Shown here in pieces: positions 1 to 64,000 of a DNA stretch of 64,000 nt. Under the pieces are notes generated by a model. It ran no database searches, was not told where the DNA came from, and saw nothing but the letters and a program-made list of their open reading frames with translations. A program made the position numbers and the translations under genes. The DNA is from Candidatus Woesearchaeota archaeon (GTDB taxonomy: Archaea; Nanobdellota; Nanobdellia; Woesearchaeales; JAFGPW01): assembly GCA_016935985.1 (NCBI GenBank), contig JAFGPW010000004.1, positions 152,752 through 216,751 on the forward strand, in the 5' to 3' direction. Every line of letters begins with the position of its first letter. Within the stretch, counting starts at the first letter, position 1.

Positions 1-921
1 AAGGTCTTCCGGCTGCAGCGGAGCGAGAGCCTCATCGTGGTGACCGACACGAAGCGCCGACGGCTCGCCGAGAAGTTCTTCGCGGTCGCGAAAGGAGCGA
101 CCCCGCACGCGGTGCTCGTCGAGATCCCTGAGCTCTCCCTCTCGGGCCAGGAGCCGCCGAGAGGGATCGCCGAGGCCATGGGAGGCTTCGACGCCGCGGT
201 CCTGATGACGACCGCCTCGCTCACCCACACCGTAGCCACCACGCTCGCCCGGAAGCGGGGCGCACGGATCGCATCCATGCCCGGCATCACCGAGACGATG
301 ATGAGGAGCGGCATCGTCACCGACCTCGTGCGCATCATCCGGACCAACCGCCGGCTCATGCCCTACCTATCCCGAGGGAAGACCATCACGATCACGGCGC
401 CAGGAGGCACTGACATCACGGCGTCGATCGCCGGCAGGAGGCCACATGCCGACGACGGCCTGCTGCATCGCAGGGGCGGGCTCATCAACATCCCGTCAGG
501 CGAGGTCTTCATCGCGCCGGTCGAGGGGACCGCGCACGGGCGGTACGTCGTCGACGCGACGATCGCCGGCGGCAGGGCGAAGTCGCTCAGCATCTCGGTC
601 GAGAGAGGGAGAGCGGCCGGCTTTTCCGGCGACCGGGCCCGCGAGGTCTCGGCGCTCTTCCGGCGACCGGAGCTCAAGAGGTACGGGAGAAGGGTTTACA
701 CCGTCGCCGAGATCGGCATCGGCACGAACCCGACGGCGCGGATCGTCGGCTCGACGCTGCAGGACGAGAAGGTTCTCGGGACCGCACACATCGCGCTCGG
801 CAAGAACACGGGCTTCGGCGGAAGGACCGAGGTGCCGGTGCACTACGACGGGGTGTTTAGGCGGCCTACGATCGCGATCGACGGCAGGGCTATCATGCAG
901 GACGGGCGGCTGCTCGTCTGA
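1..921 (+). CDS. Aminopeptidase, peptidase M29 (AmpS/aminopeptidase T-like), C-terminal ~300 aa; the N-terminus lies upstream of the window
   Basis: The ORF runs in frame from the window edge. Motifs GEVFIAP, EIGIGTNP and GTAHIALG..HYDGV are typical of thermophilic M29 aminopeptidases. Confidence 0.6.
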   Translation, partial: KVFRLQRSESLIVVTDTKRRRLAEKFFAVAKGATPHAVLVEIPELSLSGQEPPRGIAEAMGGFDAAVLMTTASLTHTVATTLARKRGARIASMPGITETMMRSGIVTDLVRIIRTNRRLMPYLSRGKTITITAPGGTDITASIAGRRPHADDGLLHRRGGLINIPSGEVFIAPVEGTAHGRYVVDATIAGGRAKSLSISVERGRAAGFSGDRAREVSALFRRPELKRYGRRVYTVAEIGIGTNPTARIVGSTLQDEKVLGTAHIALGKNTGFGGRTEVPVHYDGVFRRPTIAIDGRAIMQDGRLLV

Positions 922-953
922 TGCGCTCGCAAGGCTATCAGGAGTGATACCAT

Positions 954-1574
954 ATGGTCGACATCGAATGGATCGGACACGCATCGTTCAGGCTCGCCGG
1001 GAGCAAGGTCGTCTACATCGACCCGTATGAGATCGAGGAGACGAGGGAGGATGCGGACATCGTCCTCATCACGCACAGCCACTACGACCACTGCTCGCCC
1101 GGCGACATCGCGAAGGTGAGGAAGGGAGGAACGGCGATCATCGCCACCGCGGACTGCGCGGGCACGCTGAACGAGGATTTCACCGCGGTCGAGCCGGGAA
1201 GCGCGCTCGAGATCGAAGGCATCACGATCACTGCGGTCCCTGCCTACAACAGGGAGAAGCCCTTCCATCCGAAGAGGAAAAAGTGGGTCGGCTACGTCAT
1301 CGACATCGACGGCGAGCGCATCTACCACGCCGGCGACACAGACTTCATCCCCGAGATGAGGGAGCTGAAGAACGTCGACGTCGCGCTCGTCCCGATCGGC
1401 GGCGAGTACACCATGAACCCCGAGCAGGCGGCAGAGGCTGTCGCGAGCTTCAGGCCGCACAAGGCGATCCCCATGCACTGGGGCAAGATCATCGGCTCGC
1501 GGAACGACGCCCTGCGGTTCCAGAGCATCGCGACGGTGCCCGTCGAGATCCTCAGGAAGAACGACTTCCAGTAG
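954..1574 (+). CDS. Metallo-beta-lactamase-fold metal-dependent hydrolase (UPF0173-like)
   Basis: HxHxDH motif (ITHSHYDHCSP), a downstream His/Asp ligand pattern and ~206 aa length. Confidence 0.7.
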   Translation: MVDIEWIGHASFRLAGSKVVYIDPYEIEETREDADIVLITHSHYDHCSPGDIAKVRKGGTAIIATADCAGTLNEDFTAVEPGSALEIEGITITAVPAYNREKPFHPKRKKWVGYVIDIDGERIYHAGDTDFIPEMRELKNVDVALVPIGGEYTMNPEQAAEAVASFRPHKAIPMHWGKIIGSRNDALRFQSIATVPVEILRKNDFQ

Positions 1575-1613
1575 GGAGACTGAAGGGGACAGGATAGGAA
1601 GGCGCAGGAGCCT

Positions 1614-2288
1614 TCATTTCTTCGGCGGCGGCGCGGTCACCGCGCCCTTGATCGCGTTCGTCACGCGGGTGAGCTCGTTCACGTTCTCGGTGAAGGTCGG
1701 GAGCACCTTCGAGAAGACCTTCTCCATCGCCTTGAGCTCCGCCCCGATGTTGGTGATGTTCTGGTCGTACTCGCCGATGCGGCCGAGCACGCCCTTATGG
1801 AGCGCGTCGAACTCGGCGCGCATGTCCTTCATCTGCTGCTCGAGCTGGGCGATCTTCGCCTCGGTCTTGTTCTTCCACTCGATGATTTTGTTGATGTTCT
1901 TTACGAGCTCGTTCCACTTCTCGTCGATGATGGCCTCCGCGAGCTCCTCGATGCGCTCGACGTCGGTGCTGCCTGCCGAAGTGTAGGGCTGCTCCATGCC
2001 GCCTGCCTGGCCGTAGCCCTGCGACGCTGGCTGTGGGCTGAATATCATGGGATTCCCGGGGGCGGGATTGCTGAACTGGTCGGGTGGCATCTTCTCTACA
2101 CCTCCTTTTATGTCTGCCTGGTTGATCGCGTCGAAGACCTGCGTCTGGTTGTACCCCTCACGCTGGAGGGTCTGGATGATCTGGTTGTTCGAGAGCCCCT
2201 GCTGGCGCATCGCGACCACTGCCTCGAGCGGAAGCCCTGGCTGGAGCTGAGGAGCCGCCGTATTCCCATCCTTCTTCTTGCCGAACAT
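1614..2288 (-). CDS. Hypothetical coiled-coil protein (small N-terminal globular domain, P/Q/G-rich linker, C-terminal coiled coil)
   Basis: Heptad-like pattern in the C-terminal 110 aa, a low-complexity Pro/Gln linker and a K-rich tail. It is divergent from the pilus-like operon. Confidence 0.5.
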   Translation of the reverse strand: MFGKKKDGNTAAPQLQPGLPLEAVVAMRQQGLSNNQIIQTLQREGYNQTQVFDAINQADIKGGVEKMPPDQFSNPAPGNPMIFSPQPASQGYGQAGGMEQPYTSAGSTDVERIEELAEAIIDEKWNELVKNINKIIEWKNKTEAKIAQLEQQMKDMRAEFDALHKGVLGRIGEYDQNITNIGAELKAMEKVFSKVLPTFTENVNELTRVTNAIKGAVTAPPPKK

Positions 2289-2368
2289 GGCGCATGCACC
2301 TCAGAACGCGAGCACGATACAGAGCCCTGAACGAACGTCCCGGGAGAGAATTCAGTCGTCCTTGGTTT

Positions 2369-2857
2369 TTAAAGCTTTCGCTTCAGGAGGGCGCTCTCGA
2401 CCTCCTGCTCGACGATCCGCTCGACCTCGCGTTGGGTCACGAAGTTTATCGGCTCCCACATCTCGATGTACTTCTTCAGGATAGTCACATTGTCCTTCTT
2501 CGCGCAGGTCCGTAGCTCCTGGATGATGACCTTCATCTTCTCGCGCAGGTCGATGATGTCGCGGCGCAGTTCCTGGATGTCGAGGTTCGCGGTCTTGATC
2601 TCGTCGAGCGCCGTCCGATGCTGGTTGATCATGTTCTGCTCGGTCACCTGGAGCTTGCGCTGGAGGTTGGTGTAGCGCTCCTCCATGATCCGCATCCTGC
2701 GCAACAGGTCGTTTATTGAGTTCAGGATCTCCGCGAGGTCAGGTCCGGGAGCGGGCTTGCCGCCGCCGAAGAGGCCGTGCTTCGCCGGCTGGGCGGGCGC
2801 CCCCTGCGAGGGCTCCATGCTCGGGAACGGCGGCGGAAGGTTGTCTGCCATGGGCAT
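2369..2857 (-). CDS. Hypothetical coiled-coil protein with a P/G-rich N-terminus (possibly a FlaC/prefoldin-like coiled coil)
   Basis: ORF with continuous heptad periodicity (LRRMRIMEERYTNLQRKLQVTEQNM...). It lies in tandem with the 1614-2288 gene on the same strand. Confidence 0.5.
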   Translation of the reverse strand: MPMADNLPPPFPSMEPSQGAPAQPAKHGLFGGGKPAPGPDLAEILNSINDLLRRMRIMEERYTNLQRKLQVTEQNMINQHRTALDEIKTANLDIQELRRDIIDLREKMKVIIQELRTCAKKDNVTILKKYIEMWEPINFVTQREVERIVEQEVESALLKRKL

Positions 2858-2968
2858 AACCAGGTCGAGAGACCTCTTAAAGTTTGTGTTAGCATATGGC
2901 AGTGGTAAGCATGGCCGGCAGACGACGGCACCGCAAGATTAAAGAGAAGGATCTGCCACGCCGTTTCC

Positions 2969-3634
2969 ATGCCGTTCTCCTGCCTCCACTGCGGCGCCTG
3001 CTGCGAGCTCCCCGAGACCCAGATCGCGGTCACCCTGGGGGACATCAGGCGGCTCTCGCGGCACATCGGGAAGCCAGTGGCAGAGCTCTTCAGGGAGCGC
3101 ATCGGCTTACGGCCGTTCGCTGTCGATGGTTCCTGCACGGTCTTTAAGACCGGTCTCGGCCTGAGGATACCCTGTGCGAGCAGGGAGGGCAGGCGGTGCG
3201 CCGTTTATCCTGCGCGGCCGCTCAACTGCCGGCTCTTCCCATTCCACCTGCTCGCTCGGATGAGCCAGGAGGAGCTCGATGCCTTCGACGACCCTGCTGT
3301 CCGCTGCATGCAGGGCATCTCGATCTCAGCGGAGGAAAGGGGGAAGTACCGCCGGTATGTCGAGCGTCTCGCCGATATCCTCGCGAGGGAGCAGGCGGCG
3401 ACCGAAGCTCTGCTCAAGGAGCACGGCCTTCTCAGGACGGTCGACATCACCACGCATGAGGACATCTCCCGGCTGTGCGCCGGAAGCGGCAGGGAGAGGG
3501 ACAGGGAGCTCGTCCGGCTCGCGGTCCGGATGATCGAGGGGCAGCCCCTGCCAGACCTGCCGTCACTCGTCGCGGAGGCGATCAGGCGTCATGCGAAGAC
3601 GCTCGCCGACACGCTCCCTCCTAATCCCATCTGA
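2969..3634 (+). CDS. YkgJ/UPF0153 family Fe-S or Zn cluster protein (CxxCxxCC; the family includes flagellin N-methylase FliB)
   Basis: N-terminal CLHCGACC motif and a downstream RP..C..FPF motif. It lies directly upstream of the PilB/PilC-like operon. Confidence 0.65.
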   Translation: MPFSCLHCGACCELPETQIAVTLGDIRRLSRHIGKPVAELFRERIGLRPFAVDGSCTVFKTGLGLRIPCASREGRRCAVYPARPLNCRLFPFHLLARMSQEELDAFDDPAVRCMQGISISAEERGKYRRYVERLADILAREQAATEALLKEHGLLRTVDITTHEDISRLCAGSGRERDRELVRLAVRMIEGQPLPDLPSLVAEAIRRHAKTLADTLPPNPI

Positions 3635-3661
3635 TCCCCTCCCGATGTGCGTCGCCGATAG

Positions 3662-3680
3662 AAATATTTATAAATAACTA
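3662..3680 (+). promoter_or_regulatory. Archaeal BRE/TATA-like element (gaaatatttataaataact) for the RHH-pilB-pilC operon
   Basis: An AT-rich TATA box in otherwise GC-rich DNA, about 80 nt upstream of the first RHH GTG start codon; the predicted TSS lies near 3700. Confidence 0.45.
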
Positions 3681-3700
3681 AATTAACATATCCTAGTAAA

Positions 3701-3736
3701 GGAGCTTAGTTTGATTAACTAACTTAACTAAGCTCC
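3701..3736. repeat. 11-bp perfect inverted repeat GGAGCTTAGTT(n14)AACTAAGCTCC with internal TTAACTAA direct repeats; candidate operator
   Basis: Read directly from the sequence. It sits at the predicted TSS, between the TATA box and the RHH start codon. Confidence 0.6.
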
Positions 3737-3756
3737 CGCGACGAGGCGCGATCGGC

Positions 3757-3891
3757 GTGGGACGCATCAACATCGAGCTCGAGGACGAGGTCCATCGGAA
3801 GATACGCGCGGTTTCTGCCCTCAAGGGCATCACGCTCATCGAGTACATCAACCAGGCGCTGAAAGAGAGTGTGGGACAGGAGAGGATTTGA
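3757..3891 (+). CDS. Small ribbon-helix-helix (CopG/antitoxin-like) DNA-binding protein, 44 aa, GTG start
   Basis: VGRINIELEDEVHRKIRAVSALKGITLIEYINQALKE matches the beta-strand plus two-helix RHH pattern. A second copy follows immediately. Confidence 0.5.
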   Translation: MGRINIELEDEVHRKIRAVSALKGITLIEYINQALKESVGQERI

Positions 3892-4026
3892 GTGGGACGC
3901 ATCAACATCGAGCTGGACGACGCGGTGCACCGCAAGGCGAAGGCCGTCTGCGCGCTCAGAGAGATCACGCTCATCGAGTTTGTCAACCAGGCGCTGAAAG
4001 AGAAGATCGCGAAGGAGAAGATATGA
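3892..4026 (+). CDS. Small RHH-like protein, tandem paralog (about 68% identical to the upstream copy), GTG start, stop overlaps the ATPase start (ATGA)
   Basis: VGRINIELDDAVHRKAKAVCALREITLIEFVNQALKEKIAKEKI; it lies in a different frame from the ATPase, and the ORF-track 3888 start is an artefact. Confidence 0.5.
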   Translation: MGRINIELDDAVHRKAKAVCALREITLIEFVNQALKEKIAKEKI

Positions 4027-6317
4027 TGGCACTGTTCGGAAACAACCCGAAACCCGACTCGTATGAGATCGTCCGCGAGGGCGACGAGGACATCATGCGC
4101 ATCGACTATGAGGATGCGACGATACTCCCCTCTATCGAGGACAACCCCGTCGTGATGGGCAGGACGATCGACAAGCTGATGGAGTCGCCGAACGTCTCGA
4201 AGATCGTCTTCATCCAGAAGCGAGACTATGAGTACGACTTCGCCCAGACCCAGGTGCTCGCCGAGATCGCCCGCCTCTACAAGCAGCTGATCAAGCAGCG
4301 CGACCTCGTCGGCTACCAGGCGGTCGCCGGCGGCAGGGGACGGATGGCGGATGCGCGCTACACGCGCCTCCAGAACATCATCATGAACCTGATGAAGACT
4401 GACCCTGTCGGCGCCTACATCGAGCTCAAGCGCTTCGCGAGGAATGAGCGCATCGAGATGCAGAAGACAATCGAGACCGAGCACACCCGGCAGATGAACC
4501 GCTTCGTCCAGGTGCTCGACTACATCGTCGAGAAGCTCGAGGCGACGAGGCTCATCACGCTCGCGCGGCCGCACATCGCCGGCTATGAGGTGGGCGACCG
4601 CAGCGTCTACCGCAGGATCTTCACCCCGTTCATCAAGCCGGACTTCATGTTCACCAAGCTCATGTCGACCTACCCCGTCGACGCCGAGGAGATGGCGAAC
4701 TACACCGTCGGCGACGACATCGAGATTACGATCTTCAAGCAGCCGGACAACGTGCAGTACATCTACCATGTCATCCCGCCGGAGTTCAAGCTCGACGAGG
4801 ACAAGTACGAGCTGCTCGACATGGCGCGAAAGATCATGGCCGAGCACAAGCCCAAGAAGAGCGAGTTCGTGGACCCCAAGCGCATGCGCCAGGTGTTCTT
4901 CAACGTCGGCCACGACCTCCTCGAGGAGCTCGCCGATTACAAGAACATCCGCATGCGGGGCAAGGATCTCGACAAGCTCACGAACATCCTGGTCAGGTAC
5001 ACCGTCGGCTTCGGCCTCATCGAGGTGCTCCTCGCCGACGAGAAGATCCAGGACATCTCCATCAACTCACCCATGGGGAAGATCCCCATGTTCATCGTGC
5101 ATGGCGACTTCGACGACTGCACGACGAACATCGTGCCCACCCGCACCGAGGCGGAGAGCTGGGCGTCGAAACTCAGGCTCATTTCAGGCAGGCCCTTGGA
5201 CGAGGCTGATCCGATTCTGGACACCGAACTCGAACTCCCCGGAGCGTCCACACGCGTGTCAGTGATTGCTCCCCCACTCAATCCAACGGGCCTTGCCTAT
5301 TCTTTCCGGCGGCACCGCGACCGGCCGTGGACGCTGCCCCTCTTCATCAAGAACAGGACCATCAACGACCTCGCGGCGGGCCTCTACTCGTTCCTCATCG
5401 ACGGGACGAGGGCGATGCTGATCGCCGGCACCAGGAGCTCGGGCAAGACCTCGTTCCTCTCCGGGCTCCTCATCGAAATCATGCGGCGCTACAGGATGAT
5501 CACCATCGAGGACACGCTCGAGCTCCCCACGGGGTCCATGCGCGACCTCGGCTTCAACATCCAGCCGATGAAGGTCGCGAGCGCGCTCGCGCGCGGCGGC
5601 ACCGAGATGGACGCGACCGACGGCATCAGGTCGACGCTGCGCCTCGGCGACTCGGCACTGATCGTCGGCGAGGTGCGCAGCAAGGAGGCGGTGGCGCTCT
5701 ACGAGGCGATGCGGGTCGGCGCCGCCGCGAACGTCGTCGCCGGCACCATCCACTCCGACTCCCCCTACGGCGTCTTCGACCGCGTGGTGAACGACATAGG
5801 TGTGCCGAAGACGTCCTTCAAGGCGACCGACATCATCACCGTGGTGAACCCCATCAAGAGCGCGGACGGCATGCACAAGTTCCGCCGCGTCCTCTCCATC
5901 ACCGAGGTGCGCAAGTTCTGGAACGAGGATCCAGTGGCGGAAGGGGGCTTCGTCGACCTCATGAAGTACGACGCGCGGCAGGATACGCTCGTCCCCACCG
6001 ACGAACTCGTCAACGGCGATTCGGAGTGCCTCAAGACGATCGCGGGCAACGTCCGCGACTTCGCCGGCAACTGGGACGCGGTCTGGCAGAACATCCAGCT
6101 CCGCGCGAACATCAAGAAGGCGATCGTCGACGTCGCCGAGCAGTACAGCGACCCCGAGCTCCTCGAGGCCGAGTTCGTGATACGCTGCAACGACGCCTAC
6201 CACATCATCGCCGAGCGGGTGAAGGAGGAGACCGGCGTCTTCGACAACGACCGCATCTTCTACGAATGGATGGAGTGGCTGAAGCGGGACATCAAGAAGC
6301 GAAAGATGATAACGTGA
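4023..6317 (+). CDS. Type IV pilus/archaellum-family secretion ATPase (FlaI/PilB/VirB11 superfamily), unusually long at 764 aa
   Basis: Walker A motif GTRSSGKTSFL, Asp box and Walker B motif (ITIEDTLEL), and the His-box region. An N-terminal extension and a ~170-aa C-terminal extension flank the FlaI-like core. Confidence 0.8.
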   Translation: MMALFGNNPKPDSYEIVREGDEDIMRIDYEDATILPSIEDNPVVMGRTIDKLMESPNVSKIVFIQKRDYEYDFAQTQVLAEIARLYKQLIKQRDLVGYQAVAGGRGRMADARYTRLQNIIMNLMKTDPVGAYIELKRFARNERIEMQKTIETEHTRQMNRFVQVLDYIVEKLEATRLITLARPHIAGYEVGDRSVYRRIFTPFIKPDFMFTKLMSTYPVDAEEMANYTVGDDIEITIFKQPDNVQYIYHVIPPEFKLDEDKYELLDMARKIMAEHKPKKSEFVDPKRMRQVFFNVGHDLLEELADYKNIRMRGKDLDKLTNILVRYTVGFGLIEVLLADEKIQDISINSPMGKIPMFIVHGDFDDCTTNIVPTRTEAESWASKLRLISGRPLDEADPILDTELELPGASTRVSVIAPPLNPTGLAYSFRRHRDRPWTLPLFIKNRTINDLAAGLYSFLIDGTRAMLIAGTRSSGKTSFLSGLLIEIMRRYRMITIEDTLELPTGSMRDLGFNIQPMKVASALARGGTEMDATDGIRSTLRLGDSALIVGEVRSKEAVALYEAMRVGAAANVVAGTIHSDSPYGVFDRVVNDIGVPKTSFKATDIITVVNPIKSADGMHKFRRVLSITEVRKFWNEDPVAEGGFVDLMKYDARQDTLVPTDELVNGDSECLKTIAGNVRDFAGNWDAVWQNIQLRANIKKAIVDVAEQYSDPELLEAEFVIRCNDAYHIIAERVKEETGVFDNDRIFYEWMEWLKRDIKKRKMIT

Positions 6318-6373
6318 GCCCTGACAGCCGCGGACCGGCCGGCCGGGGAAGAAAAGAGAGGTGAGCGGGCGGC

Positions 6374-8614
6374 ATGCCTGAGATAGAGAGGAAGGAGATC
6401 GAGGATATCCTGAAGAAGTACCAGCGCAAGCTCGACGAGGATCTTGGCGAGGAGGAGGTGACCGCCGAAGTCAGGCCCGGGAGCTCCCGCGAGTACCGCC
6501 AGTTCAAGACCGAGATACTGCCGCCGCACATGACCGCCTATGAGACGCTGTGCAACCTCTCCGAGAGGATAATCAAGATACCCCCCGACAGGAGGAAGGA
6601 GGCGAGGCTCCTCGAGTCAATCGAGACCTGCCATCTCAACATCACGCCCACCGGCGTCACCACCTTCGCGATGGTCCTCCCGGTCCTCGTGCTCGTTCTC
6701 GGGTCCGGCATCTCCTTCCTCGTCTACGAGGAGGTCTTCTTCACCCTGTTCTTCGCGATTATCGCGGTCTCTCTCATCTTCCCGCTCTCGAACCTCCCTC
6801 ACACCCTCGCCGAGCGATGGCGGATGCGCGCCTCGAACGAGATGGTCCTCTCGATATTCTACATCGTGACGTACATGCGCCACACCTCGAACCTCGAGCG
6901 CGCCATCAACTTCGCGGCGGAGCACCTCAACGGCCCGCTCGCGCTCGACCTCAAGAAGGTCGTCTGGAACGTCGAGACCGAGAAGTACGAGTCGATCAAG
7001 GAGTCGCTCGACATGTACCTCGAGAGCTGGCGCAAGTACAACCTTGAGTTCATCGAGGCGTGCCACCTCATCGAGTCCTCGCTCTATGAGGGGTCGGAGG
7101 ACCGGCGCCTGCTGATGCTCGACAAGGCGCTCGCCGTCCTCCTCGAGGAGACGTACGAGAAGATGCTCCACTACGCGCAGAACCTCAAGAGCCCAATCAC
7201 GACGCTCCACATGCTGGGCATCATCCTGCCGGTGCTCGGCCTCGTCATCCTGCCGCTCGTCGTGAGCTTCATGGAGGGCGTCAGGTGGTACCACATCGCG
7301 ATGCTGTACGACGTCGCGCTCCCGGCGATCGTCTACTATATGGGGAAGAGCATCCTCGGGACGCGCCCCACCGGCTACGGCGAGGCGGACATATCGAAGC
7401 ACAGGCGCATGAAGAAGTACCGGGATATCCTCATCACCATCGCCGGCTTCGAGATCAGGCTCTCGCCGCTCTGGTTCGCTGTCATCATCTTCGCCGTGTT
7501 CTTCCTCCTCGGCCTCTCGCCCATCATGCTCAACGCGATGAACTGCAACTTCGACTACGTGGTCGCGTCGGAAGGCTCGAAGACCGTCTTCAAGACCGTC
7601 TTCTCCGACACGCCGCAGTGCGACGGCGTCGTCGAGCCGACGGCGACCTTCTACTTCCTCGGCTACCGCGAGGCCCAGAAGCCGGACGAGGAGTCAGGAG
7701 AGATACGGCCGATCGGCCCGTTCGGGTTCGGCGCCGCGGTCCTCTCGGTCTTCATCCCGGTGGCGCTGGGGATCGCCATTGGCTTCTATTACAAGAAGCG
7801 CTCGCAGAACCTGATCAAGATCAGGAAGGATGCCAAGCAGCTCGAGGACGAGTTCGCCTCAGCCCTCTTCCAGCTGGGCAACCGGCTCGGCGACGGGCTG
7901 CCTGCCGAGATCGCCTTCGACAAGGTGGCGGAGGTCATGGCCGACACCAAGTCCGGCGCGTTCTTCTCGATTGTCTCGGGCAACATCAAGAAGATGGGCG
8001 TCGGGGTCGAGCAGGCGATCTTCGACCCGCAGTTCGGGGCGATGAAGTACTACCCGTCGAACGTCATCGAGTCGAGCATGAAGGTGCTCATCGAGAGCAT
8101 CAAGAAAGGCCCGCAGATCGCGGCGCAGGCGCTCGTGAACGTATCGCAGTACATCAAGGAGATGCACCGCGTGGAGGAGCGGCTCAAGGACCTCCTCTCT
8201 GACATCATCTCGTCGATGAAGTCGCAGATCAGCTTCCTTACCCCAGTGATCGCAGGGATCGTCGTCGGCATCACGGCCATGGTCTCCGGCATCCTCGGCC
8301 AGCTCCAGATCCAGATGGCGCAGATCGCGGCCAAGACCGAAACCGGCGTGGGCTCGATCGTGTCGCTGTTCGGCGACGGGATCCCGACCTACTATTTCCA
8401 GGTCATCGTCGGCATCTATGTCGTCTCGCTCGTCTACATCCTGACCGTCATCACGAACGGCATCGAGAACGGGCAGGACAAGCTCAACGAGCGGTTCCTT
8501 CTCGGCAGGAACATGACCAAGAGCACGATGCTGTACACCGTCGTCTCGACGGTGATCATGCTGCTGTTCAACTTCATCTCCTCGCAGATACTCTCCGCGA
8601 CGCTCGCGCCATGA
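6374..8614 (+). CDS. FlaJ/TadC/PilC-like polytopic membrane platform protein (two T2SS-F-like domains), 746 aa
   Basis: Two repeated cytoplasmic helical domains, each followed by TM helix clusters. It lies immediately downstream of the ATPase, and a purine-rich SD-like stretch precedes the ATG. Confidence 0.75.
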   Translation: MPEIERKEIEDILKKYQRKLDEDLGEEEVTAEVRPGSSREYRQFKTEILPPHMTAYETLCNLSERIIKIPPDRRKEARLLESIETCHLNITPTGVTTFAMVLPVLVLVLGSGISFLVYEEVFFTLFFAIIAVSLIFPLSNLPHTLAERWRMRASNEMVLSIFYIVTYMRHTSNLERAINFAAEHLNGPLALDLKKVVWNVETEKYESIKESLDMYLESWRKYNLEFIEACHLIESSLYEGSEDRRLLMLDKALAVLLEETYEKMLHYAQNLKSPITTLHMLGIILPVLGLVILPLVVSFMEGVRWYHIAMLYDVALPAIVYYMGKSILGTRPTGYGEADISKHRRMKKYRDILITIAGFEIRLSPLWFAVIIFAVFFLLGLSPIMLNAMNCNFDYVVASEGSKTVFKTVFSDTPQCDGVVEPTATFYFLGYREAQKPDEESGEIRPIGPFGFGAAVLSVFIPVALGIAIGFYYKKRSQNLIKIRKDAKQLEDEFASALFQLGNRLGDGLPAEIAFDKVAEVMADTKSGAFFSIVSGNIKKMGVGVEQAIFDPQFGAMKYYPSNVIESSMKVLIESIKKGPQIAAQALVNVSQYIKEMHRVEERLKDLLSDIISSMKSQISFLTPVIAGIVVGITAMVSGILGQLQIQMAQIAAKTETGVGSIVSLFGDGIPTYYFQVIVGIYVVSLVYILTVITNGIENGQDKLNERFLLGRNMTKSTMLYTVVSTVIMLLFNFISSQILSATLAP

Positions 8615-8739
8615 GCAGGGGACGGGCGGCGGCAGGACGATAAGGAGGAAGGGGGAAACGGGGATGAGAACCGACGGTTCCGTCCGTTGAGACCGAAGGC
8701 CGGCATGCGCAGCACGCAGCCGACCGAAGAAGAAGGGAG

Positions 8740-8813
8740 TGGGAACGCGGGGATTTGAACCCCGGACCCCTACGTCTTCAGCGTAGTGCTCTCCCAGTCT
8801 GAGCTACGTTCCC
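8740..8813 (-). tRNA. tRNA-Phe (GAA)
   Basis: The reverse complement folds as a cloverleaf with acceptor GGGAACG/CGUUCCC, anticodon loop CUGAAGA, T-loop TTCAAAT and discriminator A. It is 74 nt long. Confidence 0.85.
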
Positions 8814-8846
8814 GGAAAGATGGAAAAGGGGTGGAAAGGGCGAGGC

Positions 8847-9278
8847 CTAGTCCTCGTCGGGGTCGTCGATGTCCTCCTCCTCGAGGTCAATGCCAGCATC
8901 GTCGTCCGGACCCTCATCCGGTTCGTCGGCAGGCGCAGGCTTCGACGCAGGAGCAGGCTTCACCGCCGGCGCGCCGGGGAGCGTCTCCTGCGCCTCGAGC
9001 ACCTCGATCTGACCGAACTTGCCGGTGCCGAGCTGCTTCTCGCCCTGCCACTCGCTCACATAACCATTCGTGATATGGACCTTGCAGCCGGGCTTCACGC
9101 GATCGATGTCGTCGTTCCAGAGCGTGAGCTTTATCTCGCCCGTCTCGTCCTTCGCGGTCGCGTTCGCCACGCGGCCGCTCTTCCCGAACTTCGAAAACTC
9201 GCGCACCTGGCCGACATCGGTCACCTCGACGATGATGTCGACGTTGCCCTGGCGCGCCTCGAGATCCTTGATTGCCAT
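8847..9278 (-). CDS. ssb: Single-OB-fold ssDNA-binding protein (SSB/RPA-like) with an acidic C-terminal tail
   Basis: The OB-fold region carries aromatic/basic ssDNA-contact residues, and the D/E-rich tail is DEPDEGPDDDAGIDLEEEDIDDPDED. A TATA-like box lies ~30 nt upstream. Confidence 0.65.
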   Translation of the reverse strand: MAIKDLEARQGNVDIIVEVTDVGQVREFSKFGKSGRVANATAKDETGEIKLTLWNDDIDRVKPGCKVHITNGYVSEWQGEKQLGTGKFGQIEVLEAQETLPGAPAVKPAPASKPAPADEPDEGPDDDAGIDLEEEDIDDPDED

Positions 9279-9327
9279 GGGTAATCCCTCCGTTTCTCGG
9301 CGATGGATTCGCTCATCATTTAAAAAA

Positions 9328-10833
9328 TTATTCCTTCATAAGCGCCGAGAAGGCGATGCCCCCTTCCAGGAGCCTGCCGAGGACCTCCGCGAGCTCCCTG
9401 GTCCTCACCCTTGCCTGCGCGGTCGTCTCGCGGTCCCGGACCGTCACGGTCCCGTCCTCGAGACCTTCGAAGTCGACGGTGACGCAGTAGGGGATGCCGA
9501 GCTCGTCGGCGCGGGCGTACCGCCTGCCGATGCTCCCTGAGCGGTCGAACTGGGCGACGAAGGCCTTCCTGAGGGTGCCGAAGACCTTCCGCGCCTCTGC
9601 GTCGAGCTTCCCCACGAGCGGGAAGACCGCGACCTTCGTGGGCGCGAGCTGGGGGTGGAAGCGCAAGACGATATTGCCCCGTTCCTTATCGTCGTCATAG
9701 GCCTCATAGAGGAACGCGAGCAGCGCGCGCTCGATGCCCTGCGAGGGCTCGGACGCGACATAGGGCCTGACCTTCTCGCGCGTCTCCTCGTCGAAGTAGG
9801 CGAGCTCCTTGCCCGAGAACTCGGCATGCCGGTCGAGGTCGAAGGTCGTCCGGTCGGCGTTGCCGTGGATCTCCTTCCAGCCGGACGGGAAGCGGTATTC
9901 TATGTCGAAGCAGGCCGCCGCATAATGGGCGAGCTCGTCCTTCGCGTGCTCCCGGAGCCTGAGGCTCTCCGGCCGGATGCCGTAATCGAGGAAGAACTGG
10001 CAGAATCCCGCGAGCCAGTAGGCGTGCCAGGGGCCCGCCTTCTTGCGCGCGACAAGCTCCTTGAAGGTGATCGTCTCCGCTTCCTTTGCCCCATCGAACA
10101 GGACCGCGACCGTGAGGTCGGCCACATCGGCAAGGAGCGGGCAGTCGTCCTTCTTTTTCCCGTCCACGAAGAACTCGATCTCGAACTGCTCGAACTCGCG
10201 GGAGCGGAAGAGGAAGTCCCGGGGGCTGATCTCGTTCCTGAAGGCCTTGCCGGTCTGGGCGATGCCGAACGGCAGCCTGACCCGAGCGGTGTCGAGCACC
10301 TGCTTGAAGTCGGTGAAGATGACCTGCGCGGTCTCGGGCCTGAGGTAGGCGACGCTTTTTGGGTCCTTCCCTGCGCCCACGTTCGTCTCGAACATGAGGT
10401 TGAAGGCTGCTCCTTTCGAGAGGGATTTATTGCATTTCGGGCAGGCGAGCCGCTCATTCTCGATGATATGGTCGATCCGCTCGATCGGGACGCCGTCGAC
10501 GTCCTTTCCGAGCACGTCAGCTATCAGCAGGTCTGCCCGGTACTTCTCCTTGCAGCCGGTGCAGACGAGCATGATGTCGTTGAATTTCTCGGTATGGCCG
10601 GAGGCCTCCCACACGCGCGGGTGGGTGATGATTGCGCCGTCGATGCCCACGATGTCCTCCCGCTCCCAGACGAATCGCTTCCAGAAGAGGCGCTTGATGT
10701 TGTTCTTGAGCTCGACACCTTGAGGTCCGAAGTCCCAGAAGCCCGCGAGCTTCCCGTATATCTCGGAGGAGGGATAGACAAGCCCTTTCTTCTTGGCGAA
10801 GGCCGCCATCTCCTCGATCGAGGGTTTTGCCAT
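9328..10833 (-). CDS. glyS: Glycyl-tRNA synthetase, archaeal/eukaryotic alpha2 type
   Basis: The WDFGPQGVELKNNI motif, class II motifs and an anticodon-binding C-terminal domain, ~500 aa. A TATA-like box (aatatata) lies ~30 nt upstream. Confidence 0.85.
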   Translation of the reverse strand: MAKPSIEEMAAFAKKKGLVYPSSEIYGKLAGFWDFGPQGVELKNNIKRLFWKRFVWEREDIVGIDGAIITHPRVWEASGHTEKFNDIMLVCTGCKEKYRADLLIADVLGKDVDGVPIERIDHIIENERLACPKCNKSLSKGAAFNLMFETNVGAGKDPKSVAYLRPETAQVIFTDFKQVLDTARVRLPFGIAQTGKAFRNEISPRDFLFRSREFEQFEIEFFVDGKKKDDCPLLADVADLTVAVLFDGAKEAETITFKELVARKKAGPWHAYWLAGFCQFFLDYGIRPESLRLREHAKDELAHYAAACFDIEYRFPSGWKEIHGNADRTTFDLDRHAEFSGKELAYFDEETREKVRPYVASEPSQGIERALLAFLYEAYDDDKERGNIVLRFHPQLAPTKVAVFPLVGKLDAEARKVFGTLRKAFVAQFDRSGSIGRRYARADELGIPYCVTVDFEGLEDGTVTVRDRETTAQARVRTRELAEVLGRLLEGGIAFSALMKE

Positions 10834-10982
10834 GGTAGGCTGCGTGTTTGCTGAGGGCTATATATTCTTTTCCCAAAGGGCGAGGGAGAGCGTGTGGATA
10901 AGGTTGTCCTAAAGTTTTATCACCATATAGGGACTACAAAATAGGAAGTTTTATATAGAAGATCTTCCTGCCCAACCCATCA

Positions 10983-11047
10983 GTATCTGTTCTCAACACC
11001 ACCCTCGTGCCAGGGTTCCCTGGAATCCTGGCACACCCCCTCTTTTC
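10983..11047 (+). ncRNA. Candidate small RNA: a TATA box (gttttatata at 10949-10958), then an 8-bp perfect hairpin GTGCCAGG(n12)CCTGGCAC, then a TCTTTT tract
   Basis: Seen in sequence only. It lies in the 300-nt glyS/PEP-protein intergenic region, and no homology was assessed. Confidence 0.2.
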
Positions 11048-11158
11048 TGCCGGATAACGCCCCAATCAGGCCGAAATACGGAAGATTAAAAAAGGCCGAT
11101 ACATCCCTGAATCCGAGCGGGGTGAACGGAGGGATATGCCAAAACAGCGGCTTTCCCC

Positions 11159-12706
11159 ATGAAAATGGCTGCAGAAAAGTGTTATACCGTCTATGACCAT
11201 TCATTCAACGCTAATATCCTCACTATAAACCTTCTCGTTCTCGGTTTCCATAAGAAGAAGCTCAGAACGACGCTTGGTGGTCATATAAAGGACAGTGTGA
11301 CTGAATTCTCGGAAGGAGAGGCCAGATGGAGCACCTCCGAGGTGCTCTGGGAGCGGCTCGCGAAGTCGGCGCTCTCCAAGGTCAAGAAGGACAAGCGCTA
11401 CTCGAAACGCATCGCAGCGACCGTCGATGAGGCAGGAGCCGAGATGCAGCGCATCTACAAGGAGTTCGTCAAGGTTGACATCGAGAAGGCGACGAGCCAG
11501 AAGATGCTCAATTATTACAAGAAGATCATCCATGCCCAGGAGAATCTCGGATTGGCCGTGATCGCCGTCAAGCTCCTCGATCCTGCTGGATCGCCGTTCG
11601 CCGATTTCCTCAAGGACCAGATAAAGCGGCAGAAGCGACGGCACCTGCGGCAGGGCACCATCGAGGAGCAGTACACGGCCCTAGTCAGGCCTGACGCAGC
11701 GGAATCCCTCATCCGCAAGGAGACAAAATCGATGCACCGGCTCGCGATCGCGGTCTGCAAGCAGAAGGAGCTCTACCGGAAGCTCCACTTCCTCAGGATC
11801 GACGACATCAACACGGTGCTCAACAAGAAGTACAAGAAGATCTACAAGCTGCTCGAGACCCACGCACACAGCTTCAAGTGGGTCCAGTACGGCTTCCAGG
11901 GGCCCTCGTTCGACAAGTACCATTATCTCATGGGCCTGAAGAAGATGGTGATGGGCTGCCATCCGAAGGACGAGCTCGCGCGCATCGAGGAGAGGGAGGA
12001 CAAGGCGAGGAAGCGGCAGAAGGCGCTCGAGAAGGAGCTCAGGCTCAGCGCCCAGCAGGAGGACCTCTTCGCTGCGGCGCGTGAGCTCAGCCATCTCAAG
12101 GAGTACGCGCAGCAGCTGTTCTACCTCTCGTTCTACATGGTCGACAAGATGCTCTGGGAGCTCTCGAGGAGGCACTCGCTCAGCCACCAGCAGGTGCGTA
12201 ACTGCACGATGCCTGAGGTCGAGCGGATGCTCACGAAGGAGGAGCATCCCGACCCTGCGGTTCTCGACCGGCGGCAGGATGGCTGCGTGCTCCTGATCGA
12301 GGACGAGAAGGGGAGCGTGCTATATGACAAGGAGGCCCGTGCCGCGCTCCGCGACCGCGGCTTCAAGACGAAGCCCCTGCGTCAGGCGAAAATCGTCCAG
12401 GGCACGACCGCGTACCAGGGCATGGTGAAGGGGAGGGCGAAGGTCATCAGGAGTCCGGCAGACCTCGAGAAGATCGAGGAAGGCGACATCGTCATCTGCC
12501 AGGCGACGACCCCTGAGTACCTGCCGTACCTGCGCCGTGCAGCCGCCTTCGTCACCGACAGCGACGGCCTGCAGTGCCACACCGCGCTGATGGCGAAGGA
12601 CCTCAAGAAGCCCTGCATCATCGCCGCCCAGAACGCGACGCAGATATTCGCGGACGACGACCTCGTCGAGGTCCATGGCGAGCAGGGGTTCGTCAAGAAG
12701 GCGTAG
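11159..12706 (+). CDS. PEP-utilizing enzyme mobile (swivel phosphohistidine) domain protein with a ~400-aa N-terminal region I cannot assign
   Basis: The C-terminal ~90 aa carries the TALMAKDLKKPCIIAA/GG..(C/S)H motif of PEP synthase/PPDK swivel domains. The N-terminus is K/E-rich and helical. Confidence 0.55.
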   Translation: MKMAAEKCYTVYDHSFNANILTINLLVLGFHKKKLRTTLGGHIKDSVTEFSEGEARWSTSEVLWERLAKSALSKVKKDKRYSKRIAATVDEAGAEMQRIYKEFVKVDIEKATSQKMLNYYKKIIHAQENLGLAVIAVKLLDPAGSPFADFLKDQIKRQKRRHLRQGTIEEQYTALVRPDAAESLIRKETKSMHRLAIAVCKQKELYRKLHFLRIDDINTVLNKKYKKIYKLLETHAHSFKWVQYGFQGPSFDKYHYLMGLKKMVMGCHPKDELARIEEREDKARKRQKALEKELRLSAQQEDLFAAARELSHLKEYAQQLFYLSFYMVDKMLWELSRRHSLSHQQVRNCTMPEVERMLTKEEHPDPAVLDRRQDGCVLLIEDEKGSVLYDKEARAALRDRGFKTKPLRQAKIVQGTTAYQGMVKGRAKVIRSPADLEKIEEGDIVICQATTPEYLPYLRRAAAFVTDSDGLQCHTALMAKDLKKPCIIAAQNATQIFADDDLVEVHGEQGFVKKA

Positions 12707-12712
12707 GGCAGG

Positions 12713-13936
12713 TCAGCGACGCTCCCTGAGCCAAGCGATCTCCTCTGAATCGAGGCCGTATTCCTCAGCGATCGCCACGGCCGCCACGGCGTCCTGCCTG
12801 CACACCGCCGCGAGGTAGGGCACCATATCCTGGATAACCCTTCTCGTCGAGCTGTGCGTGCCTGCCGCAATCTTCTCGGCGATCGACCGGCGCCTGAGGT
12901 AGCGCTGGTTCGCCTGCCAGATCTTCAGTGGCCGCATCGGCCGGCGATAGGAAGGGAAACCCTTATATTTCTCCTTCTTCGCGAGCGCGACCCCTACGGT
13001 CAGCAGCTCCCTGATGTAGACCAGGAACCGCCAGTGCTGCTGCCGGCGGATCCGGCCGCGGTAGACGTCGGCGCGCGAGAGCGCGTCGTAGGCGGCGGCG
13101 AGGTCTTCAGGCCTCCCGTATTCCCGCGGCAGGTTCTCGTCCAGCCACAGCAGGACCTCATCCAGGTCCTCGTCGGTGCTGTCGAGAGCCGCCCTCGCGA
13201 CCGCCTCATCGGTCGTCTTCAGGATGCGCATGATCGCCTGGGCGATGGGTTCGGTCTGGCGGCGTCCGCCGAGGAGCGCGAGGTCGCCAGCGGAGAACCG
13301 CCTCGTCTCCGACGATACGGTCTGGAGGTCGTTGATCGCGGCGCGGACATCCCCTCCGCTCGAGCGGGCGAGCGCAACAATCGCCGCATCGTCCGCCTCG
13401 ACCCCTTCCGCCAAGGCGATGCGGGAAAGGACCTTCGCGACGCTCTGGTAGGTAAGCGTCCTGAACTCGATGAGCTCGCACGTGGAGCGGAGGGACGAGA
13501 ACTTGCTGTCCCATATCTCGTTCGCAGTGAGGATGATGGGATGCGCGCTCGTGCGGATGAGCTTCGTGACCGCCGCGAGGCCGCCGCGGTCCTTCGTCCC
13601 TGAGAGGCCATCAATCTCGTCGAGCAGGATGAGCTTCCCCCTGAAGAAGAGCGACCGCTGGGAGAGGGCGGTCCCGACGCGCTCCCTGATCGCCGCCTCG
13701 TTGCGCACATCTGAGGCGTTCACCTCGAGGAGCTCGAGACCGAGGTCGCGGGAGATGGCGTGGACGGCGCACGTCTTCCCGCTGCCGGTGGGGCCGTACA
13801 GGAGCGCCGCCCGCTTCTTCTGGCTCCGGTAGCCGGTGAGGTACGCCTTCAGGCCTGCAATCGCTCTGTCATGACCCTGCACCTCTGCCAAGGTCTTCGG
13901 CGCGTACTTCCTGATCCAGGGAACGGTCGCCTGCAT
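12713..13936 (-). CDS. rfcL: Replication factor C large subunit
   Basis: N-terminal WIRKYAPKTL, Walker A GPTGSGKT, DEID(G) and sensor motifs, ~400 aa. Confidence 0.8.
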   Translation of the reverse strand: MQATVPWIRKYAPKTLAEVQGHDRAIAGLKAYLTGYRSQKKRAALLYGPTGSGKTCAVHAISRDLGLELLEVNASDVRNEAAIRERVGTALSQRSLFFRGKLILLDEIDGLSGTKDRGGLAAVTKLIRTSAHPIILTANEIWDSKFSSLRSTCELIEFRTLTYQSVAKVLSRIALAEGVEADDAAIVALARSSGGDVRAAINDLQTVSSETRRFSAGDLALLGGRRQTEPIAQAIMRILKTTDEAVARAALDSTDEDLDEVLLWLDENLPREYGRPEDLAAAYDALSRADVYRGRIRRQQHWRFLVYIRELLTVGVALAKKEKYKGFPSYRRPMRPLKIWQANQRYLRRRSIAEKIAAGTHSSTRRVIQDMVPYLAAVCRQDAVAAVAIAEEYGLDSEEIAWLRERR

Positions 13937-13938
13937 GG

Positions 13939-14898
13939 TCAGCCCCTCTCAGTCCCCTGGCCGCGGACGCCCGAGCGTCCCCTCATCGTCCGCCTCTTCG
14001 CCGTCCGCAGGCGCTCCGGCCTCGGGATGTCCTTCTTGTAGACGACCGTGCGGTACGGGAAGGGAATCTCGACCCCCTCACGATCGAAGCGCTCCTTGAT
14101 GCTCTTGCGCAGGTCGCACAGCATGGCGAATCCCTTCGCCGGCGTCTCCGCCCACGCCCAGGCGCGGAGGCTGATGGAGGAGTCGCCAAAGCCGATGACC
14201 CGTACCGGAACGATCGGTTCCCCCCTCCGCTTCTCCTCATCCGTCCGGTTGTCGATCAGGTCGGGATGCCGCCCGCACTCCTCACGCATGATCCGCATCG
14301 CGAGGTCGATGTCGGAGTCGTACGAGATGCCGATCTCCACGAACTTGCATATCTTCTCGTCCCCGATGTTGGAGTTCTCGATGACCTCCCGGTTGAGGAC
14401 CGCGTTCGGGATGATGATGCGCTTGTTCTCGAAGCTCTTGATGACCGTATGGCGCAGCGTGATGTCCTCTATCTTACCCGCAGGGTAGGTGCCGACCTGG
14501 ACCACGTCGCCCACGCGTATCGGCCTGAAGATCACGATGAAGACGCCCGAGACTATATTGGAGAACGCCTCCTGGCTCGCGAAACCGACGACGACCGCGA
14601 GGATGCCGGCGCCGGCGAAGACCGAGACCGAGAGCGTGCGGAGAGGGGGAATCACGTAGACCGCGAGCGAGAGGCCGAGGATGTAGGTGAGCGCGGAAAG
14701 GAAGTGGCGCATGAAGCGGTAGTGCGTCGGATCGACATGCATCTTGCGCGAGGCGCGCGTGAAGGACCGGTCGACGAGCTTCCGCACCACCTTCGCAGCG
14801 ATAATCGTCGCTATGATGATTAGCGCTATCACGATGATGCGTTCGAACGAGTCCAAGAAAAGGTCTCCGTAGTCGACAAGCGTGAGCATGCAAGCCAC
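13939..14898 (-). CDS. mscS: Small-conductance mechanosensitive channel (MscS family)
   Basis: Three N-terminal TM helices, then the conserved MscS beta domain (GDVVQVG..GKIEDITLRHTVIK..NKRIIIPNA). Confidence 0.8.
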   Translation of the reverse strand: MACMLTLVDYGDLFLDSFERIIVIALIIIATIIAAKVVRKLVDRSFTRASRKMHVDPTHYRFMRHFLSALTYILGLSLAVYVIPPLRTLSVSVFAGAGILAVVVGFASQEAFSNIVSGVFIVIFRPIRVGDVVQVGTYPAGKIEDITLRHTVIKSFENKRIIIPNAVLNREVIENSNIGDEKICKFVEIGISYDSDIDLAMRIMREECGRHPDLIDNRTDEEKRRGEPIVPVRVIGFGDSSISLRAWAWAETPAKGFAMLCDLRKSIKERFDREGVEIPFPYRTVVYKKDIPRPERLRTAKRRTMRGRSGVRGQGTERG

Positions 14899-15145
14899 CC
14901 CTTATTATACAGCGATGCGCGGATGGTTAATAAAGGTTATGCTGCTGAGCCATTTATTTTCAATATTGCAATCAATACAGGCAAAGTTTAAATACTTTCG
15001 GCTGTTTACTGCGGACCATGAGGCTCGCCAAGGACCACGTCACAGCAGTGGGTGTCGTCGTCGTAGCATGAGCCTGCTCGTTCTCTGGCGGTGCGGCACA
15101 GCGCTTCCTGACGCCTAAGGGCCCGCAAGGGAAGGGGTACAGCGT

Positions 15146-17593
15146 GTGGTGCGGACAATGGAACTTCAGAAATGGTATGACATCGCGGCCGAGGAGGCGA
15201 AGTGGCAGGCATTCTGGGAGGAGAAGAAGATATTCAGGTTCGACCCCGACGGCACGGGAGAGGTCTTTGCCGTCGACACCCCGCCGCCGACGGTCTCGGG
15301 CAAGATGCACCTCGGGCACGCGTTCTCCTATGCCCAGCAGGATTTCGTGGTCCGCTACCGGCGCATGCGCGGCATGCATGTCTACTTCCCGTTCGGCACG
15401 GACGACAACGGCCTTCCCACCCTGCGCCTGATCGAGAAGACGAAAGGGGTCAAGGCAGAAAAGATGGGGCGCGAGAGGTTCCGTAAGCTCTGCGTAGAGA
15501 CGCTCGAGAACGATCTCCGGCCCGGCTATATCAAGGACTGGAAGCGCATCGCGATGAGCTGCGACTTCGACTCCTTCTACACCACGATCAACAACCACTG
15601 CCGGCGCATCTCCCAGAAGTCCTTCATCGACCTTTACAAGGCGGGCCGCGAGTACCGGAAGGAAGCGCCGGCCATGTACTGCACCGAGTGCAGGACCGCG
15701 ATCTCCCAGGTCGAGCTCCAGGACGCTGAGCTCGACTCCTTCTTCAACGACATCGTCTTCGAGCTGGAGGACGGAAGCGACCTCATCATCGCGACGACCA
15801 GGCCCGAACTGCTCCCCGCCTGCGTCGCCATATTCGCGCATCCTGAGGACGAGCGCTACGCCAAGCTCTTCGGGAAGAGGGCGAAGGTCCCGCTCTTCGA
15901 CTTCTGGGTGCCGATCATGCCGTCCCCTCGCGCGGACCCTGAGAAGGGGACCGGCATCCTGATGTGCTGCACCTTCGGGGACCAGGATGACGTCGAGCAC
16001 TATCTCGAGCACAAGCTGCCGCTGAAGGTCGCGATCGACGGCGAGGGGAACATGACGGATCTCGCGGGAAGCTACAAGGGCATGAGCGTGAGCATCGCGC
16101 GCAGGATGATCATCGAGGACCTCAAGGGCCGGCGCAAGCTCCTCTCCCAGACGCCGATCAGGCACACGGTGAACGTGCACGAGCGCTGCGGCACCGAAGT
16201 GCAGATCCTCAACTCCAAGCAGTGGTTCATCAGGTATCTCGACCTCAAGGAGCAGATGCTCGCGTGGGGGCGGGAGCTCAACTGGTATCCCAACCACATG
16301 CGCGTCAGGTACGAGAACTGGGTGAACGGCCTCAGGTGGGACTGGTGCATCTCGCGGCAGATCTACTTCGGCATCCCCTTCCCGGTCTGGTACTGCGCCA
16401 AGTGCGAGGCCGTCATCCTGGCGCGCGAGGAGGACCTGCCGGTCGATCCGATAACTGACAGGCCGCCGGTGACAAAATGCCCGAAGTGCGGGCATGGCGA
16501 ATTCGTCCCCGAGACCGACATCATCAACACGTGGGCGACCTCCAGCCTGACGCCGCAGATAGCCGCAGACCTCTATAAGGGCCATCCCATTCACCAGAGG
16601 CTGTATCCGATGAGCATGCGGCCGCAGGCGCACGACATCATCACGTTCTGGCTGTTCAACACCGTGGTGAAGAGCAGGCTCCACAACGGCGTCAACCCAT
16701 GGAAGGACTGCGTGATCTCCGGCCATGCCCTCGACCCGAGGGGGAAGAAGATGAGCAAGAGCAAGGGCAATGTCGTCGAGCCGCAGAAGGTGATGGATGA
16801 GTACGGCGCCGACTGCCTGCGGTTCTGGGCTGCCTCGAGCAAGCTCGGTGAGGACCTGCCGTTCATGGAAAAAGACCTCGTCACCGGGCGGAAGTTCATT
16901 ACCAAGCTCTGGAACGCATCGAGGTTCGCGCTGATGCACCTCGGCGGCTATGCCGGCGCGCGGCCGAAGCGCCTCGCTCCGATCGATGCGTGGCTCCTCT
17001 CACGGCTGCACCGCCTCATCAAGGGGGCGACCGAGTCGTTCGAGAGGTATGAGTACGCGCGCACCAGGCTCGAGACCGAGAAGTTCTTCTGGCAGGTCTT
17101 CTGCGACAATTACCTCGAGTTCGTGAAAGAGCGGCTCTATAACAGCGAGGCCTTTGGCCCCGACGAAGTGCTCTCGGCGAAGTACACGCTCTACCAAGCG
17201 AACCTCGCGATCATCAAGCTGATGGCGCCGATCATGCCGCACATCACGGAAGCGGTCTTCCAGCTCTACTACGCCAAGCACGAGAACGAGAAGAGCATCC
17301 ATCTCTCCCAATGGCCCGCCTACGACGCGAAGCTGGTCGACGAGAAGGCGGAGAAGGCAGGCGACCTCGCGGTCGTGATAGTGGGGGCAGTGCGCCGCCA
17401 CAAGTCTGAGAACGCGCTCTCGCTCAAGACCGAACTCGCGATGATCACCGTCGAATGCACCAAGCAGGAGGAGGCGCTGCTGAGCGGGATCGAGAAAGAC
17501 CTCCTCGGCGTCACGAAGGCGAGGCGGATCGCGTTCGGCAAGGCGGATCAGGATATCCCTGACACCGCGCTCAGGATCTCTATCGAGCAGTAG
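15146..17593 (+). CDS. valS: Valyl-tRNA synthetase
   Basis: Class I HIGH (MHLGHAF) and KMSKS (KMSKSKGN) motifs, an editing domain, and 815 aa. Confidence 0.9.
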   Translation: MVRTMELQKWYDIAAEEAKWQAFWEEKKIFRFDPDGTGEVFAVDTPPPTVSGKMHLGHAFSYAQQDFVVRYRRMRGMHVYFPFGTDDNGLPTLRLIEKTKGVKAEKMGRERFRKLCVETLENDLRPGYIKDWKRIAMSCDFDSFYTTINNHCRRISQKSFIDLYKAGREYRKEAPAMYCTECRTAISQVELQDAELDSFFNDIVFELEDGSDLIIATTRPELLPACVAIFAHPEDERYAKLFGKRAKVPLFDFWVPIMPSPRADPEKGTGILMCCTFGDQDDVEHYLEHKLPLKVAIDGEGNMTDLAGSYKGMSVSIARRMIIEDLKGRRKLLSQTPIRHTVNVHERCGTEVQILNSKQWFIRYLDLKEQMLAWGRELNWYPNHMRVRYENWVNGLRWDWCISRQIYFGIPFPVWYCAKCEAVILAREEDLPVDPITDRPPVTKCPKCGHGEFVPETDIINTWATSSLTPQIAADLYKGHPIHQRLYPMSMRPQAHDIITFWLFNTVVKSRLHNGVNPWKDCVISGHALDPRGKKMSKSKGNVVEPQKVMDEYGADCLRFWAASSKLGEDLPFMEKDLVTGRKFITKLWNASRFALMHLGGYAGARPKRLAPIDAWLLSRLHRLIKGATESFERYEYARTRLETEKFFWQVFCDNYLEFVKERLYNSEAFGPDEVLSAKYTLYQANLAIIKLMAPIMPHITEAVFQLYYAKHENEKSIHLSQWPAYDAKLVDEKAEKAGDLAVVIVGAVRRHKSENALSLKTELAMITVECTKQEEALLSGIEKDLLGVTKARRIAFGKADQDIPDTALRISIEQ

Positions 17594-17608
17594 GGAGAGA
17601 AAGGACGC

Positions 17609-19012
17609 TCAGGCGCGCTTCCAGCGCACGCCCGTCTTGCCGTCCTCGAGGATGATACCTTTCTCTTTCAGCTCGTCGCGGATCCGGTCGGCGGTCTTCC
17701 AGTCCCGCGCCACCCGCGCCTTCTCGCGCTCCTCTATCAGCGCCTCGACCGCCGCGCCTATAGTCACCTCCTCGAAGTCGAGGATGCCGAGCACGATGTC
17801 GAACCGTTCCATCTGGGCCCTGACCTCCTTGGCGTCAGCCTTCGAGAGCTTCCCGTCCTGGAGGAGCTTGTTCACCCCCTTCATGAACGAGAAGACCGCG
17901 GCGAGCGCCTCGGATATCGAGAGGTCGTCGTCCATCGCGTTGCGGAATCCGGTATCCGCCTCCCTCACGAGCGCGTCCGTCCCCTTCGCGCCTGTCCCGT
18001 GCGCCGCGTCCAGGTTCGTCAGGAAATCGCGGAACTTCTTGACAGTCGACTCCGCCGCCGCAAGGCCGTCCTCGGTGAAGTTGAGCGGCACCTTGTAGTG
18101 CGTCGCGAGCAGCAGGTAGCGTATCGCCTTCGGTGAGTGGCCCATCCTGAGCACGTCGCGGAGCGTGTAGAAGTTCCCGAGCGACTTGCTCATCTTCTTC
18201 CCCTCGACGAGCAGCCACTCGTTGTGCAGCCAGTAGTTGACGAACGCGTGCCCTGAGCAGCCCTCGCTCTGGGCGATCTCGTTCTCGTGGTGGGGGAAGA
18301 CGAGGTCGACGCCGCCGGTGTGGATGTCGAAGTGGTCGCCGAGGTACTCCGTCGACATCGCGCTGCACTCGATATGCCAGCCTGGCCTGCCGGGCCCCCA
18401 TGGCGAGTCCCACTTCACGTCGCCGTCGTCCTTCGTGTACGCCTTCCAGAGCGCGAAGTCATTCGCCGATTCCTTCTCGTACTCGTCCTGCGTCACTCGC
18501 GCCCCCGCCTTCAGCCGGTCGACGTGGATCCGCGAGAGCTTGCCGTAGCCCTTGAACTTGCGGACATTATAGTAGACGCACCCGTCATCGCCGAGGTAGG
18601 CGATGCCCTTGTCCATCAGCCCCTTGATGATCAAGAACATCTGCTCCAGGTGCTCGGTCGCCTTCGGGAAGATGTCAGCCGGGTCGATGTTGAGCGTTTT
18701 AAGGTCCTCGAAGAACGCCTTGATGTACCTCTCGGTATACTGCTTGAGCGGAATCCCCTCTCTCTGGCTTCCCCGGATCGTCTTGTCATCCACGTCGGTG
18801 AGGTTCATCACATGCCGCACCGCATAGCCGAGGTAGGTCAGGTAGCGCTTGAGGACGTCGGCTGCCATGTACGCCCTGAAGTTCCCGACATGGGCGTAGT
18901 CGTAGACCGTCGGGCCGCAGGTGTACATCCTGACTTTCCCTTTCTCGATCTCCCTGAACGGTTCCTTCTTCCGCGAGAGCGTGTTATAGAGCATGAGCGC
19001 CATGTGCTTCAC
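17609..19012 (-). CDS. cysS: Cysteinyl-tRNA synthetase
   Basis: HIGH-like (HVGN) and KMSKS (KMSKSLGN) motifs, Zn-ligand cysteines and 467 aa. Confidence 0.9.
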   Translation of the reverse strand: MKHMALMLYNTLSRKKEPFREIEKGKVRMYTCGPTVYDYAHVGNFRAYMAADVLKRYLTYLGYAVRHVMNLTDVDDKTIRGSQREGIPLKQYTERYIKAFFEDLKTLNIDPADIFPKATEHLEQMFLIIKGLMDKGIAYLGDDGCVYYNVRKFKGYGKLSRIHVDRLKAGARVTQDEYEKESANDFALWKAYTKDDGDVKWDSPWGPGRPGWHIECSAMSTEYLGDHFDIHTGGVDLVFPHHENEIAQSEGCSGHAFVNYWLHNEWLLVEGKKMSKSLGNFYTLRDVLRMGHSPKAIRYLLLATHYKVPLNFTEDGLAAAESTVKKFRDFLTNLDAAHGTGAKGTDALVREADTGFRNAMDDDLSISEALAAVFSFMKGVNKLLQDGKLSKADAKEVRAQMERFDIVLGILDFEEVTIGAAVEALIEEREKARVARDWKTADRIRDELKEKGIILEDGKTGVRWKRA

Positions 19013-19704
19013 CTGCGTGCGGACCTCTTCACCACGAAGAGCGCGTGGTCCTTCTCGAACGGGTCGAGCTCCCGGTGGTCGACCACGGTTATCCTCTGCT
19101 CGAGCTCCTTGAGGACCGTCCGGTACAGCTGCTTCGGCTTCTTGGTGACGTCGATCGAGCGCGCCTTGACGCAGAGGACGGCGAAGCCCTCATCCTTGAG
19201 GAAGAGGTCACAGTTCTTGAGGAAGATCCGCACCTGGTCCTTCTGCGCGACGTCCATGTAGACGAAGTCGGCGAGGCAGACGCGCCGCGCGAGCTCCTTC
19301 GTGTCGTTCGCGTCGCAGAGGATGGGGACGACCGTCGGCCGCTTCTCTGCCATGAAGAGCAGGTCGCGCATGGTCCGGTACGCCATGTCGACCGCGAAGA
19401 CGAGGCCGCGCTTGCCGACGATGTCGGCGACGTGCGAGACAGTCGTCCCTGAGGCGGCGCCGAGGTAGAGGACATAGTCGCCTTCCCTGACCCCGATCTG
19501 GGATATCCCTTTCATGATGGCTGCCGCGAGCTTGCTCCGCGATGGGTCCCAGGAACGATACTCACTCTTGCCGTCCCTGAGGAGCTCTTCTCCGTAGACC
19601 GGCTCGCCAGGGACGAGGCTCTTCGTATAGAGCGCTTTCCGGTTCCCCTTTCTGCCGAGGAAGATGTTCGGGAACTTCTGCCCGAGCGGGCTCAGCTGCG
19701 GCAC
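19009..19704 (-). CDS. flpA: Fibrillarin-like rRNA/tRNA 2'-O-methyltransferase
   Basis: The SAM-MTase motif VLYLGAASGTTVSHVADIV, 231 aa, and a 13-nt overlap with the upstream nop5 gene. Confidence 0.9.
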   Translation of the reverse strand: MPQLSPLGQKFPNIFLGRKGNRKALYTKSLVPGEPVYGEELLRDGKSEYRSWDPSRSKLAAAIMKGISQIGVREGDYVLYLGAASGTTVSHVADIVGKRGLVFAVDMAYRTMRDLLFMAEKRPTVVPILCDANDTKELARRVCLADFVYMDVAQKDQVRIFLKNCDLFLKDEGFAVLCVKARSIDVTKKPKQLYRTVLKELEQRITVVDHRELDPFEKDHALFVVKRSARR

Positions 19705-20597
19705 AGCTTCACCTCCAGCTCCTCGTACAGGCGGTCGGCGACGTACGTGCCCTTGAAGTAGTCGACCCGCGCCGCGATCACGATCTTGTCGGCGAGCATC
19801 CTCGCCGCCCTGCCCTTGTCGCCCCGCTTCGCGCCGGAGACGAGCGGGTGCTGGGATATCAGGCCGTGCTTAGGTGGCGGCGCCTTGGTGCGCATGTGGC
19901 GAAAGAGCGCCTTCTCGGCGCCGAGCATCTGGAGCTTGGAGGCGGTCATGCGGACGATCGCGGCAAACGATCCCGCGTGCGCGAGCAGGCGGGCGCCGAC
20001 GGCGGCGCCGGCGAGGCGCGTGTAGTTCGGATAGAGCCGCTCCATGCCGGTCTTGATATACTCTGCCTGACACCTCTTGACATCAGCGAGCGAGACGATC
20101 ACTTCGGCGAGGGAGCGCACCGCACGGTCGTCGGCCTCCGGGAGGCCTACGCCGAGCGAGGAGCTATCGTCCATGCCGAGTGAGGCGAGAAGCTCGCTGC
20201 GCGAGGACCCTGCGATCCGCTTCGCGAGCGTCTCTGCTGCTGGTATCGCCTCGACGAGCTCGGGAAGCGTGATTGCGTACCATTCGGCGAGGCGCTTCCC
20301 CAGGAGGCCCATCGCCTTGTCGATCTCCTCGAGCAGGTGGGCGGCGTGGATGAGGAGGATGTCGTCATAGTGATGCCCCTTGATTGCTCTCCGGGTCTGC
20401 GCGGTGTTGGTGGTCCGGAACCGGTGAGCCGGCACTTGCGAGCGGAGCGCCGCAAGGAATTCGCGCAGGTGGCCTTCTGGCAAAGGGGGGAGGCCTTCTG
20501 TTCCTCTCACGCCGTCTGCCCCGACGATCGAGCCGTCGCCCGCCACCGCGTACGCGCCCGAGAGGTGGTTGAAACGGTATCTTGGTGCTGTCGCCAT
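19692..20597 (-). CDS. nop5: Nop5/Nop56/58 C/D box snoRNP protein (short form)
   Basis: The NOP domain (KALFRHMRTKAPPPKHGLISQHPLV..GKGRAARMLA..ARVDYF). The start is placed at the Met leaderless to a TATA-like box at ~20622-20633, and the upstream ORF-track extension is rejected. Confidence 0.75.
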   Translation of the reverse strand: MATAPRYRFNHLSGAYAVAGDGSIVGADGVRGTEGLPPLPEGHLREFLAALRSQVPAHRFRTTNTAQTRRAIKGHHYDDILLIHAAHLLEEIDKAMGLLGKRLAEWYAITLPELVEAIPAAETLAKRIAGSSRSELLASLGMDDSSSLGVGLPEADDRAVRSLAEVIVSLADVKRCQAEYIKTGMERLYPNYTRLAGAAVGARLLAHAGSFAAIVRMTASKLQMLGAEKALFRHMRTKAPPPKHGLISQHPLVSGAKRGDKGRAARMLADKIVIAARVDYFKGTYVADRLYEELEVKLCRS

Positions 20598-20639
20598 GGG
20601 CCTTGCGGAAGACCTCCTGCCTATATTATCTTTTCGCAA

Positions 20640-20896
20640 TAGGGGAGGAGCCCCCAACAATAGACCGCTCGTATGCTTCTTGGCAGATATAGAATTAAAG
20701 CAGATATTGACCTTTTTTAGACAAAAGAAAGCAAATTTTATCTTATTTATACTTACATTGTAAGTAGAAAAATCAAGCGAAATGGCTCGACAGCATGATG
20801 AAGTACGCGCAAATGGAAAGATTTATATATTTCATACCACCTTAGTATATCAATTCGTATATTGATTGGGTTTACCAATCAAGTATCCGAGAAAAA
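20640..20896. promoter_or_regulatory. AT-rich (~30% GC) divergent promoter region with three inverted repeats (CTTACAttGTAAG; ATCAATtcgtatATTGAT; TTGATTGGgtttaCCAATCAA)
   Basis: Read directly from the sequence. It separates nop5 (minus strand) from the glycoprotein gene (plus strand), and a TATA-like tttatatat lies at ~20820. Confidence 0.4.
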
Positions 20897-21769
20897 ATGA
20901 GAATTATACTGAAGCGACGGGACATCGCAGCCATGCTGCTCGCTCTCACCGCACTCTTCCTGGTCCCCTCAGCCCCTGACGCCCTCGCCGCGGTCACGAA
21001 CATCACCTTCACGGTCCACCTCACGGTCGGCAACTATCCGCCGACAATCGATTGGATTGTCACTGTCCCCGCCCAGGACCCGACCGAAGCTGCCAACACC
21101 ACGTTCTACGTCTGGTACAACGTCTCCGATCCTGACGGCGCCGGAACCATCAACAACAACACCGCCGAGGTCGTGATCAACCGGTCCGGCGTCTCGCTCA
21201 CCGCGATCAGCTGCTCGAACGCCACGATCAACGGCACCATGCAGACAATCAACTGCACCATGGAGATCGAGTATTACCGGAACGCCGGCGGCTGGGACAT
21301 CAACGTCTCTATCAGGGACATCAGCTCGGCGTTCGCGAACGACACATCCAACTCCTTCACGTACAACATGCTCTCCGCGCTCTGGATGAACACGACTGCG
21401 ATTAGCTTCGGGAGCGTCAACATCGGCCAGACGAACGTCGCGCCGAACTCCTCTCTCGTGCTCAACAATACGGGGAACGTCGACTTCACCGAGGTCAACA
21501 TAACGGCGTACGACCTCGTCGGCTTCACGAACCCCAGCTACTCGATCGCAGCCGACAACTTCACCGTCCGCCTGAACGCATCGACCCTCGGCGGCGATGT
21601 TCTCGACAACGTGACGAACACGACGGTCACCGGCGCGACGGTGCCGCACGGCGCGCCGCCGGCATCGAACGAATCGCTCTGGATCTACATCAACCAGGTC
21701 CCCGGCGGCCTGATCTCGCAGGACTACAACACCACAAACTCTCTCGATTGGTGGGTCCTCGTCGGATAA
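20897..21769 (+). CDS. Secreted protein with a Sec signal peptide and about 20 N-x-S/T sequons in 290 aa (predicted heavily N-glycosylated surface protein)
   Basis: The signal peptide is MRIILKRRDIAAMLLALTALFLVPSAPDALAA. The sequon count was made by eye. Confidence 0.6.
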   Translation: MRIILKRRDIAAMLLALTALFLVPSAPDALAAVTNITFTVHLTVGNYPPTIDWIVTVPAQDPTEAANTTFYVWYNVSDPDGAGTINNNTAEVVINRSGVSLTAISCSNATINGTMQTINCTMEIEYYRNAGGWDINVSIRDISSAFANDTSNSFTYNMLSALWMNTTAISFGSVNIGQTNVAPNSSLVLNNTGNVDFTEVNITAYDLVGFTNPSYSIAADNFTVRLNASTLGGDVLDNVTNTTVTGATVPHGAPPASNESLWIYINQVPGGLISQDYNTTNSLDWWVLVG

Positions 21770-21771
21770 GC

Positions 21772-22365
21772 ATGATGGTCTTTGGATACCAAACCCTGGC
21801 GCTACTCTGCACGCTCATCCTGGCGGCAATCCCGTCCGCTGTGGCTATTGGGGTCGCCGCCGACTACCTCGAGGGCGACGTTCTCGAGCTGCCGCAGGGC
21901 GGCTGGACGACGTATGGTATCAGGCTCCAGAACCCGACGTCGGGGACCTATGAGGTCGAGCTCGACTACGACGATTCCCTCGGGACAGTCATCGGCGGGC
22001 AGAAGCGCTTCATCCTCGAGCCCCAGACATACAGGAACGCGGTCACCTTCAACATCACTGGCCCGCCGGGAGCCCGGCCGGGCGACGAGTTCACCTTCTT
22101 CTACTCTATGGTGCCAATCGTCCAGCCCGATTCGGGGGCGATCTCCATCAAGACCCGGGTCGGCAACCGGTTCACGCTGCGGATCGTGGGGAATCCTGAC
22201 CTCATCCCTCCGGACGGGGAGCAAGCCTCATCCGGCGCAGCGACGGCGAACCCGTGGCTGCTCGTGGGCATCCTCGTCCTCGCGTCGGGAATCGCGTACG
22301 TCCTCGCCGGCAGGACCGTCAGCGACGGCGGACCCCTTCCTAGGCAAAAGCGAAGGATTAAATAG
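21772..22365 (+). CDS. Secreted protein with a C-terminal TM anchor and basic tail; second gene of the glycoprotein pair
   Basis: N-terminal hydrophobic signal MMVFGYQTLALLCTLILAAIPSAVA; C-terminal LLVGILVLASGIAYVLAG then RQKRRIK. The ATG lies 3 nt after the upstream stop codon. Confidence 0.55.
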   Translation: MMVFGYQTLALLCTLILAAIPSAVAIGVAADYLEGDVLELPQGGWTTYGIRLQNPTSGTYEVELDYDDSLGTVIGGQKRFILEPQTYRNAVTFNITGPPGARPGDEFTFFYSMVPIVQPDSGAISIKTRVGNRFTLRIVGNPDLIPPDGEQASSGAATANPWLLVGILVLASGIAYVLAGRTVSDGGPLPRQKRRIK

Positions 22366-22386
22366 GCCGCATCCCTCCTTCGGGCC

Positions 22387-23109
22387 ATGGCGAGGATCGC
22401 GAGGGAGAGGTGGAAGACCAGGGACGCGGTCTTCGACCAGTTCACGCTGCGCACCCTGTTCAGGCTCTCGGCGACGCTCGGCCTCTCAGAGGACATAAGC
22501 CCGATGAAGATCGGCAAGGAGGCGAATGTCTTCTCGGCGAGGACGGACGACCGGACGGTCGCGATCAAGATCTACCGGCTCGAGACATGCGACTTCAACC
22601 GCATGTACGACTACATCAGGTACGACCCCCGTTACGCGCACCTCAAGAACAACCGCCGCAAGACCATCTTCGCCTGGACGCAGCGCGAGTTCCGCAACCT
22701 GCAGAAGGCGCACGCCGCCGGCGTCACCGTCCCCCAGCCGTATGCGTTCTCGAACAATATCGTGGCGATGCAGTTCATCGGCGGGAGCGAGCCTGCCCCG
22801 CAGCTCAAGGACGCGCGGCCCTTGGACCCTGACAGGTTCTTCGCTGACACAGTCTCGTCGCTCCAGCTGCTCTACCGCGCCGGCCTCGTGCACGGCGATC
22901 TCTCCACATTCAACATCCTCAACGACGATGAGCGGCCGGTGCTGATCGACTTCTCCCAGGCGACACCGACGAACAGCGCGCGCGCCGACGAGCTCCTCGC
23001 AAGGGACGCGAAGAATCTCGCCGGATACTTCGCCAAGCTCGGCATACGGACCGACCCCGCCTCGTTCGCAGACAGGGTGCGGGCATCGGGGCCCATCCAC
23101 AAGATTTAA
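22387..23109 (+). CDS. rio1: RIO-type serine/threonine protein kinase (Rio1)
   Basis: RIO domain motifs: the VAIKIYR lysine, the catalytic loop LVHGDLSTFNIL, and DFSQA. Confidence 0.85.
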   Translation: MARIARERWKTRDAVFDQFTLRTLFRLSATLGLSEDISPMKIGKEANVFSARTDDRTVAIKIYRLETCDFNRMYDYIRYDPRYAHLKNNRRKTIFAWTQREFRNLQKAHAAGVTVPQPYAFSNNIVAMQFIGGSEPAPQLKDARPLDPDRFFADTVSSLQLLYRAGLVHGDLSTFNILNDDERPVLIDFSQATPTNSARADELLARDAKNLAGYFAKLGIRTDPASFADRVRASGPIHKI

Positions 23110-23134
23110 AAAAGGGGTTCGATTTGCCAGGGGC

Positions 23135-23704
23135 ATGACCCGGTTTTCCTATGAGCTCAAGGTCCCGAGAGAACGTATCGCGGTCCTCATCGGCAAGAAC
23201 GGCGAGGTGAAGCGGCAGCTCGAGGAGCTCACCCGTTCGACCATCAGGGTTGACTCCGAGGAAGGGGACGTCTTCGTCGAGGGCGACGATGCGCTCTCGC
23301 TCTACACCACGCGCGAGATAATCCAGGCGGTCTCCCGCGGCTTCAACCCTGAGGTGGCGACGCTCCTCCTCAAGCAGGACTACGCCCTCGAGATACTCTC
23401 CATCGCCGACTTCGCGAAGACCAAGAACCATCTGGTGCGGATCAAGGGACGCATTATAGGGAGCGAGGGGAAGGCCCGGCGGGCCATCGAGGCGCTCACC
23501 GACGCCCACATCTCGGTGTACGGCAAGACCGTCGCGATCATCGGCGAGACCGAGGCGGCACTCTACGCCAAGCGGGCGATCGAGATGCTGCTCTCGGGCA
23601 GCCCGCACACGAACGTCTACAAGATGCTCGAGAAGCGTCGCAAGGAGATGAAGCTGAAATGGATGCTGCCGCGGGACGATGGTAAGGGGGACGAAGAGCC
23701 ATGA
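23135..23704 (+). CDS. KH-domain RNA-binding protein (Dim2/Pno1-like partner of Rio kinase)
   Basis: Two KH-like segments with GKNG/GSEG loops ([17 protein letters not shown]), placed immediately after rio1. Confidence 0.7.
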
Positions 23705-25380
23705 GCGCTGATATGGACAGCATCAAGACGAAGGCGCAGGAGATGGCGACCAAGCAGCGCGAGATATCGGTCGCCGAGTTCTTCGCCAAGAACCGCCACC
23801 TGCTCGGCTTCGACAACAAACGCAAGGCCCTGATGACGACGGTGAAGGAGGCGGTCGACAACTCGCTCGACGCGTGCGAGGAGGCAGGGATACTCCCTGA
23901 GGTCTCTATCGATATCATCGACATGAAGGAGGACCGGTACCGGATCATCGTCGAGGACAACGGGCCGGGCATCGTCAAGCAGCAGATTCCGAAGATCTTC
24001 GCGAAACTCCTCTATGGCAGCAAGTTCCACCGGCTGAAGATGAGCCGCGGCCAGCAGGGGATCGGCATCTCGGCGTCGGTCATGTACGCCCAGATGACGA
24101 CCGGCAGGCCCGCGAAGATCGTCTCCAAGATCCACCCGAACGAGCCGGCACACTACTACGAGCTCCATATCGATACCGAGAAGAACCGGCCCGACATCGT
24201 CAAGGAAGACACGGTCGAGTGGGCGAAGGAGCACGGGACCAAGATTGAGCTCGACCTCGAAGGCACCTACCAGGTTGGGAACCAGTCGGTCGACGAGTAC
24301 CTCAAGGAGACCGCGATCACGAACCCCCATATCACCATCATCTACACCAATCCCAAGGCCCAGCAGCTGATATTCCCGCGCGCGACCGAGACGCTGCCCG
24401 ACGAGCCGAAGGAGATCGCGCCGCACCCGTACGGCGTCGAGCTCGGCATGCTCTTCAAGATGATGCAGCAGACGCAGTACCGGACGCTCCAGGCGTTCCT
24501 GACGAACGAGTTCTCGCGCGTCGGCGCGGGCACCGCGAAGCAGATTTGCGAGAACGCTGCGCTGCTCCCGAACGCCGCCCCCTCCAAGCTCTCGCGCGTG
24601 CAGGCGGAGCAGCTGCTCAAGGGGATCAACGCGACGAAGATCATGGCGCCGCCGACCGATTGCATCAGCCCGATCGGCGCCGACCCCCTTGAGAAGGGCC
24701 TGCGGAAGGAGATCAACGCCGAGTTCTACGCGACGACGACCCGGTCGCCGGCGGTCTATCGCGGCAATCCCTTCATCATCGAGGTGGGCATCGCCTACGG
24801 CGGCGACCAGCCGGGCGACACGCCGGTCAGGCTCATGCGGTTCGCGAACAGGGTGCCGCTCCTCTACCAGCAGGGCGCGTGCGTCATGAACAAGGCGACG
24901 GTCGGCACGGCCTGGCGGTCCTACGGCCTCTCCCAAAGCCAGGGGGCGCTTCCCGTCGGACCGATGACGATCATCATCCACATCGCGAGCGTATGGGTGC
25001 CGTTCACCTCGGAGTCGAAAGAGGCGATCGCGCACTACCCGGAGATCTACAAGGAGATGAGGCTCGCTCTCCAGGAGGTCGGGCGCAAGCTGTCGAGCTA
25101 CGTGAACCGGAAGAGGCGGGTGCGCGACGAGCTCAACAAGCGCTCGTTCATCGAGAAGTACATCCCGCATGTCGCTGAGGCGCTCAAGGAGCTCGTCGGC
25201 GCGAAGGGGTTTGACGGGCGCGCGGTCGAGGAGTCGCTCAAGAAGATCCTCGAGAAAAAGCGCGGCACGGTCGAGCCGCTGGAGTTCGACAAGGAGGCGA
25301 ACGTCGATTTCGACGAGGAGTTCGCGCGGATAGGGAAGGAAGGCGATGAGGAAGGAGAGGGAGGCGATGACGATGAGTGA
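23701..25380 (+). CDS. top6B: DNA topoisomerase VI subunit B
   Basis: GHKL ATPase Bergerat fold ([20 protein letters not shown]), 559 aa, and an acidic C-terminal tail. Confidence 0.9.
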
Positions 25381-26458
25381 GGAGACCGGGAAGCGGATAC
25401 AGGGCATCGCGAAGGGCATCTACGACGACATCCTCAGGAAGAAGCAGCCCCACGTCGACATGCCGCTGCGCTCTCTCCAGAACGTCACCTACGACCCGAA
25501 GGAGGGGTATTTCCAGCTCGACGGCAAGGTCAAGCAGCGCACGCTCACGGCATCCACCATCAAGACCTTCGCCCAGACGCTGCGCATGATGGCGCTCTCC
25601 AAGGACCTGGTCTCGGCCGATGACATCGCGACGAAGAGGGAGGTCTACTACGTCTCCAAGAACTGGGACGAATGCCGATTCAACGAGCAGGCCGAGTCGG
25701 ACAACGTGATGGACGACATCGAGGCGATGCTCATGATGAACCGCGAGCAGATGGGCTTCATCCCTGAGGAGAAGGGAGGGGCGGTCGCCGGACGGCTCAC
25801 GGTCATCGACAAGGATCCGGAGACGGGAAAAGAGATCAAGATTGATTGCACCAAGATGGGATCGGGCGCGTACTCCATCCCGAACAGCGTCGAGGAGCTG
25901 CAGTTCGAGACCAAGGCCGACTTCATCCTCGCGATCGAGACCGCCGGTATGCACCAACGGCTGGTCAAGCATCTCTTCTGGAAGAAGAAGAACTGTATCC
26001 TCATCTCCCTCGGCGGTGTCCCCACGCGCGCCTGCAGGAGGTTCATCAGGCGCCTCGCCGACGAGCATAGGATCCCGGTCTACGGCTTCGTCGACGGCGA
26101 TATGTACGGCTGGACGAATATCTACCGGACGCTGAAGGTGGGGTCGGGCAACGCCGCGCACATCAACAAGTATTTCTGCGTGCCGCAGGCGAGCCTCTTC
26201 GGCATCACCGCCCAGGACATCGTCGACTACAAGCTGCCGACACACCCTCTGAAGGAGGTCGACATCAAGAGGGGCAAGGACGCGCTCAAGAACGACCCGT
26301 TCATCATCCAGCACAAGGAATGGCAGAAGTGCATCAAGGACCTCATCGCGATGCGGAAGAGGGCGGAGCAGCAGGCTCTCGCCAAGCACGGCCTCAATTT
26401 CGTGATCAGCGATTACTTGCCGGCGAAGCTCGAGAACGACCAGACCTGGCTGCCGTGA
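25346..26458 (+). CDS. top6A: DNA topoisomerase VI subunit A (Spo11 homolog)
   Basis: The Spo11/TopoVIA catalytic Tyr region and a Toprim domain (E..DGD). It overlaps the 3' end of top6B, and the true start may be the Met at 25367. Confidence 0.9.
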
Positions 26459-26505
26459 CGGATCCCGGGCAACATTTATAAATGGACCCTGCATCCTCCG
26501 GTCAT

Positions 26506-26618
26506 GGACCTGTAGCCCAGCCTGGATAAGGCGCCGGCCTTCTACGCGAGGATCGGAGCTCTCGGGCTCTCCTTGCAAAGAGAGCCGGAGATCGGGGGTT
26601 CGAATCCCTCCAGGTCCA
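26506..26618 (+). tRNA. tRNA-Arg (UCU) with a ~38-nt intron at the canonical 37/38 position
   Basis: Acceptor GGACCTG/CAGGTCC; anticodon stem CCGGC/GCCGG with loop C-U-UCU-A interrupted by the intron; T-loop TTCGAAT; discriminator A. A TATA box (tttataaa) lies ~30 nt upstream. Confidence 0.7.
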
Positions 26619-26673
26619 TTAACGGCAAATCAAAACTTTTATTAACGTGCATGGTGTTGCCGTGCCTACGAAT

Positions 26674-26799
26674 GCGGGGGTAGCCAAGCGGCTAAGGCGA
26701 TCGGCTGCAGAGCCGGTACCGCGATCGGTACGACGGGTCCTGCGGGACGATGACTGCGCTGATACCGATTATTCGGGGGTTCGAATCCCCCCCCTCGCT
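26674..26799 (+). tRNA. tRNA-Cys (GCA) with a ~53-nt intron at the 37/38 position
   Basis: Acceptor GCGGGGG/CCCTCGC (one G-U pair); anticodon stem ATCGG/CCGAT with loop C-U-GCA-G then the intron; T-loop TTCGAAT; discriminator U, the Cys identity element. An oligo-T tract follows. Confidence 0.65.
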
Positions 26800-26806
26800 T
26801 TTTTCT
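26799..26806 (+). terminator. Oligo-T tract (TTTTTTCTTC) after tRNA-Cys; archaeal-type terminator
   Basis: Poly-T immediately 3' of the tRNA. Confidence 0.4.
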
Positions 26807-26865
26807 TCTCTCTCACTCCATGAGCAACAGATTTAAATAGCACCATCGCGGGTATCACCATCGGG

Positions 26866-28083
26866 ATGGACTGGCATCATCACAAGGAACTGGTCATGCT
26901 GCTCTTGTTCCTCATGGCGGCGTTCGTCCTCAGCGCGCTTGTCGTCATCCTCAAGGTGACCCCCGGTTATCTCGGCCATCTGGTCGCGGAAGGCGGCAAC
27001 ATGACGAGCTTGAACATCAGCCAGCGCGAGCAGGCCGCAAGCTGGGAGGGAGTGTATGGGAACATCAGCGTCGGCGGCAGCGCCATGAGCGTCTCGGTCG
27101 GAGGCGGCGCGATCCAGCGGGTCGACATCGTCACCGCTGACAGCGGATACGCGAACGGCTCATTCAATGTCTATGCCTCCAACCAGTCGAGCCTCGACTT
27201 CGCCTGTCTCGAGCCGGCGGCGCCGTCCGACGTGGACCTCCACCTCGGCGTGGGCGCCGGCAGCCTCGGCTCCGGCACCGGCACCTTCACCGCGCAGGCG
27301 CTCTTCATGGTCTATGGCCAGAACGCGAGCCACCTGCTCAACGCGACCCTCACAAACCCGCCATCGAGCGGGTTCTGGGAAGGCATCATGCGCGACAACA
27401 GCACCGGCAACCTCGTGTTCGTCGGGAAAGTGCTGCCCGCAGGCGTCGCCTACAACGGCGAGACCGTCAACTATCAGCTGCTGCTACCGGTGAGCCCCAG
27501 CGGGAACGACACATACCATTTCTTCCTCGACCAATACGGCTGCACCGAGGAGATCGAGATCGAGCTCGCCGACAACCTCATCTCGTTCGTGTGCAACCCT
27601 ACCGACCCGAACATCTCGGTGGTTCTCGCGCCGATCGACGGCGAGTACGAGTCTGCGCACCACTACGACGACGAGGACCCGATCGACCATTGGAAGGTCT
27701 ACAACCCGGCGCTGCCCGGCTGGGTCGTGCAGGACCTCGCGACGCTCAACAGCTCGATGGGATTCTGGCTCAAGATGAACGCCTCTGACAACCTGACCGT
27801 CACCGGCTCCATGACCGGGAATAAGTTCCAGCCTCTCGGACTCGACTACAACATGGTGGGCTATCCGACGACCGTGCCGATGGCGATTAACCTCTCGCTC
27901 GCGAGCATCGAGAACAACTACACATCGATCCACATGTACAACGCATCTGACACTGCGGACCATTGGAAGGTCTACAACCCGGCGCTGCCCGGCTGGGTCG
28001 TGCAGGACCTCACGCGGACGGTGCCGCACCAAGGGTACTGGATACGCATGAACCAGACCGAGGTCTGGGAGATTATGTGGTGA
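26866..28083 (+). CDS. N-terminally membrane-anchored surface protein with two ~50-aa repeats of the form (S.H.YNA.D.ADHWKVYNPALPGWVVQDL...G(F/Y)W(I/L)(R/K)MN)
   Basis: A TATA box (gatttaaata) ~30 nt upstream, a leaderless ATG, an N-terminal hydrophobic segment MLLLFLMAAFVLSALVVIL, and repeats at aa ~265-315 and ~355-405. Confidence 0.6.
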   Translation: MDWHHHKELVMLLLFLMAAFVLSALVVILKVTPGYLGHLVAEGGNMTSLNISQREQAASWEGVYGNISVGGSAMSVSVGGGAIQRVDIVTADSGYANGSFNVYASNQSSLDFACLEPAAPSDVDLHLGVGAGSLGSGTGTFTAQALFMVYGQNASHLLNATLTNPPSSGFWEGIMRDNSTGNLVFVGKVLPAGVAYNGETVNYQLLLPVSPSGNDTYHFFLDQYGCTEEIEIELADNLISFVCNPTDPNISVVLAPIDGEYESAHHYDDEDPIDHWKVYNPALPGWVVQDLATLNSSMGFWLKMNASDNLTVTGSMTGNKFQPLGLDYNMVGYPTTVPMAINLSLASIENNYTSIHMYNASDTADHWKVYNPALPGWVVQDLTRTVPHQGYWIRMNQTEVWEIMW

Positions 28084-28086
28084 GTA

Positions 28087-28898
28087 TGAGAACGGCCCTG
28101 TCACGCATCGGCATCTGCATCCTTCTCATGCTTGCAGCGACCGGGATGACGCAGGCCACTGACACACCAATCCTCTCGGCAGAGCTGTATGGCACCCTAA
28201 CGATCAACGGCGAGGACGCTCCGATCGGCGCTGAGGTCGTGGTCACTGACCCCTCGGGCACGGTCTGCGGCAGGTTCACGGTCGAGACGATCGGCAGGTA
28301 TGGGCTGCTTTCGTGCCATGGCGACATCGGAACGACGCCCGAGGATGAGGGGGCGGTTCCGGGAGAGACGCTGAGCTTCGCCGTCGAGGGAACGGTTGCC
28401 GTCCCGGCAGCGCCGGTCGCGTACGCTGCAGGCGAATTCATCGAGGTCGGCATCGCCGCCGACATCCCTGGCTATTGGGACGTGCCAGCCGTTCCATCGG
28501 ACCGGTCTCCGGAAGAGAAGGAAGACGGCGACAGCGTCGGCAGGGGGGCGCCTTCGGGGAGCGTGCCCTTTCCACGGGAGCGGCAGATCGGCGGCACTGT
28601 TCCAAGCGATGAGAATCGCTCGGATTTTGAGATCCTCCTCGAGAGCGGTGGGGTTGCGACCGAAGAGCCGCGCGCGGTGGAGGGCGAGTCAGGCCTCGAT
28701 TTCTCGATCCTCAAGCTCTTCGGCCAGGACAAGGAAGGCAAGAGCAGGAACCCGTTCAGGGATCCGTTCGCCGGGCTCTGGATCCCGCTCATCCTCAGTT
28801 TCGCAATCCTGGTGATCTATCTGGTCGCACGGATGGTCCGTCTCGAGCGGCGACTCAGGCGGAAAGAGAGGGAATCCGAAGCGCGCACGCTCGAGTAG
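28087..28898 (+). CDS. Secreted, C-terminally membrane-anchored surface protein carrying a shared ~100-aa N-terminal module (paralog of the 30218 and 30736 genes)
   Basis: A Sec signal (cleavage after TQA), the module LYGTLTINGEDAP..GRFTVETIGRYGLLSCHGD..EDEGAVPGE, and a C-terminal TM helix plus R/K-rich tail. Confidence 0.6.
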
Positions 28899-28962
28899 CC
28901 GTCGCATCTCTCCATTGTCGTCTTTTCAGACCGAAAGGTATAAATAGGAGCGAATCCACTTT

Positions 28963-28975
28963 TCTGATTATCAGA
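28963..28975. repeat. 13-bp perfect palindrome TCTGATtATCAGA (operator-like site 1), just downstream of a TATA-like ggtataaatagg at 28938-28949
   Basis: Read directly from the sequence. Confidence 0.6.
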
Positions 28976-29026
28976 TATTAATTTAGAAAGAGTAATAAAA
29001 TTTCGTATAATCATATTTAAAAATAT

Positions 29027-29061
29027 ATTATCAGATATTATCTCTGATTATCAGAATATAT
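29027..29061. promoter_or_regulatory. Operator-like array ATTATCAGATATTAtctcTCTGATtATCAGAATATATT; the second TCTGATtATCAGA palindrome abuts a TATA-like aatatatt upstream of the AbrB-like gene
   Basis: Half-site ATCAGA occurs three times and TCTGAT twice within 28963-29055. The array overlaps the core promoter of the 29108 gene. Confidence 0.5.
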
Positions 29062-29107
29062 TCCTAGGTATGGACCAGGAAAAGAAGCGAAAAAAAGAGG
29101 CGCCCAG

Positions 29108-29398
29108 GTGAAGAGGTATCCCCGTATTGTCCAGAGCGACAGACGCGGCCAGATCGTCATCCCAAAGGACATCAGGGCAGAGCTCGGCATCGAGGAAGGA
29201 TCCGGATTCTGGGTCTACGCGATAGAGGGCGAAGGGATCCTTCTCAGGAAGATCGATGACGAGGAGCTCTCCGAAGACAACCCGGTCGTCAGGAAGCTGA
29301 AGGAGAAATCCGACAAGACATCCCTTTCTTATAAGAAGATCGACGCGACCGTGAAGCGGTACAAGCGGACGAGGAAGGGAAACCTCGAGGTGGTATGA
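29108..29398 (+). CDS. AbrB/MazE/SpoVT-family (swapped-hairpin) DNA-binding transcriptional regulator, 96 aa
   Basis: The N-terminal motif RRGQIVIPKDIRAELGIEEGSGFWVYAIEGEGILLRKI is typical of SpoVT/AbrB domains. The gene has a GTG start and a K/R-rich C-terminal tail. Confidence 0.6.
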   Translation: MKRYPRIVQSDRRGQIVIPKDIRAELGIEEGSGFWVYAIEGEGILLRKIDDEELSEDNPVVRKLKEKSDKTSLSYKKIDATVKRYKRTRKGNLEVV

Positions 29399-30049
29399 GT
29401 GCGGCCTCTCCTGCTCATCACGATCATGCTCCTCATCACCGCCTGCGCCGCCAGCGTCGCTCTCAGCCAGGGCCTTCCGCTCGGCGTATCCCTCTTCATT
29501 ATTGGCGCGAACCAGACCGAATTCGACTTCGATCTCGACTGGAACCTCGCCTCGCTCCAGATCATCCCCAACGACACGAACGTCTCACGCATGCTCACGC
29601 CCATCCTCGGCAAGTACATCTCGGTCCATTACTACAACGCGACCGACATGGCGGACCACTGGAAGGTCTACAACCCGAGCCTGCCAATATGGGTCACCCA
29701 GGACCTCACGAATCTCGATGAGAAGAAGGGATTCTGGATACGGATCAACGAGTCGGTCAACCTGACCGTCAACGGATCGCAGAACTCATACAACGATATC
29801 CCGATACAGCCCGACTGGAACATGGTCGGCTACCCATCCCTCTTCAAGAGGAACGTTACGGTCGCGCTCACATCAATCTGGGGGAATTTCAGCTCAGTCC
29901 ATATGTACAACGCGACCGACATGGCGGACCACTGGAAGGTCTACAACCCGGCGCTGCCCGACTGGGTCGTGCAGGACCTCCTTTGGTTGGTTCCCAAACA
30001 CGGCTACTGGATAAGAGGAAACGACACGGACACATGGAGGGTGGAATAG
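29399..30049 (+). CDS. Secreted protein with two DHWKVYNP(A/S)LPxWVxQDL repeats and multiple N-x-S/T sequons
   Basis: A GTG start gives the signal peptide MRPLLLITIMLLITACAASVALS. Repeats occur at aa ~75-125 and ~160-210. Confidence 0.55.
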   Translation: MRPLLLITIMLLITACAASVALSQGLPLGVSLFIIGANQTEFDFDLDWNLASLQIIPNDTNVSRMLTPILGKYISVHYYNATDMADHWKVYNPSLPIWVTQDLTNLDEKKGFWIRINESVNLTVNGSQNSYNDIPIQPDWNMVGYPSLFKRNVTVALTSIWGNFSSVHMYNATDMADHWKVYNPALPDWVVQDLLWLVPKHGYWIRGNDTDTWRVE

Positions 30050-30217
30050 GTGAGATGATGGGGCGCTCCTGAAACTGCAGGATGAGGGATTCCTCGCGGT
30101 TGCAATCGGCCTCGTCGCTGCAGTGGCGTGCGCTGTGCCCCCAATCCCTAGGGAGATGTACCGGCAAGCCGCCGAGGAAGATGGATATGATGGTGAGAGC
30201 ACATGAGAGATGACCAC

Positions 30218-30739
30218 ATGAGCAAAGCAGTGGCCCTGCTGGCGATCGCGCTCCTCGCGGCTCCTGCAGCGGCCGCGGTGCCGCCGATAGCGATGGAGAT
30301 TTATGGCGGGATCACGATCGACGGCGAGGACGCGATCGAAGGGATCCTCGTAGAGGCGTACGGCGAGGACGGCCGGCTCTGCGGCCGGTTCGTCGTCGAA
30401 GTGCCGGGAAAATACGGCCTGCTCTCCTGCAATGCCGACGATCCCGACACCGAGGAGGACGAGGGAGCGTCGCCGGGCGAGGCGATCGTGTTCAGGATCA
30501 ATCGGCAGGCGGCCGTCGCTGAGCGGCAGGTCCTCTTCGAGGCAGGAGAGTTCGCTGAGGTGAGGCTTGCCGCGTCGCTCCCTGACGGCCAGCAGCCGTT
30601 TATGGAGGTGCCGGCAGACGATGAGGGCGGCGCGCCATGGAAGACCATCTTCGTCGCGATCATCGTCGTCCTCGCCCTCATCGTATGGAACAAGCGGCTC
30701 GAGCTCCGGATAAAGGATCTCACCAGGAAACGCGAATGA
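30218..30739 (+). CDS. Secreted, C-terminally anchored protein carrying the shared N-terminal module (IYGGITIDGEDA..GRFVVEVPGKYGLLSCNAD..EDEGASPGE)
   Basis: Signal peptide MSKAVALLAIALLAAPAAAA; a C-terminal TM helix plus a basic tail; the stop overlaps the next start (ATGA). Confidence 0.6.
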   Translation: MSKAVALLAIALLAAPAAAAVPPIAMEIYGGITIDGEDAIEGILVEAYGEDGRLCGRFVVEVPGKYGLLSCNADDPDTEEDEGASPGEAIVFRINRQAAVAERQVLFEAGEFAEVRLAASLPDGQQPFMEVPADDEGGAPWKTIFVAIIVVLALIVWNKRLELRIKDLTRKRE

Positions 30740-33666
30740 GGAAGAGCAGCTCACAGCGGACCGTGCAGGCGATCTTGGTAGCAGTCGCCCTCATCATGGT
30801 CATGCGTCTCGCCTCGGCGGTGCCGCCGATACCTGCGTCCTTCTCAGGAACGCTCACCATCGACGGCGCGAACGCGCCTCCCGGCACGAACGTATCGGCG
30901 TTCGACCCCGACGGCGTGATGTGCGGCCAGTTCATCTCCACTGTCGTCGGCTTCTACGGCCTGCTCGACTGCGAGGGCGACGACACGGACACCGGCCCTG
31001 ATGAGGGAGCCGAGGACGGCGACACGATAACATTCTACGTCGACGGCGACCTCGCGGACGCCGTCGGGAGCACGACCTGGACCGCAGGAGGGTTCCCGGT
31101 GGCGAACCTGAACGCGCAGAACGACCCGCCGACGATTTCGTCGATATCCGGGCTCTCGGGGACCGTGCCGGCAGGCTCCCTGCAGACCGTCGACTCGGTG
31201 ACGAGCGACCCGAACCCGACCTTCGGGACTAAGGACCAGGTGCGGCTCATCATCTGCACGACGAACTCCGCGTCTGACGGCTCCGGCTGCGACGCCGCGA
31301 CCGTCTGTAGCGGCGCGCTCGCCGCCGACGACCCGAGCTGCTCATTCAACGTCGAAGGCAGCACCGGCTCCTGGACGCGCTACGTCTTCGCCATGGACGA
31401 GCACGACGAGGTCTCGCTCTCATCGCGGCAGCTCACCTATTCGACCGACGGATCGCCGCCCTCGATCACGGGCATCACGCCGACGAACAACTCCTGGCAG
31501 AACGCGACCCCGCTCCCGCTCAACGTCAACACCGACGAGAACGGCTGGTGCAAGTACGACTTCGCCGTGGGGATCGCGTTCGCGGCTAAGGCGAACCTCA
31601 TGACCGGCGGCGGGTCATCGGCCCACGATGGCAACGTCGCGCTCGCGCCGGGGAACAACGATTTCTACATCCAGTGCAACGACACTTTCGGCAACGTCAT
31701 GGCGCTCGCCGACGAGGTCCACCACCGCCTCCGGTACGATGACGCTAACCCCACCTCCGGCGGCGCGACCGTGTGGATCGACGGCGGCGACCCGAACAGC
31801 ACGATCGGGAACGTCTACGTCAACTGGACTGGCTTCACCGACGCGCAGTCGGGCATCATGGGCTACTACTACAACACCGCCAACAACCAAGGAACGATCG
31901 GCGGGACCTACACCGCGAACACCTTCGCGAGCATGGCCCTGCCTGAGGGCGCGGCGCCCGCGGTCTACGTCTGGCCGATTGACATTTCCTATCGCATCGG
32001 AAACGCCGCGTCAGACACCATCATGGTCGACCTTACCCCACCCACCCTCTCCAATTGGGCGGAATCGCCGCCTGACCTCAACTCGAGCTCACCCGAGAAC
32101 TTCACCGTGTCGGTGACCGCGGCAGATGCGGTCTCAGGCCTCAACGGCAGCCCCCAGCTGCGGTACCGCAGGGGGAGCTACGACTCCTCATACACCTCCT
32201 GGCAGACGATGTCAGGCGCCGGCCCCTCTTACAGCCATACCATCCCGCAGCCGACCGGCGGCTGGTTCACGATCATCGACGAGTATGTCTATTACCAGGT
32301 CAGGGTCTGGGACCGCGTCGGTTGGAACCAGACGACCGGCATCCTCTCCGAGCGCGTGAACCGCATGAACTACCCGCCGGTCTTCGACGCGATCGGCAAC
32401 AAGGTCGCCCAGGAGGACGAGCTCATCTGGTTCTATATCCATGCTGCCGACAACGACAACGACACGCTCGCCTTCACGAGCAACCTCTCCGTCCTTTCCA
32501 TCGCCACTGTGAATCGGACCACCGCGAACGTCAGCTGGACGCCCGGCTACGCGTACAACGGCGACAACCATATCTATTTCACCGCGGATGACGGGACCGT
32601 CGCCGTGAACTCCTCGACGGTCAACATCTGGGTGAACGCGACGAACGATGCCCCTGTGCTCGCAACGATCGCTGACCAGACCGTCTACGTGCACGAGGAG
32701 CTGAGCATCCAGGCCATGGCGACCGATGAGGACAACGAGACGATCACCTATCATCAGGATCCCGGCTCGAGGAGCGTCTTCAGAATCGATCCGGCGACAG
32801 GGTGGATCAACTTCACCGCGCTCCTCGGCTATGTCGGACGCCGGAACGTCACCATCTACGCCTCCGACGGGAAGGTCAACGACTCCGAGAACTTCACGCT
32901 CACAATCTACTACTGCGGAGATGACATCTGCAACACGAACGAGAACTGCTCGTCCTGCCCGCAGGACTGCGGCAGCTGCAGCTCCCAGCGCCCTGACCGG
33001 CTCGCCATTGTCATCCAGCCGCGCAACTGCCTGAACCAGACCATGCTCATCAAGGTGTATGACATGACGGTGCGTGCGAACTGCACGACGATGGGGCTGA
33101 TCTATGAGGGCTATGAGGTGTGCGGCAACCTGAGCGATGTCGGGCTCACCATCTCCATCAAGGACGAGGGAACCGGCACCTACAACGAGAGCGCGGAGCT
33201 CTCCACCGACGATCTCGGCGAGGCGACATTCACGCCGATGATCCCCGGCCACTATCGGATCGTCGCGAAGAAGTCGGACTATCCCGACACCCTGATGCAC
33301 TTCGAGGCCGACTACTGCTACGCCAACGAGACGCTCAACGAGACGACGGCGCCGGCGGCCGTGAACCAGACCGGCGAGCCCACGACGGAGCCCGCCACGA
33401 AGCCGCCGGAGACCGAGGGGCCGGAGGAGGTTCTCCCCAAAGAGGAGACGAGCCTCTTCCTCTTCATCCTGTACTATGTCATCATCCCGATACTCCTCCT
33501 CTCGCTCTTCACCGCGAGCGCCTGGTACTACCAGAAGGAGAAGGACAACAGCATCGCGATCCTGAAGGCTCGGATATCGGTGAAGCGCCAGTACCTCGTG
33601 CTCGCGAAGTACGCCGAGTACTACTGGCACCTGCTCCTCGAGAGGATCGGGCTCGGCAAGAAATGA
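30736..33666 (+). CDS. Large (976 aa) secreted surface protein: shared N-terminal module, a long beta-rich N-glycosylation-rich region, a Cys-rich segment (YYCGDDICNTNENCSSCPQDCGSCSS), a Thr/Pro-rich stalk, and a C-terminal TM anchor
   Basis: Signal peptide cleavage after ASA; the shared module FSGTLTIDGANAP..GQFISTVVGFYGLLDCEGD..PDEGAEDGD; C-terminal LFLFILYYVIIPILLLSLFTASAWYY. Confidence 0.65.
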   Translation: MRKSSSQRTVQAILVAVALIMVMRLASAVPPIPASFSGTLTIDGANAPPGTNVSAFDPDGVMCGQFISTVVGFYGLLDCEGDDTDTGPDEGAEDGDTITFYVDGDLADAVGSTTWTAGGFPVANLNAQNDPPTISSISGLSGTVPAGSLQTVDSVTSDPNPTFGTKDQVRLIICTTNSASDGSGCDAATVCSGALAADDPSCSFNVEGSTGSWTRYVFAMDEHDEVSLSSRQLTYSTDGSPPSITGITPTNNSWQNATPLPLNVNTDENGWCKYDFAVGIAFAAKANLMTGGGSSAHDGNVALAPGNNDFYIQCNDTFGNVMALADEVHHRLRYDDANPTSGGATVWIDGGDPNSTIGNVYVNWTGFTDAQSGIMGYYYNTANNQGTIGGTYTANTFASMALPEGAAPAVYVWPIDISYRIGNAASDTIMVDLTPPTLSNWAESPPDLNSSSPENFTVSVTAADAVSGLNGSPQLRYRRGSYDSSYTSWQTMSGAGPSYSHTIPQPTGGWFTIIDEYVYYQVRVWDRVGWNQTTGILSERVNRMNYPPVFDAIGNKVAQEDELIWFYIHAADNDNDTLAFTSNLSVLSIATVNRTTANVSWTPGYAYNGDNHIYFTADDGTVAVNSSTVNIWVNATNDAPVLATIADQTVYVHEELSIQAMATDEDNETITYHQDPGSRSVFRIDPATGWINFTALLGYVGRRNVTIYASDGKVNDSENFTLTIYYCGDDICNTNENCSSCPQDCGSCSSQRPDRLAIVIQPRNCLNQTMLIKVYDMTVRANCTTMGLIYEGYEVCGNLSDVGLTISIKDEGTGTYNESAELSTDDLGEATFTPMIPGHYRIVAKKSDYPDTLMHFEADYCYANETLNETTAPAAVNQTGEPTTEPATKPPETEGPEEVLPKEETSLFLFILYYVIIPILLLSLFTASAWYYQKEKDNSIAILKARISVKRQYLVLAKYAEYYWHLLLERIGLGKK

Positions 33667-33676
33667 GCATGGAAGC

Positions 33677-34423
33677 GTGAATCAGACCATGGCACGCCAA
33701 CCCGTACGACGGATCCTGATCCATAGCGGCTCGGTCTTCTATGTCCGTGACCTCTCTTCCGACTACCACTGCCAGCACGGCAGGATCGCGAAGGCTGACC
33801 TCATGAAACGGGCGGGCTCGCGCATCAGGAGCAACACGGGCAGGGAGTTCGTGCTGCTGCGTCCGGGCTTCCGCGACCAGCTGGCGAGGATGCGGCGCGG
33901 CCCCCAAATCATCCCAGCGAAGGACGTGGGGGCGATTCTCGCGATGACCGGCATCGGCAAGACGAGCGCGGCGGTCGATGCCGGCTGCGGCAGCGGCGCG
34001 CTCGCCCTCTCTCTCTCCCAGGTGGCAAAAAGGGTCACGAGCTACGAGGTGCGGGAGGACTTCTTCAGGATCGCGGAGGAGAACAAGCGCCTCCTCAAGG
34101 CCGCCAACCTCACGCTCAAGAATCAGGACATCACGCTCGGCATCGACGAGCGTTCGGTCGACCTCGTCACCCTCGACCTCCCGGAGCCCTGGAAGGCGAT
34201 CCCGCACGCGCACGCGGCGCTCAAGCCCGGCGGGTGGCTCGTCTCCTACAGCCCGAGCGTCCCGCAGGCGATGGACTTCCTCGCGTCGCTCGGGGAGCGG
34301 TTCATGCATGTCCGGACGATCGAGCTCATCGAGCGCGAGTGGGAATTCGAGGGCAGGAAGGTGCGCCCCAGGAGCAGGATGCTCGGCCATTCGGGATTCC
34401 TCTCGTTCTGCCGAAAGGTTTAA
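33677..34423 (+). CDS. trmI: tRNA (adenine-N1)-methyltransferase TrmI/Gcd14-like
   Basis: The SAM-binding motif VDAGCGSGALALSL, the DLPEPW motif, and ~250 aa. Confidence 0.75.
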   Translation: MNQTMARQPVRRILIHSGSVFYVRDLSSDYHCQHGRIAKADLMKRAGSRIRSNTGREFVLLRPGFRDQLARMRRGPQIIPAKDVGAILAMTGIGKTSAAVDAGCGSGALALSLSQVAKRVTSYEVREDFFRIAEENKRLLKAANLTLKNQDITLGIDERSVDLVTLDLPEPWKAIPHAHAALKPGGWLVSYSPSVPQAMDFLASLGERFMHVRTIELIEREWEFEGRKVRPRSRMLGHSGFLSFCRKV

Positions 34424-34460
34424 ATCGGTCGCCCGCCTACCCCCTGTTGGGGGTGCAGCC

Positions 34461-34688
34461 ATGCTGGCATATGTCTTGGTGGCGCTCGCGACGAACCGGG
34501 AGAAGGACGTCTTCGACGCTCTATCCAATCTTCCGCAGGTGCGCAAGATCCACATCCTCTTCGGCGAATGGGACATGATCGTCGAGGTGCAGTGCGCTAG
34601 CCCTGAGGACCTCGCGGACTTCGTCATGAACAGCATTCGCACCACGAAGGACGTCAAGCTCACGAGCACGCTGATCGTCGCGCAGTGA
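34461..34688 (+). CDS. Stand-alone Lrp/AsnC C-terminal (RAM) regulatory domain protein, 75 aa
   Basis: A beta-alpha-beta-beta-alpha-beta pattern (VLVAL.T..EKDVFDALSNLPQVRKIHILFGEWDMIVEV) with no HTH region. Confidence 0.55.
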   Translation: MLAYVLVALATNREKDVFDALSNLPQVRKIHILFGEWDMIVEVQCASPEDLADFVMNSIRTTKDVKLTSTLIVAQ

Positions 34689-34743
34689 CGATCGCGCCGG
34701 GGGTTGGAAAGGTTTTAATAGGATAGGATCCCCTGTAGGGTGC

Positions 34744-35748
34744 ATGTCCATCGAGCTCATCCTCAAGCCGCTCTCGCTCGAACGGCGGCCGCGAAACATC
34801 TTCCCCTTCGGGCTCCTGTTCGCGACAATCGCAGTCATCCTCACGCTCCTCGCATTCCCCAGGGACAGCTCGATCCTGGTGGTCACTTTCACCGTCATCC
34901 CGCTCGTCCCTATCTTCATCAAGATCATCGAGATCGAGGAGCGGGACTACGAGCGGCGGCCGCGGCGGCTCTTCTTCAGGCACAACATCCTGCAGGTGTA
35001 CGCGTGGCTCTTCCTCTCGCTCATCATCGGCTTCTCGCTCTGGTACGGCTTCCTGCCCGAGGAGACGTCCTCGCGTGTCTTCGGCTCGCAGCTGCGGGCG
35101 CTCTACGACTCTTCCGAGGGGACCCCTGGGCAGCAGGGGAGCGCGAACTACGGCGCAGGACCGGTCTCGGCGCGCCTCTGCGACAGCTCGCTCCTCTCCG
35201 GACTCCTCATATCCCACGACATCACCGACTGCGTCGTCTCCGACGTCGACCATGACGGGGCCGCCGAGTACCTCGTCTATGAGCGTCAGGAGGGAAGGCC
35301 CTTCATCGTCTACCTGACGGCGGCGGGCGAGTACGTCTCGTACCGCACCTTCATGTCGAGAGTCATCATCCTGAACAACCTGCAGCTCCTGCTCTTCATC
35401 TTCCTCACCTCGTTCATCTTCGGCGCCGGCGCGCTCTTCGCCCTGATATGGAACGCCTCGATCATCGGCGTCTTCGTCGGCGCGAGCATGAGGGGGCTCT
35501 CCGGCACGCTCCCGCCGCTCGCCGCATATGCCCACTCGCTCGGGCTCTCGCTCTGGACGATCGCGCTCCACGGCGTCCCTGAGATGCTCGGCTTCTTCAT
35601 CGGGGCGCTTTCCGGCGGCATCGTGAGCGTCGCGGTCGTCAGGCACGGGCTATCGAGGCAGAGCCTGCCGGTCCTAAAGGATTCGCTCTGGCTCTTCGCG
35701 CTGGCGGTCGGCCTGATAGCCATCGCTGGCGTCATCGAGGTGCTCTGA
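34744..35748 (+). CDS. Integral membrane protein (6-7 TM; possibly DUF95/SpoIIM-like)
   Basis: Hydrophobicity pattern only. Confidence 0.4.
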   Translation: MSIELILKPLSLERRPRNIFPFGLLFATIAVILTLLAFPRDSSILVVTFTVIPLVPIFIKIIEIEERDYERRPRRLFFRHNILQVYAWLFLSLIIGFSLWYGFLPEETSSRVFGSQLRALYDSSEGTPGQQGSANYGAGPVSARLCDSSLLSGLLISHDITDCVVSDVDHDGAAEYLVYERQEGRPFIVYLTAAGEYVSYRTFMSRVIILNNLQLLLFIFLTSFIFGAGALFALIWNASIIGVFVGASMRGLSGTLPPLAAYAHSLGLSLWTIALHGVPEMLGFFIGALSGGIVSVAVVRHGLSRQSLPVLKDSLWLFALAVGLIAIAGVIEVL

Positions 35749-35750
35749 CG

Positions 35751-36320
35751 ATGCGGACGAAGCCCCAGATGCGCGTGCTCGGGATCGACGACGCGCCGTT
35801 CGACCGCAGCAGGAAGGGGGCGCGGGTGCGGCTCGTGGGGGTGGTCGTCCGCGGCGCGGACTACCTCGATGGCATCCTCTCCACCTCTGTGACGGTCGAC
35901 GGCAGGAACGCGACCGCTCGAATCGCCACCATGGTCAACGGCTCGAAGTGGAAGAGGCAGCTCCAAGCGATATTCCTCGACGGCATCGCGGTCGCCGGCT
36001 TCAATGTGATCGACATACGACGATTGCATGCGGAGACCGGCATCCCGGTGGTCGTGGTGATGCGGCGGCAGCCCGACATCGCGGCGATCCGCCGCGCGCT
36101 CGAGAGATCGGGGATGCCGGAGCGGATGCGGGTCATCGGCCGCGCGCCCCAACCCGAGAAGGTCGGCGACATCTATGTCCAGGCGATAGGCACGGAACGG
36201 GAGGAGATGAGGCGCGTGCTCAGGATATGCTGCGCGCATGCGAAGGTTCCTGAGGCGCTGCGGCTCGCGCACATCATCGCGTCAGGCGTGACCGACGGTG
36301 AGAGCAGGGGCCGCGCCTAG
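35751..36320 (+). CDS. UPF0215/DUF99 family protein
   Basis: The N-terminal motif MRVLGIDDAPF is characteristic of archaeal DUF99 proteins, ~190 aa. Confidence 0.55.
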   Translation: MRTKPQMRVLGIDDAPFDRSRKGARVRLVGVVVRGADYLDGILSTSVTVDGRNATARIATMVNGSKWKRQLQAIFLDGIAVAGFNVIDIRRLHAETGIPVVVVMRRQPDIAAIRRALERSGMPERMRVIGRAPQPEKVGDIYVQAIGTEREEMRRVLRICCAHAKVPEALRLAHIIASGVTDGESRGRA

Positions 36321-36322
36321 GA

Positions 36323-38077
36323 TCAGGTATAATAGCGTTTCCCGGCCTCCTTCTGCCTGCGGTCCATCACCGACCCTTCCTTGTTGATGCGGGGACGGTG
36401 CGACTCCTGGTCGCGCCGCATGGTGATGTCGAGGTCGCCGAGGAAGCGGTTCATGCCTTCCCCCATCGTGAACGGGCCGGTGACAGCGCCTCTCCTCGCC
36501 GGTTCGCCGTCGAAGACGATGAGCTTCTCTGAGAGGTAGTCGATGAAGAGGAGGTCGTGGTCGATGACCAAGACAGTCTTTCCCGCCTGCTCGGCGAAGT
36601 CGCGCAGCACCTTCGAGACGATGAGCCGCTGCTCGACGTCGAGGTAGGCAGAGGGCTCGTCGAGGAGATAGAGGTCTGCTTGCTGGGCGAGGCAACGGGC
36701 GATCGCGACGCGCTGGAGCTGGCCGCCGGAGAGCTCGGCAAGGGTCTTGTCCATGAGCCGGTCGAGCCCGAGCGGCCTGACGACCGTTGTCTGGTGTTTC
36801 GCGACCGCGTCGGCGAGGATCATGGCGGCAGGAGCGTCGCCTGCCTCGAGGTACTGCGGCTTATACGACACCTTCCCGGTGTCGGAGAGCTCGCCCGCGT
36901 CCGGCTGTATCTCGCCCGCGAGGATGCGCGCGAAGGTGGTCTTGCCGATGCCGTTCTCGCCGAGGATGCCGAGCACCTGCTCCCGCTGCGCCTCTCCCCC
37001 TTCTGCGGTGAGCTCGAAGTCGCCGAGCGTCTTCTTGAGGCCCTTCCAGGCGAGCAGCGTCTCGGTCCTCCTGGCGGATTCGGAGGGACGTGTCGAGAAG
37101 GCGATCGCACTGTCGCGGAAGCGCACGTTCTCTTCCTTCAGGTAGCCTGAGAGGTAGGTGTTGATGCCGGCCTTCGTCGCCTTCGGGCCGGACACGATGC
37201 CGTAGGCGTTCTCGGCGCCGTACATCAGGTGCACGAGGTCGGTCATGTAGTCGAGGATGATCAGGTCGTGCTCGACCACCAGGACCGCGGTCTCCTCATC
37301 GGCGAGCGAGCGTATGAACCGCGCGACCCTGATGCGCTGCTTGATGTCGAGGTGGGACGACGGCTCGTCGAAGACGAGCAGGTTCGCCCGCTTGAGGACC
37401 GTCGCCGCGATCGCGACGCGCTGGAGCTCGCCGCCGGAGATGTGCGTGATGTCCCGGTCGAGGATTTTCTCCAGCTGGAGCAGGGGGACGATCTCGTCGA
37501 GCATGCCGCGCTCGTCGGCCTTGGTGAGGAGGTCGCGGACCCTGCCGCTAAAGGCCTTCGGGATCTGGTCGATGTTCTGCGGTTTGTAGCCGATCCTGAT
37601 GCCGCCTGCCTTTACCTCCTCGAAGAAGCGCTGCATCTCGCTCCCCTTGAAGCGCTCGATCAGCTCCTCATGGCTCGGCTCCCCCCAGAGGTTGCCGAGG
37701 TTGGGCTTTAGCGTGCCGGCGAGGATCTTTATCGCGGTCGACTTGCCGATGCCGTTCCTGCCGAGGATGCCGACGACCTTGCCGAAGATGGGTATGGGGA
37801 GGTTGTAGAGGTGGAAGCCGTTCTCGCCGTACTGGTGGATCGGCGCTGAGCCGAGCTCCTCGGGCAGGTTGATTATGTGGATCGCGCCGAAGGGGCAGCG
37901 CTTGGGGCAGATGCCGCAGCCGGTGCAGAGCGCTTCGTCTATCCTGGCCTTGCCGTCCTCCCCTTGTGTGATGCAGTCGGTGCCGGTCCTGTTGACTGGG
38001 CAGAGCTTCCTGCAGAGGAAGTCGCCGCATTTTACGGGGAAGCACCGGTCCTTCTCGACGACAGCGATGCGTGCCAT
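36323..38077 (-). CDS. abcE1: ABCE1 / RNase L inhibitor-like ribosome recycling ATPase
   Basis: N-terminal 4Fe-4S ferredoxin cysteine clusters (CFPVKCGDFLCRKLCP; CTGCGICPKRCP) followed by two ABC ATPase domains with Walker A/B motifs and LSGGELQR/LSGGQLQR signatures. Confidence 0.9.
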   Translation of the reverse strand: MARIAVVEKDRCFPVKCGDFLCRKLCPVNRTGTDCITQGEDGKARIDEALCTGCGICPKRCPFGAIHIINLPEELGSAPIHQYGENGFHLYNLPIPIFGKVVGILGRNGIGKSTAIKILAGTLKPNLGNLWGEPSHEELIERFKGSEMQRFFEEVKAGGIRIGYKPQNIDQIPKAFSGRVRDLLTKADERGMLDEIVPLLQLEKILDRDITHISGGELQRVAIAATVLKRANLLVFDEPSSHLDIKQRIRVARFIRSLADEETAVLVVEHDLIILDYMTDLVHLMYGAENAYGIVSGPKATKAGINTYLSGYLKEENVRFRDSAIAFSTRPSESARRTETLLAWKGLKKTLGDFELTAEGGEAQREQVLGILGENGIGKTTFARILAGEIQPDAGELSDTGKVSYKPQYLEAGDAPAAMILADAVAKHQTTVVRPLGLDRLMDKTLAELSGGQLQRVAIARCLAQQADLYLLDEPSAYLDVEQRLIVSKVLRDFAEQAGKTVLVIDHDLLFIDYLSEKLIVFDGEPARRGAVTGPFTMGEGMNRFLGDLDITMRRDQESHRPRINKEGSVMDRRQKEAGKRYYT

Positions 38078-38323
38078 GGCGCGGGGAAAGGAGGGGGAGG
38101 ATTAAAAAGGTTTGCTGGTATTAATTATTTTCAATATAGTAAAAAAATGAGTACGCGAGGAAGACGACCTGACGACTCAAGCACGTCCCTCTCCCACGAG
38201 GCCGTGCGATTGACACAGAGAATCGGGGACCTGGACTGATCGCGGCGCTTGCGCGGTCCGGTAACGGCAGCCGCAGGCAAATCTTAAATAGAGAGACGCA
38301 CGATAGGGAATGTTACGATACAA

Positions 38324-38863
38324 ATGATGAGCATGGCCCTGCTTTTGGCTGGTGCTGTCGTCGCAGGCATCATCATCTATTATTCCGTATCAAAGGAGGG
38401 ACCGGTAGGAAGGATGGGAAAGGAAAAGAGGAAAAGCGTCGTCATGATCTGGATCTTGGGCATCTTCCTTGCAGCCATGATCTCAGGGTTCGTCAACCTC
38501 GGCATCGAGGTTTTTTACCCTTCACCGAAATACGAAGCGTACTGCACACCAGAGATCGTGAGCGACGAGGTGAGCAAAGAGGGGGATTATTATCCGAAGC
38601 AATGCGATCTCGAGTACCAAAGCGCCAGGGACGGATACAACCAGAACATCTTCTGGGTGCTCGCCCCCATCGGGTTCGTGCTGGTCGTGGCAGGGATATT
38701 CTATTCGAACCTGCTGATCAATCTGATAGGCGTTTTCGGCGGCAGCTTCCTGGTGATCGAGAGCATCATACGGAACCTGAGCAACAAGGTCATCGCGTTC
38801 ATCACGCTTGGCCTTATAATTATCCTCATAGGATACTTCGCGTTCAAGAAATACAAGGAATGA
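38324..38863 (+). CDS. Hypothetical small membrane protein (4 TM)
   Basis: An ORF with hydrophobic segments; AT-rich upstream region. Confidence 0.4.
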   Translation: MMSMALLLAGAVVAGIIIYYSVSKEGPVGRMGKEKRKSVVMIWILGIFLAAMISGFVNLGIEVFYPSPKYEAYCTPEIVSDEVSKEGDYYPKQCDLEYQSARDGYNQNIFWVLAPIGFVLVVAGIFYSNLLINLIGVFGGSFLVIESIIRNLSNKVIAFITLGLIIILIGYFAFKKYKE

Positions 38864-39025
38864 ACCAGGCGCTGCCCTCACATCCCCATCCCTATTTTTT
38901 TATAGGGTATAGGGCATGAGCTCCGTTAACGGGGCCTGTCCATGCGGATATTAATCCTTGAGTAGTATCATTTATATACAACCTCGATTCTGCCTACTGA
39001 TTACGGAGACGCGTCGTTGAGATGC

Positions 39026-40990
39026 ATGGCGAAACGCACACTGTGGAGAACACTGCTCCGGAGACTCAACGGAGATACGAACCGCAGCAAGGACCTGGAC
39101 ATCCTCTATGAACGGTTCCCTGCCATGAAAGGGCTGGTCAGGACCAGCCTCTACTTCGGGATCTTCAGGGGGCTCATGGATCTTTCGGTCGGCGCCAAGC
39201 TCTACATGAACCTGCCGGACATCGGCGTGCTGAGCACGCTGACCAGCTTTTCCTTCAACGTCCCCGGCGACTATCTCGGCGAGGTGCGGGGCACCGACTT
39301 CGTCAACGAGAGGGTCAACGCCATCAGCCCACGGAGCAAGGTCGCGTCCCTTCTCGAGAGCAGCTGCGGTTTCCTCGAAGACGCACCGATGAAGGCGCGG
39401 ATCTCCCTTGAGGAGTACCTAAAGGAAAAATATTTCGAGACAGACGCCGAGTTCGAGGAGCGCTATCTGAGGAATTTCAGCAGGATCGATTCCATACTGC
39501 AGCGGCATCCGGAGGGCGGGCAGGCAGCAAGGGAGATCGGCGACGTGCTCTTCGGCACGAGGTCGCCCTTGCCGTGCAAGGACCAAACCCTCATCTCGCT
39601 GCTTCAGGACCTCCGGCCGATCGATGCCGACGAGATAGAGCAGTCCTTGCGGAAATTCTACGGCCAGATATCCGCGATCCCAGCGAACATCCCAACCTCG
39701 AGCCGGCTGTGGACGAGGGGACGGTACATCGATCTGGTGCGGGGCTTTGCCAGCGTCGCGAAGAACGGCTTCTACGACGAGATGGACGAGGAGCTGAAGG
39801 TGATCCGCGAGGCCGAGGAGACCATCAAGGACATCAAGGAAGGGAAGAAGCTTTCCAGAGATGACTATGCCGACCTCGACCGGATCGCGAGGGAGTACCT
39901 GGCGTTCCTGATGACCACGCAGGTGGTTTTCCATGAGGGTGAGGAGAATCTGAACCGGGTCGCGAGGATCCTCGACGCCGTCAAGCGGGGGCATAACCTC
40001 GAGCCCGGCAGCAAGAGGTACCTCGGCGCCTTCATCGCTGAGTACCGGCGCTTCCTCGACCTGAGCAGGGCCTGTTTCCCCGACGCGGATCTCGCGAGCC
40101 TCGAATCCAAGCTGCACGCTGCAGGAACGTTCATGAACGGATGCGTGGAAACAAGACAAGGCAGTCCTGACGACGCGATCGGCCTCTTCACCGACTACAT
40201 GGCGAAGCTGCGCAGGGTGGACGCCTCGATGGACAAGGAGACGCTGGAGAGCAAGATACGGTCGGTCAGGGACCTTATCAGGAAGATCGGGTCGAAGGAG
40301 ATACACCAGAAGACCGAGGAGCTCGACGAGCTCCTCGCCTACATAGACTCCCGTGAGTATGCCATGAAATCCGCCGGCGTCTCGGAGAAACGGGCCTATT
40401 GCCCGCTGGCCGAAGCGAAGCGGCGGTTCATCGATTCCCCGCTCGCCGAATTCACTAGGGACCTGACGAAGGCGGAGACCGATTCGATCATCGGCCTCTG
40501 CTTTTCCGAGGCGGAACGGACCACGAAGTATGAGATAGCGACTCAAGGGACGCTCTTCGGGCTGCTCGGCCTCAGCTGGATCAGGCCGGAGTTCTCCGAG
40601 ACCACTTTAGTCAACGCGATCGCGTGGGGGCTCCCGCTTGCGGGCAGGTCGCTCATGGAGAGCTATTACACCACGAAAGGAGGCAGGGTGATGACCGCTG
40701 CCATGACCCATATCTTCTTCAAGAGCTTCGAAAAAGAGGGCATCAACGCCGAGACGGCGTTCAGCGAGTACGACTCGACCATGATGCAGGCATATAACAG
40801 GGGATATTTCGGAGCGATGGCAGGCTCGCTCCTTCCCGCCTACTACGCGACGAGCTCCGCCAACCCCTTGCCCCTCACGGTCCCTATCTTCGGCTCCCTG
40901 GTCTTCTTCGGCCTGGCATACAGGTCATGGTTCAGTTCAGTGCGGGCCTTGAAGTCCCAGATTTACGAGCACGCGAAAGGGCTCGCATAA
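39026..40990 (+). CDS. Hypothetical 654-aa protein: mostly alpha-helical and soluble-looking, with a hydrophobic C-terminal quarter
   Basis: A long ORF with balanced composition. The first ATG lies in frame 9 nt after the ORF-track TTG, and no domain is recognised. Confidence 0.5.
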   Translation: MAKRTLWRTLLRRLNGDTNRSKDLDILYERFPAMKGLVRTSLYFGIFRGLMDLSVGAKLYMNLPDIGVLSTLTSFSFNVPGDYLGEVRGTDFVNERVNAISPRSKVASLLESSCGFLEDAPMKARISLEEYLKEKYFETDAEFEERYLRNFSRIDSILQRHPEGGQAAREIGDVLFGTRSPLPCKDQTLISLLQDLRPIDADEIEQSLRKFYGQISAIPANIPTSSRLWTRGRYIDLVRGFASVAKNGFYDEMDEELKVIREAEETIKDIKEGKKLSRDDYADLDRIAREYLAFLMTTQVVFHEGEENLNRVARILDAVKRGHNLEPGSKRYLGAFIAEYRRFLDLSRACFPDADLASLESKLHAAGTFMNGCVETRQGSPDDAIGLFTDYMAKLRRVDASMDKETLESKIRSVRDLIRKIGSKEIHQKTEELDELLAYIDSREYAMKSAGVSEKRAYCPLAEAKRRFIDSPLAEFTRDLTKAETDSIIGLCFSEAERTTKYEIATQGTLFGLLGLSWIRPEFSETTLVNAIAWGLPLAGRSLMESYYTTKGGRVMTAAMTHIFFKSFEKEGINAETAFSEYDSTMMQAYNRGYFGAMAGSLLPAYYATSSANPLPLTVPIFGSLVFFGLAYRSWFSSVRALKSQIYEHAKGLA

Positions 40991-41036
40991 TTATTATTTT
41001 CTATATAGAAAATAAAAACCATGAAATAGGAGCTCA

Positions 41037-41708
41037 ATGCAATTAACAGGTATGGATCTCGGCACCAACTTCGTCGCGGTGCGGACCGCGATCCGCGAAG
41101 CGCTCCTGCGGAGCGGGAGACAGGGCGACGTGCAGATATGCGCAGCCACAAAATATGTCGGACCTGAGGAAATCGTCGCGCTCGGGCGGCTCGGCATCCG
41201 CCACATCGGCGAGAACCGCGTCCAGGACGCGGAGGAGAAGTTCGCCGATCTTCCGGACGGACTGCAGATGACGAAGCATCTCATCGGCACGCTCCAAGCG
41301 GGCAAGATCAACCGGGCGCTGAAGATATTCGACTGCATCCAGAGCGTGGACTCGCTCGGGCTCGCCGAAGCGATGGACGCGCGCGTCCCTGAGGAGAAGC
41401 GCCCGTTCCCGATATTCTTCCAGATCAACATTGCGGCTGACTTGCACAAGGCAGGAACCGCGCCCGAGGGCGCGCAGGATTTCTATCGGCAGCTTCAGGG
41501 GCTGCAGAACCTCGACGTCCGCGGCATCATGACGATCGCGCCGCTCGTCAGGGAGCCTGAGGAGCTGCGCGGCCTGTTCTCGAGGATGCGCGCCATCCGC
41601 GACGCGCTCGGCCTCCTGGATCTCTCGATGGGCATGTCGAACGACTACGTGATAGCGGTCGAAGAAGGCGCAACCATGGTGCGCATCGGCTCCGCGCTCT
41701 TTCAGTGA
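41037..41708 (+). CDS. YggS-family pyridoxal-phosphate homeostasis protein (alanine racemase N-terminal fold)
   Basis: The Lys motif ICAATKYV, and HIGENRVQ and GTLQ.NK motifs, ~223 aa. Confidence 0.8.
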   Translation: MQLTGMDLGTNFVAVRTAIREALLRSGRQGDVQICAATKYVGPEEIVALGRLGIRHIGENRVQDAEEKFADLPDGLQMTKHLIGTLQAGKINRALKIFDCIQSVDSLGLAEAMDARVPEEKRPFPIFFQINIAADLHKAGTAPEGAQDFYRQLQGLQNLDVRGIMTIAPLVREPEELRGLFSRMRAIRDALGLLDLSMGMSNDYVIAVEEGATMVRIGSALFQ

Positions 41709-42229
41709 CGCCGCAGCCGCGAGAGGAGCAGCAGCACTAATATGCCGGCAAAGGCGGTCATCGCCATGAACGGGATCGTGATGAACCCATAGGAGGTGAT
41801 GTATCTCGCTGAGCACTCAGCGCCAGCCGTGCACAAGATCGCGATCTCTGCCATCTGGCTCGCATAATGGTAGAGGGCGAGGAGGAGGCCGCCGACCGCG
41901 AACGGCGCCGCGTAATCGATCACCCCGCGGTCGCCTTTCATGAGCGCGATTCCGAATACCAGCACGAGCGGGTACATCAGGATGCGCTGGTACCAGCAGA
42001 GCGTGCAGGGCGTGAGCATCTCGACATTAGAGTAGAAGAGGCTGCCGAGCATCGAGGCGAGGGCGAGCGTGAACGCTCCCGGTATCGCAGAGGGGGCGAG
42101 CCGTCTGAGGAATACCTTCGCTGACGGATTCCTGCTCGCCGCCAACAGCGCGATGAGGGCTACGATCGCTATATCCGCGACTAGGACCGCAGTCGGGATG
42201 AGCCAGCCTATGAGGGGGACGTGCGCCAT
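41702..42229 (-). CDS. DsbB/BdbC-like disulfide bond formation membrane protein
   Basis: Four TM helices and the signature CTLCWYQRI followed by a second Cys pair (CTAGAEC). The ORF-track extension to 42553 is rejected because it is antisense to tRNA-Thr. Confidence 0.65.
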   Translation of the reverse strand: MAHVPLIGWLIPTAVLVADIAIVALIALLAASRNPSAKVFLRRLAPSAIPGAFTLALASMLGSLFYSNVEMLTPCTLCWYQRILMYPLVLVFGIALMKGDRGVIDYAAPFAVGGLLLALYHYASQMAEIAILCTAGAECSARYITSYGFITIPFMAMTAFAGILVLLLLSRLRRH

Positions 42230-42281
42230 CTGATGACGAACCGCGCGTCCGTATTTAAACTTTTTTGGGGTAAGTTTATAA

Positions 42282-42464
42282 ATGAAAGCGGTTTCCAACG
42301 GCAGCATGAAATGCGCGATCTGCAAGGCAGGGATCGGGGAGACATTCCTGAAGAAGATGATCGGGACGATAATCAAGGATGCGAAAGGGAAGAGGTACCC
42401 CGTCTGCCCAGCCTGCCAGCAGAAGCACCAGAACGACAAGAAGGAGATGCTCAAGGCACTCTGA
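42282..42464 (+). CDS. Small zinc-ribbon protein (C..C...C..C), 52-60 aa
   Basis: The motif CAICKAG...CPACQQ and a TATA-like element upstream. An alternative start lies at the Met at 42306. Confidence 0.4.
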   Translation: MKAVSNGSMKCAICKAGIGETFLKKMIGTIIKDAKGKRYPVCPACQQKHQNDKKEMLKAL

Positions 42465-42486
42465 AGAGTAGCGTGGACAGCACCGC

Positions 42487-42558
42487 GCCCTTGTAGCTCA
42501 GTGGTAGAGCGTCTGCCTCGTAAGCAGAAGGTCGGGGGTTCGATTCCCTCCAAGGGCT
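42487..42558 (+). tRNA. tRNA-Thr (CGU)
   Basis: A cloverleaf with acceptor GCCCTTG/CAAGGGC, D-arm GCTC/GAGC, anticodon loop CTCGTAA, T-loop TTCGATT and discriminator U. It is 72 nt long. Confidence 0.85.
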
Positions 42559-42596
42559 TGCATCATCATGGCCGTCATGCGGCCCCAGCAACGAGA

Positions 42597-43061
42597 ATGA
42601 GAGCGGAGACCATACGCACCAGGTGCAGGGAATGCGAAGCGTCGTGCTGCAGGCTCGGCGGCGTCGATGTCACCGGCAGGGAGCGGACCCGGATCCTCGC
42701 TGCAGGCCACCCCAACTTCTTCGTCCGCATCGGCCCTGACCACTATGAGATGCGGAGCGTCCGCGGCGTCTGCCCGTATCTCACCGAGGACCACGAGTGC
42801 TCGATCCACGCGGTCCGGCCGCTCATGTGCGAATGCTGGCCGGTGGACGTCGAGCTCGTCGAGGGGAAGCGCGAGTATGTCGTCAACGCCTGCCCGATCG
42901 CGGCCCTGTTCGATGAGGAGGAGCTGCAGGCGTCGAAGGAACGGCTCGCCGACGTCCCGGAGCGGATCCTCGCCGCCGGTATGCGGGACTCGCAGCTCCC
43001 GGCCGAGGACCTCGACCTCATCGAGATGCGCTCGGCGCGGTTCCGGTCGCGCAGGCTCTGA
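42597..43061 (+). CDS. YkgJ/UPF0153 family Fe-S or Zn cluster protein (second paralog)
   Basis: The motif CRECEASCC and a downstream RPLMCECWP motif resembling the 2969 gene (RPLNCRLFPF). The ORF-track start inside the tRNA is rejected. Confidence 0.55.
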   Translation: MRAETIRTRCRECEASCCRLGGVDVTGRERTRILAAGHPNFFVRIGPDHYEMRSVRGVCPYLTEDHECSIHAVRPLMCECWPVDVELVEGKREYVVNACPIAALFDEEELQASKERLADVPERILAAGMRDSQLPAEDLDLIEMRSARFRSRRL

Positions 43062-43077
43062 TAGCGGCATCACCATC

Positions 43078-44091
43078 TCAGAGGCGCTTTCCCTCGTACT
43101 GGGCGATATGCCGCAGACCGCCCATGAGCCGGGAGAAATGCTCGACCGTTATCGTCTGCGCCGCATCCGAGACCGACCGCTCGGGATCGGTGTGCACCTC
43201 GACCATGATGCCGTCGGCGCCTGCCGCTATCGCCGCCTTGCTCATCGGAATGATGTACTCCGGCCTGCCGGTCCCGTGCGAGGGATCGACGATGATCGGG
43301 AGGTGGGAGAGCTGCTTCACCGCAGGCACGACGCACAGGTCGAGGGTGTTGCGCGTGTAGTCGTTGAAGGTCCTGATACCCCGCTCGCACAGGATCACGT
43401 CAGGATTCCCCTCCTTCATGACGTACTCGGCGCTCATCAGGAACTCCTCGAGCGTCGCGCTCATCCCGCGCTTGAGCAGCACCGGCCGCCTGGCCTGCCC
43501 GACCGCACGGAGGAGATCGTAGTTCTGCATGTTGCGCGCGCCTATCTGGAGGATGTCGGCGTACTCGGCGACGAGCGGCACCAGCGCAGGGGTCATCACC
43601 TCGGTGACGACCGGAAGGCCGGTCGCCTCGCGCGCCTGCGCGAGATACACGAGTCCCTTCTCGCCAAGACCGTTGAAGGAATAGGGGCTGGAGCGCGGCT
43701 TGAAGGCGCCGCCGCGGAGCACTGTCGCCCCGACGTCCTTAACCGCATGGGCGATCTCGACGATCTGGTCCCTGCTCTCGACCGCACAGGGGCCAGCCAT
43801 CACGCAGAGCGTGCCGTTTCCGACGCTCGCGGCTCCCGCCGTGACGAGCGTGTCCTCGGCCTTCGTCTCCCGCGAGACGAGCTTGTACTGCGCGAGCACC
43901 CGTTTCACGTCCTCGACGCCGTGCATCGCCTGGAACGCCTCGACGTCGAGAGTGCGTTCATCACCGATGATCGCGATCACCGTCCGTTCGATGCCGTAGA
44001 GCGGCCGCGGCTCGAGCCCGACGCCGTTCACCCTATCGATGACATGCTGGATATCCGCTTCGTTCGCTCCCTTCTTCATGGTTATTATCAT
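43078..44091 (-). CDS. 3-deoxy-7-phosphoheptulonate (DAHP) synthase, type I-beta with an N-terminal ferredoxin-like regulatory domain (or the closely related KDO8P synthase family)
   Basis: A DAHP/KDO8PS TIM-barrel with the motifs [20 protein letters not shown] and DPSHG, plus a ~70-aa N-terminal ACT-like domain. The start is placed at MIITMKKG. Confidence 0.75.
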
Positions 44092-44348
44092 GGCATTCCA
44101 CCGTGTCCTTGAGGCGTCGAGAGCGTCCAATCTAGGTTTGTTCCGCATGGCCCCGCTTCCGGAATGATCAGAAGGGAGCCTTATTGATAGAAGAAAAACC
44201 CGAAGAACGCGCTCTGCCAGCTCGCACTGCATGCATGGTCCTGCCCGGGCTGGCTGCCACTCATGCCTCCCTGAAGCGCTGCAGTCATATAAATAAGTTT
44301 CGGGACCGAAGGCCAAGGCTTATATACGGACCCCTTTTCCGGCCACGC

Positions 44349-45383
44349 ATGGAGAATCTTCCCGCTGATCACGAGGAGACGGTCAGGAGAGCCGGAGAAG
44401 TCTTCAGAGGACGCTTCCCACCGACGACACGCTTCGAGCGCGCGCTGTTCTACGGCTGGTACTGCAGCATCGGCGACTGCGGTTTCTGCTACATGTCCCT
44501 CCCCCACAACCGGACGCGCCCTGGCGCGAGGCGGAGCGTCCACTCGCTCGTCGCCGAGACCGTCCTGTGCAGGGAGCTCGGCTGGAATCTCGGCTTCCTC
44601 TCAGGCGGCCATGACGCCCATACCCTCATCGACTTCCGGCGATTGGTGCGGGCGGTGAGCGAGGCCTATGGGGAAAAGGTATGGATCAACGCAGGCCCGC
44701 TCATGGCAGGAGATCTCAGGCCGCTGCTGCCGTACCTCAAAGGCATCGTGGCATCGATCGAGACGGCCAATCCAGGGATTCACGAACGAGTCTGCCCTTC
44801 AAAGCCGATGGGGCCTTTCGAGGAGTCGCTCAAGGCCGCCACTGGATTCGGCCTCGCGCGCGCGATGACGATCATCCTCGGGCTCGGCGAGACGACTGAC
44901 GACTATCCGCTGCTCAAGGAATTCATCACGAAGCACGGCATCTCCAAGATCCATTTCTACGGGCTCAACCCGCATCCAGGCACGGTCTTCGAGGACGCGA
45001 AGCCGCCGTCTGCCGCCTACCACTCCTGGTGGATCGCGAAGACCAGGATCGATTTCCCGGGAATCGACATCCAGGCAGGCATCTGGGAGGACCGTGCGGG
45101 AAATGTCGCAGAGCTCCTGCGCGCCGGCGCGAACTCGATCTCGAAGTTCCCTGCGATACGCCGGTTCGGAGGCGTCGCCGCGCGTGAGATCGAGCGGCAG
45201 GCGGCAGCCGCGGGAAGACGGTTCGAAGGAACGCTCACCGCGCTTCCTGAGGTCGACTGGCAGGCCCGCGTGGATGCGCTCGCGCTCCCGGAAGAGGACA
45301 GGGCGCTCGTCAGTGCGAAACTCCGCGCGTATCTGCAGAGGATGCGATCAGGGAGTCCCCGCCCGGATACAGCTCGAGCGTGA
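44349..45383 (+). CDS. Radical SAM-like protein with non-canonical Cys spacing (CSIGDCGFC = Cx4Cx2C); function not assigned
   Basis: A Cys triad near the N-terminus followed by a GG.D-like motif and a TIM-barrel-like pattern. A TATA box (catataaata) lies ~60 nt upstream, and the upstream ORF extension is rejected. Confidence 0.45.
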   Translation: MENLPADHEETVRRAGEVFRGRFPPTTRFERALFYGWYCSIGDCGFCYMSLPHNRTRPGARRSVHSLVAETVLCRELGWNLGFLSGGHDAHTLIDFRRLVRAVSEAYGEKVWINAGPLMAGDLRPLLPYLKGIVASIETANPGIHERVCPSKPMGPFEESLKAATGFGLARAMTIILGLGETTDDYPLLKEFITKHGISKIHFYGLNPHPGTVFEDAKPPSAAYHSWWIAKTRIDFPGIDIQAGIWEDRAGNVAELLRAGANSISKFPAIRRFGGVAAREIERQAAAAGRRFEGTLTALPEVDWQARVDALALPEEDRALVSAKLRAYLQRMRSGSPRPDTARA

Positions 45384-46767
45384 TCCCGGCATTCTGATAG
45401 AACAGGTAGGCGCTGCCCTTCGGCAGGATGACATGGAAGGGATTGTCGTCGTACGCCATCGGGGTCCAGGTACCGAAGAACTGGGGGTTGAGCGCCTTGA
45501 ACGAGTCCAGGGCGATGCCCGCATGCCGCGCGAGGTCGGCGATGCGCATCCGCTTCGGCACCATGACGATCTCGAGGCTGTCCCTCACGCCCTCGTCGAC
45601 CATGAAGCCGAACCTTGCGGGATCGGTCGCGATGACGTAGCCGGCGGCCATGATAAGGGGGTAGTTCTGATTCTCGAAGGTCCTGAAATGCGGCTGGAAA
45701 TCCATGAAGTCGACCGTGCCGTAATAGCCGTTCCAAGTGAAGAAGTCCTGTATCCCTTCGACGGGCGTCCCTCTCCGTGCCTCGGTGATGAGATAGTCCC
45801 AATAGCGGTTGTCGGGATCGATGTGGTACCGTGCCTGCACCGCAGGATCGCGGAGCGCTGCGTCGAGGTCCGCGATGAGGCCGCTTTTCCCCCGGTTGTA
45901 GCCTTCGAGCGCGAGGTGCCAGTCGCCCACGAGCGCGAAGAGCTCCCGCTTGTGGCCCGCAGCCGCGACGGTCGACCTGACGAGGTCGTAGCGCCCGTCG
46001 TACCGGTCGGCGTAGCCGTTCCTCTGGTCGCCGATGGCGATGCCGCTGCTCCTGGCGGTGCTGTACTTGAACTGCCACCAGCCCTTGGCACGCGCTCCCG
46101 ATTCCGCCGTGCCGTCGAATCCTGATTCGAAGAGCGCGTTCCAGGCGAGGGCGCTCGGCAGGCCGGCGACTGAGAAGAGCTGTTCCATGAAGCCGATGTA
46201 GGGCTGGGCTGCGGCGAGCGATTCGCCGGTCCTCCCGCGCATGCCACGCTTGTAGAAGAGGTCGTCGAAAGGTATGCCGAGCTCGCGCGAAAGCGCCGTC
46301 TTCTTCGCCCGCATGATCCGCTGGTCGACGGTGGTCGTGTCCCGCCAAGGGTCGGTGATGAGGTAGGGCCTGATCCCCCGCTTCTCGTAGACCTCGAGCG
46401 TGCGGTTGTTGTAGAAGAACACGCTGTCCTCGGTCGTGGTGAGGACGTCGATCCAGAAGTCGACCTTTGGGCCGGCGAGCGGCCGGTAGGCCTGGAAGGA
46501 CCCCTTCTCGAGGGCCGACACGTTTCGTGCAGGGAAGGATATCGTGATCGGGGAGCCATGCTCTGGCGCAGGGGCGTCCGCGGCGACAGAGTCGATCGAC
46601 CGCTCGATCACCGTCGGGAGGGAGGGAGAGGGGAGGTCAGGATAAGTCTTCTTAGGGAGTATCGAAGGAAGGTTCACGAGGAGATAGAGCCCGACGACGA
46701 CGGCGAGCGAGGAGAGCCCCGCCTTCGCGATCCTCCCGCTGTCCATGGCTACCTTCGGAGGGTCCAT
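45310..46767 (-). CDS. Membrane-anchored lytic transglycosylase-like protein (family 1 SLT catalytic domain)
   Basis: An N-terminal TM helix and the SLT motifs E-S (FESGFDGTAESG), GWWQF (GLMQ-like) and EGYNRGKSG (AYNxG-like). Its 3' end overlaps the convergent radical SAM gene by ~74 nt. Confidence 0.6.
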   Translation of the reverse strand: MDPPKVAMDSGRIAKAGLSSLAVVVGLYLLVNLPSILPKKTYPDLPSPSLPTVIERSIDSVAADAPAPEHGSPITISFPARNVSALEKGSFQAYRPLAGPKVDFWIDVLTTTEDSVFFYNNRTLEVYEKRGIRPYLITDPWRDTTTVDQRIMRAKKTALSRELGIPFDDLFYKRGMRGRTGESLAAAQPYIGFMEQLFSVAGLPSALAWNALFESGFDGTAESGARAKGWWQFKYSTARSSGIAIGDQRNGYADRYDGRYDLVRSTVAAAGHKRELFALVGDWHLALEGYNRGKSGLIADLDAALRDPAVQARYHIDPDNRYWDYLITEARRGTPVEGIQDFFTWNGYYGTVDFMDFQPHFRTFENQNYPLIMAAGYVIATDPARFGFMVDEGVRDSLEIVMVPKRMRIADLARHAGIALDSFKALNPQFFGTWTPMAYDDNPFHVILPKGSAYLFYQNAGITLELYPGGDSLIASSADTRGVSH

Positions 46768-46817
46768 GCGCGACAGGGAGCGCGAGGCACTATAAAAAAG
46801 TTGCGCGCGAGGGGACC

Positions 46818-48029
46818 TCACTCATACCGCAGCGCGTCGACCGGCTGCTGCCTGGATGCCTGCATCGCGGGAAGCACGCCGGAACCCGCGCCGACGACGA
46901 AGGCGAAGAGGATGCAACCGGCGGAGAGGTACCAAGGGAAAATCGGCTGGAGCGCGGAATAGCCGACCGCGGCGGCGATCGCGCCGGCAGCCGAGGAGAC
47001 CAGGTAGCCGGAGAGGACGCCGAGGACGCCGCCGATCATGCCGAGGACGCCTGCCTCGAAGATGAAGATGAAGAGGATATCCTCGTTCCGCGCGCCAATC
47101 GCCTTCATGATGCCGATCTCCTTGGTCCGCTCGAGGACGGCGGTGTACATAGTGTTCATGATGTTGACCGAGGCCACGACAACCGAGATGAGGGCTATCA
47201 GGATCAGCATGCCGACGATCACGTCGATCACCGTCCCGAAGGTCTCGAGGAGGTCCGCGTAGGTCTGGACATAGAAGGACTCTTTCCCCACATCCTCGCC
47301 GCGGCGCTTGCGCAGCTTGTCCTCGATGGTCTTGGCGAGCCCTTCGGGATCCGTGCCCTTGTCCGCCTCGATCAGCGCGTAGCCGAACTTGTCCGCCTTG
47401 TCCGGGAACATGCTCTCGAACATATCGAAGGAGAGGTAGACGTTCCCGTCGTCCTGAGGGTTGCCCACTTCCTCGTAGAACCCGACGATGGAGAATGGCT
47501 CGCCGTTAATCTCTACCCTCTCACCGAGCCGCAGCCCGCGCTTGAAGATCTTGTCATCGAGGAGGTAGTTGTAGCCGAGCACCACATTGTTCATGTCGCC
47601 GTCCTCGAGATTCCTGCCCTTGTCTACCTTGACCGTCATCGCCCGGTCGATGAAGTCGATGCTATCCGGGTCGAGGCCCGCGATGAAGTTATAGGCCTTC
47701 TCCTTGCCGGAGACGATCTCGCCGACGCCCATGTACATCCCGGTGGCCTGCGAGACGCCGTTGATGCGCTCGACGAAGTCGAGATCGGCCCCGGTCACGT
47801 AGAAGTTCGTGTCCATCCCAGGGGCGGCCGCGCCCTTCGACATCAGGAAGAGCATGCTCGCCCCCGCCTCGTCGGCGAGGGTGTTGACATAGTTGTTGAT
47901 GCCGAGGCCGAACGAGATGAGGGCATAGATTGCCATCACGCCGATGAGGATGGAGAGGACGGTGAGGAAGCTCCGCGTCTTGCGGTGCACGAGGTTCTGC
48001 AGGGAATAGCGCATCTCGTCGGCTCTCAT
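46818..48029 (-). CDS. ABC transporter permease, FtsX/MacB-like (N-terminal TM helix, large extracytoplasmic domain, three C-terminal TM helices)
   Basis: Topology and the conserved C-terminal FtsX region (IGIMKAIGARN...). Confidence 0.75.
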   Translation of the reverse strand: MRADEMRYSLQNLVHRKTRSFLTVLSILIGVMAIYALISFGLGINNYVNTLADEAGASMLFLMSKGAAAPGMDTNFYVTGADLDFVERINGVSQATGMYMGVGEIVSGKEKAYNFIAGLDPDSIDFIDRAMTVKVDKGRNLEDGDMNNVVLGYNYLLDDKIFKRGLRLGERVEINGEPFSIVGFYEEVGNPQDDGNVYLSFDMFESMFPDKADKFGYALIEADKGTDPEGLAKTIEDKLRKRRGEDVGKESFYVQTYADLLETFGTVIDVIVGMLILIALISVVVASVNIMNTMYTAVLERTKEIGIMKAIGARNEDILFIFIFEAGVLGMIGGVLGVLSGYLVSSAAGAIAAAVGYSALQPIFPWYLSAGCILFAFVVGAGSGVLPAMQASRQQPVDALRYE

Positions 48030-49255
48030 TTGACGAACCTCAGCGCGTCGACCGGCTGCATGCGGGACGCCTGGAGCGCAGGGACGATGCCTGCGGAAAG
48101 GCCGATGACGAAGGAGAAGATGAGCGCTCCCAATATGAGCATCGGGCTCACGTTCGCCTGGATGAGGTCAAACCCGAAGGCCGCACGCCCGGCCGCCGCC
48201 CCGCCGTAGGCGAGGAGCATGCCGAGCAGGATGCCGATGAGGCCGCCGACCATGCCCATCAGGCCTGACTCGATGGCAAAGAGCGAGAAGATCACCGAGT
48301 TCTTCGCGCCGATCGCCTTCATGATGCCGATCTCCCGGGTGCGCTCGAGGACGGCGGTGTACATCGTGTTCGTGATGCCGATGCCGCCGACGACGAGGGA
48401 GATCGACGCGATGATGTAGACGAAGAGCTGGATAGCGAACAGCGTCGAGTTGAGCGACTCGATCGCGTTCTGGGGGGATTCGACCGTGAAGTCCTCCTCG
48501 CCCTTCTTCACGCTCCGCTCCTTCCTGAGGACCTTCTCGATGTCCTCCTTGACGCGGTCCATCCTTGAGACGTCCTGGACCTTCACGCCGAGGATGTTGA
48601 TGTCGTCGCGGCTCCCGTTCCTGAAGAGGTCGAGCATGACATCCTCTTCCATCACCACGATGTTGTCGAAGAGGAAGCTCCCCTTCTTCTCCATGATGCC
48701 GACGACCTCGAACGGTCTGCCGCTGATGAGCACGCGGTCACCGGCATTGATGGGCTTGCCGAACGCGTCGCTCGAAAGGAAATTGTTGCCGAGCAACACA
48801 AGGTAGGTGTCGCCTTCCTTGAGGAGGCGTCCCTGCACCACCTTCATGTTGATCATCGTCTCGACAAGCTTGCGGTTCTTCCCGCCGGGCATCGACATGG
48901 CGTATCCGATGCCCTGGACGTCGTTGAACTCGAGCGTGCCGCTCTCGACGTAGCGGGGGATGACCGCCTCGACGCCGTTCACCCCCTCGATCGGCTTGAT
49001 GAGGTCCTCGGTGAGCGGCTCGACGACGCCGATGCCCGGCGGGCCCGCGAAGTCGAGCCCCTGCGCGCGCACTGAGAGGACGTCGGTGCCGAGGAAGCCG
49101 AACTGGGCTGAGATCGCGGTGCGTAGTCCCTCGCCGAGGCCGATGAGCCCCACCACCGCGGCGATGCCGATGAAGATGCCGAGCATGGTCAGCCAGGAGC
49201 GCAGTCGCCGCCTCGTGATGTTCGCGAGCGACATGAGGAGGTAGTCCTTGAGCAT
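48026..49255 (-). CDS. ABC transporter permease, FtsX/MacB-like (paralog)
   Basis: The same architecture (IGIMKAIGAKN...) and a 4-nt overlap with the downstream permease. Confidence 0.75.
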   Translation of the reverse strand: MLKDYLLMSLANITRRRLRSWLTMLGIFIGIAAVVGLIGLGEGLRTAISAQFGFLGTDVLSVRAQGLDFAGPPGIGVVEPLTEDLIKPIEGVNGVEAVIPRYVESGTLEFNDVQGIGYAMSMPGGKNRKLVETMINMKVVQGRLLKEGDTYLVLLGNNFLSSDAFGKPINAGDRVLISGRPFEVVGIMEKKGSFLFDNIVVMEEDVMLDLFRNGSRDDINILGVKVQDVSRMDRVKEDIEKVLRKERSVKKGEEDFTVESPQNAIESLNSTLFAIQLFVYIIASISLVVGGIGITNTMYTAVLERTREIGIMKAIGAKNSVIFSLFAIESGLMGMVGGLIGILLGMLLAYGGAAAGRAAFGFDLIQANVSPMLILGALIFSFVIGLSAGIVPALQASRMQPVDALRFVK

Positions 49256-49305
49256 CTCTCAGCACCGGGGCATGATGGAGGGGAAAAGAAAGGAAAGGGG
49301 GATGG

Positions 49306-50565
49306 TCACTTCTTCATCCCGTTGTGGTTGCGCCGCTTCTTGCGCCAGCGCCGCCAGAGCACGAAGCCCACGACGAGCACCACGACGACGCCGAGGTAGA
49401 TACCGACACCGCTCTTTTGGACGAGGCCGTACTGCTCCAGCTGCTCCGCCGTGTAGAGCGGGACCTTGAGCTCCACCCGCATGGAGTATTCCTTGTTGTT
49501 CGGGTCGAGGTAGGTCACCTGGAGGGGGAGCGTCACCGCGCCGGAGGCCGCCTTCTCGATGTAGAGGTCGAAGTCAGCGGTCTCGTAGTCATCGGAGTCA
49601 ATGTTGCCGAGGTAGAGCTCGGTGGGCGAGAAGACCTTGTAGAGGTCTGACCCTTCGAGCACGACGTTGACGAACTTGACGTCCGAGAGCCCGCGGTTGA
49701 CGAACTTGACCGTGACCTCTCCCTTCGAGCCGGAAGATCGGATGTCTGTGGTGTCGAGGATGACCGAGAGGTCGGGCGTGCTCCCCACCACGAGACTCGT
49801 CACCGCGGCCATGGTGTAGTCCTCGCCGTCCATGTCGCTGTAGGTGATGGCGACGGGGATCTTGTAGACGCCGGAAGCGGCGTCAGATTCCGCGATGAGC
49901 TTGAACTCGACCGCCTGCTCCTTGCCGGGGTCGAGCCGCTTGATGACCTTCTCGTTCGTCGAGTCGACCGGCGCGAACGGCACGTCAGTGCCCGAGAGCC
50001 CGAGGGAGACCTTGATGTCCTTGAGGCCGGTCCCGACCATGTTCTTCAGCCGCATGGAGACGTCGACCGTGTCGCCGGGGGAGACATGGGAGGGGTCTGC
50101 GGTGACGTCGACAATCGAGATGACGGCGTTCGATGAGCCGACCCTGACGTCGAAGTCGTCGGTGGGGTGCCAGATGTCGTCAGCCCCCTTCTTGTACCTG
50201 AGGCTGAGCTTGGAGATCCCGTCGATCGCGTCGGCATCGACCCTGAGCCGGTAGGCCATGATGGCCTCCTGGTCCTCGTCCGCGCTCGCTCGGATCGACC
50301 CGTAGTAGCGCATCGCCGAGGCGCCGGGATCGAGGGAGAATGGATAGTTGTATATGAGCTCGAAGCTCACGTCCTCCGCCTGCTGCGTGCCGACGTTCTC
50401 GATCAGGAACCTGACGTCGACGTAGCCGCCGGGCTCCGCCGGGAAGGGGTCCTGGTTGAGCAGGGTGACCGTGAGCTTCGATGCTGTCGGGGTCGCCCCG
50501 AACGCCGGCACGATGCCTATCATCATCATGACTGTCAATGCCATCGCGAATGCTGTCTTACGCAT
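49306..50565 (-). CDS. Secreted, C-terminally anchored protein built of repeated beta-sandwich (CARDB/COG1361-like) domains
   Basis: A signal peptide MRKTAFAMALTVMMMIGIVPAFGA; three to four ~100-aa repeats with alternating hydrophobic beta patterns; a C-terminal TM helix plus RRWRKKRR. Confidence 0.6.
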   Translation of the reverse strand: MRKTAFAMALTVMMMIGIVPAFGATPTASKLTVTLLNQDPFPAEPGGYVDVRFLIENVGTQQAEDVSFELIYNYPFSLDPGASAMRYYGSIRASADEDQEAIMAYRLRVDADAIDGISKLSLRYKKGADDIWHPTDDFDVRVGSSNAVISIVDVTADPSHVSPGDTVDVSMRLKNMVGTGLKDIKVSLGLSGTDVPFAPVDSTNEKVIKRLDPGKEQAVEFKLIAESDAASGVYKIPVAITYSDMDGEDYTMAAVTSLVVGSTPDLSVILDTTDIRSSGSKGEVTVKFVNRGLSDVKFVNVVLEGSDLYKVFSPTELYLGNIDSDDYETADFDLYIEKAASGAVTLPLQVTYLDPNNKEYSMRVELKVPLYTAEQLEQYGLVQKSGVGIYLGVVVVLVVGFVLWRRWRKKRRNHNGMKK

Positions 50566-51298
50566 GTGATTCACCTCGTCTGCTGGTGGGATTCGATGAG
50601 TGTGCATGGTTGTTCTTGGTGTCCTTGACGATCGCGCCGTCCTTCAGGTAGACCACCCGGTCGGCGTATTTCGCCAGGTTCTGGTCGTGCGTGACCATGA
50701 TGATCGTCTTGTGCTTCTCGCGGTTGAGCTTCTTCATGAACTCCATCACGTTGATGCCGGTCTTGGAGTCGAGGTTGCCGGTCGGCTCGTCGGCGAGGAT
50801 GACGTCGGGGTCGTTCACGAGCGAACGGGCGATCGCGACCCGCTGCTGCTGCCCGCCGGAGAGCTCGGTCGGCTTGTGGCCTATCCGGTCGCCGAGCCCG
50901 ACGAGCTCGAGCACTTCCCGCGCCTTCACGATGCGCTCCTCGTGCGGGACGTCCTGGAATGTCATGGGAAGCATCACGTTCTCGAGCGCCGTGAGCGTCG
51001 CTATCAGGTTGAAGTTCTGGAAGATGAAGCCGATTGTCTGGCCGCGGATCTGGGCGAGGTCGGACTCGTCCATCTCGGAGATGTCATCGCCGTTGAGGAA
51101 GATATGCCCTTCGGTCGGGATGTCGAGGCAGCCCACCATGTTCATCATGGTCGACTTGCCGCTGCCCGACGGGCCTTCGATCACGAGGAACTCGCCGGGA
51201 TAGATATCAAGGTTAGCATTGCAGACTGCCATCACATTGACCTCTCCCATCTGGTAGGTTTTGCATACGTCCTTGAGCCTGATGATCGGGTGCGCCAT
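50558..51298 (-). CDS. ABC transporter ATP-binding protein (MacB/LolD-like)
   Basis: Walker A GPSGSGKST, the signature LSGGQQQRVAIARSL, Walker B ILADEPTGNLD and an H-loop. Confidence 0.85.
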   Translation of the reverse strand: MAHPIIRLKDVCKTYQMGEVNVMAVCNANLDIYPGEFLVIEGPSGSGKSTMMNMVGCLDIPTEGHIFLNGDDISEMDESDLAQIRGQTIGFIFQNFNLIATLTALENVMLPMTFQDVPHEERIVKAREVLELVGLGDRIGHKPTELSGGQQQRVAIARSLVNDPDVILADEPTGNLDSKTGINVMEFMKKLNREKHKTIIMVTHDQNLAKYADRVVYLKDGAIVKDTKNNHAHSSNPTSRRGESHA

Positions 51299-51303
51299 GA
51301 TTC

Positions 51304-51786
51304 TCACATCCTCTCGATTTTCGCTTGCATCTCCTTCATGATGGCATCGAACCTCATCAGCTGCGTGTAGTAGTCGGTGATGATCTGGAGCTTCTTGCGC
51401 TCGATATCGGTGAGCTTCGCCTTTCTCGCGCTCTCGATGATGGGGGGGATGGTCCGCTTCGCCGGCTCGATGAAATGGGCAGTGAAGGCGTCCATCTTGC
51501 TGCGCAGGAGGGTAGGCAAATCGCTCTCTATATGATAGTAGACCTTCTTCGATCCCGGCCTCTTGGTCCGCTGGACCTGGCCGATGCTCTCGAAGAGCTT
51601 GAGCTTGCTCGAGACCGAGGCGAGAGAGTAGCCGGTCCGCTCCGCGAGCTCGTGTATCGATATCTCCCCCGGTTCCAGGAACAGTACGCCGACGAGCTTC
51701 GCGCCGAGCATATCCATGCCGAAACTCCTGAAAACCTGGATGATGAAATCCTGGAACTCCTTCTCGAATGCCGCCATTTTCACCAT
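51304..51786 (-). CDS. Winged-helix transcriptional regulator (MarR/TrmB-like) heading the ABC operon
   Basis: An HTH region (ISIHELAERTGYSLASVSSKLKLFESIGQV) followed by a wing (RTKRPGSKKVYY). Confidence 0.55.
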   Translation of the reverse strand: MVKMAAFEKEFQDFIIQVFRSFGMDMLGAKLVGVLFLEPGEISIHELAERTGYSLASVSSKLKLFESIGQVQRTKRPGSKKVYYHIESDLPTLLRSKMDAFTAHFIEPAKRTIPPIIESARKAKLTDIERKKLQIITDYYTQLMRFDAIMKEMQAKIERM

Positions 51787-51930
51787 TTATCGAATTTTCA
51801 GTATAATCTGGATATGATGATTATTGAGGTATATAAAGGTTATGAAAGGACATACAGTTTTCAGTATTGAAAACAATCCATGCCGCAGCCACCGTAAAGA
51901 ATAAATAGTGCAGAGCCGTTCGCGGGCAGA

Positions 51931-52536
51931 ATGCGGCGCAAAAGGAAGGACACGCTCCTGTCCGGCAAGAACCTCATGGCAGGATTCATCGTCAGCATCA
52001 TGGTGCTCTCGGTGCTCGGCTTCATGTGGGGCAGGGAGGCTGACACCCAAGGGAGCCTCACTTATGATGGCATCGTGTTCGACAGGGTCCAGGAAGGCTG
52101 GCAGACGGAGGTCGGCGGCAGCAGCCACCTTTTCCAGTATTTCCCCGGCGAGGTGGATGCAATCGACTTCTCGTCCGCTGACGCCGTGATGGTCCGTGAC
52201 GCGAGGATGATGGTCTTCCTCTTCGACCCTGATGACCCCGACCTCGTGACTCTCGACACCCTGCGGCTCGACCTTTCGGACGCCTTCGCGACCGGCTTTG
52301 ACAGCTATCTCTCGAGCGCGACGACCGCGGCATCCGACCTATACGCGCTTCCGGTCCTCGGCTGCGCGAACGCCTCGCAGTATATCCCCTTCATCTATTT
52401 CACGCGCGGCAACGAGACGGGGATCGCGCCATCGGCCGAGAGCCCGTACTGCCTGGTGCTCTCTGGCAGCTCAGGGATGCACTATGTCCAGCTCAAGGAC
52501 CGGCTCCTCTACGGCATGCTCGGGGTGATCGGATGA
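51931..52536 (+). CDS. Hypothetical N-terminally anchored extracytoplasmic protein
   Basis: An ORF with a single N-terminal TM helix; no motif recognised. Confidence 0.4.
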   Translation: MRRKRKDTLLSGKNLMAGFIVSIMVLSVLGFMWGREADTQGSLTYDGIVFDRVQEGWQTEVGGSSHLFQYFPGEVDAIDFSSADAVMVRDARMMVFLFDPDDPDLVTLDTLRLDLSDAFATGFDSYLSSATTAASDLYALPVLGCANASQYIPFIYFTRGNETGIAPSAESPYCLVLSGSSGMHYVQLKDRLLYGMLGVIG

Positions 52537-53258
52537 AAGCCGGGAAGAAGGGCGAGGTGAAGGAAGGGCGTCCTGAAGAGAAGGATGAGAAGGCCACCGG
52601 GAAAGGCGATACCAATCTCTACCTGCTCGGAGGGACGATCGTCGTCGTGATCCTCGCCATCGCGGGCGTCGCCTGGTACGCGATGACCCATCAGGAGCCC
52701 CAGACCATCAACGACCGTTTCCAGGAGCTTGAGGAGGAGGGCCCGGCAGCGGTCGACGATGACAACCTCATCTACAACAACTTCGTGTTCATCAGGTACG
52801 ACGGCCTCTGGTACACGAAGGTGCGGACCCAGAGCGCGGAGTATGAGATCCCGCTCCACTTCAGCCCGCCCGAGGTGATGGATGTCCCGGTGACCGGCGA
52901 CATCATGCGATTCTTCCGCGACAGCCACCAGCTGTGGGGCGGGCGCGCCTTCATCACCTTCGATCCTGCCGCGACCGACCTCTCCTATGTCGCGCTCGCG
53001 AACGGCGAGCTCTCGATGAGCCTTATCAAGGCGATCGAGATACGGCTGTTTGCCGCGTGCACCGAGAACATCACCGGCATCTGCCAGACGGTCCCGACCG
53101 TCACCTGCGGGACCAATCGGACGGTCATCTACCTCAAGCAGGACCCGGAGACAGCGGTCATCGTCGACGGCAGCTGCCTGATTCTGCAGGGCGCAGGACC
53201 GGGGCTCGTCAAGGCGGTCGACCGGGTCCTCTACACGATCTACGGCATCATGCCCTAG
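52533..53258 (+). CDS. Hypothetical N-terminally anchored extracytoplasmic protein (four Cys in the C-terminal half)
   Basis: A charged N-terminus then a TM helix, with the start overlapping the upstream stop (ATGA). Confidence 0.4.
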   Translation: MKAGKKGEVKEGRPEEKDEKATGKGDTNLYLLGGTIVVVILAIAGVAWYAMTHQEPQTINDRFQELEEEGPAAVDDDNLIYNNFVFIRYDGLWYTKVRTQSAEYEIPLHFSPPEVMDVPVTGDIMRFFRDSHQLWGGRAFITFDPAATDLSYVALANGELSMSLIKAIEIRLFAACTENITGICQTVPTVTCGTNRTVIYLKQDPETAVIVDGSCLILQGAGPGLVKAVDRVLYTIYGIMP

Positions 53259-53262
53259 GACG

Positions 53263-53856
53263 ATGGCGCATTACTTCTCCCCCAAGCAGGACTCGGAACT
53301 GCGGACGAGGGAGTTCAGGGTGCGGCTACGGGGGGAGGGGATAACGCTCTTAGCGGGGTCGGGAGTCTTCTCGATGCACAGGGTCGATCCCGGCTCGAGG
53401 CTCCTCATCGAGAGCGCGGAGATACGGCCCGGCACGCGCGTCCTCGACCTCGGTTGCGGTTATGGGCCGATGGGGATCGCGATCGCGAGGGCGTTCCCGG
53501 ATTGCGAGGTCGTGATGACCGACGTGAACGAGCGGGCGGTAGCGCTCGCGAGGAAGAACGCGAAGCTGAACCGGATCGAAGCGACGATTCTCTCAGGCGA
53601 CGGTTTCGCGAAGGTCGAGGGACCGTTCGACGCCATCCTCCTCAACCCGCCGCAGTCGGCCGGAAAGGAGGTCTGCTTCTCGCTCATCGGTCAGGCGAAG
53701 GGGTTCTTGAGGAAGGGAGGCACGCTGCAGGTCGTCGCGCGCCACAACAAGGGCGGCAAGACGCTCTCTGCGAAGATGGGGGAGGTCTTCGGCGACGTGC
53801 GCGACGTCGCGAAGTCCGGCGGCTACAGGGTCTATATATCCGAGAAGTCACGGTAG
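53263..53856 (+). CDS. Class I SAM-dependent methyltransferase (RsmC/RlmG-like small-domain MTase)
   Basis: SAM motif I VLDLGCGYGPMG, acidic motif II (MTDVN) and the NPP substrate motif (ILLNPPQ). Confidence 0.75.
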   Translation: MAHYFSPKQDSELRTREFRVRLRGEGITLLAGSGVFSMHRVDPGSRLLIESAEIRPGTRVLDLGCGYGPMGIAIARAFPDCEVVMTDVNERAVALARKNAKLNRIEATILSGDGFAKVEGPFDAILLNPPQSAGKEVCFSLIGQAKGFLRKGGTLQVVARHNKGGKTLSAKMGEVFGDVRDVAKSGGYRVYISEKSR

Positions 53857-54489
53857 GGCGTCATACCCCGGCTTCCAAGGGATGCCGCCCTTCTTGAACT
53901 CTGCCTTCAGCTTGCGCTTGAGGACCTTGAGCATCCCTCCCAGTTCAGGGAAGGCCTTGACCGCGTCGTCGGCGTAGTTGGCTATGAATTCCGGCTTGTC
54001 GTAGATGGTATGGCCGGTCTCATAGAGCTGGGTGGTCGTCTCGATCTTGTCAAGAGCGTTCACGAAGCGGGCCTCAGGCGATTCCTGACGCGCGTATTCG
54101 TCCCACAGGGAAGAGAGCTCTGCCGCCGATCTCGGCGGGAGCAGCCCGCGAAGGGTGGCAATCGCCTCGGCTTCGAGCGCACGCTTCCGCTCGCGGGAGA
54201 ATGACCCCTCATAGAACTTGATAGCGTCGATGTCGCCGGTGATGGCTTCCGGAAGGTCATGGATGAGGGCGAGCTTCATCGTGCGCAGCACATCGACCTG
54301 CAGGCTGAGCTCCTCTGCGACGACAAAGGAGGTGAGCGCAAGGCGCCATGAGTGCTCGGCGCTCGACTCCTTCCGTCCTGAGGTGGTGGAGGAATACCTG
54401 AGCGTGGACTTGAGGCTCTCGATAGTATGGAGGAATGAGAATATCCGCCCGAGGGTCTGCTCGGTGACGGCAGGGTCGGTGCCTGGCAT
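53848..54489 (-). CDS. HD-domain phosphohydrolase (YfbR-like 5'-deoxynucleotidase family)
   Basis: The motifs H..R..HD (AEHSWRLAL ... IHDLPEAITGD). Confidence 0.7.
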   Translation of the reverse strand: MPGTDPAVTEQTLGRIFSFLHTIESLKSTLRYSSTTSGRKESSAEHSWRLALTSFVVAEELSLQVDVLRTMKLALIHDLPEAITGDIDAIKFYEGSFSRERKRALEAEAIATLRGLLPPRSAAELSSLWDEYARQESPEARFVNALDKIETTTQLYETGHTIYDKPEFIANYADDAVKAFPELGGMLKVLKRKLKAEFKKGGIPWKPGYDALP

Positions 54490-54496
54490 GCTGCCG

Positions 54497-54853
54497 TCAC
54501 ACCTCCCGCGGGCCCTCGTCGGTCATCCCGACGAGGCGGAACCCGACACCGAGCCGCATCACCGCCGAGAGCACCGCCATATGCTCCTTCCCGGTGCCGC
54601 TCGCGAGGTTGATGCCGACCTCAGTTCCGAGGACCCGGCCTTTGAGCGCCTTGCGGATGTCATCGACGAGCGCGGGCAACGGCTTTGAGGGGTCGATGAT
54701 CACGAGCGTCACGCTCTTGCCGCTCGAGAACTTCTCTTTTCCGAACTCGTTCGTGATCAGGAATATCTGGTCCCACCCGATGCCGTCGATCACCCGGGCG
54801 ACGTCGCCCCAGGTGCCCTTGCCGGTCGAGAGGCAGGCGATGAGGTCGGTCAT
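54497..54853 (-). CDS. Hypothetical 118-aa protein
   Basis: An ORF in an operon-like array with the HD and acidic-repeat genes; no motif recognised. Confidence 0.35.
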   Translation of the reverse strand: MTDLIACLSTGKGTWGDVARVIDGIGWDQIFLITNEFGKEKFSSGKSVTLVIIDPSKPLPALVDDIRKALKGRVLGTEVGINLASGTGKEHMAVLSAVMRLGVGFRLVGMTDEGPREV

Positions 54854-54925
54854 GGGGCCGGATAGTGAAGGGGATTATATAAAAGTTTAGAATAGGGAAA
54901 AAGGAGAAAAAAAGGAAGAAGGGGT

Positions 54926-56050
54926 TCAGCGGACCCCGAGCCTGCGGCACTCCGTCTTGACGTCGTCCTCGTAGTCCTCGGCGTCCTCGAGGTCATCCTC
55001 GAGATCCTCGAGGTCATCCTCGAGATCCTCGAGATCCTCTTCCTCATTGTCGAGGTCATCCTCGGCGCTCTCGAGCTCATCCTCGGCGTCCTCGAGGTCA
55101 TCCTCGAGGTCGCGGATCTCGTCGGCGTCAGTCGCGTTCGCGAGCAGCGCCTCGATCCCCGAGACCTCGTATTCCCAGTAGTTCACGTCGTCCTGGGCAG
55201 CATCGATGTCTTCCTCCTGGTCCTCAATGTCGTCCTCGGTGGTGTCGATGTCGTCCTCGAGGTCCTCGACAAGCTGACCGGCGTCGCGGATTGCCTGCGG
55301 GCAGGCCGCTGCGGTGAGCTCGGAGACGGTGAGGTAGGCCGCCGTCCCGCTGGCGCCGGGCGAGGTGTAGCCGCGCTCGAGCACCTTGCAGACCGCCTCG
55401 ATGTCGTCGATCAGGTCCTCCTGGTCCCCGATGTCGTCCTGGATGTCATCGAGGTTGTCCTCCTCGTCCTCCAGATCGTCCTCCAGATCGTCGAGCTCGT
55501 CCTCCCACTCCTCGAGGTCGTCGCGGAGCCGCTCCCGCTCGTCGGGGTCGGTCTCGTTCGCGAGCAGCGACTGCAGGCGGCCAATCTCATCCTCGGCGTC
55601 CTGGATGTCGCGCTCGATGTCCTTGATGTCGTCCTTGGAAGTGTCCTCGTCGTCCTCGAGGTCCTCGAGGTCGTTCTCGGCGTTCCTCAGCTCCTGGTCG
55701 CAGTTGACGGCGGTGAGCGTGAGCTCCTCGCCGCGGTAGGTGATGATGGTCTGGGAAGGGATGTCCGATTCCTCCTCAGGCTCTTCTTCTTCCTCAGGCT
55801 CCTGGAAGGGGACTGGCTCCTGCTCTTCAGGCTCCTCCTCAGGCTGCGCAGCGAAGACCTCATACTTCACCACGGTCGGCTGCTGCGTGTACTGGAGCTG
55901 CGAACCGGTCGGCATGGTCGTTACGTACGAGCCGGTGACCGAGGCTGTCCCGCCCTCGAACTCGAGCAGCTGCTGGACCGTGAAGTAGCCGAGGCCCAGC
56001 ACGATGATTATCAAAATGACCAACAGAATCGTCAAGAGTGCTTTCTTCAT
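54926..56050 (-). CDS. N-terminally membrane-anchored, extremely acidic repeat protein (LEDLEDD/DDLEDxEDEL repeats; internally duplicated ~115-aa module containing a Cys and a LLAN(E/A)TD(P/A)DE motif)
   Basis: A TM helix MKKALLTILLVILIIIVLGLGYF followed by >45% D+E. DNA-level tandem repeats gaggtcatcctcgagatcctc are visible. Confidence 0.5.
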   Translation of the reverse strand: MKKALLTILLVILIIIVLGLGYFTVQQLLEFEGGTASVTGSYVTTMPTGSQLQYTQQPTVVKYEVFAAQPEEEPEEQEPVPFQEPEEEEEPEEESDIPSQTIITYRGEELTLTAVNCDQELRNAENDLEDLEDDEDTSKDDIKDIERDIQDAEDEIGRLQSLLANETDPDERERLRDDLEEWEDELDDLEDDLEDEEDNLDDIQDDIGDQEDLIDDIEAVCKVLERGYTSPGASGTAAYLTVSELTAAACPQAIRDAGQLVEDLEDDIDTTEDDIEDQEEDIDAAQDDVNYWEYEVSGIEALLANATDADEIRDLEDDLEDAEDELESAEDDLDNEEEDLEDLEDDLEDLEDDLEDAEDYEDDVKTECRRLGVR

Positions 56051-56140
56051 TGTTCATCCACCCCTAAGTGTTGATGCCAGGCCGGATACACGCTCCTGTC
56101 ATATATAAATTTTACTATTTTAAAGAAGTAAAAAATCTGG

Positions 56141-56581
56141 CTAGTCGGAAGACGCGTCCTTGATCTCCTTGAGCGTGAGCCTGAAGTGCAGGGTCTTGCC
56201 AGCGAGCGGGTGGTTGAGGTCGATCGTCACCTTGGCATCGTCCGCCTTCATGATGCGCGCGGGGATGATCTGGCCGTTCGGCGCCTTGAGCGCGAGGACG
56301 ACGCCTTCCTTCACCTCGATCTGAGCGGGGACCGCATCGCGTGGGACCTCTTGGGTAAGCCTCTCGTCACGCTCGCCGTAGGCCTTCTCAGGCGGGAGCG
56401 TGATCTCCGTCGACCCTCCAGGCTCAAGAGACAAGACCGCCTCCTCGAACCCGGGGATGACCGCGTTCGCGCCGAGCGGGAACTCGATCGGATCCTTGCC
56501 GTCGGTGGTGTCGAACATCGTACCGTCGTCGAGCGTCCCGACATACTCGACAACAGCCACCTTCTTCGTCTCTTCAGCCAT
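56141..56581 (-). CDS. slyD: FKBP-type peptidyl-prolyl cis-trans isomerase (SlyD-like with an IF insert)
   Basis: FKBP motifs (VEYVGTLDDGTMFDTT, AVIPGFEEAVLSLEPG) and ~147 aa. The ORF-track upstream extension is rejected. Confidence 0.75.
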   Translation of the reverse strand: MAEETKKVAVVEYVGTLDDGTMFDTTDGKDPIEFPLGANAVIPGFEEAVLSLEPGGSTEITLPPEKAYGERDERLTQEVPRDAVPAQIEVKEGVVLALKAPNGQIIPARIMKADDAKVTIDLNHPLAGKTLHFRLTLKEIKDASSD

Positions 56582-56741
56582 CGTGATAGACCTCCCCGGC
56601 ACAGGTGAGCCAGCGCCGTATCCCTCATTGGGCGAGAATATGGTGCAGAGCCGTATACGTGCCGCGAATGGGCCATCATATTTAAAGCTACCCCATCGGT
56701 GCACCGCAAACGATAAATACACGGCCGGGTTCCTGCAGGTC

Positions 56742-57314
56742 ATGTTCTCCCTCGCCGAGACCATCGACCTCGTCATCATGACCGTGTTCGTTGGATTCAT
56801 CTTCTCAGGGGTCTTCACGCGTCCTGACCGCCGCGAGCTCGATGTCATGGCGATGTACCGGAAGCGGCGTTTCGACTGGGACGGCTTCACGACCGCGGTC
56901 ATCATCACCGCCCCCGCCATAATCCTCCATGAGATGGGGCACAAGTTCGTCGCGATCGGCTTTGGCCTGAACGCGGTTTTCCACGCCTCCTACACCTGGC
57001 TTGGCCTCGGCGTGCTGCTCAGGCTCCTCAATTTCGGCTTCATCTTCTTCGTCCCCGGCTACGTCTCGATACCTCTTCTCGGAAGCCCGCTCCAGCACGC
57101 GGCAATCGCGTTCGCAGGCCCAGGCATCAACCTGCTCATCTGGCTCATCGCGTTCGCCGTGCTCAAGTCAGGGGTCTCGCTCTCGCGAAACGGAAGGTAT
57201 ATCCTCACGGTCACCAAGCAAATCAACCTCTTCCTCTTCTTCTTCAACATGATCCCGATCCCGCCGTTCGACGGGTTCTCGGTCTTCTCGTCGCTGTGGC
57301 GCGCGGTCGCCTGA
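56742..57314 (+). CDS. Small intramembrane metalloprotease, peptidase M50 (S2P)-like
   Basis: HExxH in a TM helix (ILHEMGHKFVA), a downstream ligand Asp (FFNMIPIPPFDG), and TATA-like boxes at ~56680 and ~56712. Confidence 0.6.
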   Translation: MFSLAETIDLVIMTVFVGFIFSGVFTRPDRRELDVMAMYRKRRFDWDGFTTAVIITAPAIILHEMGHKFVAIGFGLNAVFHASYTWLGLGVLLRLLNFGFIFFVPGYVSIPLLGSPLQHAAIAFAGPGINLLIWLIAFAVLKSGVSLSRNGRYILTVTKQINLFLFFFNMIPIPPFDGFSVFSSLWRAVA

Positions 57315-57404
57315 GCGACGGGCCTCGACGCGCCATCCACCCTATGCCAACATATAGGTTCCGGGCGAGAAATGCATAAATATATCCCAGCATGCCGTCA
57401 GGAA

Positions 57405-59057
57405 ATGCCCCACAGAAAGACGCGGTACATAGTCGTCACCGGCGGCGTGCTCTCCGGATTGGGGAAGGGCGTCGTCGTCTCCTCGATCGGCAGGATACTC
57501 TCGTTTCTCGGCTATAAGGTGACGGGCGTCAAGATAGACCCGTACATCAACATGGACGCCGGCACCATGCGCCCGACCGAGCACGGCGAGGTGTTCGTGA
57601 CGTACGACGGCGGCGAGACCGACCAGGATATCGGGACGTACGAGCGCTTCTTCGCGGGCAGGCTCTCCCGCACGGCGAATATCACGACCGGCCAGGTCTA
57701 CGATACGGTGATCAGGCGCGAGCGGAACCTCGAGTACGCCGGGAAGTGCGTCGAGGTCATCCCTCACATCCCCGAGGAGGTGCGCAGGCGCATCTACGGC
57801 GCGGCGAGGGCGAACGACGCCGACTTCGTGGTCATCGAGATCGGCGGAACGGTAGGCGATTATCAGAACGTCCTCTTCCTCGAGGCGGCGCGCCACATGA
57901 AGATCACGCGGAACAATGTCGTGTTCGTGCACGTCGTCTATCTCCCGGTGCCGAACAACATCGGCGAGATGAAGACGAAGCCGGCGCAGCACTCGGTCAG
58001 GCAGCTGATGGAGAACGGCATCCAGCCCGACTTCCTCGTCGCGCGCTCGAGCAGGCCGGTGGACGAGATCAGGAAGGAGAAGCTCTCGATATTCTGCAAC
58101 ACGCCGAAGGGGAACGTGATATCCGCGCCGGACGTCGAGTCCATCTACGAGCTCCCGCTCATCTTCCTCGGCCAGGGCTTCCACACGAGCCTGCTCAAGA
58201 AGTTCCATGCCTCCCTGCGCCCGCTGAGGAGCGCCGAGGTCGCCTCGTGGAAGCGCCTCGTCAGGCGAATCAAGACCGTGAAGGATGAGGTCACTGTCGG
58301 CATCATCGGCAAGTACTTCGACATCGGCGACTTCACGCTCGAGGATTCCTATGTCTCGGTCATCGAGGCGGTCAAGCACGCCGCCTGGCACTGCGGCATG
58401 AGGCCGGTGGTACGATGGATCGACTCCAAGGCGTATGAGAAGAGCCGGGCGAGGCTCTCTGAGCTCGATGGGTGCGACGCGGTCATCGTCCCCGGCGGCT
58501 TCGGCGCGAGCGGGGTGGAAGGGAAGATCATGGCGATCACGTACGCCCGGGAGAAGCGCATCCCCTACCTCGGCCTGTGCTATGGCATGCAGCTCGCGGT
58601 TGTCGAGTACGCGCGTCATGCGGCAGGGCTCAAGGGAGCGCACACGACCGAGATCGACCCCAAGACCCGGCACCCGGTGATCGATATCCTTCCTGAGCAA
58701 AAGGAGCTGCTCGCGAAGAGCGACTACGGCGCGACCATGCGGCTCGGCGAGTATCCGGCGCGGCTCGCCGAGGGGACGCTCGTCCGGCGGCTCTACGGAA
58801 AGCCCCTCGTGCATGAGCGGCACCGCCACCGCTATGAGGTCAATCCTGACTACATCGGCCGCCTCGAGGCGGCAGGCCTCGTCTTCTCGGGCAAATCCCC
58901 AGACCGGACGCTCATGGAGTTCATGGAGATCCCGGACCATCCCTACTTCATCGGGACCCAGGCGCATCCTGAGTTCACCTCCCGGCCGATGCGGCCGAAC
59001 CCCCTCTTCTTCGGGCTGCTCCAGGCAGCGAAAAGCCGCAGGCGATCCCGCCGGTAA
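57405..59057 (+). CDS. pyrG: CTP synthase
   Basis: N-terminal YIVVTGGV.SGLGKG, a synthetase domain and a C-terminal glutamine amidotransferase domain (GLCYGMQ, HRHRYE). A TATA box (gcataaatata) lies ~25 nt upstream. Confidence 0.9.
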   Translation: MPHRKTRYIVVTGGVLSGLGKGVVVSSIGRILSFLGYKVTGVKIDPYINMDAGTMRPTEHGEVFVTYDGGETDQDIGTYERFFAGRLSRTANITTGQVYDTVIRRERNLEYAGKCVEVIPHIPEEVRRRIYGAARANDADFVVIEIGGTVGDYQNVLFLEAARHMKITRNNVVFVHVVYLPVPNNIGEMKTKPAQHSVRQLMENGIQPDFLVARSSRPVDEIRKEKLSIFCNTPKGNVISAPDVESIYELPLIFLGQGFHTSLLKKFHASLRPLRSAEVASWKRLVRRIKTVKDEVTVGIIGKYFDIGDFTLEDSYVSVIEAVKHAAWHCGMRPVVRWIDSKAYEKSRARLSELDGCDAVIVPGGFGASGVEGKIMAITYAREKRIPYLGLCYGMQLAVVEYARHAAGLKGAHTTEIDPKTRHPVIDILPEQKELLAKSDYGATMRLGEYPARLAEGTLVRRLYGKPLVHERHRHRYEVNPDYIGRLEAAGLVFSGKSPDRTLMEFMEIPDHPYFIGTQAHPEFTSRPMRPNPLFFGLLQAAKSRRRSRR

Positions 59058-59143
59058 GGCCTCCCCTTCTCCTCGATATCCCTGGCCTGGCATCCTCCCT
59101 GGATACAGTAAGGTTTATAAATGACACCCGGTTCCCTGAGGCC

Positions 59144-60163
59144 ATGTCGAGGAAGTCCCGGTTCAAGCGGATGCTGCGCAGGCAGCAGGAGTATGCCCCG
59201 GCTGATGAGGGGACCGGAGGCGCAGGGCAGACGCCTGATGCGACGCATGAGCATCAGGAGCGCCACGCGCACGCCCGGCGGAGCGAACACGCGGGATTCC
59301 TAGGGTTCTTCGATTCCAATTGGAAGCTGCTCATGACCATCCCGCTCGCTATGCTGATCGTAGCGCTCCTCTTCCTCAGCGCGAAGTTCGCGATGACCGG
59401 TGACGTCATCGACAAGGGAGTCTCGTTGAAGGGAGGGGTCACGATCACCATCGCGGAAATCGGCGACCTGACGGTCCTGACGCTTGAGGAAGGGCTCCGA
59501 TCCCGGTTCGCTGGCTCCGACCTTTCCGTGCGGAGCATAAGCCAGGCGGGGACGCCGATCGGCATCATCATCGAGGCGACCGATATCGATCCCAGAGACC
59601 TCTCGGACCACCTGGAGGGCCGGTACGGCCTCGGGCCTGACAGCTATTCGGTCGAGACCATGGGCTCCTCGCTCGGCGCGTCCTTCTTCAAGGAGACGAT
59701 CATCGCAGTCCTCATCGCCTTCGTCTTCATGGGGATCGTCGTGATCCTCTATTTCAAGAACTTCGTCCCGAGCGTCGCGGTGATCCTCGCGGCGTTCTCG
59801 GACATCGTGGTGACGCTCGCCGTCATCTCCGCCCTCGGAATCAAGCTCTCGACGGGCGGCGTCGCCGCGTTCCTCATGCTGATCGGCTACTCGGTCGACA
59901 CCGACATGCTCCTCACTACCAGAGTGCTCAAGAAGAAGGAGGGAAGCGTCTTCGAGCGCATCCTCGGGGCGGCGAAGACCGGGCTCACCATGAACGTCAC
60001 CACCATGATTGCGATCAGCGTCGCGCTCATATTCACCGACTCTGAGGTCATCGGCCAGATCATGACGATCCTGCTCATCGGCCTCTTCGTCGATATCATC
60101 AACACCTGGATCCAGAACGCAGGGATCCTCCGCTGGTACCTGGAACGGAAGAAGCCGGAGTGA
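59144..60163 (+). CDS. secF: Protein-export membrane protein SecF
   Basis: SecD/F family TM core (six TM helices), a periplasmic-like domain and a K/R-rich N-terminus. A TATA box (gtttataaat) lies ~25 nt upstream. Confidence 0.8.
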   Translation: MSRKSRFKRMLRRQQEYAPADEGTGGAGQTPDATHEHQERHAHARRSEHAGFLGFFDSNWKLLMTIPLAMLIVALLFLSAKFAMTGDVIDKGVSLKGGVTITIAEIGDLTVLTLEEGLRSRFAGSDLSVRSISQAGTPIGIIIEATDIDPRDLSDHLEGRYGLGPDSYSVETMGSSLGASFFKETIIAVLIAFVFMGIVVILYFKNFVPSVAVILAAFSDIVVTLAVISALGIKLSTGGVAAFLMLIGYSVDTDMLLTTRVLKKKEGSVFERILGAAKTGLTMNVTTMIAISVALIFTDSEVIGQIMTILLIGLFVDIINTWIQNAGILRWYLERKKPE

Positions 60164-61905
60164 GGACAAGGACGATGGGAAAGCTCAAGAGGATGCTCAC
60201 GAACGTCAGGGTGATCATACTCCTGATAGCCCTCGTCTTCGCGGTCGTCGCCATCCACCCCAACCCCGACGCGAGCGGCGTCGCGGTGCGCTCGGTCATC
60301 TCGAACAGCTCGGCATCGGTCGCAGGCTTCGTCTCGCCGAAGCCCTCGACGCCGCCCATGTCACGGGAGCTCATCGTCGGGATCGACTCGAAGCCGATCG
60401 AGACCCTGCAGGATTATTACCAAGCGGTCGAGGACTTCGTGCCGAACAGGACCTACCGCCTCAAGACCGCGGCCGAAGCGACCTACCTGGTGACGACGAG
60501 ACCGATAACGGAGACCATCATGCTCAACGAGACCGAGGAGATCGTCCTCCCGGAGATGGTGACCTTCGTCGAGGAGATCGACGGCGAGAACGTCTCGGTG
60601 AACATGACTGTCAATACGACGCTAACGGTCAACAAGACCCTGACACGGGTCATCGGCACGCAGGACATCGGCCTCTCGGTCTACGAGGCCCCGACGACGA
60701 ACCTGCGCAAAGGGCTCGACCTGCAGGGCGGGACGAGGGTGCTCCTCCAGCCCCAGGAGGAGGTGTCGGCGGATGACATGGCGACCATCATCGACAATAT
60801 GAAGGAGCGCCTGAACGTCTTCGGCCTCTCCGACGTCATCGTGCGCGAGGCGCGCGACCTCTCGGGGGACACGTTCATCCTCGTCGAGATCGCGGGAGCG
60901 AACAAGGAAGAGGTCGACGAGCTGCTCGCCAAGCAGGGCAAGTTCGAGGCGACCATCAGGAACGAGACGGTCTTCGTCGGCGGCAGGGACATCACGTATG
61001 TCTGCCGCTCCGCCGACTGCTCGGGGATAGACCCGATGCGCGGCTGCGGCCAGACCGGCGACGGGACTTGGGCATGCAGGTTCCGCTTTTCCATATCGCT
61101 CACGCCGGAAGCCGCGCAGCGCCAGGCCGACCTCACCAAGGACCTGCAGGTGACCACCGAGAACGGCCAGGAATACCTCAACGAGTCGCTCGTGCTGTAT
61201 CTCGACGACCAGGTGGTCGACTCTCTCAACATCGGCGCCGACCTCCGCGGCCGGGCGGTGACCGACATCGAGATCTCAGGGAGCGGTGTGGGATCGAACC
61301 AGCAGGAGGCGACGTTCGACTCGCTCAAGAACATGAAGCGCCTGCAGACAATCCTCATCACCGGGTCGCTCCCCATCAAGCTCGACGTCGTCAAGAGCGA
61401 CAGCATCTCGCCGGTGCTCGGCGGCGAGTTCATCAGGAACGCGCTCCTTGTGGGCGCGCTCGCGATTGTCGCGGTGGCGCTCGTCATATTCGCCCGGTAC
61501 CGCAGGTTCACGGTCGTTATCCCGATCATCATCACCAGCTCATCCGAGATCATCCTCCTGCTCGGCCTCGCCGCGCTCATCGGCTGGAACCTCGACCTCG
61601 CGGCTATCGGCGGCATCATCATCGCTATCGGCACGGGAGTCGACCATCAGATCCTCATCACCGACGAGGTCCTCGCAAAGAGGCGGGAGACGTTCACCAA
61701 CTGGAAGGAACGGATCAGGAACGCCTTCTTCATCATCATGGGCACGTATTTCACCACGCTCGTCGCGATGCTGCCGCTCTGGTTCGCCGGTGCCGGCCTC
61801 CTCAAGGGCTTCGCCATCACCACCATCTTCGGCATCACGTTCGGCGTCTTCATCACCAGGCCCGCGTACGCGGCGGTCATCGAGCTTCTCCTCAAGGAGG
61901 AGTGA
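60160..61905 (+). CDS. secD: Protein-export membrane protein SecD
   Basis: A large extracytoplasmic domain and a C-terminal SecD/F TM core; the start overlaps the secF stop. Confidence 0.8.
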   Translation: MRTRTMGKLKRMLTNVRVIILLIALVFAVVAIHPNPDASGVAVRSVISNSSASVAGFVSPKPSTPPMSRELIVGIDSKPIETLQDYYQAVEDFVPNRTYRLKTAAEATYLVTTRPITETIMLNETEEIVLPEMVTFVEEIDGENVSVNMTVNTTLTVNKTLTRVIGTQDIGLSVYEAPTTNLRKGLDLQGGTRVLLQPQEEVSADDMATIIDNMKERLNVFGLSDVIVREARDLSGDTFILVEIAGANKEEVDELLAKQGKFEATIRNETVFVGGRDITYVCRSADCSGIDPMRGCGQTGDGTWACRFRFSISLTPEAAQRQADLTKDLQVTTENGQEYLNESLVLYLDDQVVDSLNIGADLRGRAVTDIEISGSGVGSNQQEATFDSLKNMKRLQTILITGSLPIKLDVVKSDSISPVLGGEFIRNALLVGALAIVAVALVIFARYRRFTVVIPIIITSSSEIILLLGLAALIGWNLDLAAIGGIIIAIGTGVDHQILITDEVLAKRRETFTNWKERIRNAFFIIMGTYFTTLVAMLPLWFAGAGLLKGFAITTIFGITFGVFITRPAYAAVIELLLKEE

Positions 61906-61959
61906 GCCATCACGCGTCCAGCGCCGTTGCGGCGCCCAACGAGAGAATGAGGTGAGACC

Positions 61960-62640
61960 ATGGGAAAGCTAGCCGTCATATCGCTCGGCGGATCCCTCAT
62001 CATGCCGGGCGAGGTCGATGTGGCCTACCTCAGGCGGTTCAGGAGGACGGTCCTGCGTCTTGTAGGCGAGGGCTACCGGTTCATCCTCGTCTGCGGCGGC
62101 GGCGCGGTGTGCAGGAAGTACCAACGCGCGCTCGAGCTGATCCGCGGCAAGGACCACTACACCCTGGACATGCTCGGCATCTACGCCACCTACCTCAACG
62201 CCAAGCTCGTCCAGCTCATGTTCTCCGACGTCGCGGAGCCCGAGATCGTGCGGGACCCGACGAAGCCGAAGCGCTTCGCCGCGAAGGTTCTCGTCGCGTC
62301 CGGCTGGAAGCCGGGATGGAGCACCGACTATGTCGCTGCCGTCCTCGCGAGGCGCTACGGGGCGCGGGAGGTCATCAACCTCAGCGACATCGCGCACGTG
62401 TATTCTGCGGACCCGAAGAGGGACCCGTCCGCGAAACGCTACCGCAGGCTCACCTGGGACGAGTATATCGGCATCATCGGCCAGGAGCGCATGCCGGGCA
62501 TGAACACGCCGTTCGACCCTGTCGCCGCGATGTTCTGCAGGCAGCACCGGCTCCGGGCGGTGACGCTCGACGGGAAGCGGCTCGTCCAGCTCGCGAGGCA
62601 TCTCAAGGGCGAGCGGTCCGCCGGCACGCTCATCGGCTGA
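61960..62640 (+). CDS. pyrH: UMP kinase (archaeal type)
   Basis: The amino acid kinase fold motifs ISLGGS and VCGGG, ~226 aa. Confidence 0.85.
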   Translation: MGKLAVISLGGSLIMPGEVDVAYLRRFRRTVLRLVGEGYRFILVCGGGAVCRKYQRALELIRGKDHYTLDMLGIYATYLNAKLVQLMFSDVAEPEIVRDPTKPKRFAAKVLVASGWKPGWSTDYVAAVLARRYGAREVINLSDIAHVYSADPKRDPSAKRYRRLTWDEYIGIIGQERMPGMNTPFDPVAAMFCRQHRLRAVTLDGKRLVQLARHLKGERSAGTLIG

Positions 62641-62714
62641 ATCGGCGGCGATAAGCACTGCGCTGCAATAGCTTTATAAACTCCGGCATCAGCACTCCCG
62701 GCGGTGGGGTGACA

Positions 62715-64000
62715 ATGGGCCTGATCAACCTTCTCAAGGACATCAAGGACATACGGCGCTTCGAGCAGATCCTCCACGCGCTCATCAAGCATGAGCTCGG
62801 CTTCGTCGTCGACCGGCTGAAGCTTCGCGCCTACCTGCCGCTGCCGAAGATCATGGACAAGGAGAAGTACATCGAGCGCGAGACCCAGCCGCAGCGGATC
62901 AGGATGGTGCTGGAGGACCTCGGCGGCGCCTTCATCAAGCTCGGCCAGCTGCTCTCCCTGCGCCCTGACCTCATCCCCCAAGAATACTGCGACGAGCTCG
63001 CGAAGCTGCAGGACAAGGTCCCGCCCTTTCCGACCGAGAAGGCGCGCGAGATCGTCGAGCTGGAGCTGGGAAGGCCCATCGAGAAGGTCTTCGCCTACTT
63101 TTCCGAGAGGCCGATCGCCGCTGCGTCGGTCTCGCAGGTGCATGAGGCGGTCCTGAAGAACGGCACGAAGGTCGTGGTCAAGGTCCAGCGACCTGGCATC
63201 AGGAAGGTCTTCCAGACCGACATCGACATCCTGTCCTTCTTCGCGCGTAGGATCGAGGCGCAGTACAAGCCGGAGATCATCAACCCGATCGACATCGTCA
63301 AGGAGTTCGAGTCCTATACCGAGAGCGAGCTCGACTTCGAGCGCGAGCGGCGCAACGTCGAGCGCTTCTACGAACGCTACCTGCAGGACAAGGCCGTGAC
63401 CATCCCGAAGGCATACAAGGAATCCTCCACCTCACGCGTGCTCACCCTCAGGCACATCCAGGGACCGACGGCAGGGGAGGTCATCAGGCATCCTGAGGGG
63501 TTCGACCGCAAGGGGGTCGCCTCGGCGATCACCAACGCCATGTTCAAGCAGGTGTTCCTCTTCGGCTTCTTCCACGCTGACCCGCACCCCGGGAACATCC
63601 TCGTGCTCAAACGCAACCGCATCGTCTTCCTCGACTTCGGCATCGTCGGCTCGATCTCCGACACGCTGCGGGAGAAGACCCAGAACCTCTTCATCGCGAT
63701 GATCCAGGCCGACGCCGACGCCATGGCCGATGCCATCATCGACATGGGCATCGCCGAGACGCGCGTTGATCGGGAGCGCCTGCGCGACGACCTCAAGCTC
63801 AATCTCTCGCAGTACTACGGGACCGCGATCAAGCGGATCAACATATCGGTCCTGTTCTTCAGCCTGCTGACGCTCGCGAAGCGCAACCGGATCAGGCTGC
63901 CGGCGAACTTCGTGCTGCTGGGGAAGGCCATCATCACCATCGAAGGCATCGCGCGCAGCCTCAATCCCGACTTCGACTTCGTCACCGAGGCCCAGCCGTT
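62715..64000 (+). CDS. ABC1/UbiB (AarF-domain) atypical kinase family protein, N-terminal ~428 aa; it continues past the window end
   Basis: An ORF open to the window edge (absent from the ORF track because it has no stop). The motifs AAASVSQVH, KVQRPG, HADPHPGN and DFG. A TATA box (gctttataaact) lies ~35 nt upstream. Confidence 0.75.
   Translation, partial: MGLINLLKDIKDIRRFEQILHALIKHELGFVVDRLKLRAYLPLPKIMDKEKYIERETQPQRIRMVLEDLGGAFIKLGQLLSLRPDLIPQEYCDELAKLQDKVPPFPTEKAREIVELELGRPIEKVFAYFSERPIAAASVSQVHEAVLKNGTKVVVKVQRPGIRKVFQTDIDILSFFARRIEAQYKPEIINPIDIVKEFESYTESELDFERERRNVERFYERYLQDKAVTIPKAYKESSTSRVLTLRHIQGPTAGEVIRHPEGFDRKGVASAITNAMFKQVFLFGFFHADPHPGNILVLKRNRIVFLDFGIVGSISDTLREKTQNLFIAMIQADADAMADAIIDMGIAETRVDRERLRDDLKLNLSQYYGTAIKRINISVLFFSLLTLAKRNRIRLPANFVLLGKAIITIEGIARSLNPDFDFVTEAQP

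Follow-up and report, generated by a model that had tools for sequence, protein, structure and literature searches.

The AbrB protein of Bacillus subtilis is a tetramer that binds DNA cooperatively, recognises a loose, bipartite pattern of the TGGNA type and represses its own promoter; its DNA-contact arginines are R8, R15, R23 and R24. In archaea, the repressors MDR1, LrpA, Phr and TrmB, which are HTH/wHTH or Lrp proteins acting on one or two sites, bind between the TATA box and the transcription start site (TSS). This is the classic position of an archaeal repressor, and the upstream side of the TATA box is the position used by archaeal activators. To our knowledge, almost nothing is known of gene regulation in Woesearchaeota or other DPANN archaea, which are uncultivated; large DPANN surface proteins are thought to mediate contact with the host. 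Another AbrB-fold regulator, MraZ, binds four GTG(T/G) boxes, and its oligomer is needed once the spacers between them are lengthened (PMC12957436). MraZ is a bacterial protein with two AbrB-like halves per chain, which forms rings of 8-12 subunits and binds direct repeats. Antitoxins of the MazE/VapB type, again with an AbrB fold, autorepress via palindromic operators upstream of their own gene (PMC4333400, PMC5389673).

We analysed a locus within a 64-kb window (the whole stretch of DNA under study) in which an AbrB-like gene is preceded by an array of short, regularly spaced palindromes and half-sites. The mechanism that we propose for it is familiar; the 20-bp architecture of the predicted regulator-operator pair is unusually regular. 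The protein shares with B. subtilis AbrB, and with Abh and SpoVT, the fold family, the layout of an N-domain followed by a C-terminal region, and the length of 96 aa (9a4b_A). In contrast to the situation in AbrB, recognition is predicted to involve a sharply defined palindrome of 13 bp set in a 20-bp register, residues R13, Q15 and K20 are invariant (L13, R15 and I20 in AbrB), and the promoter is an archaeal BRE/TATA promoter of an operon encoding surface proteins. By analogy, the arrangement may resemble that of MraZ even more closely than AbrB autorepression: both combine an AbrB fold, a position as the first gene of the regulator's own operon (the dcw cluster for MraZ), regularly spaced boxes in the promoter and, as predicted here, oligomerisation that sets the register. 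However, the archaeal protein has a single domain and would have to dimerise, its sites are palindromic at 20 bp, and its genes of context encode surface proteins. We therefore rejected membership of the MraZ family itself, given the single domain (residues 7-52), the palindromic sites and the absence of a dcw context. Small AbrB-fold proteins with palindromic operators are also the point of likeness to MazE/VapB, and PF04014 is the best Pfam match here, but there is no toxin partner at this locus and large secreted proteins follow instead. With the archaeal repressors the locus shares a first site just past the TATA box. If this site also covers the predicted start, RNA polymerase would be kept from being recruited. 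The locus differs from them in the AbrB fold and in a phased, multi-site array that reaches toward the start codon. The archaeal proteins Sso7c4 (5itj/5itm), C68 of pSSVx (3o27) and C56 of pSSVi (7xi6) were among the fold matches, but they have only about 50-60 residues and no C-terminal domain, and we know of no defined palindromic operator array for any of them. A literature search in an incomplete library returned no paper linking Woesearchaeota or DPANN archaea to an AbrB regulator or to this motif, so the case for an undescribed system is a weak one.

The AbrB-like gene lies at 29108-29398 on the plus strand, and its 96-aa product is identical to MBN2566992.1 from a Candidatus Woesearchaeota metagenome-assembled genome (MAG). 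Judged by sequence profiles and predicted fold, the protein is a member of the AbrB/SpoVT family and is laid out as an N-terminal looped-hinge-helix DNA-binding domain followed by a C-terminal helical domain. It matched PF04014 with 36 bits (cut-off 24.7) as a single domain at residues 7-52 and TIGR01439 with 45.7 bits (cut-off 28.3). The family profile aligned residue for residue with the N-domains of AbrB and SpoVT (E 2e-5 to 1e-4), its positions 6-50 corresponding to 6-49 of B. subtilis AbrB. The AlphaFold (AF2) monomer model, with a mean pLDDT of 75.8, shows an N-terminal beta domain and C-terminal helices at 59-85. Its best Foldseek matches were AbrB, at full length and as the N-domain (9a4b, 1z0r, 1yfb), and SpoVT (2w1t) with probabilities of 0.89-0.99, but with weak E-values of 0.06-0.07; the N-domain rmsd to these structures was 2.7-3.6 Å.

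Homologues formed 67 clusters with 47-66 % identity, nearly all of 95-98 aa, and those with a taxonomic name all belong to Woesearchaeota. Sixty aligned homologues all begin with MK(K/R)(Y/F)PK, which confirms the GTG start. Seven residues of the N-domain are invariant (Q9, D11, R13, G14, Q15, K20 and R23), which fits with an invariant DNA site. At the DNA-contact positions of B. subtilis AbrB, D11 and R23 are invariant, R15 is replaced by an invariant Q, and there is variation at positions 8 and 24, so that only some of the AbrB arginines are conserved. Invariance of R13 and K20 is peculiar to this archaeal family. DxxxR has been described as a conserved DNA-contact motif (PMC12957436).

Upstream of the gene, a putative distal promoter on the plus strand consists of a BRE-like ccgaaagg (28931-28938) and a TATA box, tataaata (28939-28946). 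The first predicted operator site, O1 (TCTGA-TTA-TCAGA), lies at 28963-28975, where transcription from the distal promoter is predicted to start, and the second, O2, with the same sequence, lies at 29043-29055, 80 bp (4 x 20) from O1. The first-pass annotation had reported a perfect 13-bp palindrome in two copies, and both were located at these positions. It had also placed a further half-site within a duplicated unit, and this was borne out as well: TCAGA at 29031-29035 lies within the unit ATTATCAGATATTA at 29027-29040 (plus strand), an exact copy of 28967-28980, 60 bp after the right arm of O1 and 20 bp before that of O2; a third copy of the 14-mer, at 79 % identity, is present at 29047-29060. 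The two TATA-like elements noted beside the palindromes are also present in the sequence, tataaata with a gap of 16 nt to O1 and aatatatt (29055-29062, plus strand) with its first base shared with O2. By its sequence, aatatatt is a candidate proximal TATA box, as in the first-pass annotation. Another candidate is the AT-only palindrome ATATTTAAAAATAT at 29013-29026, 17-27 nt upstream of O2, a role that we assign tentatively; in DNA of the local composition, chance alone often produces an AT-only palindrome this large (45 % of shuffles). Exactly 40 bp past the right arm of O1, the plus strand carries a degenerate half-site, TCATA (29011-29015), which is weak alone and in phase with the 20-bp register of the orthologues. 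The array of the window is sparse: besides its two full sites it has only one half-site and a further, degenerate one.

Between O2 and the gene, a 13-codon uORF (MDQEKKRKKEAPR) extends over 29070-29111 on the plus strand, with its TGA overlapping the GTG start of the AbrB-like gene (GTGA), and a Shine-Dalgarno-like AAGAGG lies on the same strand at 29095-29100, 7 nt before the GTG. L012, L147 and L151 have short uORFs at the equivalent position. Matches from scans for sigma-70 promoters and intrinsic terminators were discarded as not applicable to an archaeon. The window is archaeal, and it also contains two intron-containing tRNAs, at 26506-26618 and 26674-26799, which were found with Rfam and both missed by ARAGORN.

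The pair of palindromes was compared with chance expectation. Within the 64-kb window, the 13-mer TCTGATTATCAGA has exactly two copies, O1 and O2, and the pattern TCTGATNATCAGA with one mismatch or fewer has no other match in the 64 kb. The concern that the palindrome might be a common word thus did not hold within the window, and a regulon search of the same 64 kb found no site besides O1 and O2 even with one mismatch; the rest of the genome may hold a wider regulon. None of 100 dinucleotide shuffles of the window contained two matches to TCTGATNATCAGA, and the mean was 0.14. Both palindromes and the in-phase TCAGA half-site at 29031 fall within 28960-29059, where GC drops to 17 %; no other 100 bp of the window, with its mean GC of 62 %, are as AT-rich. 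When the AT-rich 121 bp were shuffled, one perfect 6+6 palindrome appeared in 45 % of the shuffles, so that a lone palindrome would mean little, and the same 6+6 palindrome appeared twice in only 7 of 5000. Chance in AT-rich DNA was thus ruled out for the pair, by this test together with the conservation described below. TCAGA itself is rarer than expected in the window (18 seen, about 44 expected). The right arms of the array start at 28971, 29031 and 29051, with spacings of 60 and 20 and the one-mismatch TCATA at 29011, and the pair 29031/29051 is the sole pair of TCAGA motifs 19-21 bp apart in the 64 kb.

Our comparison of orthologous loci revealed that the site is conserved. The loci were collected in two ways. 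The protein-first set comprised 17 independent orthologous loci, with 47-66 % protein identity and a GC content of 32-62 %. All 17 carried the 13-mer core (one mismatch or fewer) no more than about 150 bp ahead of the gene or of the operon's first gene; the second case covers L005, in which another gene precedes the AbrB gene with a 1-nt gap and the 13-mer lies upstream of that first gene. Two to five copies were present in 14 of the 17. The conserved core is TCTGA-N3-TCAGA, with 5-bp arms and a 3-bp spacer of A/T only (TCTGA-WWW-TCAGA). The palindrome of the first-pass annotation therefore has to be redrawn: its arms stand over five bases, and the sixth arm base is specific to this locus. As a control, 490 kb around 66 distant AbrB-family genes gave one exact match, which did not adjoin its AbrB gene, and 13 one-mismatch matches. 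One of the latter lies 62 nt upstream of the AbrB gene of an Oscillospiraceae MAG (L066) and is probably due to chance.

The DNA-first approach used no protein information and scanned metagenomes for two W-spacer palindromes 59-81 bp apart. Among the 91 loci retrieved, 16 had an AbrB orthologue, or in one case a paralogue (L156), directly downstream in the right orientation. The site spacings in these 16 were 60 (seven pairs), 80 (six), 61 (two), 59 (one) and 64 bp (one). The other DNA-first loci were mostly coding sequence or tandem and satellite repeats with a spacing of 63, 66 or 69 bp. L003 and six DNA-first loci share the 80-bp spacing of O1 and O2. When viral contigs were scanned with a looser pattern, the 13 matches were background repeats; none had an AbrB gene, and there was no preference for multiples of 20 bp. 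Since L131 is a duplicate of L170 and L134 closely resembles L019, the total is about 30 distinct loci, and across these, with a GC content from 27 to 62 %, the pair of array and gene is conserved. L156 encodes a 68-aa paralogue that keeps the N-domain and the palindrome, with a different C-terminus and a site spacing of 32 bp. Although a single case, it fits a division of labour between N-domain and C-terminus.

The copies of the site are phased along the DNA. The repeat unit is TCTGA-WWW-TCAGA followed by about seven A/T-rich bases, and start-to-start spacings of copies were 19-21, 40/41, 60/61, 80, 100 and 120 bp. In 32 loci, 104 of 135 TCAGA-TCAGA distances (77 %) fell within ±1 of 20n bp, compared with 15 % expected. 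Within the protein-first set, 47 of 76 such distances were exactly 20n and 15 more were 20n+1. When periods from 8 to 30 were compared, 10 and 20 alone stood out. The arrays contained 169 copies of TCAGA and TCTGA, against 8.8 ± 3.1 in shuffles. In L020, TCAGA is found at -140, -120, -100, -80, -40 and -20, and the array of L002 consists purely of direct half-sites. Because 20 bp corresponds to about two helical turns, the sites would all lie on one face of the DNA. Three features go beyond what the first-pass annotation had described: the 20-bp phasing, the conservation of arms of 5 bp and the association with surface-protein genes (see below).

The position of the array relative to the promoter is conserved as well. 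Of the 27 loci that could be scored, 26 have a textbook archaeal BRE/TATA, (c/a)gaaaca-TTTAWATA, ahead of the first site. The gap from the end of the TATA box to the first 13-mer is bimodal, at 5-10 or 14-19 nt, and measures 16 nt in the window; whichever class a locus belongs to, a pentamer arm starts about 15-17 nt past the TATA box. Archaeal TATA-to-TSS distances have a usual value, and if this applies, the first site would cover the initiation region. Between the distal promoter and the gene, the intervening sequence is conserved only in the phased sites. Often, only 0-11 nt separate the last site from the start codon; in the high-GC lineage of the window the distance is 52 nt, enough to accommodate a Shine-Dalgarno sequence. 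Most orthologues have a TATA-like stretch upstream of the last palindrome and not downstream of it; in L156, a palindrome abuts a TATA, as the first-pass annotation had proposed for the window.

The genes downstream of the array encode surface proteins. In the window, the first downstream gene (29399-30049, plus strand) follows the AbrB stop codon with no base in between and encodes a 216-aa protein with a signal peptide. Two more surface-protein genes, of 178 aa and about 977-1009 aa, occupy 30203-33666 on the same strand; the likely start of the large one is 30736, and it probably overlaps the second gene via ATGA. The large protein has Ig/cadherin-like domains and a C-terminal TM anchor and is homologous to the product of the third downstream gene in L005, L011, L012 and L018 (E 1e-45 to 1e-81). 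The orthologous AbrB genes are likewise followed by surface-protein genes with signal peptides, usually with a stop/start overlap; in two loci, the next gene encodes an AlbA_2 protein. Two arrangements were found: a three-gene set homologous to that of the window (L005, L011, L012 and L018) and a single giant protein of >650 to >2700 aa. Other domains in these surface proteins were PKD in L003 and a NosD beta-helix in L020. The upstream genes vary by locus and include RadA, AlaE, a trypsin-like protease and surface proteins. Because they differ between loci, the AbrB-like gene is the only conserved DNA-binding gene beside the array.

On the basis of this conservation, we are highly confident that the array acts as a conserved cis-regulatory element bound by a protein. 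With moderate confidence, we further propose that 28931-29107 is a promoter-operator and that the AbrB-like protein cooperatively represses its own surface-protein operon through the array. One symmetric N-domain dimer would bind each palindrome, and the C-terminal helical domain would link the dimers, by analogy with the tetrameric AbrB of B. subtilis. Neighbouring sites 20 bp apart, and O1 and O2 80 bp apart, would then be filled cooperatively on one face of the DNA, and the occupied array would block RNA polymerase recruitment or promoter escape. The outcome would be negative autoregulation together with co-regulation of the surface-protein genes. The first-pass annotation had likewise seen the layout of an autoregulatory operator here. 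The conserved core upstream of the orthologous gene agrees with this description, while the binder and the repression are read from linkage and position; these two, together with the stoichiometry and the TSS positions, are what we infer.

The identity of the binder and the sign of regulation could each be otherwise. The array may be a genuine operator of a different trans-acting factor encoded elsewhere, with the AbrB-like gene merely the first regulated gene. We consider this unlikely, although L183 has an array-like pair with no adjacent AbrB gene, and a 13-bp palindrome with 5-bp arms looks more like the target of an HTH or RHH dimer than that of B. subtilis AbrB. The linkage of array and gene in about 30 loci with otherwise varying neighbours argues against a distant factor, as does the palindrome beside the truncated paralogue of L156, which shares only the N-domain; autoregulation is, moreover, usual for AbrB, MazE and MraZ. 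Alternatively, the AbrB-like protein may be the binder but activate, or act as a dual switch, by bringing TBP/TFB to a weak proximal promoter beside the last site. A last palindrome that lies immediately upstream of a TATA-like element, as expected of an activator, is indeed present in the window and in L156. In most loci, however, the first site lies between the strong, conserved TATA and the predicted TSS, with the array covering the leader, so that we regard activation as quite unlikely and favour autorepression.

Other readings place the function in RNA or regard the element as something other than an operator. If the distal promoter alone is used, the whole array is transcribed, and the last palindrome of several orthologues comes to within 0-7 nt of the start codon; because many arrays fill the leader up to the start codon, a post-initiation or RNA-level role would fit too. 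The palindromes might then act as hairpins in the 5' leader that affect stability, translation or the access of an RNA-binding protein. Against this, among 88 copies of the site (two mismatches or fewer), the 46 deviating arm positions included no compensatory change and two that could pair as G-U, and 44 broke the pair. In addition, many array positions are bare half-sites, which cannot pair, and strict 20-bp phasing is a property of the double helix. The folding of the leader was nothing unusual compared with shuffles (z = -1.23), and the leader had no Rfam match at E ≤ 1. The broken pairs, the ordinary fold and the missing Rfam match led us to discard both a hairpin and a small RNA, and we give the hairpin function a very slim chance. 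The same holds for the idea, raised in the first-pass annotation, that the upstream TATA box at 28939-28946 is a second promoter driving a separate small transcript. A good BRE/TATA does lie 160 nt upstream of the gene, with more TATA-like stretches nearer to it, but the distal BRE/TATA is the only recognisable strong promoter and, as the counterpart of the element conserved in 26 of 27 loci, is better seen as the promoter of the operon; no run of four or more T, as an oligo-T terminator, occurs between it and the gene, and only the phased sites are conserved in between. The claim is accordingly not supported, and we hold a separate transcript to be highly improbable. Least credible of all, to the point of being negligible, is a toxin-antitoxin operator, a chance AT-rich feature, or the iterons or centromere of a mobile element. 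The first is suggested by the name of the Pfam family, MazE_antitoxin, and the last by partition and replication modules, in which repeat arrays can precede small genes for DNA-binding proteins. However, the downstream genes encode signal-peptide surface proteins and not toxins, ATPases or Rep proteins. A type II toxin-antitoxin module was rejected, as surface-protein genes take the place of an adjacent cognate toxin gene (MazF, PIN or Doc). Against chance, the pair is significant under the local composition and conserved over the same ~30 loci.

Our study thus assigns a candidate regulator of 96 aa to a concrete cis-element, TCTGA-N3-TCAGA, whose copies keep a 20-bp register and lie between the TATA box and the start codon. 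The predicted autorepression is testable with synthetic DNA and a small recombinant protein, without cultivation, and the motif can be used to chart the regulon in complete genomes. If the prediction is true, an AbrB-fold protein with a crisp palindromic operator would provide insight into the sequence specificity of this fold. The significance would be greater if the array were a cooperative switch for host-contact surface proteins. More tentatively, and with low confidence, we suggest a higher-order nucleoprotein assembly of the AbrB-like protein on the phased array, either a filament on one face or a loop joining distal to proximal sites, that would give lineage-wide, switch-like master control of the giant surface proteins. 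In this scheme, the C-terminal domain would determine the 20-bp register, and the array would be released in response to a signal. If this were true, the locus would represent a dedicated on/off circuit for the attachment of Woesearchaeota (DPANN) cells in host or substrate contact, conserved across a whole uncultivated order.

Extra lone sites were seen at L014:1062, inside an ORF, at L017:213 and 6610, and at L020:2327. An exact-protein lookup retrieved a 1.7-kb Logan contig that is identical to the window.

The AbrB-like gene (window 29108-29398, forward strand) is embedded in a cluster of paralogous genes for surface proteins (window 26866-28898 and 29399-33666). Two of these genes, window 26866-28083 and 29399-30049, show 53% identity to each other and a repeated DHWKVYNPxLPxWV motif, and the N-terminal regions of three others (window 27963-28898, 30203-30739 and 30637-33666) are mutually related. 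Just upstream of the cluster lie two tRNA genes with long introns (window 26506-26618 and 26674-26799), which were detected by Rfam and missed by ARAGORN. In two loci found by protein comparison, a gene for a Schlafen/AlbA_2 and HATPase_c_4 protein (L009 3237-4628; L010 4428-5819) is located directly after the AbrB gene and ahead of the surface-protein gene, and we regard its product as a putative DNA-binding regulator.

Between the predicted operator array of TCTGA/TCAGA palindromes and half-sites and the AbrB-like gene, we found a 13-codon uORF, MDQEKKRKKEAPR (window 29070-29111), the TGA of which overlaps the GTG start of the gene (GTGA). Short uORFs are likewise positioned in the comparison loci L012, L151 and L147; in L147, a duplicated 51-nt unit is a copy of the 5' end of the AbrB-like gene.

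The palindrome also precedes a shorter AbrB-like paralogue of 68 aa (49% identity in the N-domain) in the metagenomic locus L156 (1-350), where it occurs in 32-bp repeat units. A BRE/TATA element adjoins the last copy in a placement that suits a leaderless mRNA, and a 1149-aa ORF comes after the paralogue. In the protein-first locus L017, a lone exact palindrome (6610-6622) lies directly upstream of the TATA-like ctttatata, and these are followed by a GC-rich stretch of approximately 150 nt within an AT-rich genome (6625-6800). The stretch, which gave no match to Rfam at the gathering threshold, may be an unannotated structured RNA.

Two metagenomic loci carry such palindromes in the absence of an AbrB gene. 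In L183 (652-724), two copies of TCTGAAAATCAGA with a 60-bp spacing form an array-like pair, accompanied by an in-phase half-site. The next gene (ORF 803-1561) encodes a 252-aa protein, methyltransferase-like as read from its sequence, with 41% identity to the product of the gene directly after the AbrB gene in L017. The regulator might act on L183 in trans, or L183 may once have had the regulator gene and lost it. In L167, a 1.1-kb contig, TCTGAAA(T/C)TCAGA and a 7-nt spacer form a 20-bp unit, repeated seven times in tandem (1-150); its palindrome and period match those of the array, but the tandem resembles satellite DNA.

After the control region of the AbrB-like gene, the intergenic stretches richest in AT are window 20648-20927 and 51737-51914, with minimum GC contents of 24% and 27%. 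They have small repeats of their own: two copies of GCAGATATAGA at a distance of 17 bp, a palindrome with 12-nt arms at window 20746-20770, and two copies of TTTTCAGTAT at a distance of 63 bp. None of these elements is related to the TCTGA/TCAGA motif; they may represent further operators.

Follow-up and report, generated by a model that had tools for sequence, protein, structure and literature searches.

An MltD-type lytic transglycosylase gene inserted in a Woesearchaeota lineage

Introduction

A Woesearchaeota archaeon encodes a protein that, by its sequence and its modelled fold, belongs to the family 1D (MltD-type) lytic transglycosylases, with bacterial MltD enzymes as its best matches on both counts. 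Judged by gene order in related archaea, its gene is a lineage-specific insertion. We consider it likely that this lineage acquired the enzyme from bacteria and domesticated it, and that its substrate is the wall of contacting bacteria. Murein-like lytic transglycosylases (GH23) have been reported in Woesearchaeota and Pacearchaeota (Castelle 2021, fam00969, PMC8204110; Vigneron 2022, PMC9723730; PMC10936187), and for those of Woesearchaeota an attack on bacteria has been suggested (PMC9723730, PMC8204110, PMC10936187). Here we describe the gene, its fold and conserved residues, its surroundings and the readings of its role that have to be weighed against each other.

The gene and its archaeal setting

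The window, by which we mean the whole stretch of 64,000 nucleotides that was analysed, had been attributed to an archaeon in an earlier note made from the DNA alone. Its gene content bears this out: it encodes RLI, Nop56/58, fibrillarin, RFC, Topo VI A and B and a RIO kinase and carries two over-long tRNA genes, and the genes neighbouring the transglycosylase match Woesearchaeota best. The open reading frame proposed for the enzyme stands as drawn, on the minus strand and with 485 codons from the ATG (Table 1), and the identical protein is present in NCBI (GenBank MBN2567009.1, on a 254,745-bp contig) in a record already labelled SLT-domain-containing. It is the sole ORF of the region with a coding-like GC3/GC2 pattern; its GC3 is 0.85 and its codon-usage distance of 0.085 falls inside the native range. 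The overlap of about 74 nt with a radical-SAM gene is real and reappeared when genes were called independently in a separate Logan assembly. This convergent neighbour is, on homology, native to Woesearchaeota, its best homologues being 50–57% identical and named Woesearchaeota or Nanoarchaeota. Its C-terminal helix (KLRAYLQRM) is kept in the homologues, past which the radical-SAM protein of the window runs about 10 residues longer (alignment A2).

All relatives of the transglycosylase are bacterial, as they would be if a bacterial gene had been misjoined to archaeal sequence during assembly or binning. Such an artefact is nevertheless scarcely credible: the gene lies inside the 254,745-bp contig with archaeal genes on either side and neighbours in Woesearchaeota synteny, the gene order is the same on the independent Logan contig, codon usage and GC3 are native, and the gene physically overlaps the archaeal radical-SAM gene.

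Table 1. Features of the transglycosylase locus, in window coordinates
Feature	Position	Strand	Details and basis
MltD-like lytic transglycosylase CDS	45310..46767	-	485 aa from ATG; stop 45310-45312; ORF list
Pfam SLT core, residues 211-295	45883..46137	-	catalytic E214-S215, S223, G229-W-W-Q232, Y290-N-R-G293
MltD-type (family 1D) catalytic module, residues 146-386	45610..46332	-	extra N-terminal helices and two insertions; Foldseek, tblastn, alignment A1
LysM1-like beta-alpha-alpha-beta module, residues 396-450	45418..45582	-	model and hhalign; translation confirmed
Hydrophobic segment, residues 13-39, IAKAGLSSLAVVVGLYLLVNLPSILPK	46651..46731	-	hydropathy; translation confirmed
Pro/Ser/Thr-rich region, residues 40-145	46333..46650	-	predicted disordered; read as stalk or linker
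TATA-like box TTTTTTATA	46791..46799	-	begins 32 nt upstream of ATG 46767; sequence
Convergent overlap, 74 nt	45310..45383		last 24 transglycosylase codons (residues 462-485) antisense to the last codons of the radical-SAM gene
Radical-SAM protein, PRK06267 family, 344 aa	44349..45383	+	convergent neighbour; NCBIfam PRK06267 E=1.5e-77
Upstream operon, conserved in Woesearchaeota	46818..51786	-	Pfam
MarR/PadR-like regulator	51304-51786	-	Pfam
ABC ATPase	50558-51307	-	Pfam
CARDB surface protein	49306-50607	-	Pfam
Two MacB_PCD+FtsX permeases	48026-49255, 46818-48029	-	Pfam

Family assignment and conserved residues

The HMM search returned a Pfam SLT (PF01464) match over residues 211–295 (E=1.3e-7, 31.6 bits against a cut-off of 21.3 bits), and the conserved glutamate, E214, is present. 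The earlier assignment to the SLT family thus holds, and that of a family 1 lytic transglycosylase in an archaeon is supported and can be refined to subfamily 1D, the MltD type. The NCBIfam MltD model (NF008050 / PRK10783) matches in part, over the catalytic core at residues 187–297 (E=1e-13); its 50.4 bits lie far below the curated cut-off, which is 508, and the window protein is not an equivalog of NF008050. The best sequence match in the PDB is MltD 8rhe (E=7e-7). Chance can hardly account for family matches of this strength. A phage origin was considered, but the PHROG matches are weaker (at most 35.7 bits) and confined to the SLT core, so that the MltD type is preferred.

The motifs from which the family had been recognised are all in place, namely the ES motif E214-S215 (encoded at 46123–46128), GWWQF (46069–46083) and LALEGYNRGKSG (residues 286–297). 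Across 38 aligned sequences E214, S215, S223, G229, W231, Q232, Y290 and N291 are invariant; motif II, GWWQ (G229-Q232), and Y290-N-R-G293 have their G, W, Q, Y, N and G residues invariant in the alignment. The set maps one-to-one onto E144/S145/S153/G159-W161-Q162/Y214/Y249 of Pseudomonas aeruginosa MltD (PaMltD), a mapping that combines the PDB sequence match, alignment A1 and the published description of PaMltD (PMC11327851). In this alignment Y369 and Y290 appear as the counterparts of Y249, which hydrogen-bonds the catalytic Glu in PaMltD, and of Y214, the substrate Tyr (PMC11327851).

Around this core the protein has diverged strongly, its SLT domain scoring 31.6 bits against 81–107 bits for bacterial relatives. 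In 75 alignment columns the bacterial relatives show a conservation of 85% or more, and of these the protein retains 45; the other 30 differ or are absent, eight of them since the protein stops before the C-terminal LysM repeats. P211, almost invariant among the relatives, is replaced by Ala. The catalytic module further contains two lineage-specific insertions, at about residues 244–256 and 305–345. An altered specificity may exist because of the P211 replacement, the 30 columns changed or absent and the two insertions.

GH23 also includes chitinases. The divergence of the SLT domain and the insertions, which lie near the cleft, could accordingly reflect re-targeting to a non-murein glycan, whether chitin, chito-oligosaccharides or an envelope glycan of the archaeon itself or of its host, and the PaMltD cleft does bind chitotetraose (PMC11327851). 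We regard this as improbable, since every residue named for the lytic transglycosylase mechanism is kept and chitin-related genes were not seen nearby. Pseudomurein, which had been put forward as another archaeal substrate, contains beta-1,3 links to N-acetyltalosaminuronic acid; to our knowledge it occurs in no archaea other than Methanobacteriales and Methanopyrales, and enzymes with a lysozyme fold leave such links intact. That alternative is unlikely, as the host groups with Woesearchaeota, outside the pseudomurein-bearing groups.

Modelled fold and LysM modules

The AlphaFold2 model is confident over residues 170–485 (pLDDT about 80–95 across most of the domain) and presents a goose-lysozyme-like alpha-helical fold. 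In Foldseek searches it matches P. aeruginosa MltD (8rhf/8rhe/8rhi) with E of about 1e-10 over about 290 aligned columns, the target chains comprising 276 residues, and with a TM score, normalised to the target, of 0.6–0.7; the top 21 PDB matches are all lytic transglycosylases (MltD, MltE, MltF and the soluble Cj0843). Homology to bacterial MltD detected by tblastn covers residues ~150–460. Extra N-terminal helices are modelled at residues 146–163, 170–173 and 176–200, although residues 146–175 are modelled with moderate confidence only (pLDDT 50–69). The predicted structure thereby displays the trait of subfamily 1D, additional helices at the N-terminus by which the active-site cleft is lengthened.

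The hallmark of family 1D is a cryptic LysM1 packed on the catalytic domain, as described for PaMltD (PMC11327851). By profile comparison and in the model this module is retained in the window protein: DSSP assigns strands at 398–403 and 444–449 and helices at 409–416 and 420–426 (pLDDT 80–96), and hhalign aligns the region with canonical LysM repeats of bacterial relatives (probability 83%, E=9e-6). Of the ten best relatives, nine carry SLT plus LysM, whereas the window protein terminates 35 residues past LysM1, and Pfam, searched up to E=1, detects in it no LysM that would correspond to the mobile C-terminal repeats. The tail might be taken for a truncated LysM2, for which there is a suggestive alignment; this reading was set aside in view of the missing Pfam match and because residues 475–485 are antisense to the conserved radical-SAM helix. 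Inspection by eye of three frames 3' of the stop codon likewise revealed nothing LysM-like, the DNA there being radical-SAM antisense. The earlier note had left a C-terminal region of about 300 residues without assignment. The motifs in fact lie mid-protein (214–295), and the remainder, about 190 residues, can be assigned: it completes the MltD catalytic module and continues into the LysM1-like module.

Probable N-terminal anchor and linker

The membrane anchor suggested earlier for the N-terminus is plausible. Residues 13–39 form the single hydrophobic segment, with a maximum 19-residue Kyte-Doolittle mean of 2.0 and nothing else above 1.6, and a helix is modelled at residues 11–35. The protein has no Cys and hence no lipobox Cys, whereas bacterial relatives bear L-x-x-C lipoboxes (alignment A1); residues 13–39 can thus plausibly be read as a signal anchor that replaces the lipobox signal of the relatives. 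This topology is read from hydropathy alone, and the charges flanking the segment leave its orientation unsettled. Between anchor and catalytic module, residues 40–145 match no family in Pfam or NCBIfam profile searches; pLDDT is below 50 over 36–124 and 130–144, and residues 36–144 include 13 P, 9 T and 9 S.

Relatives and bacterial origin

Searches with the protein itself found no close relatives in GTDB species genomes, and the best 80 loci in GTDB species representatives are all bacterial. HMMER over 1.84 billion cluster representatives returned nothing but the protein itself below E=1e-30; among ~15 billion proteins no relative scores above 96 bits, which leaves the window protein as a singleton cluster, and the named top matches of this exhaustive search are bacterial, either MltD or Nitrospirota. 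Overall identity to relatives is about 30%. The gene is missing from six related archaeal loci, in four of which the radical-SAM gene lies within ~3 kb of FtsX genes or of the FtsX-FtsX-CARDB-ABC block, and in one of which (L002) the two adjoin directly. On this comparison of loci the gene is a lineage-specific insertion. The bacterial origin proposed at the outset is supported by the bacterial loci, the bacterial top matches and the related Woesearchaeota loci without the gene. The gene has since been domesticated, as its native codon usage and a TATA-like box at −32, as in native genes, suggest. No mobile-element footprint was seen around it: flanking direct or inverted repeats beyond the FtsX paralogy and chance matches are absent. 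Membership of the locus in a defence system was also considered and rejected, PADLOC returning generic ABC/LolE matches only.

An insertion of this kind might be a decaying leftover of a past transfer that has no present function. The protein's isolation among ~15 billion sequences and its low SLT score would fit, as would the lost C-terminal LysM repeats and a 3' end that runs into the neighbouring gene. We nonetheless hold decay to be very doubtful: the 485-codon frame is unbroken with native GC3, the catalytic and structural key residues are all kept despite the low overall identity to relatives, the catalytic module and LysM1 are predicted to fold with confidence, and a promoter-like element stands at the native distance.

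Upstream operon and putative promoter

The enzyme gene had been noted to adjoin an ABC/FtsX cluster, and FtsX/MacB genes indeed lie directly upstream on the same strand. Orthologous blocks occur at three related loci (L003, L004 and L006) with 34–67% identity (FtsX 39–59%, CARDB 34–38%, ABC ATPase 65–67%); the SLT gene is absent from all three, where other genes or nothing occupy its position.

A TATA-like box precedes the transglycosylase start. The same geometry, with AT runs beginning 29–36 nt upstream of the start, is found at the radical-SAM gene, RLI, SecF, orf405 and MscS as well as at a class II aminoacyl-tRNA synthetase gene (9328–10833), and the operon-internal genes are without such a box; AT runs of at least 8 nt number just 53 in the entire 64 kb. 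We infer that an archaeal promoter of its own serves the transglycosylase gene and that the mRNA is leaderless. An alternative GTG start at 46821, which would yield a 503-residue protein translationally coupled to FtsX, is disfavoured, as the TATA-like box would fall inside the extension and the gene calls are contrary.

Regulators of the FtsEX type control bacterial wall hydrolases, and the adjacent MacB/FtsX-type ABC system might by analogy activate or position the transglycosylase. The enzyme would then be the effector of this machine, with ATP-driven movements of the FtsX extracellular domains switching on the tethered enzyme at bacterial contacts. As in bacterial FtsEX-hydrolase systems, the gene of a wall-cleaving enzyme stands beside FtsX-family permeases and an ABC ATPase, here directly 3' of the two permeases, the CARDB protein gene and the ATPase gene on one strand, and the GTG start would bring a 4-nt overlap with the stop codon upstream. 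Unlike in those systems, the ABC operon persists in related archaea that lack the enzyme, an FtsX/MacB neighbour occurs at none of 80 bacterial MltD loci, and the TATA-like box within the putative extension favours a separate leaderless transcript from ATG 46767. We accordingly deem both the partnership and the effector mechanism highly improbable. No lytic transglycosylase is known to us as a partner of FtsEX; if true, this would be the first FtsX-family partner of that class and an archaeal counterpart of FtsEX-hydrolase pairs, turned into a cross-domain weapon. The functional tie that the earlier note had implied does not hold up against the same operon in relatives without the enzyme and the gene's own promoter-like element: the operon is probably context, a tie to the enzyme is improbable and the proximity looks incidental.

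Proposed role and substrate

The mechanism that we favour begins with the N-terminal signal anchor, which would hold the protein in the archaeal membrane, and with the disordered linker of ~105 residues, which would present the enzyme (the MltD catalytic module and the LysM1 fused to it) outside the cell. There E214, placed by Y369 and flanked by S223 and the clamping loop G229-W-W-Q232, would cut peptidoglycan glycan strands at their MurNAc-beta-1,4-GlcNAc bonds; the cleavage, non-hydrolytic as is typical of family 1 lytic transglycosylases, would be expected to give products with 1,6-anhydro-MurNAc ends. As the host has no peptidoglycan of its own, the substrate should be foreign: most likely the wall of contacting bacteria, cut for local opening, attachment or killing, or alternatively bacterial wall debris. 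Mobile LysM repeats let bacterial MltD roam its own sacculus; because the archaeal enzyme has lost them and has exchanged the lipid anchor for a transmembrane anchor, it would stay on its producer. Against attack it counts that Gram-negative peptidoglycan is shielded by an outer membrane. An antagonistic action on bacterial walls is consistent with the predicted outside topology, the intact catalytic residues, the domesticated gene and the literature, in which a role on bacterial walls has been proposed for the same archaeal group (PMC9723730, PMC8204110, PMC12352652).

The same enzyme could instead serve nutrition, trimming free peptidoglycan debris (necromass) for amino sugars and peptides and leaving living cells alone. 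MltD takes glycan strands with or without stem peptides, in endo and exo mode (PMC11327851), DPANN archaea have been described as scavengers (PMC9723730), and the archaeal enzyme, which would stay tethered and not be released, no longer has the long-range LysM anchors. A cell-bound enzyme would be inefficient on dispersed debris, however, and anhydro-MurNAc kinase, MurQ, NagZ and a muropeptide permease are all missing from the 64-kb window; more broadly, no peptidoglycan-salvage or toxin genes were found among the ~50 ORFs scanned in it. A purely nutritional role thus seems rather unlikely to us, and action on the walls of contacting bacteria remains the reading that we prefer.

Comparison with known enzymes

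P. aeruginosa MltD (PA1812; 8RHE/8RHF/8RHI), the best PDB match in sequence and in fold, shares with the window protein a catalytic module that includes extra N-terminal helices and is followed by LysM1, and the ES motif, the S153 equivalent, GxWQ, the Y214 and Y249 equivalents and a DGR-x-D motif are kept. The two are only about 20% identical, however, P141 is Ala and L160 is Trp in the archaeal protein, and a Cys-free, putatively transmembrane anchor takes the place of the lipoprotein signal. The archaeal protein also lacks the three mobile LysM modules, adds two insertions and the predicted disordered linker, and belongs to a host without peptidoglycan. From the E. coli-type MltD equivalog it differs by falling below the NF008050 cut-off and by having no Pfam-detectable LysM.

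With the published Woesearchaeota GH23 proteins it has in common an SLT/GH23 domain of bacterial type, a predicted extracellular location and a proposed action on bacterial walls. Those of fam00969 are very large (up to ~3,000 aa), extracellular and widespread in Pace- and Woesearchaeota, with an SLT-like domain (PMC8204110); by these descriptions they contrast with the 485-residue MltD catalytic plus LysM1 architecture of the window protein, which is not a close relative of theirs, given that nothing in the 15-billion-protein collection exceeds 96 bits. Archaeal peptidoglycan hydrolases that kill bacteria are on record, namely the GH25 muramidase of Aciduliprofundum boonei and Woldo/Danwoldo of Halogranum salarium (PMC12352652). 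Like these, the window enzyme is a putative peptidoglycan cleaver that derives from bacteria, bears an export signal and occurs in an archaeon without peptidoglycan; unlike these, it belongs to the lytic transglycosylases and not to the muramidases, M23 peptidases or glucosaminidases, separate wall-binding repeats are absent from it, and it is probably tethered where they are secreted.

Significance

Lytic transglycosylases in Woesearchaeota are an already published phenomenon, and the gain here is one of detail and not of new principle. The detail concerns how a bacterial envelope enzyme has been refitted for an archaeon: a putative transmembrane anchor stands in for the lipoprotein signal, the wall-binding repeats are lost, an archaeal promoter appears to have been gained, and the codon usage is fully adapted. 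The enzyme also offers a compact test candidate in DPANN archaea, with 485 residues that can be read against the solved MltD structure and a clear inactive-mutant control (E214Q). A peptidoglycan cutter in a peptidoglycan-free cell is a direct genomic hint of interaction between archaeon and bacterium, be it attack, attachment or feeding.

Family assignment and catalytic residues

The 485-aa product of the transglycosylase gene is very probably a lytic transglycosylase. The three motifs on which the earlier note had based a family 1 assignment, ES (E214-S215), GWWQF and LALEGYNRGKSG (residues 286–297), are all present, and the Pfam SLT profile proposed as a check matches residues 211–295 (31.6 bits, cut-off 21.3, E = 1.3e-7). 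The presumed conserved glutamate holds up in a proper alignment, where E214 aligns with E144 of Pseudomonas aeruginosa MltD (PaMltD), a family 1D enzyme, and is invariant or nearly so among 38 sequences. PaMltD is also the sole PDB sequence match (8rhe, E = 7e-7). The NCBIfam MltD model matches residues 187–297 (E = 1e-13), with a score of 50 bits that is far too low for the equivalog cut-off of 508.

An AlphaFold2 model built with 37 homologues has good confidence over residues 170–485 and low confidence over residues 36–144. Searched against the PDB with Foldseek, it finds MltD chains 8rhf, 8rhe and 8rhi in the first six places (E ~1e-10; TM score normalised to the target 0.6–0.7 over ~290 aligned columns), and MltE, MltF and Slt rank far below them. 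A phmmer alignment, read against the residues described for PaMltD (PMC11327851), gives each named residue a one-to-one counterpart: E144-S145 correspond to E214-S215, S153 to S223, G159/W161/Q162 to G229/W231/Q232, Y214 to Y290 and Y249 to Y369, all at positions that are invariant or nearly so in the 38-sequence alignment. Of the 75 columns with at least 85% conservation in bacterial relatives, the protein retains 45; the equivalents of P141 and L160 are Ala211 and Trp230, and there are two insertions (about residues 244–256 and 305–345), all of them peripheral changes.

C-terminal region and predicted membrane anchor

The earlier note had described a C-terminal region of ~300 residues that defied assignment. 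The motifs in fact lie mid-protein and are followed by only ~190 residues, which comprise the rest of an MltD catalytic module (to ~386) and a LysM1-like unit (396–450). The latter is a beta-alpha-alpha-beta unit in the model (pLDDT 80–96) that aligns with the cryptic LysM1 region of bacterial MltDs and, in profile–profile comparison, with their canonical LysM repeats (83% probability, E = 9e-6). In the P. aeruginosa structure the cryptic LysM1 packs on the catalytic domain and is a hallmark of family 1D (PMC11327851).

Pfam finds no mobile LysM repeats in the protein, but one or more in nine of its ten best relatives; it contains no Cys and hence no lipoprotein signal, and L-x-x-C lipoboxes are present in bacterial relatives. 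In their place stand a single hydrophobic segment (residues 13–39) and a following Pro/Ser/Thr-rich stretch of ~105 residues that is predicted to be disordered. The protein accordingly has the sequence and fold features of family 1 and most of those of family 1D; it has neither the lipoprotein signal nor mobile LysM repeats, and it scores below the MltD equivalog cut-off.

Host and genomic neighbourhood

Gene content marks the window as archaeal: among the products are RLI/ABCE1, Nop56/58, fibrillarin, an RFC-like clamp loader and topoisomerase VI A and B, together with a RIO kinase and Endo_dU. Two tRNA genes found by Rfam and missed by ARAGORN are, at 113 and 126 nt, much longer than the 71-nt model, and from their length probably carry archaeal introns. 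Woesearchaeota are mostly AT-rich, and the G+C of the window (55–66%, GC3 ~0.8–0.94) is unusually high for the group. The best homologues of the radical-SAM protein, which belongs to the PRK06267 type, come from genomes named Woesearchaeota or Nanoarchaeota and are just 50–57% identical, which indicates a sparsely sampled lineage.

Several large proteins with coding-like GC3 (746, 657 and 405 aa) or with only an Ig-like domain (1009 aa) are candidate surface or interaction proteins, and an 809-aa T2SSE protein might belong to a machinery for secretion or surface filaments.

Table. Coordinates of features in the window
Feature	Position (strand)	Remarks
809-aa protein	3888-6317 (+)	T2SSE (type II/IV secretion or pilus ATPase) domain; followed by 746-aa ORF
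746-aa protein	6374-8614 (+)	No Pfam family
Class II aminoacyl-tRNA synthetase gene	9328-10833	AT run 29-36 nt upstream of start
tRNA genes	26506-26618, 26674-26799 (+)	
405-aa protein	26866-28083 (+)	No Pfam family
1009-aa protein	30637-33666 (+)	Big_9 only
657-aa protein	39017-40990 (+)	No Pfam family
DAHP synthase ORF	43078-44316 (-)	TTG start just 10 nt after AT run; Pfam match from residue 76
AT-rich stretch	44287-44326	
Radical-SAM gene	44349-45383 (+)	344 aa
Transglycosylase gene	45310-46767 (-)	485 codons from ATG
Overlap	45310-45383	Fixed by stop codons
Transglycosylase tail YPGGDSLIASSADTRGVSH	45313-45369 (-)	Residues 467-485
GWWQF motif	46069-46083	
ES motif	46123-46128	
TTTTTTATA run	46791-46799	Starts 32 nt upstream of ATG
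Alternative GTG start	46821	Adds 18 codons
ABC operon	46818-51786 (-)	MarR/PadR-like regulator, ABC ATPase, CARDB protein, two MacB_PCD+FtsX permeases (Pfam)
583-aa ORF	57342-59093 (-)	Spurious; GC1 0.88, GC3 0.60, codon-usage outlier
CTP synthase gene	57372-59057 (+)	Real gene opposite the 583-aa ORF
Other TATA-like runs (examples)	26831-26839, 38101-38108, 44320-44326, 59114-59122	

As previously noticed, the transglycosylase gene adjoins an ABC/FtsX operon, which lies upstream on the same strand. The FtsX block is near the radical-SAM gene in related archaeal contigs as well. In three related loci (L003, L004 and L006) its proteins are 34–67% identical to those of the window (FtsX 39–59%, CARDB 34–38%, ABC ATPase 65–67%), and an AI-2E transporter, other genes or both separate it from the radical-SAM gene; in a fourth (L002) an FtsX gene begins 13 nt past the radical-SAM stop, with nothing between. 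None of the six related archaeal loci examined contains an SLT homologue. The transglycosylase gene is thus an insertion specific to its lineage, at a point where an otherwise conserved neighbourhood varies, and no mobile-element repeat footprints remain around it. Coupling of the transglycosylase to the FtsX/ABC machine, which the adjacency might suggest, is disfavoured and ranks fourth among the rival explanations: the relatives retain the operon without the transglycosylase, the gene has a promoter-like box of its own, and FtsX does not adjoin MltD in any of 80 bacterial loci.

Synteny with L002 (2357-9308; Woesearchaeota assembly GCA_014729345.1) extends over 33677-38077 and 44349-48029 of the window, in the shared order GCD14 methyltransferase, Endo_dU, RLI, radical SAM and FtsX. 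The window has ~6 kb extra between RLI and radical SAM, containing the 657-aa ORF, a YggS-like protein, tRNA-Thr, a CxxCxxCC protein and DAHP synthase.

Bacterial origin and integrity of the locus

An identical GenBank protein (MBN2567009.1, on a 254,745-bp contig) clusters alone. In an exhaustive HMMER search of 1.84 billion cluster representatives only the transglycosylase itself falls below E = 1e-30; the next match scores 96 bits, and the named proteins among the top matches are bacterial MltDs, one from Nitrospirota. An alignment scan of 185,579 species genomes returned 591 relatives, the best 80 of which are all bacterial (Nitrospirota, Acidobacteriota, Zixibacteria, Elusimicrobiota, Bacteroidota and others). 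These 80 share 22–41% identity over the best-matching segment, typically 23–31% over residues 150–480, and point to no specific donor. Codon-usage distance (0.085) and GC3 (0.85) are indistinguishable from those of native genes, so the transfer is old or the gene fully adapted. An assembly artefact is the least likely of the rivals: the independent Logan assembly of SRR13394437 has the same gene order and overlap, and this agreement, taken with the fact that the gene physically overlaps an archaeal one, in practice rules out a chimeric join. The archaeon carries a family 1D catalytic module that is intact, retains LysM1, and was acquired from bacteria and domesticated.

Reading frame, overlap and probable promoter

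The transglycosylase ORF is intact, and it alone in this stretch shows the coding signature of the genome (GC3 0.85, GC2 0.46). Among the rivals, gene decay without a present function ranks third in likelihood. The long antisense and out-of-frame ORFs listed around the gene do not pass the GC3/GC2 filter and result from the 62% G+C; the CTP synthase locus illustrates how such antisense ORFs arise in a GC-rich genome.

The overlap of ~74 nt with the convergent radical-SAM gene, reported earlier, is real. The C-terminal helix KLRAYLQRM is conserved among radical-SAM homologues, and the window protein continues for ~10 extra residues past it; neither the MltD catalytic module nor LysM1 has anything that corresponds to the last 24 transglycosylase residues. 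In the simplest scenario, the gene was inserted and its 3' LysM-coding end lost, and the two genes have come to extend a little way into each other. The transglycosylase tail can be aligned to the first half of the canonical LysM of bacterial MltDs, Pfam detects no LysM in it, and residues 475–485 are coded antisense to the conserved helix; the likeness is either coincidence or a partial remnant.

AT runs of at least 8 nt are rare in the GC-rich window (53 in 64 kb, mostly intergenic). Comparable runs begin 29–36 nt before the start codons of several native genes, namely the radical-SAM gene, RLI, the class II aminoacyl-tRNA synthetase gene, SecF, orf405 and MscS, and the internal ABC operon genes are without them. 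From this geometry we infer that the transglycosylase gene has its own archaeal promoter and a leaderless transcript starting at or near 46767, which argues against the GTG start. TATA-like runs occur window-wide and begin 29–36 nt ahead of the start codons of many genes, which points to frequent leaderless transcription in this genome. The true DAHP synthase start is probably further downstream, and the AT-rich stretch looks like a divergent promoter region shared with the radical-SAM gene.

Predicted role

An N-in/C-out signal anchor would place the transglycosylase outside the cell on a flexible stalk, where E214 would cleave the MurNAc-GlcNAc bonds of foreign peptidoglycan and leave 1,6-anhydro-MurNAc ends. 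Foreign peptidoglycan is the probable substrate; another glycan is the second most likely rival. Loss of the roaming LysM repeats combined with a membrane tether fits action at cell–cell contact, and the opening of walls on contact is somewhat likelier than the scavenging of peptidoglycan debris, the foremost rival.

GH23 lytic transglycosylase domains have repeatedly been reported in Woesearchaeota and Pacearchaeota and read as tools against bacterial walls (PMC8204110, PMC9723730, PMC10936187), and bacterial killing has been demonstrated for archaeal peptidoglycan hydrolases of other classes (PMC12352652). The window protein differs from published DPANN lytic transglycosylases in being small, in its complete MltD core architecture and in having no close relatives.

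Follow-up and report, generated by a model that had tools for sequence, protein, structure and literature searches.

A MacB-class ABC operon with a COG1361 beta-sandwich protein as its proposed third subunit in a Candidatus Woesearchaeota archaeon

A five-gene operon, its control region and its neighbours

The window analysed here is a stretch of 64,000 nt from a Candidatus Woesearchaeota archaeon (DPANN; assembly GCA_016935985.1, contig JAFGPW010000004.1). It is archaeal and contains intron-containing tRNA genes. Five closely spaced genes occupy the minus strand at 46818-51786 and are, in transcription order, REG, ATPase, MID, FXA and FXB. REG (51304..51786) encodes a 160-aa winged-helix regulator of the GbsR/MJ0223 type (MarR superfamily), and its stop codon overlaps or abuts the start of the ATPase gene (50558..51307; a 249-aa ORF of the MJ0796/MacB/LolD clade), which is probably the ATG at 51298. 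MID (49306..50565), a 419-aa type I membrane protein of COG1361/CARDB type, starts with MRKTAF behind an AGGTGA motif, overlapping the ATPase stop by 8 nt. The paralogues FXA (48026..49255; 409 aa) and FXB (46818..48029; 403 aa), which overlap by 4 nt, are permeases with MacB_PCD and FtsX domains. A preliminary description had proposed this operon, and all five ORFs were found where it placed them. Its gene assignments were all correct as well, as judged by Pfam/NCBIfam annotation and, for REG, by an orthologue profile.

The AT-rich region between the operon and two divergent plus-strand genes (51787..51930) contains a TATA-like box at 51830-51837 (TTTATATA on the minus strand), an operator-like site at 51795-51813 and a perfect palindrome, GTTTTCA-gtat-TGAAAAC, at 51857-51874, which is unique in the window. 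Both occurrences of TTTTCAGTAT in the 64 kb fall within this region (0.03 expected). As a single sequence REG gave only sub-threshold matches to MarR, HTH_24 and ArsR (residues 37-85); a profile of 18 orthologues matches PDB 1KU9 (MJ223) at full length (residues 3-142, E 1.6e-10), and 12 of the 18 match MarR_2. In 8 of 18 REG-type loci a strict pattern finds a TTTTCA-N-TGAAAA palindrome in the interval from the TATA box to the REG start (0.7 expected); most of the rest have near-matches. A wHTH gene is directly upstream in 43 of 69 loci, 18 of REG type and 25 of PadR type (PadR match at 50.6 bits). Each type has its own palindrome beside the TATA box, that of the REG type being absent from the 20 PadR-type loci examined. 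The sequence data are best read as dedicated local regulation of the operon through a conserved putative palindromic operator, although no adjacent regulator is detectable in about a third of loci.

The divergent genes, DIV1 (51931-52536; 201 aa) and DIV2 (52533-53258; 241 aa), are paralogues, each with an N-terminal anchor and extracytoplasmic conserved cysteines. They match neither Pfam nor any known family, and a DIV2 model (pLDDT 78) gave no Foldseek PDB match below E 0.03 and no PDB profile match. The pair is present in 47 of the 57-58 loci with enough flank (81-82%), compared with 50-57% for unrelated neighbours, and is possibly associated with the ABC system.

Directly downstream, ORF 45310-46821, which nominally overlaps FXB by 4 nt, encodes an N-terminal TM anchor followed by an SLT transglycosylase domain (Pfam 1.4e-7; MltD model 1.2e-13). 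This adjacency raises the idea of a six-gene unit directed against a bacterial host wall, the ABC system governing the transglycosylase in the way that FtsEX governs murein hydrolases; coupling of FtsEX to hydrolases is well established in bacteria. However, a T6 run and TTTATA (46791..46799, minus strand) begin 18 nt past the FXB stop; the operon transcript probably ends here, and the hexamer is probably the TATA box for the gene that follows. At 23 nt past this hexamer comes a better-placed ATG (46767), the spacing expected of a leaderless archaeal mRNA, indicating a separate promoter for the SLT gene. An SLT homologue is found in just 2 of 81 loci and in the other one (L049) is about 1 kb off. 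The SLT gene does not belong to the ABC system, and its control by that system, already disfavoured by synteny, is scarcely probable.

A MacB-type ATPase, two permeases and a beta-sandwich protein

The ATPase matches ABC_tran (1.1e-32), and Walker A, Q-loop, signature, Walker B and H-loop are all visible in its alignment. Its top NCBIfam models are MacB (9e-73) and LolD (6.5e-72), with DarD and DevA also among them, and it exceeds no NCBIfam equivalog cut-off (LolD, 241.6 vs 307.75). The best PDB match is MJ0796 (1F3O, E 1.4e-76), and identity to the Methanocaldococcus orthologue is 56%. For FXA and FXB, MacB_PCD matches of 9e-27 and 4e-22 cover 1-206 of 207 model positions, with FtsX at 2e-18 and 7e-21 (Pfam). 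Each is predicted to have four TM segments with a loop of ~230 residues between TM1 and TM2. FXA is matched best in the PDB by E. coli MacB (5NIK, 2.5e-38 over residues 6-405) and Spr0695 (5XU1, 1.4e-29). The preliminary assignment to the MacB/LolCDE/FtsEX (type VII) class is borne out by these family matches.

FXB is about 33-38% identical to the FXA-type permeases of related loci. The first permease is FXA-type in 58 of 58 complete loci, the second FXB-type in 55 of the 58, and pairwise distances of the two correlate at r = 0.93. Two distinct, tightly co-varying lineages fit a LolC/LolE-like heterodimer. Together with the LolD-like ATPase, the two paralogous permeases invite a Lol-like scheme, in which surface proteins with a lipid or TM anchor would be pulled out by a heterodimeric permease and passed to the COG1361 protein for display. 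The preliminary description had suggested as possible cargo the surface proteins that other parts of the window encode, and a large Ig/cadherin-like (Big_9) protein is indeed encoded at 30637-33666. That suggestion found no support: such genes lie far off, beyond the ±8 kb analysed, with nothing seen to link them to the operon, and no surface-protein gene is conserved near it within this range. Lol equivalog scores are also far under cut-off (for lolCE 59.9 vs 362, beside that given for LolD), FtsE and FtsX being below theirs too, no LolA/LolB-like gene was seen, and euryarchaeal relatives have a single permease. We regard Lol-like trafficking as quite improbable.

MID has a predicted N-terminal signal sequence (5-23) and C-terminal TM helix (385-403), followed by the basic tail RRWRKKRR. 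An AlphaFold model (pLDDT 84.9) places three beta-sandwich domains, at about 30-142, 148-260 and 265-370, before the TM helix. Sequence comparison shows homology between domains 2 and 3 (hhalign 94.5%), to which domain 1 is only weakly related. CARDB (36.6 bits vs a cut-off of 22.7) and NPCBM_assoc matches fall on domain 2; domain 3 carries an invariant motif, Y-x-G-N-I-D-S-D-D-Y-E-T. No solved structure was matched by sequence, and Foldseek returned generic Ig-like stalks only.

Could MID be the binding protein of an ordinary importer, or an S-layer or adhesion protein that lies inside an ABC operon by coincidence? It is 100% identical to an NCBI entry named 'COG1361 S-layer family protein [Candidatus Woesearchaeota archaeon]' and weakly matches a putative S-layer protein model (31.8 bits vs a cut-off of 110). 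However, Pfam, NCBIfam, PDB sequence profiles and Foldseek gave no match to a substrate-binding-protein family, which rules out MID as a substrate-binding protein. Such a match had been set beforehand as the finding that would make this an importer. We know of no FtsX/MacB permease that works as an importer with substrate-binding proteins. Euryarchaea that carry a COG1361 partner possess other, known S-layer proteins. The idea is already largely refuted, also by the conservation described below, and we consider it very improbable.

Conservation and proposed function of the operon

Relatives of the COG1361 protein occur in 226 species genomes. Neighbourhood conservation was analysed over ±8 kb. 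Synteny, put forward earlier as a check, is conserved: ATPase, COG1361, FXA and FXB keep strand and order in essentially all of the 80 best related loci, with median gaps of 1.5, 14.5 and -4 nt; L045 and contigs ending inside the cluster are the exceptions. In Methanococcales, Methanosarcinales and Archaeoglobales, a COG1361 homologue lies beside an MJ0796-type ATPase and a single MacB-type (MacB_PCD-FtsX) permease, as in Methanocaldococcus, Methanococcus aeolicus, Methanohalophilus, Archaeoglobus fulgidus and A. sulfaticallidus. These proteins are homologous to MID (hhalign 93.5% and 90.6%; HMM E 4e-8 to 8e-23). All share the signal peptide, domain-3 motif and C-terminal TM helix, and most terminate in an (I/V)-Y-R/K basic tail. 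The partnership is therefore older than Woesearchaeota, and linkage conserved across four archaeal orders while gene order varies argues against coincidence. The euryarchaeal COG1361 gene often has a Yip1 gene before it. In a Tepidanaerobacteraceae bacterium, the ATPase (51% identity to that of the window, 61% to MJ0796) is followed by a YknX/HlyD-type membrane-fusion protein (MFP) and then a MacB-type permease. The MFP gene at that position in bacterial relatives, and a euryarchaeal order mirroring yknWXYZ, point to equivalence of the COG1361 and MFP slots. MID is thus best seen as the subunit occupying the MFP slot and not as cargo.

Taken together, we lean towards the locus encoding an autoregulated three-component type VII (MacB-class) ABC machine, with COG1361 as a non-MFP, adaptor-like third subunit. 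We infer a physical complex acting on an envelope component, in the direction of export, with an adaptor role for COG1361 and inducible expression. An MJ0796-type ATPase dimer would power an FXA/FXB heterodimer of four-helix permeases, ATP binding opening and closing the large extracytoplasmic Porter/Sabre domains by mechanotransmission, so that substrate would be expelled from the outer face of the membrane, not carried through it. The COG1361 protein would be a fixed third subunit, anchored next to the permeases by its C-terminal helix, with the three beta-sandwich domains pointing outward. It may thereby fill the role that YknX, MacA and Spr0693, membrane-fusion adaptors, have in the closest bacterial relatives, by activating the pump, by guiding expelled substrate through the space beneath the S-layer, or in both ways. 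The GbsR/MarR-type repressor would bind the TTTTCA-N-TGAAAA palindrome over its own promoter and presumably free the operon in the presence of a toxic compound or one derived from the envelope. YknWXYZ and MacB suggest, by analogy, an amphipathic peptide or a lipid-like toxin as the likeliest guess for the substrate. Several points count against this machine. Rate covariation between COG1361 and the permeases is weak (r about 0.4; partial r about 0.2 with the ATPase controlled), Woesearchaeota are without the Yip1 partner, and the open-access text searched yielded no physical or functional data on any family member. To our knowledge, strings of beta-sandwiches do not build the sealed conduits that MFP hexamers form.

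The COG1361 protein might instead be a client: as ATP drives the permease ectodomains to move, its conformation would switch and so govern host-cell adhesion, S-layer remodelling, division or another process at the surface. Type VII systems such as FtsEX regulate extracytoplasmic partners without transport, the COG1361 partner is a conserved protein anchored in the membrane next to the permeases, CARDB-type domains characteristically occur in surface and adhesion proteins, and DPANN archaea depend on contact between cells. However, free-living methanogens and Archaeoglobus have the COG1361/ATPase/permease triad too, no enzymatic or coiled-coil effector domain is present in the partner, and local MarR-/PadR-type repressors typify inducible detoxification operons, not housekeeping morphogenesis. 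FtsEX-like effector control seems to us unlikely.

Comparison with known ABC systems

FtsEX resembles the window system in its FtsX-domain permease and FtsE-like ATPase and is a precedent for control of an extracytoplasmic partner without solute transport. However, the window ectodomain is a full MacB_PCD, its partner is not a coiled-coil hydrolase activator, and adjacency of the SLT gene is not conserved. LolCDE, which releases lipoproteins in Gram-negative bacteria, shares the type VII fold, the LolD-like ATPase and paralogous FtsX-family permeases evolving in step. It differs in its equivalog models, whose cut-offs the window proteins miss by far, in LolA/LolB, not found here, and in the window's additional subunit, a bitopic beta-sandwich protein. 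Since archaeal relatives have a single permease, heterodimery appears to be a lineage feature. In the ABC machine LptB2FGC the partner, LptC, is bitopic and beta-rich; its single TM helix packs against the permeases, and its ectodomain begins an extracytoplasmic path. This is an analogy only and implies no homology, as LptB2FGC is a type VI system and its partner differs from MID in fold and anchoring end.

The best structural and sequence relatives of the permeases, whose MacB_PCD is covered end to end, are MacAB-TolC of E. coli and Spr0693-0694-0695 of Streptococcus pneumoniae, which are also among the best relatives of the ATPase. In the window system, an archaeal one, the ATPase is unfused to the permease, the permease pair is proposed to be heterodimeric, and there is neither MFP nor outer-membrane factor.

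YknWXYZ of Bacillus subtilis and B. amyloliquefaciens is a MacB-type pump of four components and gives protection from the SDP peptide toxin. Both of its accessory proteins are required, and YknX binds the ectodomain of YknZ (PMC4887032). Likenesses are an unfused MacB/LolD-type ATPase, a four-TM permease with a MacB-like ectodomain, an operon-encoded obligatory accessory that is membrane-anchored and extracytoplasmic, and a monoderm envelope without an outer-membrane channel. The euryarchaeal order Yip1, COG1361, ATPase, permease equals yknW (Yip1), yknX (MFP), yknY, yknZ. However, the window encodes a pair of paralogous permeases and lacks a Yip1 gene, and, counting against the adaptor role, the HlyD-family MFP is anchored N-terminally whereas the COG1361 accessory is anchored C-terminally. 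The closest solved relative of the window ATPase is MJ0796 of Methanocaldococcus jannaschii (PDB 1F3O, 1L2T, 3TIF). In Methanocaldococcus sp. FS406-22 the orthologue of MJ0796 has a COG1361 homologue on one side and a MacB_PCD/FtsX permease on the other. The order there differs (Yip1, COG1361, a 170-aa gene, ATPase, a 134-aa gene, one permease), with additional small membrane proteins and no adjacent wHTH regulator seen. The COG1361/MacB-type pairing thus also surrounds this textbook ATPase, and the COG1361 subunit stands at the gene position of the membrane-fusion adaptor in related bacterial pumps.

An operon of the MacB/LolD/FtsE class

The region at 46818-51786 contains five ORFs, all on the minus strand and co-directional, as the preliminary description had it. 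In transcription order they encode a regulator, REG (51304-51786), an ATPase (50558-51307), a COG1361-type middle protein (49306-50565), and two permeases, FXA (permease A, 48026-49255) and FXB (permease B, 46818-48029). The REG stop codon abuts or overlaps the ATPase start. At their stop and start, the ATPase and middle genes share 8 nt (ATGCGTAA, with AGGTGA just before), and this overlap together with the preceding AGGTGA places the real start of the middle protein at 50565 (MRKTAF...). A pyrimidine-rich spacer of 50 nt separates the middle gene from permease A, and the two permease genes overlap by 4 nt.

The ATPase has a canonical ABC_tran domain with every catalytic motif present. Its top curated NCBIfam models are MacB, LolD, DarD, DevA, and FtsE, all under the equivalog cut-off. 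Among solved structures, MJ0796 of Methanocaldococcus jannaschii comes closest (1F3O, E 1.4e-76), followed by Spr0694, MacB, and LolD. These NCBIfam and PDB matches identify it as a nucleotide-binding subunit of the MacB/LolD/FtsE clade. Both permeases match FtsX in Pfam (2.4e-18 and 7e-21) and PF12704 MacB_PCD (95.1 and 80.1 bits, cut-off 27 bits), the latter over model positions 1-206 of 207, Porter and Sabre included. By hydropathy, each has the four transmembrane (TM) segments of type VII permeases (22-40, 272-290, 322-340, and 362-380 in FXA; 24-42, 267-285, 318-336, and 363-381 in FXB), with TM1 and TM2 separated by an extracytoplasmic loop of ~230 residues. Permease A can be aligned end to end with E. 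coli MacB (5NIK, E 2.5e-38, phmmer) and with Spr0695 (5XU1). The FtsX/MacB_PCD permeases and the clade of the ATPase thus bear out the type VII ABC class, as opposed to an importer, that had been proposed from sequence alone.

The permeases belong to two distinct orthologous lineages that keep a fixed order. Among 58 complete gene sets from related loci, the first permease is of the A type in all 58 and the second is of the B type in 55. Pairwise distances of FXA and FXB across the same sets are correlated (r = 0.93), a co-variation consistent with an obligate heterodimer of the LolC/LolE kind; the two would then pair physically.

The middle protein (419 aa) starts with a signal peptide that looks cleavable; its C-terminal TM helix, at 385-403, is followed by RRWRKKRR. 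It is 100% identical to the NCBI entry 'COG1361 S-layer family protein [Candidatus Woesearchaeota archaeon]', and many of its homologues carry the same family name in their sources. The AlphaFold model (pLDDT 84.9, pTM 0.44) is all-beta, with three beta-sandwich domains and a terminal helix. Pfam matches are restricted to domain 2 (CARDB 36.6 bits, cut-off 22.7; NPCBM_assoc 29.9 bits, cut-off 24.4). Profile comparison shows domains 2 and 3 to be homologous (94.5%), with domain 1 only weakly related. Anchored and carrying a CARDB-type beta-sandwich, the protein belongs with the COG1361/CARDB surface proteins. Conservation is highest in the membrane-proximal domain 3, where the motif Y-x-G-N-I-D-S-D-D-Y-E-T is invariant.

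A classical substrate-binding protein in the middle position would make the system an ordinary importer. We reject this reading, since Pfam, NCBIfam, PDB profile, and Foldseek searches recovered no periplasmic-binding-protein fold or family. By sequence, no PDB entry matched with E < 0.1, and Foldseek on the model returned generic Ig-like stalks only (integrin legs, macroglobulin MG domains, RbmA). Mirror-tree covariation was considered as a sign of contact between the middle protein and the permeases. The middle protein is the fastest-evolving component, and its distances correlate with those of the permeases at r ~0.4 (partial r ~0.2), a weak signal that argues neither way.

The regulator and its putative operator

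Taken alone, REG scores under the Pfam cut-off for MarR (21.4 bits vs 24.6). A profile of 18 REG orthologues gives a full-length match to 1KU9 (MJ223; E 1.6e-10, residues 3-142 vs 2-138), and 11-12 of the 18 match MarR or MarR_2. REG is a GbsR/MJ0223-type member of the MarR superfamily, with a winged helix-turn-helix (wHTH) and a helical dimerisation region. A wHTH gene lies directly before the ATPase in 43 of the 69 loci with upstream room: 18 are of the REG type and 25 belong to the PadR family (50.6 bits vs a cut-off of 27).

Each regulator type has its own palindrome, located between the TATA box and the regulator start. TTTTCA-N(4-10)-TGAAAA in its strict form occurs in 8 of 18 REG-type loci against 0.7 expected, with near-matches in most of the others, and in 0 of 20 PadR-type loci. 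The latter carry ATATATCG-N5-CGATATAT instead, and this palindrome is repeated beside the TATA box upstream of PadR regulators at several loci (L001:4800-4920, L003, L006, L021, L023). Regulator and operator thus seem to have been swapped as a pair. In the 64 kb, TTTTCAGTAT occurs just twice (0.03 expected), and both copies fall in the 144-bp AT-rich divergent promoter region. The first, at 51795-51813, is downstream of a TATA-like box (51830-51837), at the expected transcription start; the second lies within a perfect palindrome at 51857-51874. The conserved palindrome supports predicted DNA binding by REG. A swapped regulator-operator module with a putative dedicated repressor would suit an inducible operon that responds to stress or toxins more than it would a housekeeping operon.

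The G+C content of the window is ~62%. Promoter regions of related Woesearchaeota loci (L001-L080, the 80 best) have 19-37% G+C, making the window an unusually GC-rich member of the group. Its promoter island at 51787-51930 is markedly AT-rich despite this background.

Distribution and neighbouring genes

Scanning one genome per species, we found a relative of the middle protein encoded in 226 genomes. At the 80 best loci, which show 35-44% identity, the genes for ATPase, COG1361 protein, permease A, and permease B lie in this order on one strand wherever the contig permits, with one exception (L045). Median gene gaps are 1.5, 14.5, and -4 nt in the 58 complete sets. Most of the 80 loci carry Woesearchaeota or Nanoarchaeota labels. 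About 29 are labelled 'Methanosarcinales' and come from a single MAG series, and these loci are indistinguishable from the others. The labels 'uncultured Methanosarcinales', 'Aminicenantes bacterium', and 'Thermoproteota archaeon' (L001, L007, L049, L085, and others) look unreliable; the architecture and neighbours at those loci are of the Woesearchaeota type. Against 1.84 billion representatives clustered at 50% identity, the family profile retrieved 6,061 clusters at E <= 1e-3 and 3,834 at E <= 1e-10. Retention in small DPANN genomes suggests an important envelope function. One locus has a second paralogous cluster 1.4 kb downstream of the main one (L018:13116-16462), whose genes encode an ATPase, a COG1361-like protein of 479 aa that differs in its third domain, and one FtsX permease.

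Downstream of permease B, on the minus strand, lies a gene for a membrane-anchored protein with an SLT lytic-transglycosylase domain (45310-46821; Pfam SLT 1.4e-7, MltD model 1.2e-13). The ORF nominally overlaps permease B. A T6 run and TTTATA (46791-46799) lie 18 nt past the permease B stop, and the better-placed ATG, the probable start, is then at 46767. A homologue is present in 2 of 81 loci, the sole other related locus with an adjacent one being L049. This count and the T-run/TATA between the genes argue against a six-gene unit in which the system would control the hydrolase as FtsEX does, and we reject it; unlike FtsEX, the operon has no conserved cell-wall hydrolase or activator as partner. 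The SLT gene, with its own TATA box, is best treated as a separate unit.

Divergent from the operon are two paralogous plus-strand genes, DIV1 (51931-52536) and DIV2 (52533-53258). Each product carries an anchor at its N-terminus and conserved cysteines on the extracytoplasmic side, and Pfam matched neither. A model of DIV2 (pLDDT 78, pTM 0.67) found no significant match in Foldseek against the PDB or in PDB profiles. Of the 57-58 loci with sufficient flank, 47 have the pair (81-82%); for unrelated neighbours (a methyltransferase, a radical-SAM gene, a small ORF) the figure is 50-57%. DIV1/DIV2 may be an extra component of the operon system, the linkage being suggestive only. By their NCBI names, some homologues have an N-terminal SHOCT domain.

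The preliminary description had also offered surface proteins encoded elsewhere in the window as cargo. The window does encode a surface or adhesion candidate with Big_9 and cadherin-like Ig domains (30637-33666, plus strand, 1009 aa), as well as a pilus-type ATPase and SecDF. No link between them and the operon was found, and they lie outside the +/-8 kb flanks in which conservation was analysed; the cargo proposal is not supported. The minus-strand ORF at 54926-56050 encodes a protein of 374 aa that combines an N-terminal TM helix with a body that is extremely acidic, repetitive, and coiled-coil-like (LEDLEDDLED... repeats); Pfam gave spurious coiled-coil matches only. Two plus-strand tRNA genes, at 26506-26618 (113 nt) and 26674-26799 (126 nt), were matched by Rfam and missed by ARAGORN, and presumably contain introns. 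These tRNA genes mark the window as archaeal.

MJ0796-type loci and comparison with known machines

Because MJ0796 is the best structural relative of the window ATPase, we inspected the contexts of MJ0796-like ATPases. Methanocaldococcus sp. FS406-22, whose ATPase is 92% identical to MJ0796, has genes for Yip1, a CARDB protein (507 aa), a 170-aa protein, the ATPase, a 134-aa protein, and a MacB_PCD/FtsX permease. Methanococcus aeolicus has the same arrangement with a 294-aa gene replacing the 134-aa one and without the 170-aa gene. The order in Methanohalophilus is Yip1, CARDB (418 aa), ATPase, permease, and in Archaeoglobus fulgidus and A. sulfaticallidus it is a 450-459-aa protein, ATPase, permease. 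By hhalign (93.5% and 90.6%) and HMM E-values (4e-8 to 8e-23), the partner proteins are homologues of the middle protein, and they share with it the signal peptide, the domain-3 motif (GNIDPSDFQS, GTLNPDDYGS), and the C-terminal TM helix. In most, an aromatic-basic tail follows the helix (VIYRQIRK, VIYRSWKR, LIYRGFARKR). That this helix end is kept across phyla suggests that it does more than anchor passively. The partnership of COG1361 protein, ATPase, and permease predates Woesearchaeota. The small multi-TM proteins of Methanococcales (170, 134, and 294 aa; no Pfam) are interleaved among the ABC genes, and two SpoIIM-domain genes and small ORFs precede the Yip1/COG1361/ATPase/permease cluster (L081:29-3941, L087:1-2462, both Methanococcales loci).

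The position of the COG1361 gene can be compared with that of the HlyD-family membrane-fusion protein (MFP) in bacteria. A Tepidanaerobacteraceae bacterium has an ATPase (51% identity to the window ATPase, 61% to MJ0796) whose gene is followed by those for a YknX/HlyD-type MFP and then a MacB-type permease; the MFP gene occupies the slot of the COG1361 gene in the window. The order yknW, yknX, yknY, yknZ of Bacillus YknWXYZ is likewise mirrored in euryarchaea, as Yip1, COG1361, ATPase, permease. In Bacillus, YknW belongs to the Yip1 family, YknX is an MFP that binds the YknZ ectodomain, and both accessories are needed for protection from the SDP peptide toxin (PMC4887032). Neither the operon genes nor their conserved flanks yielded an MFP domain; the COG1361 protein fills the slot. 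Position and co-inheritance are explained most simply if COG1361 proteins are a non-homologous archaeal equivalent of the MFP accessory found in monoderm MacB-type pumps, as we infer. We regard more tentatively, as somewhat short of probable, the wider proposal that they are an outright archaeal replacement of the MFP and that the triad is a pan-archaeal envelope extrusion machine, with Yip1 added in euryarchaea and, in Woesearchaeota, with two permeases and perhaps DIV1/DIV2.

Type VII ABC machines (MacB, LolCDE, FtsEX, BceAB) have a central place in the envelope biology and resistance of bacteria, and to our knowledge their archaeal counterparts are essentially undescribed. MJ0796 is a model ATPase for the whole ABC field, and we know of no established physiological role for it. 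According to one review, MJ0796 may represent MacB-family NBDs. We did not find the COG1361/MacB-type ATPase/permease partnership described in the searchable literature. The locus shows archaea encoding the MacB-type engine together with another kind of extracytoplasmic partner, a string of beta-sandwiches anchored at its C-terminus, and this pairing spans DPANN and three euryarchaeal orders, the MJ0796 operon included. If the wider proposal is true, the much-studied MJ0796 ATPase gains a cellular context, and the system would define how molecules are moved through the space that separates membrane from S-layer in archaea. The system is present in methanogens amenable to genetics, which makes the hypothesis open to a direct test.

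With LolCDE the operon shares a predicted heterodimer of paralogues, in the FXA and FXB lineages, but the equivalog scores are far from those of Lol proteins (lolCE TIGR02212 59.9 and 61.8 bits vs a cut-off of 362.45; LolD TIGR02211 241.6 vs 307.75). The FtsEX models also score below threshold (FtsE 207.8 vs 264.85; FtsX models 34-47 bits vs 225-255). From the MFP-dependent pumps MacAB-TolC, YknWXYZ, and Spr0693-5 it differs in lacking the MFP. It also differs from YknWXYZ in Yip1, whose HMM matched no ORF of window 38000-60000 or of the 80 Woesearchaeota loci, whereas in Methanocaldococcus, M. aeolicus, and Methanohalophilus Yip1 adjoins the triad. The description that suits the system best is that of a MacB-type pump with a COG1361 accessory where the MFP would be, kept across DPANN and euryarchaea and including the operon of MJ0796.
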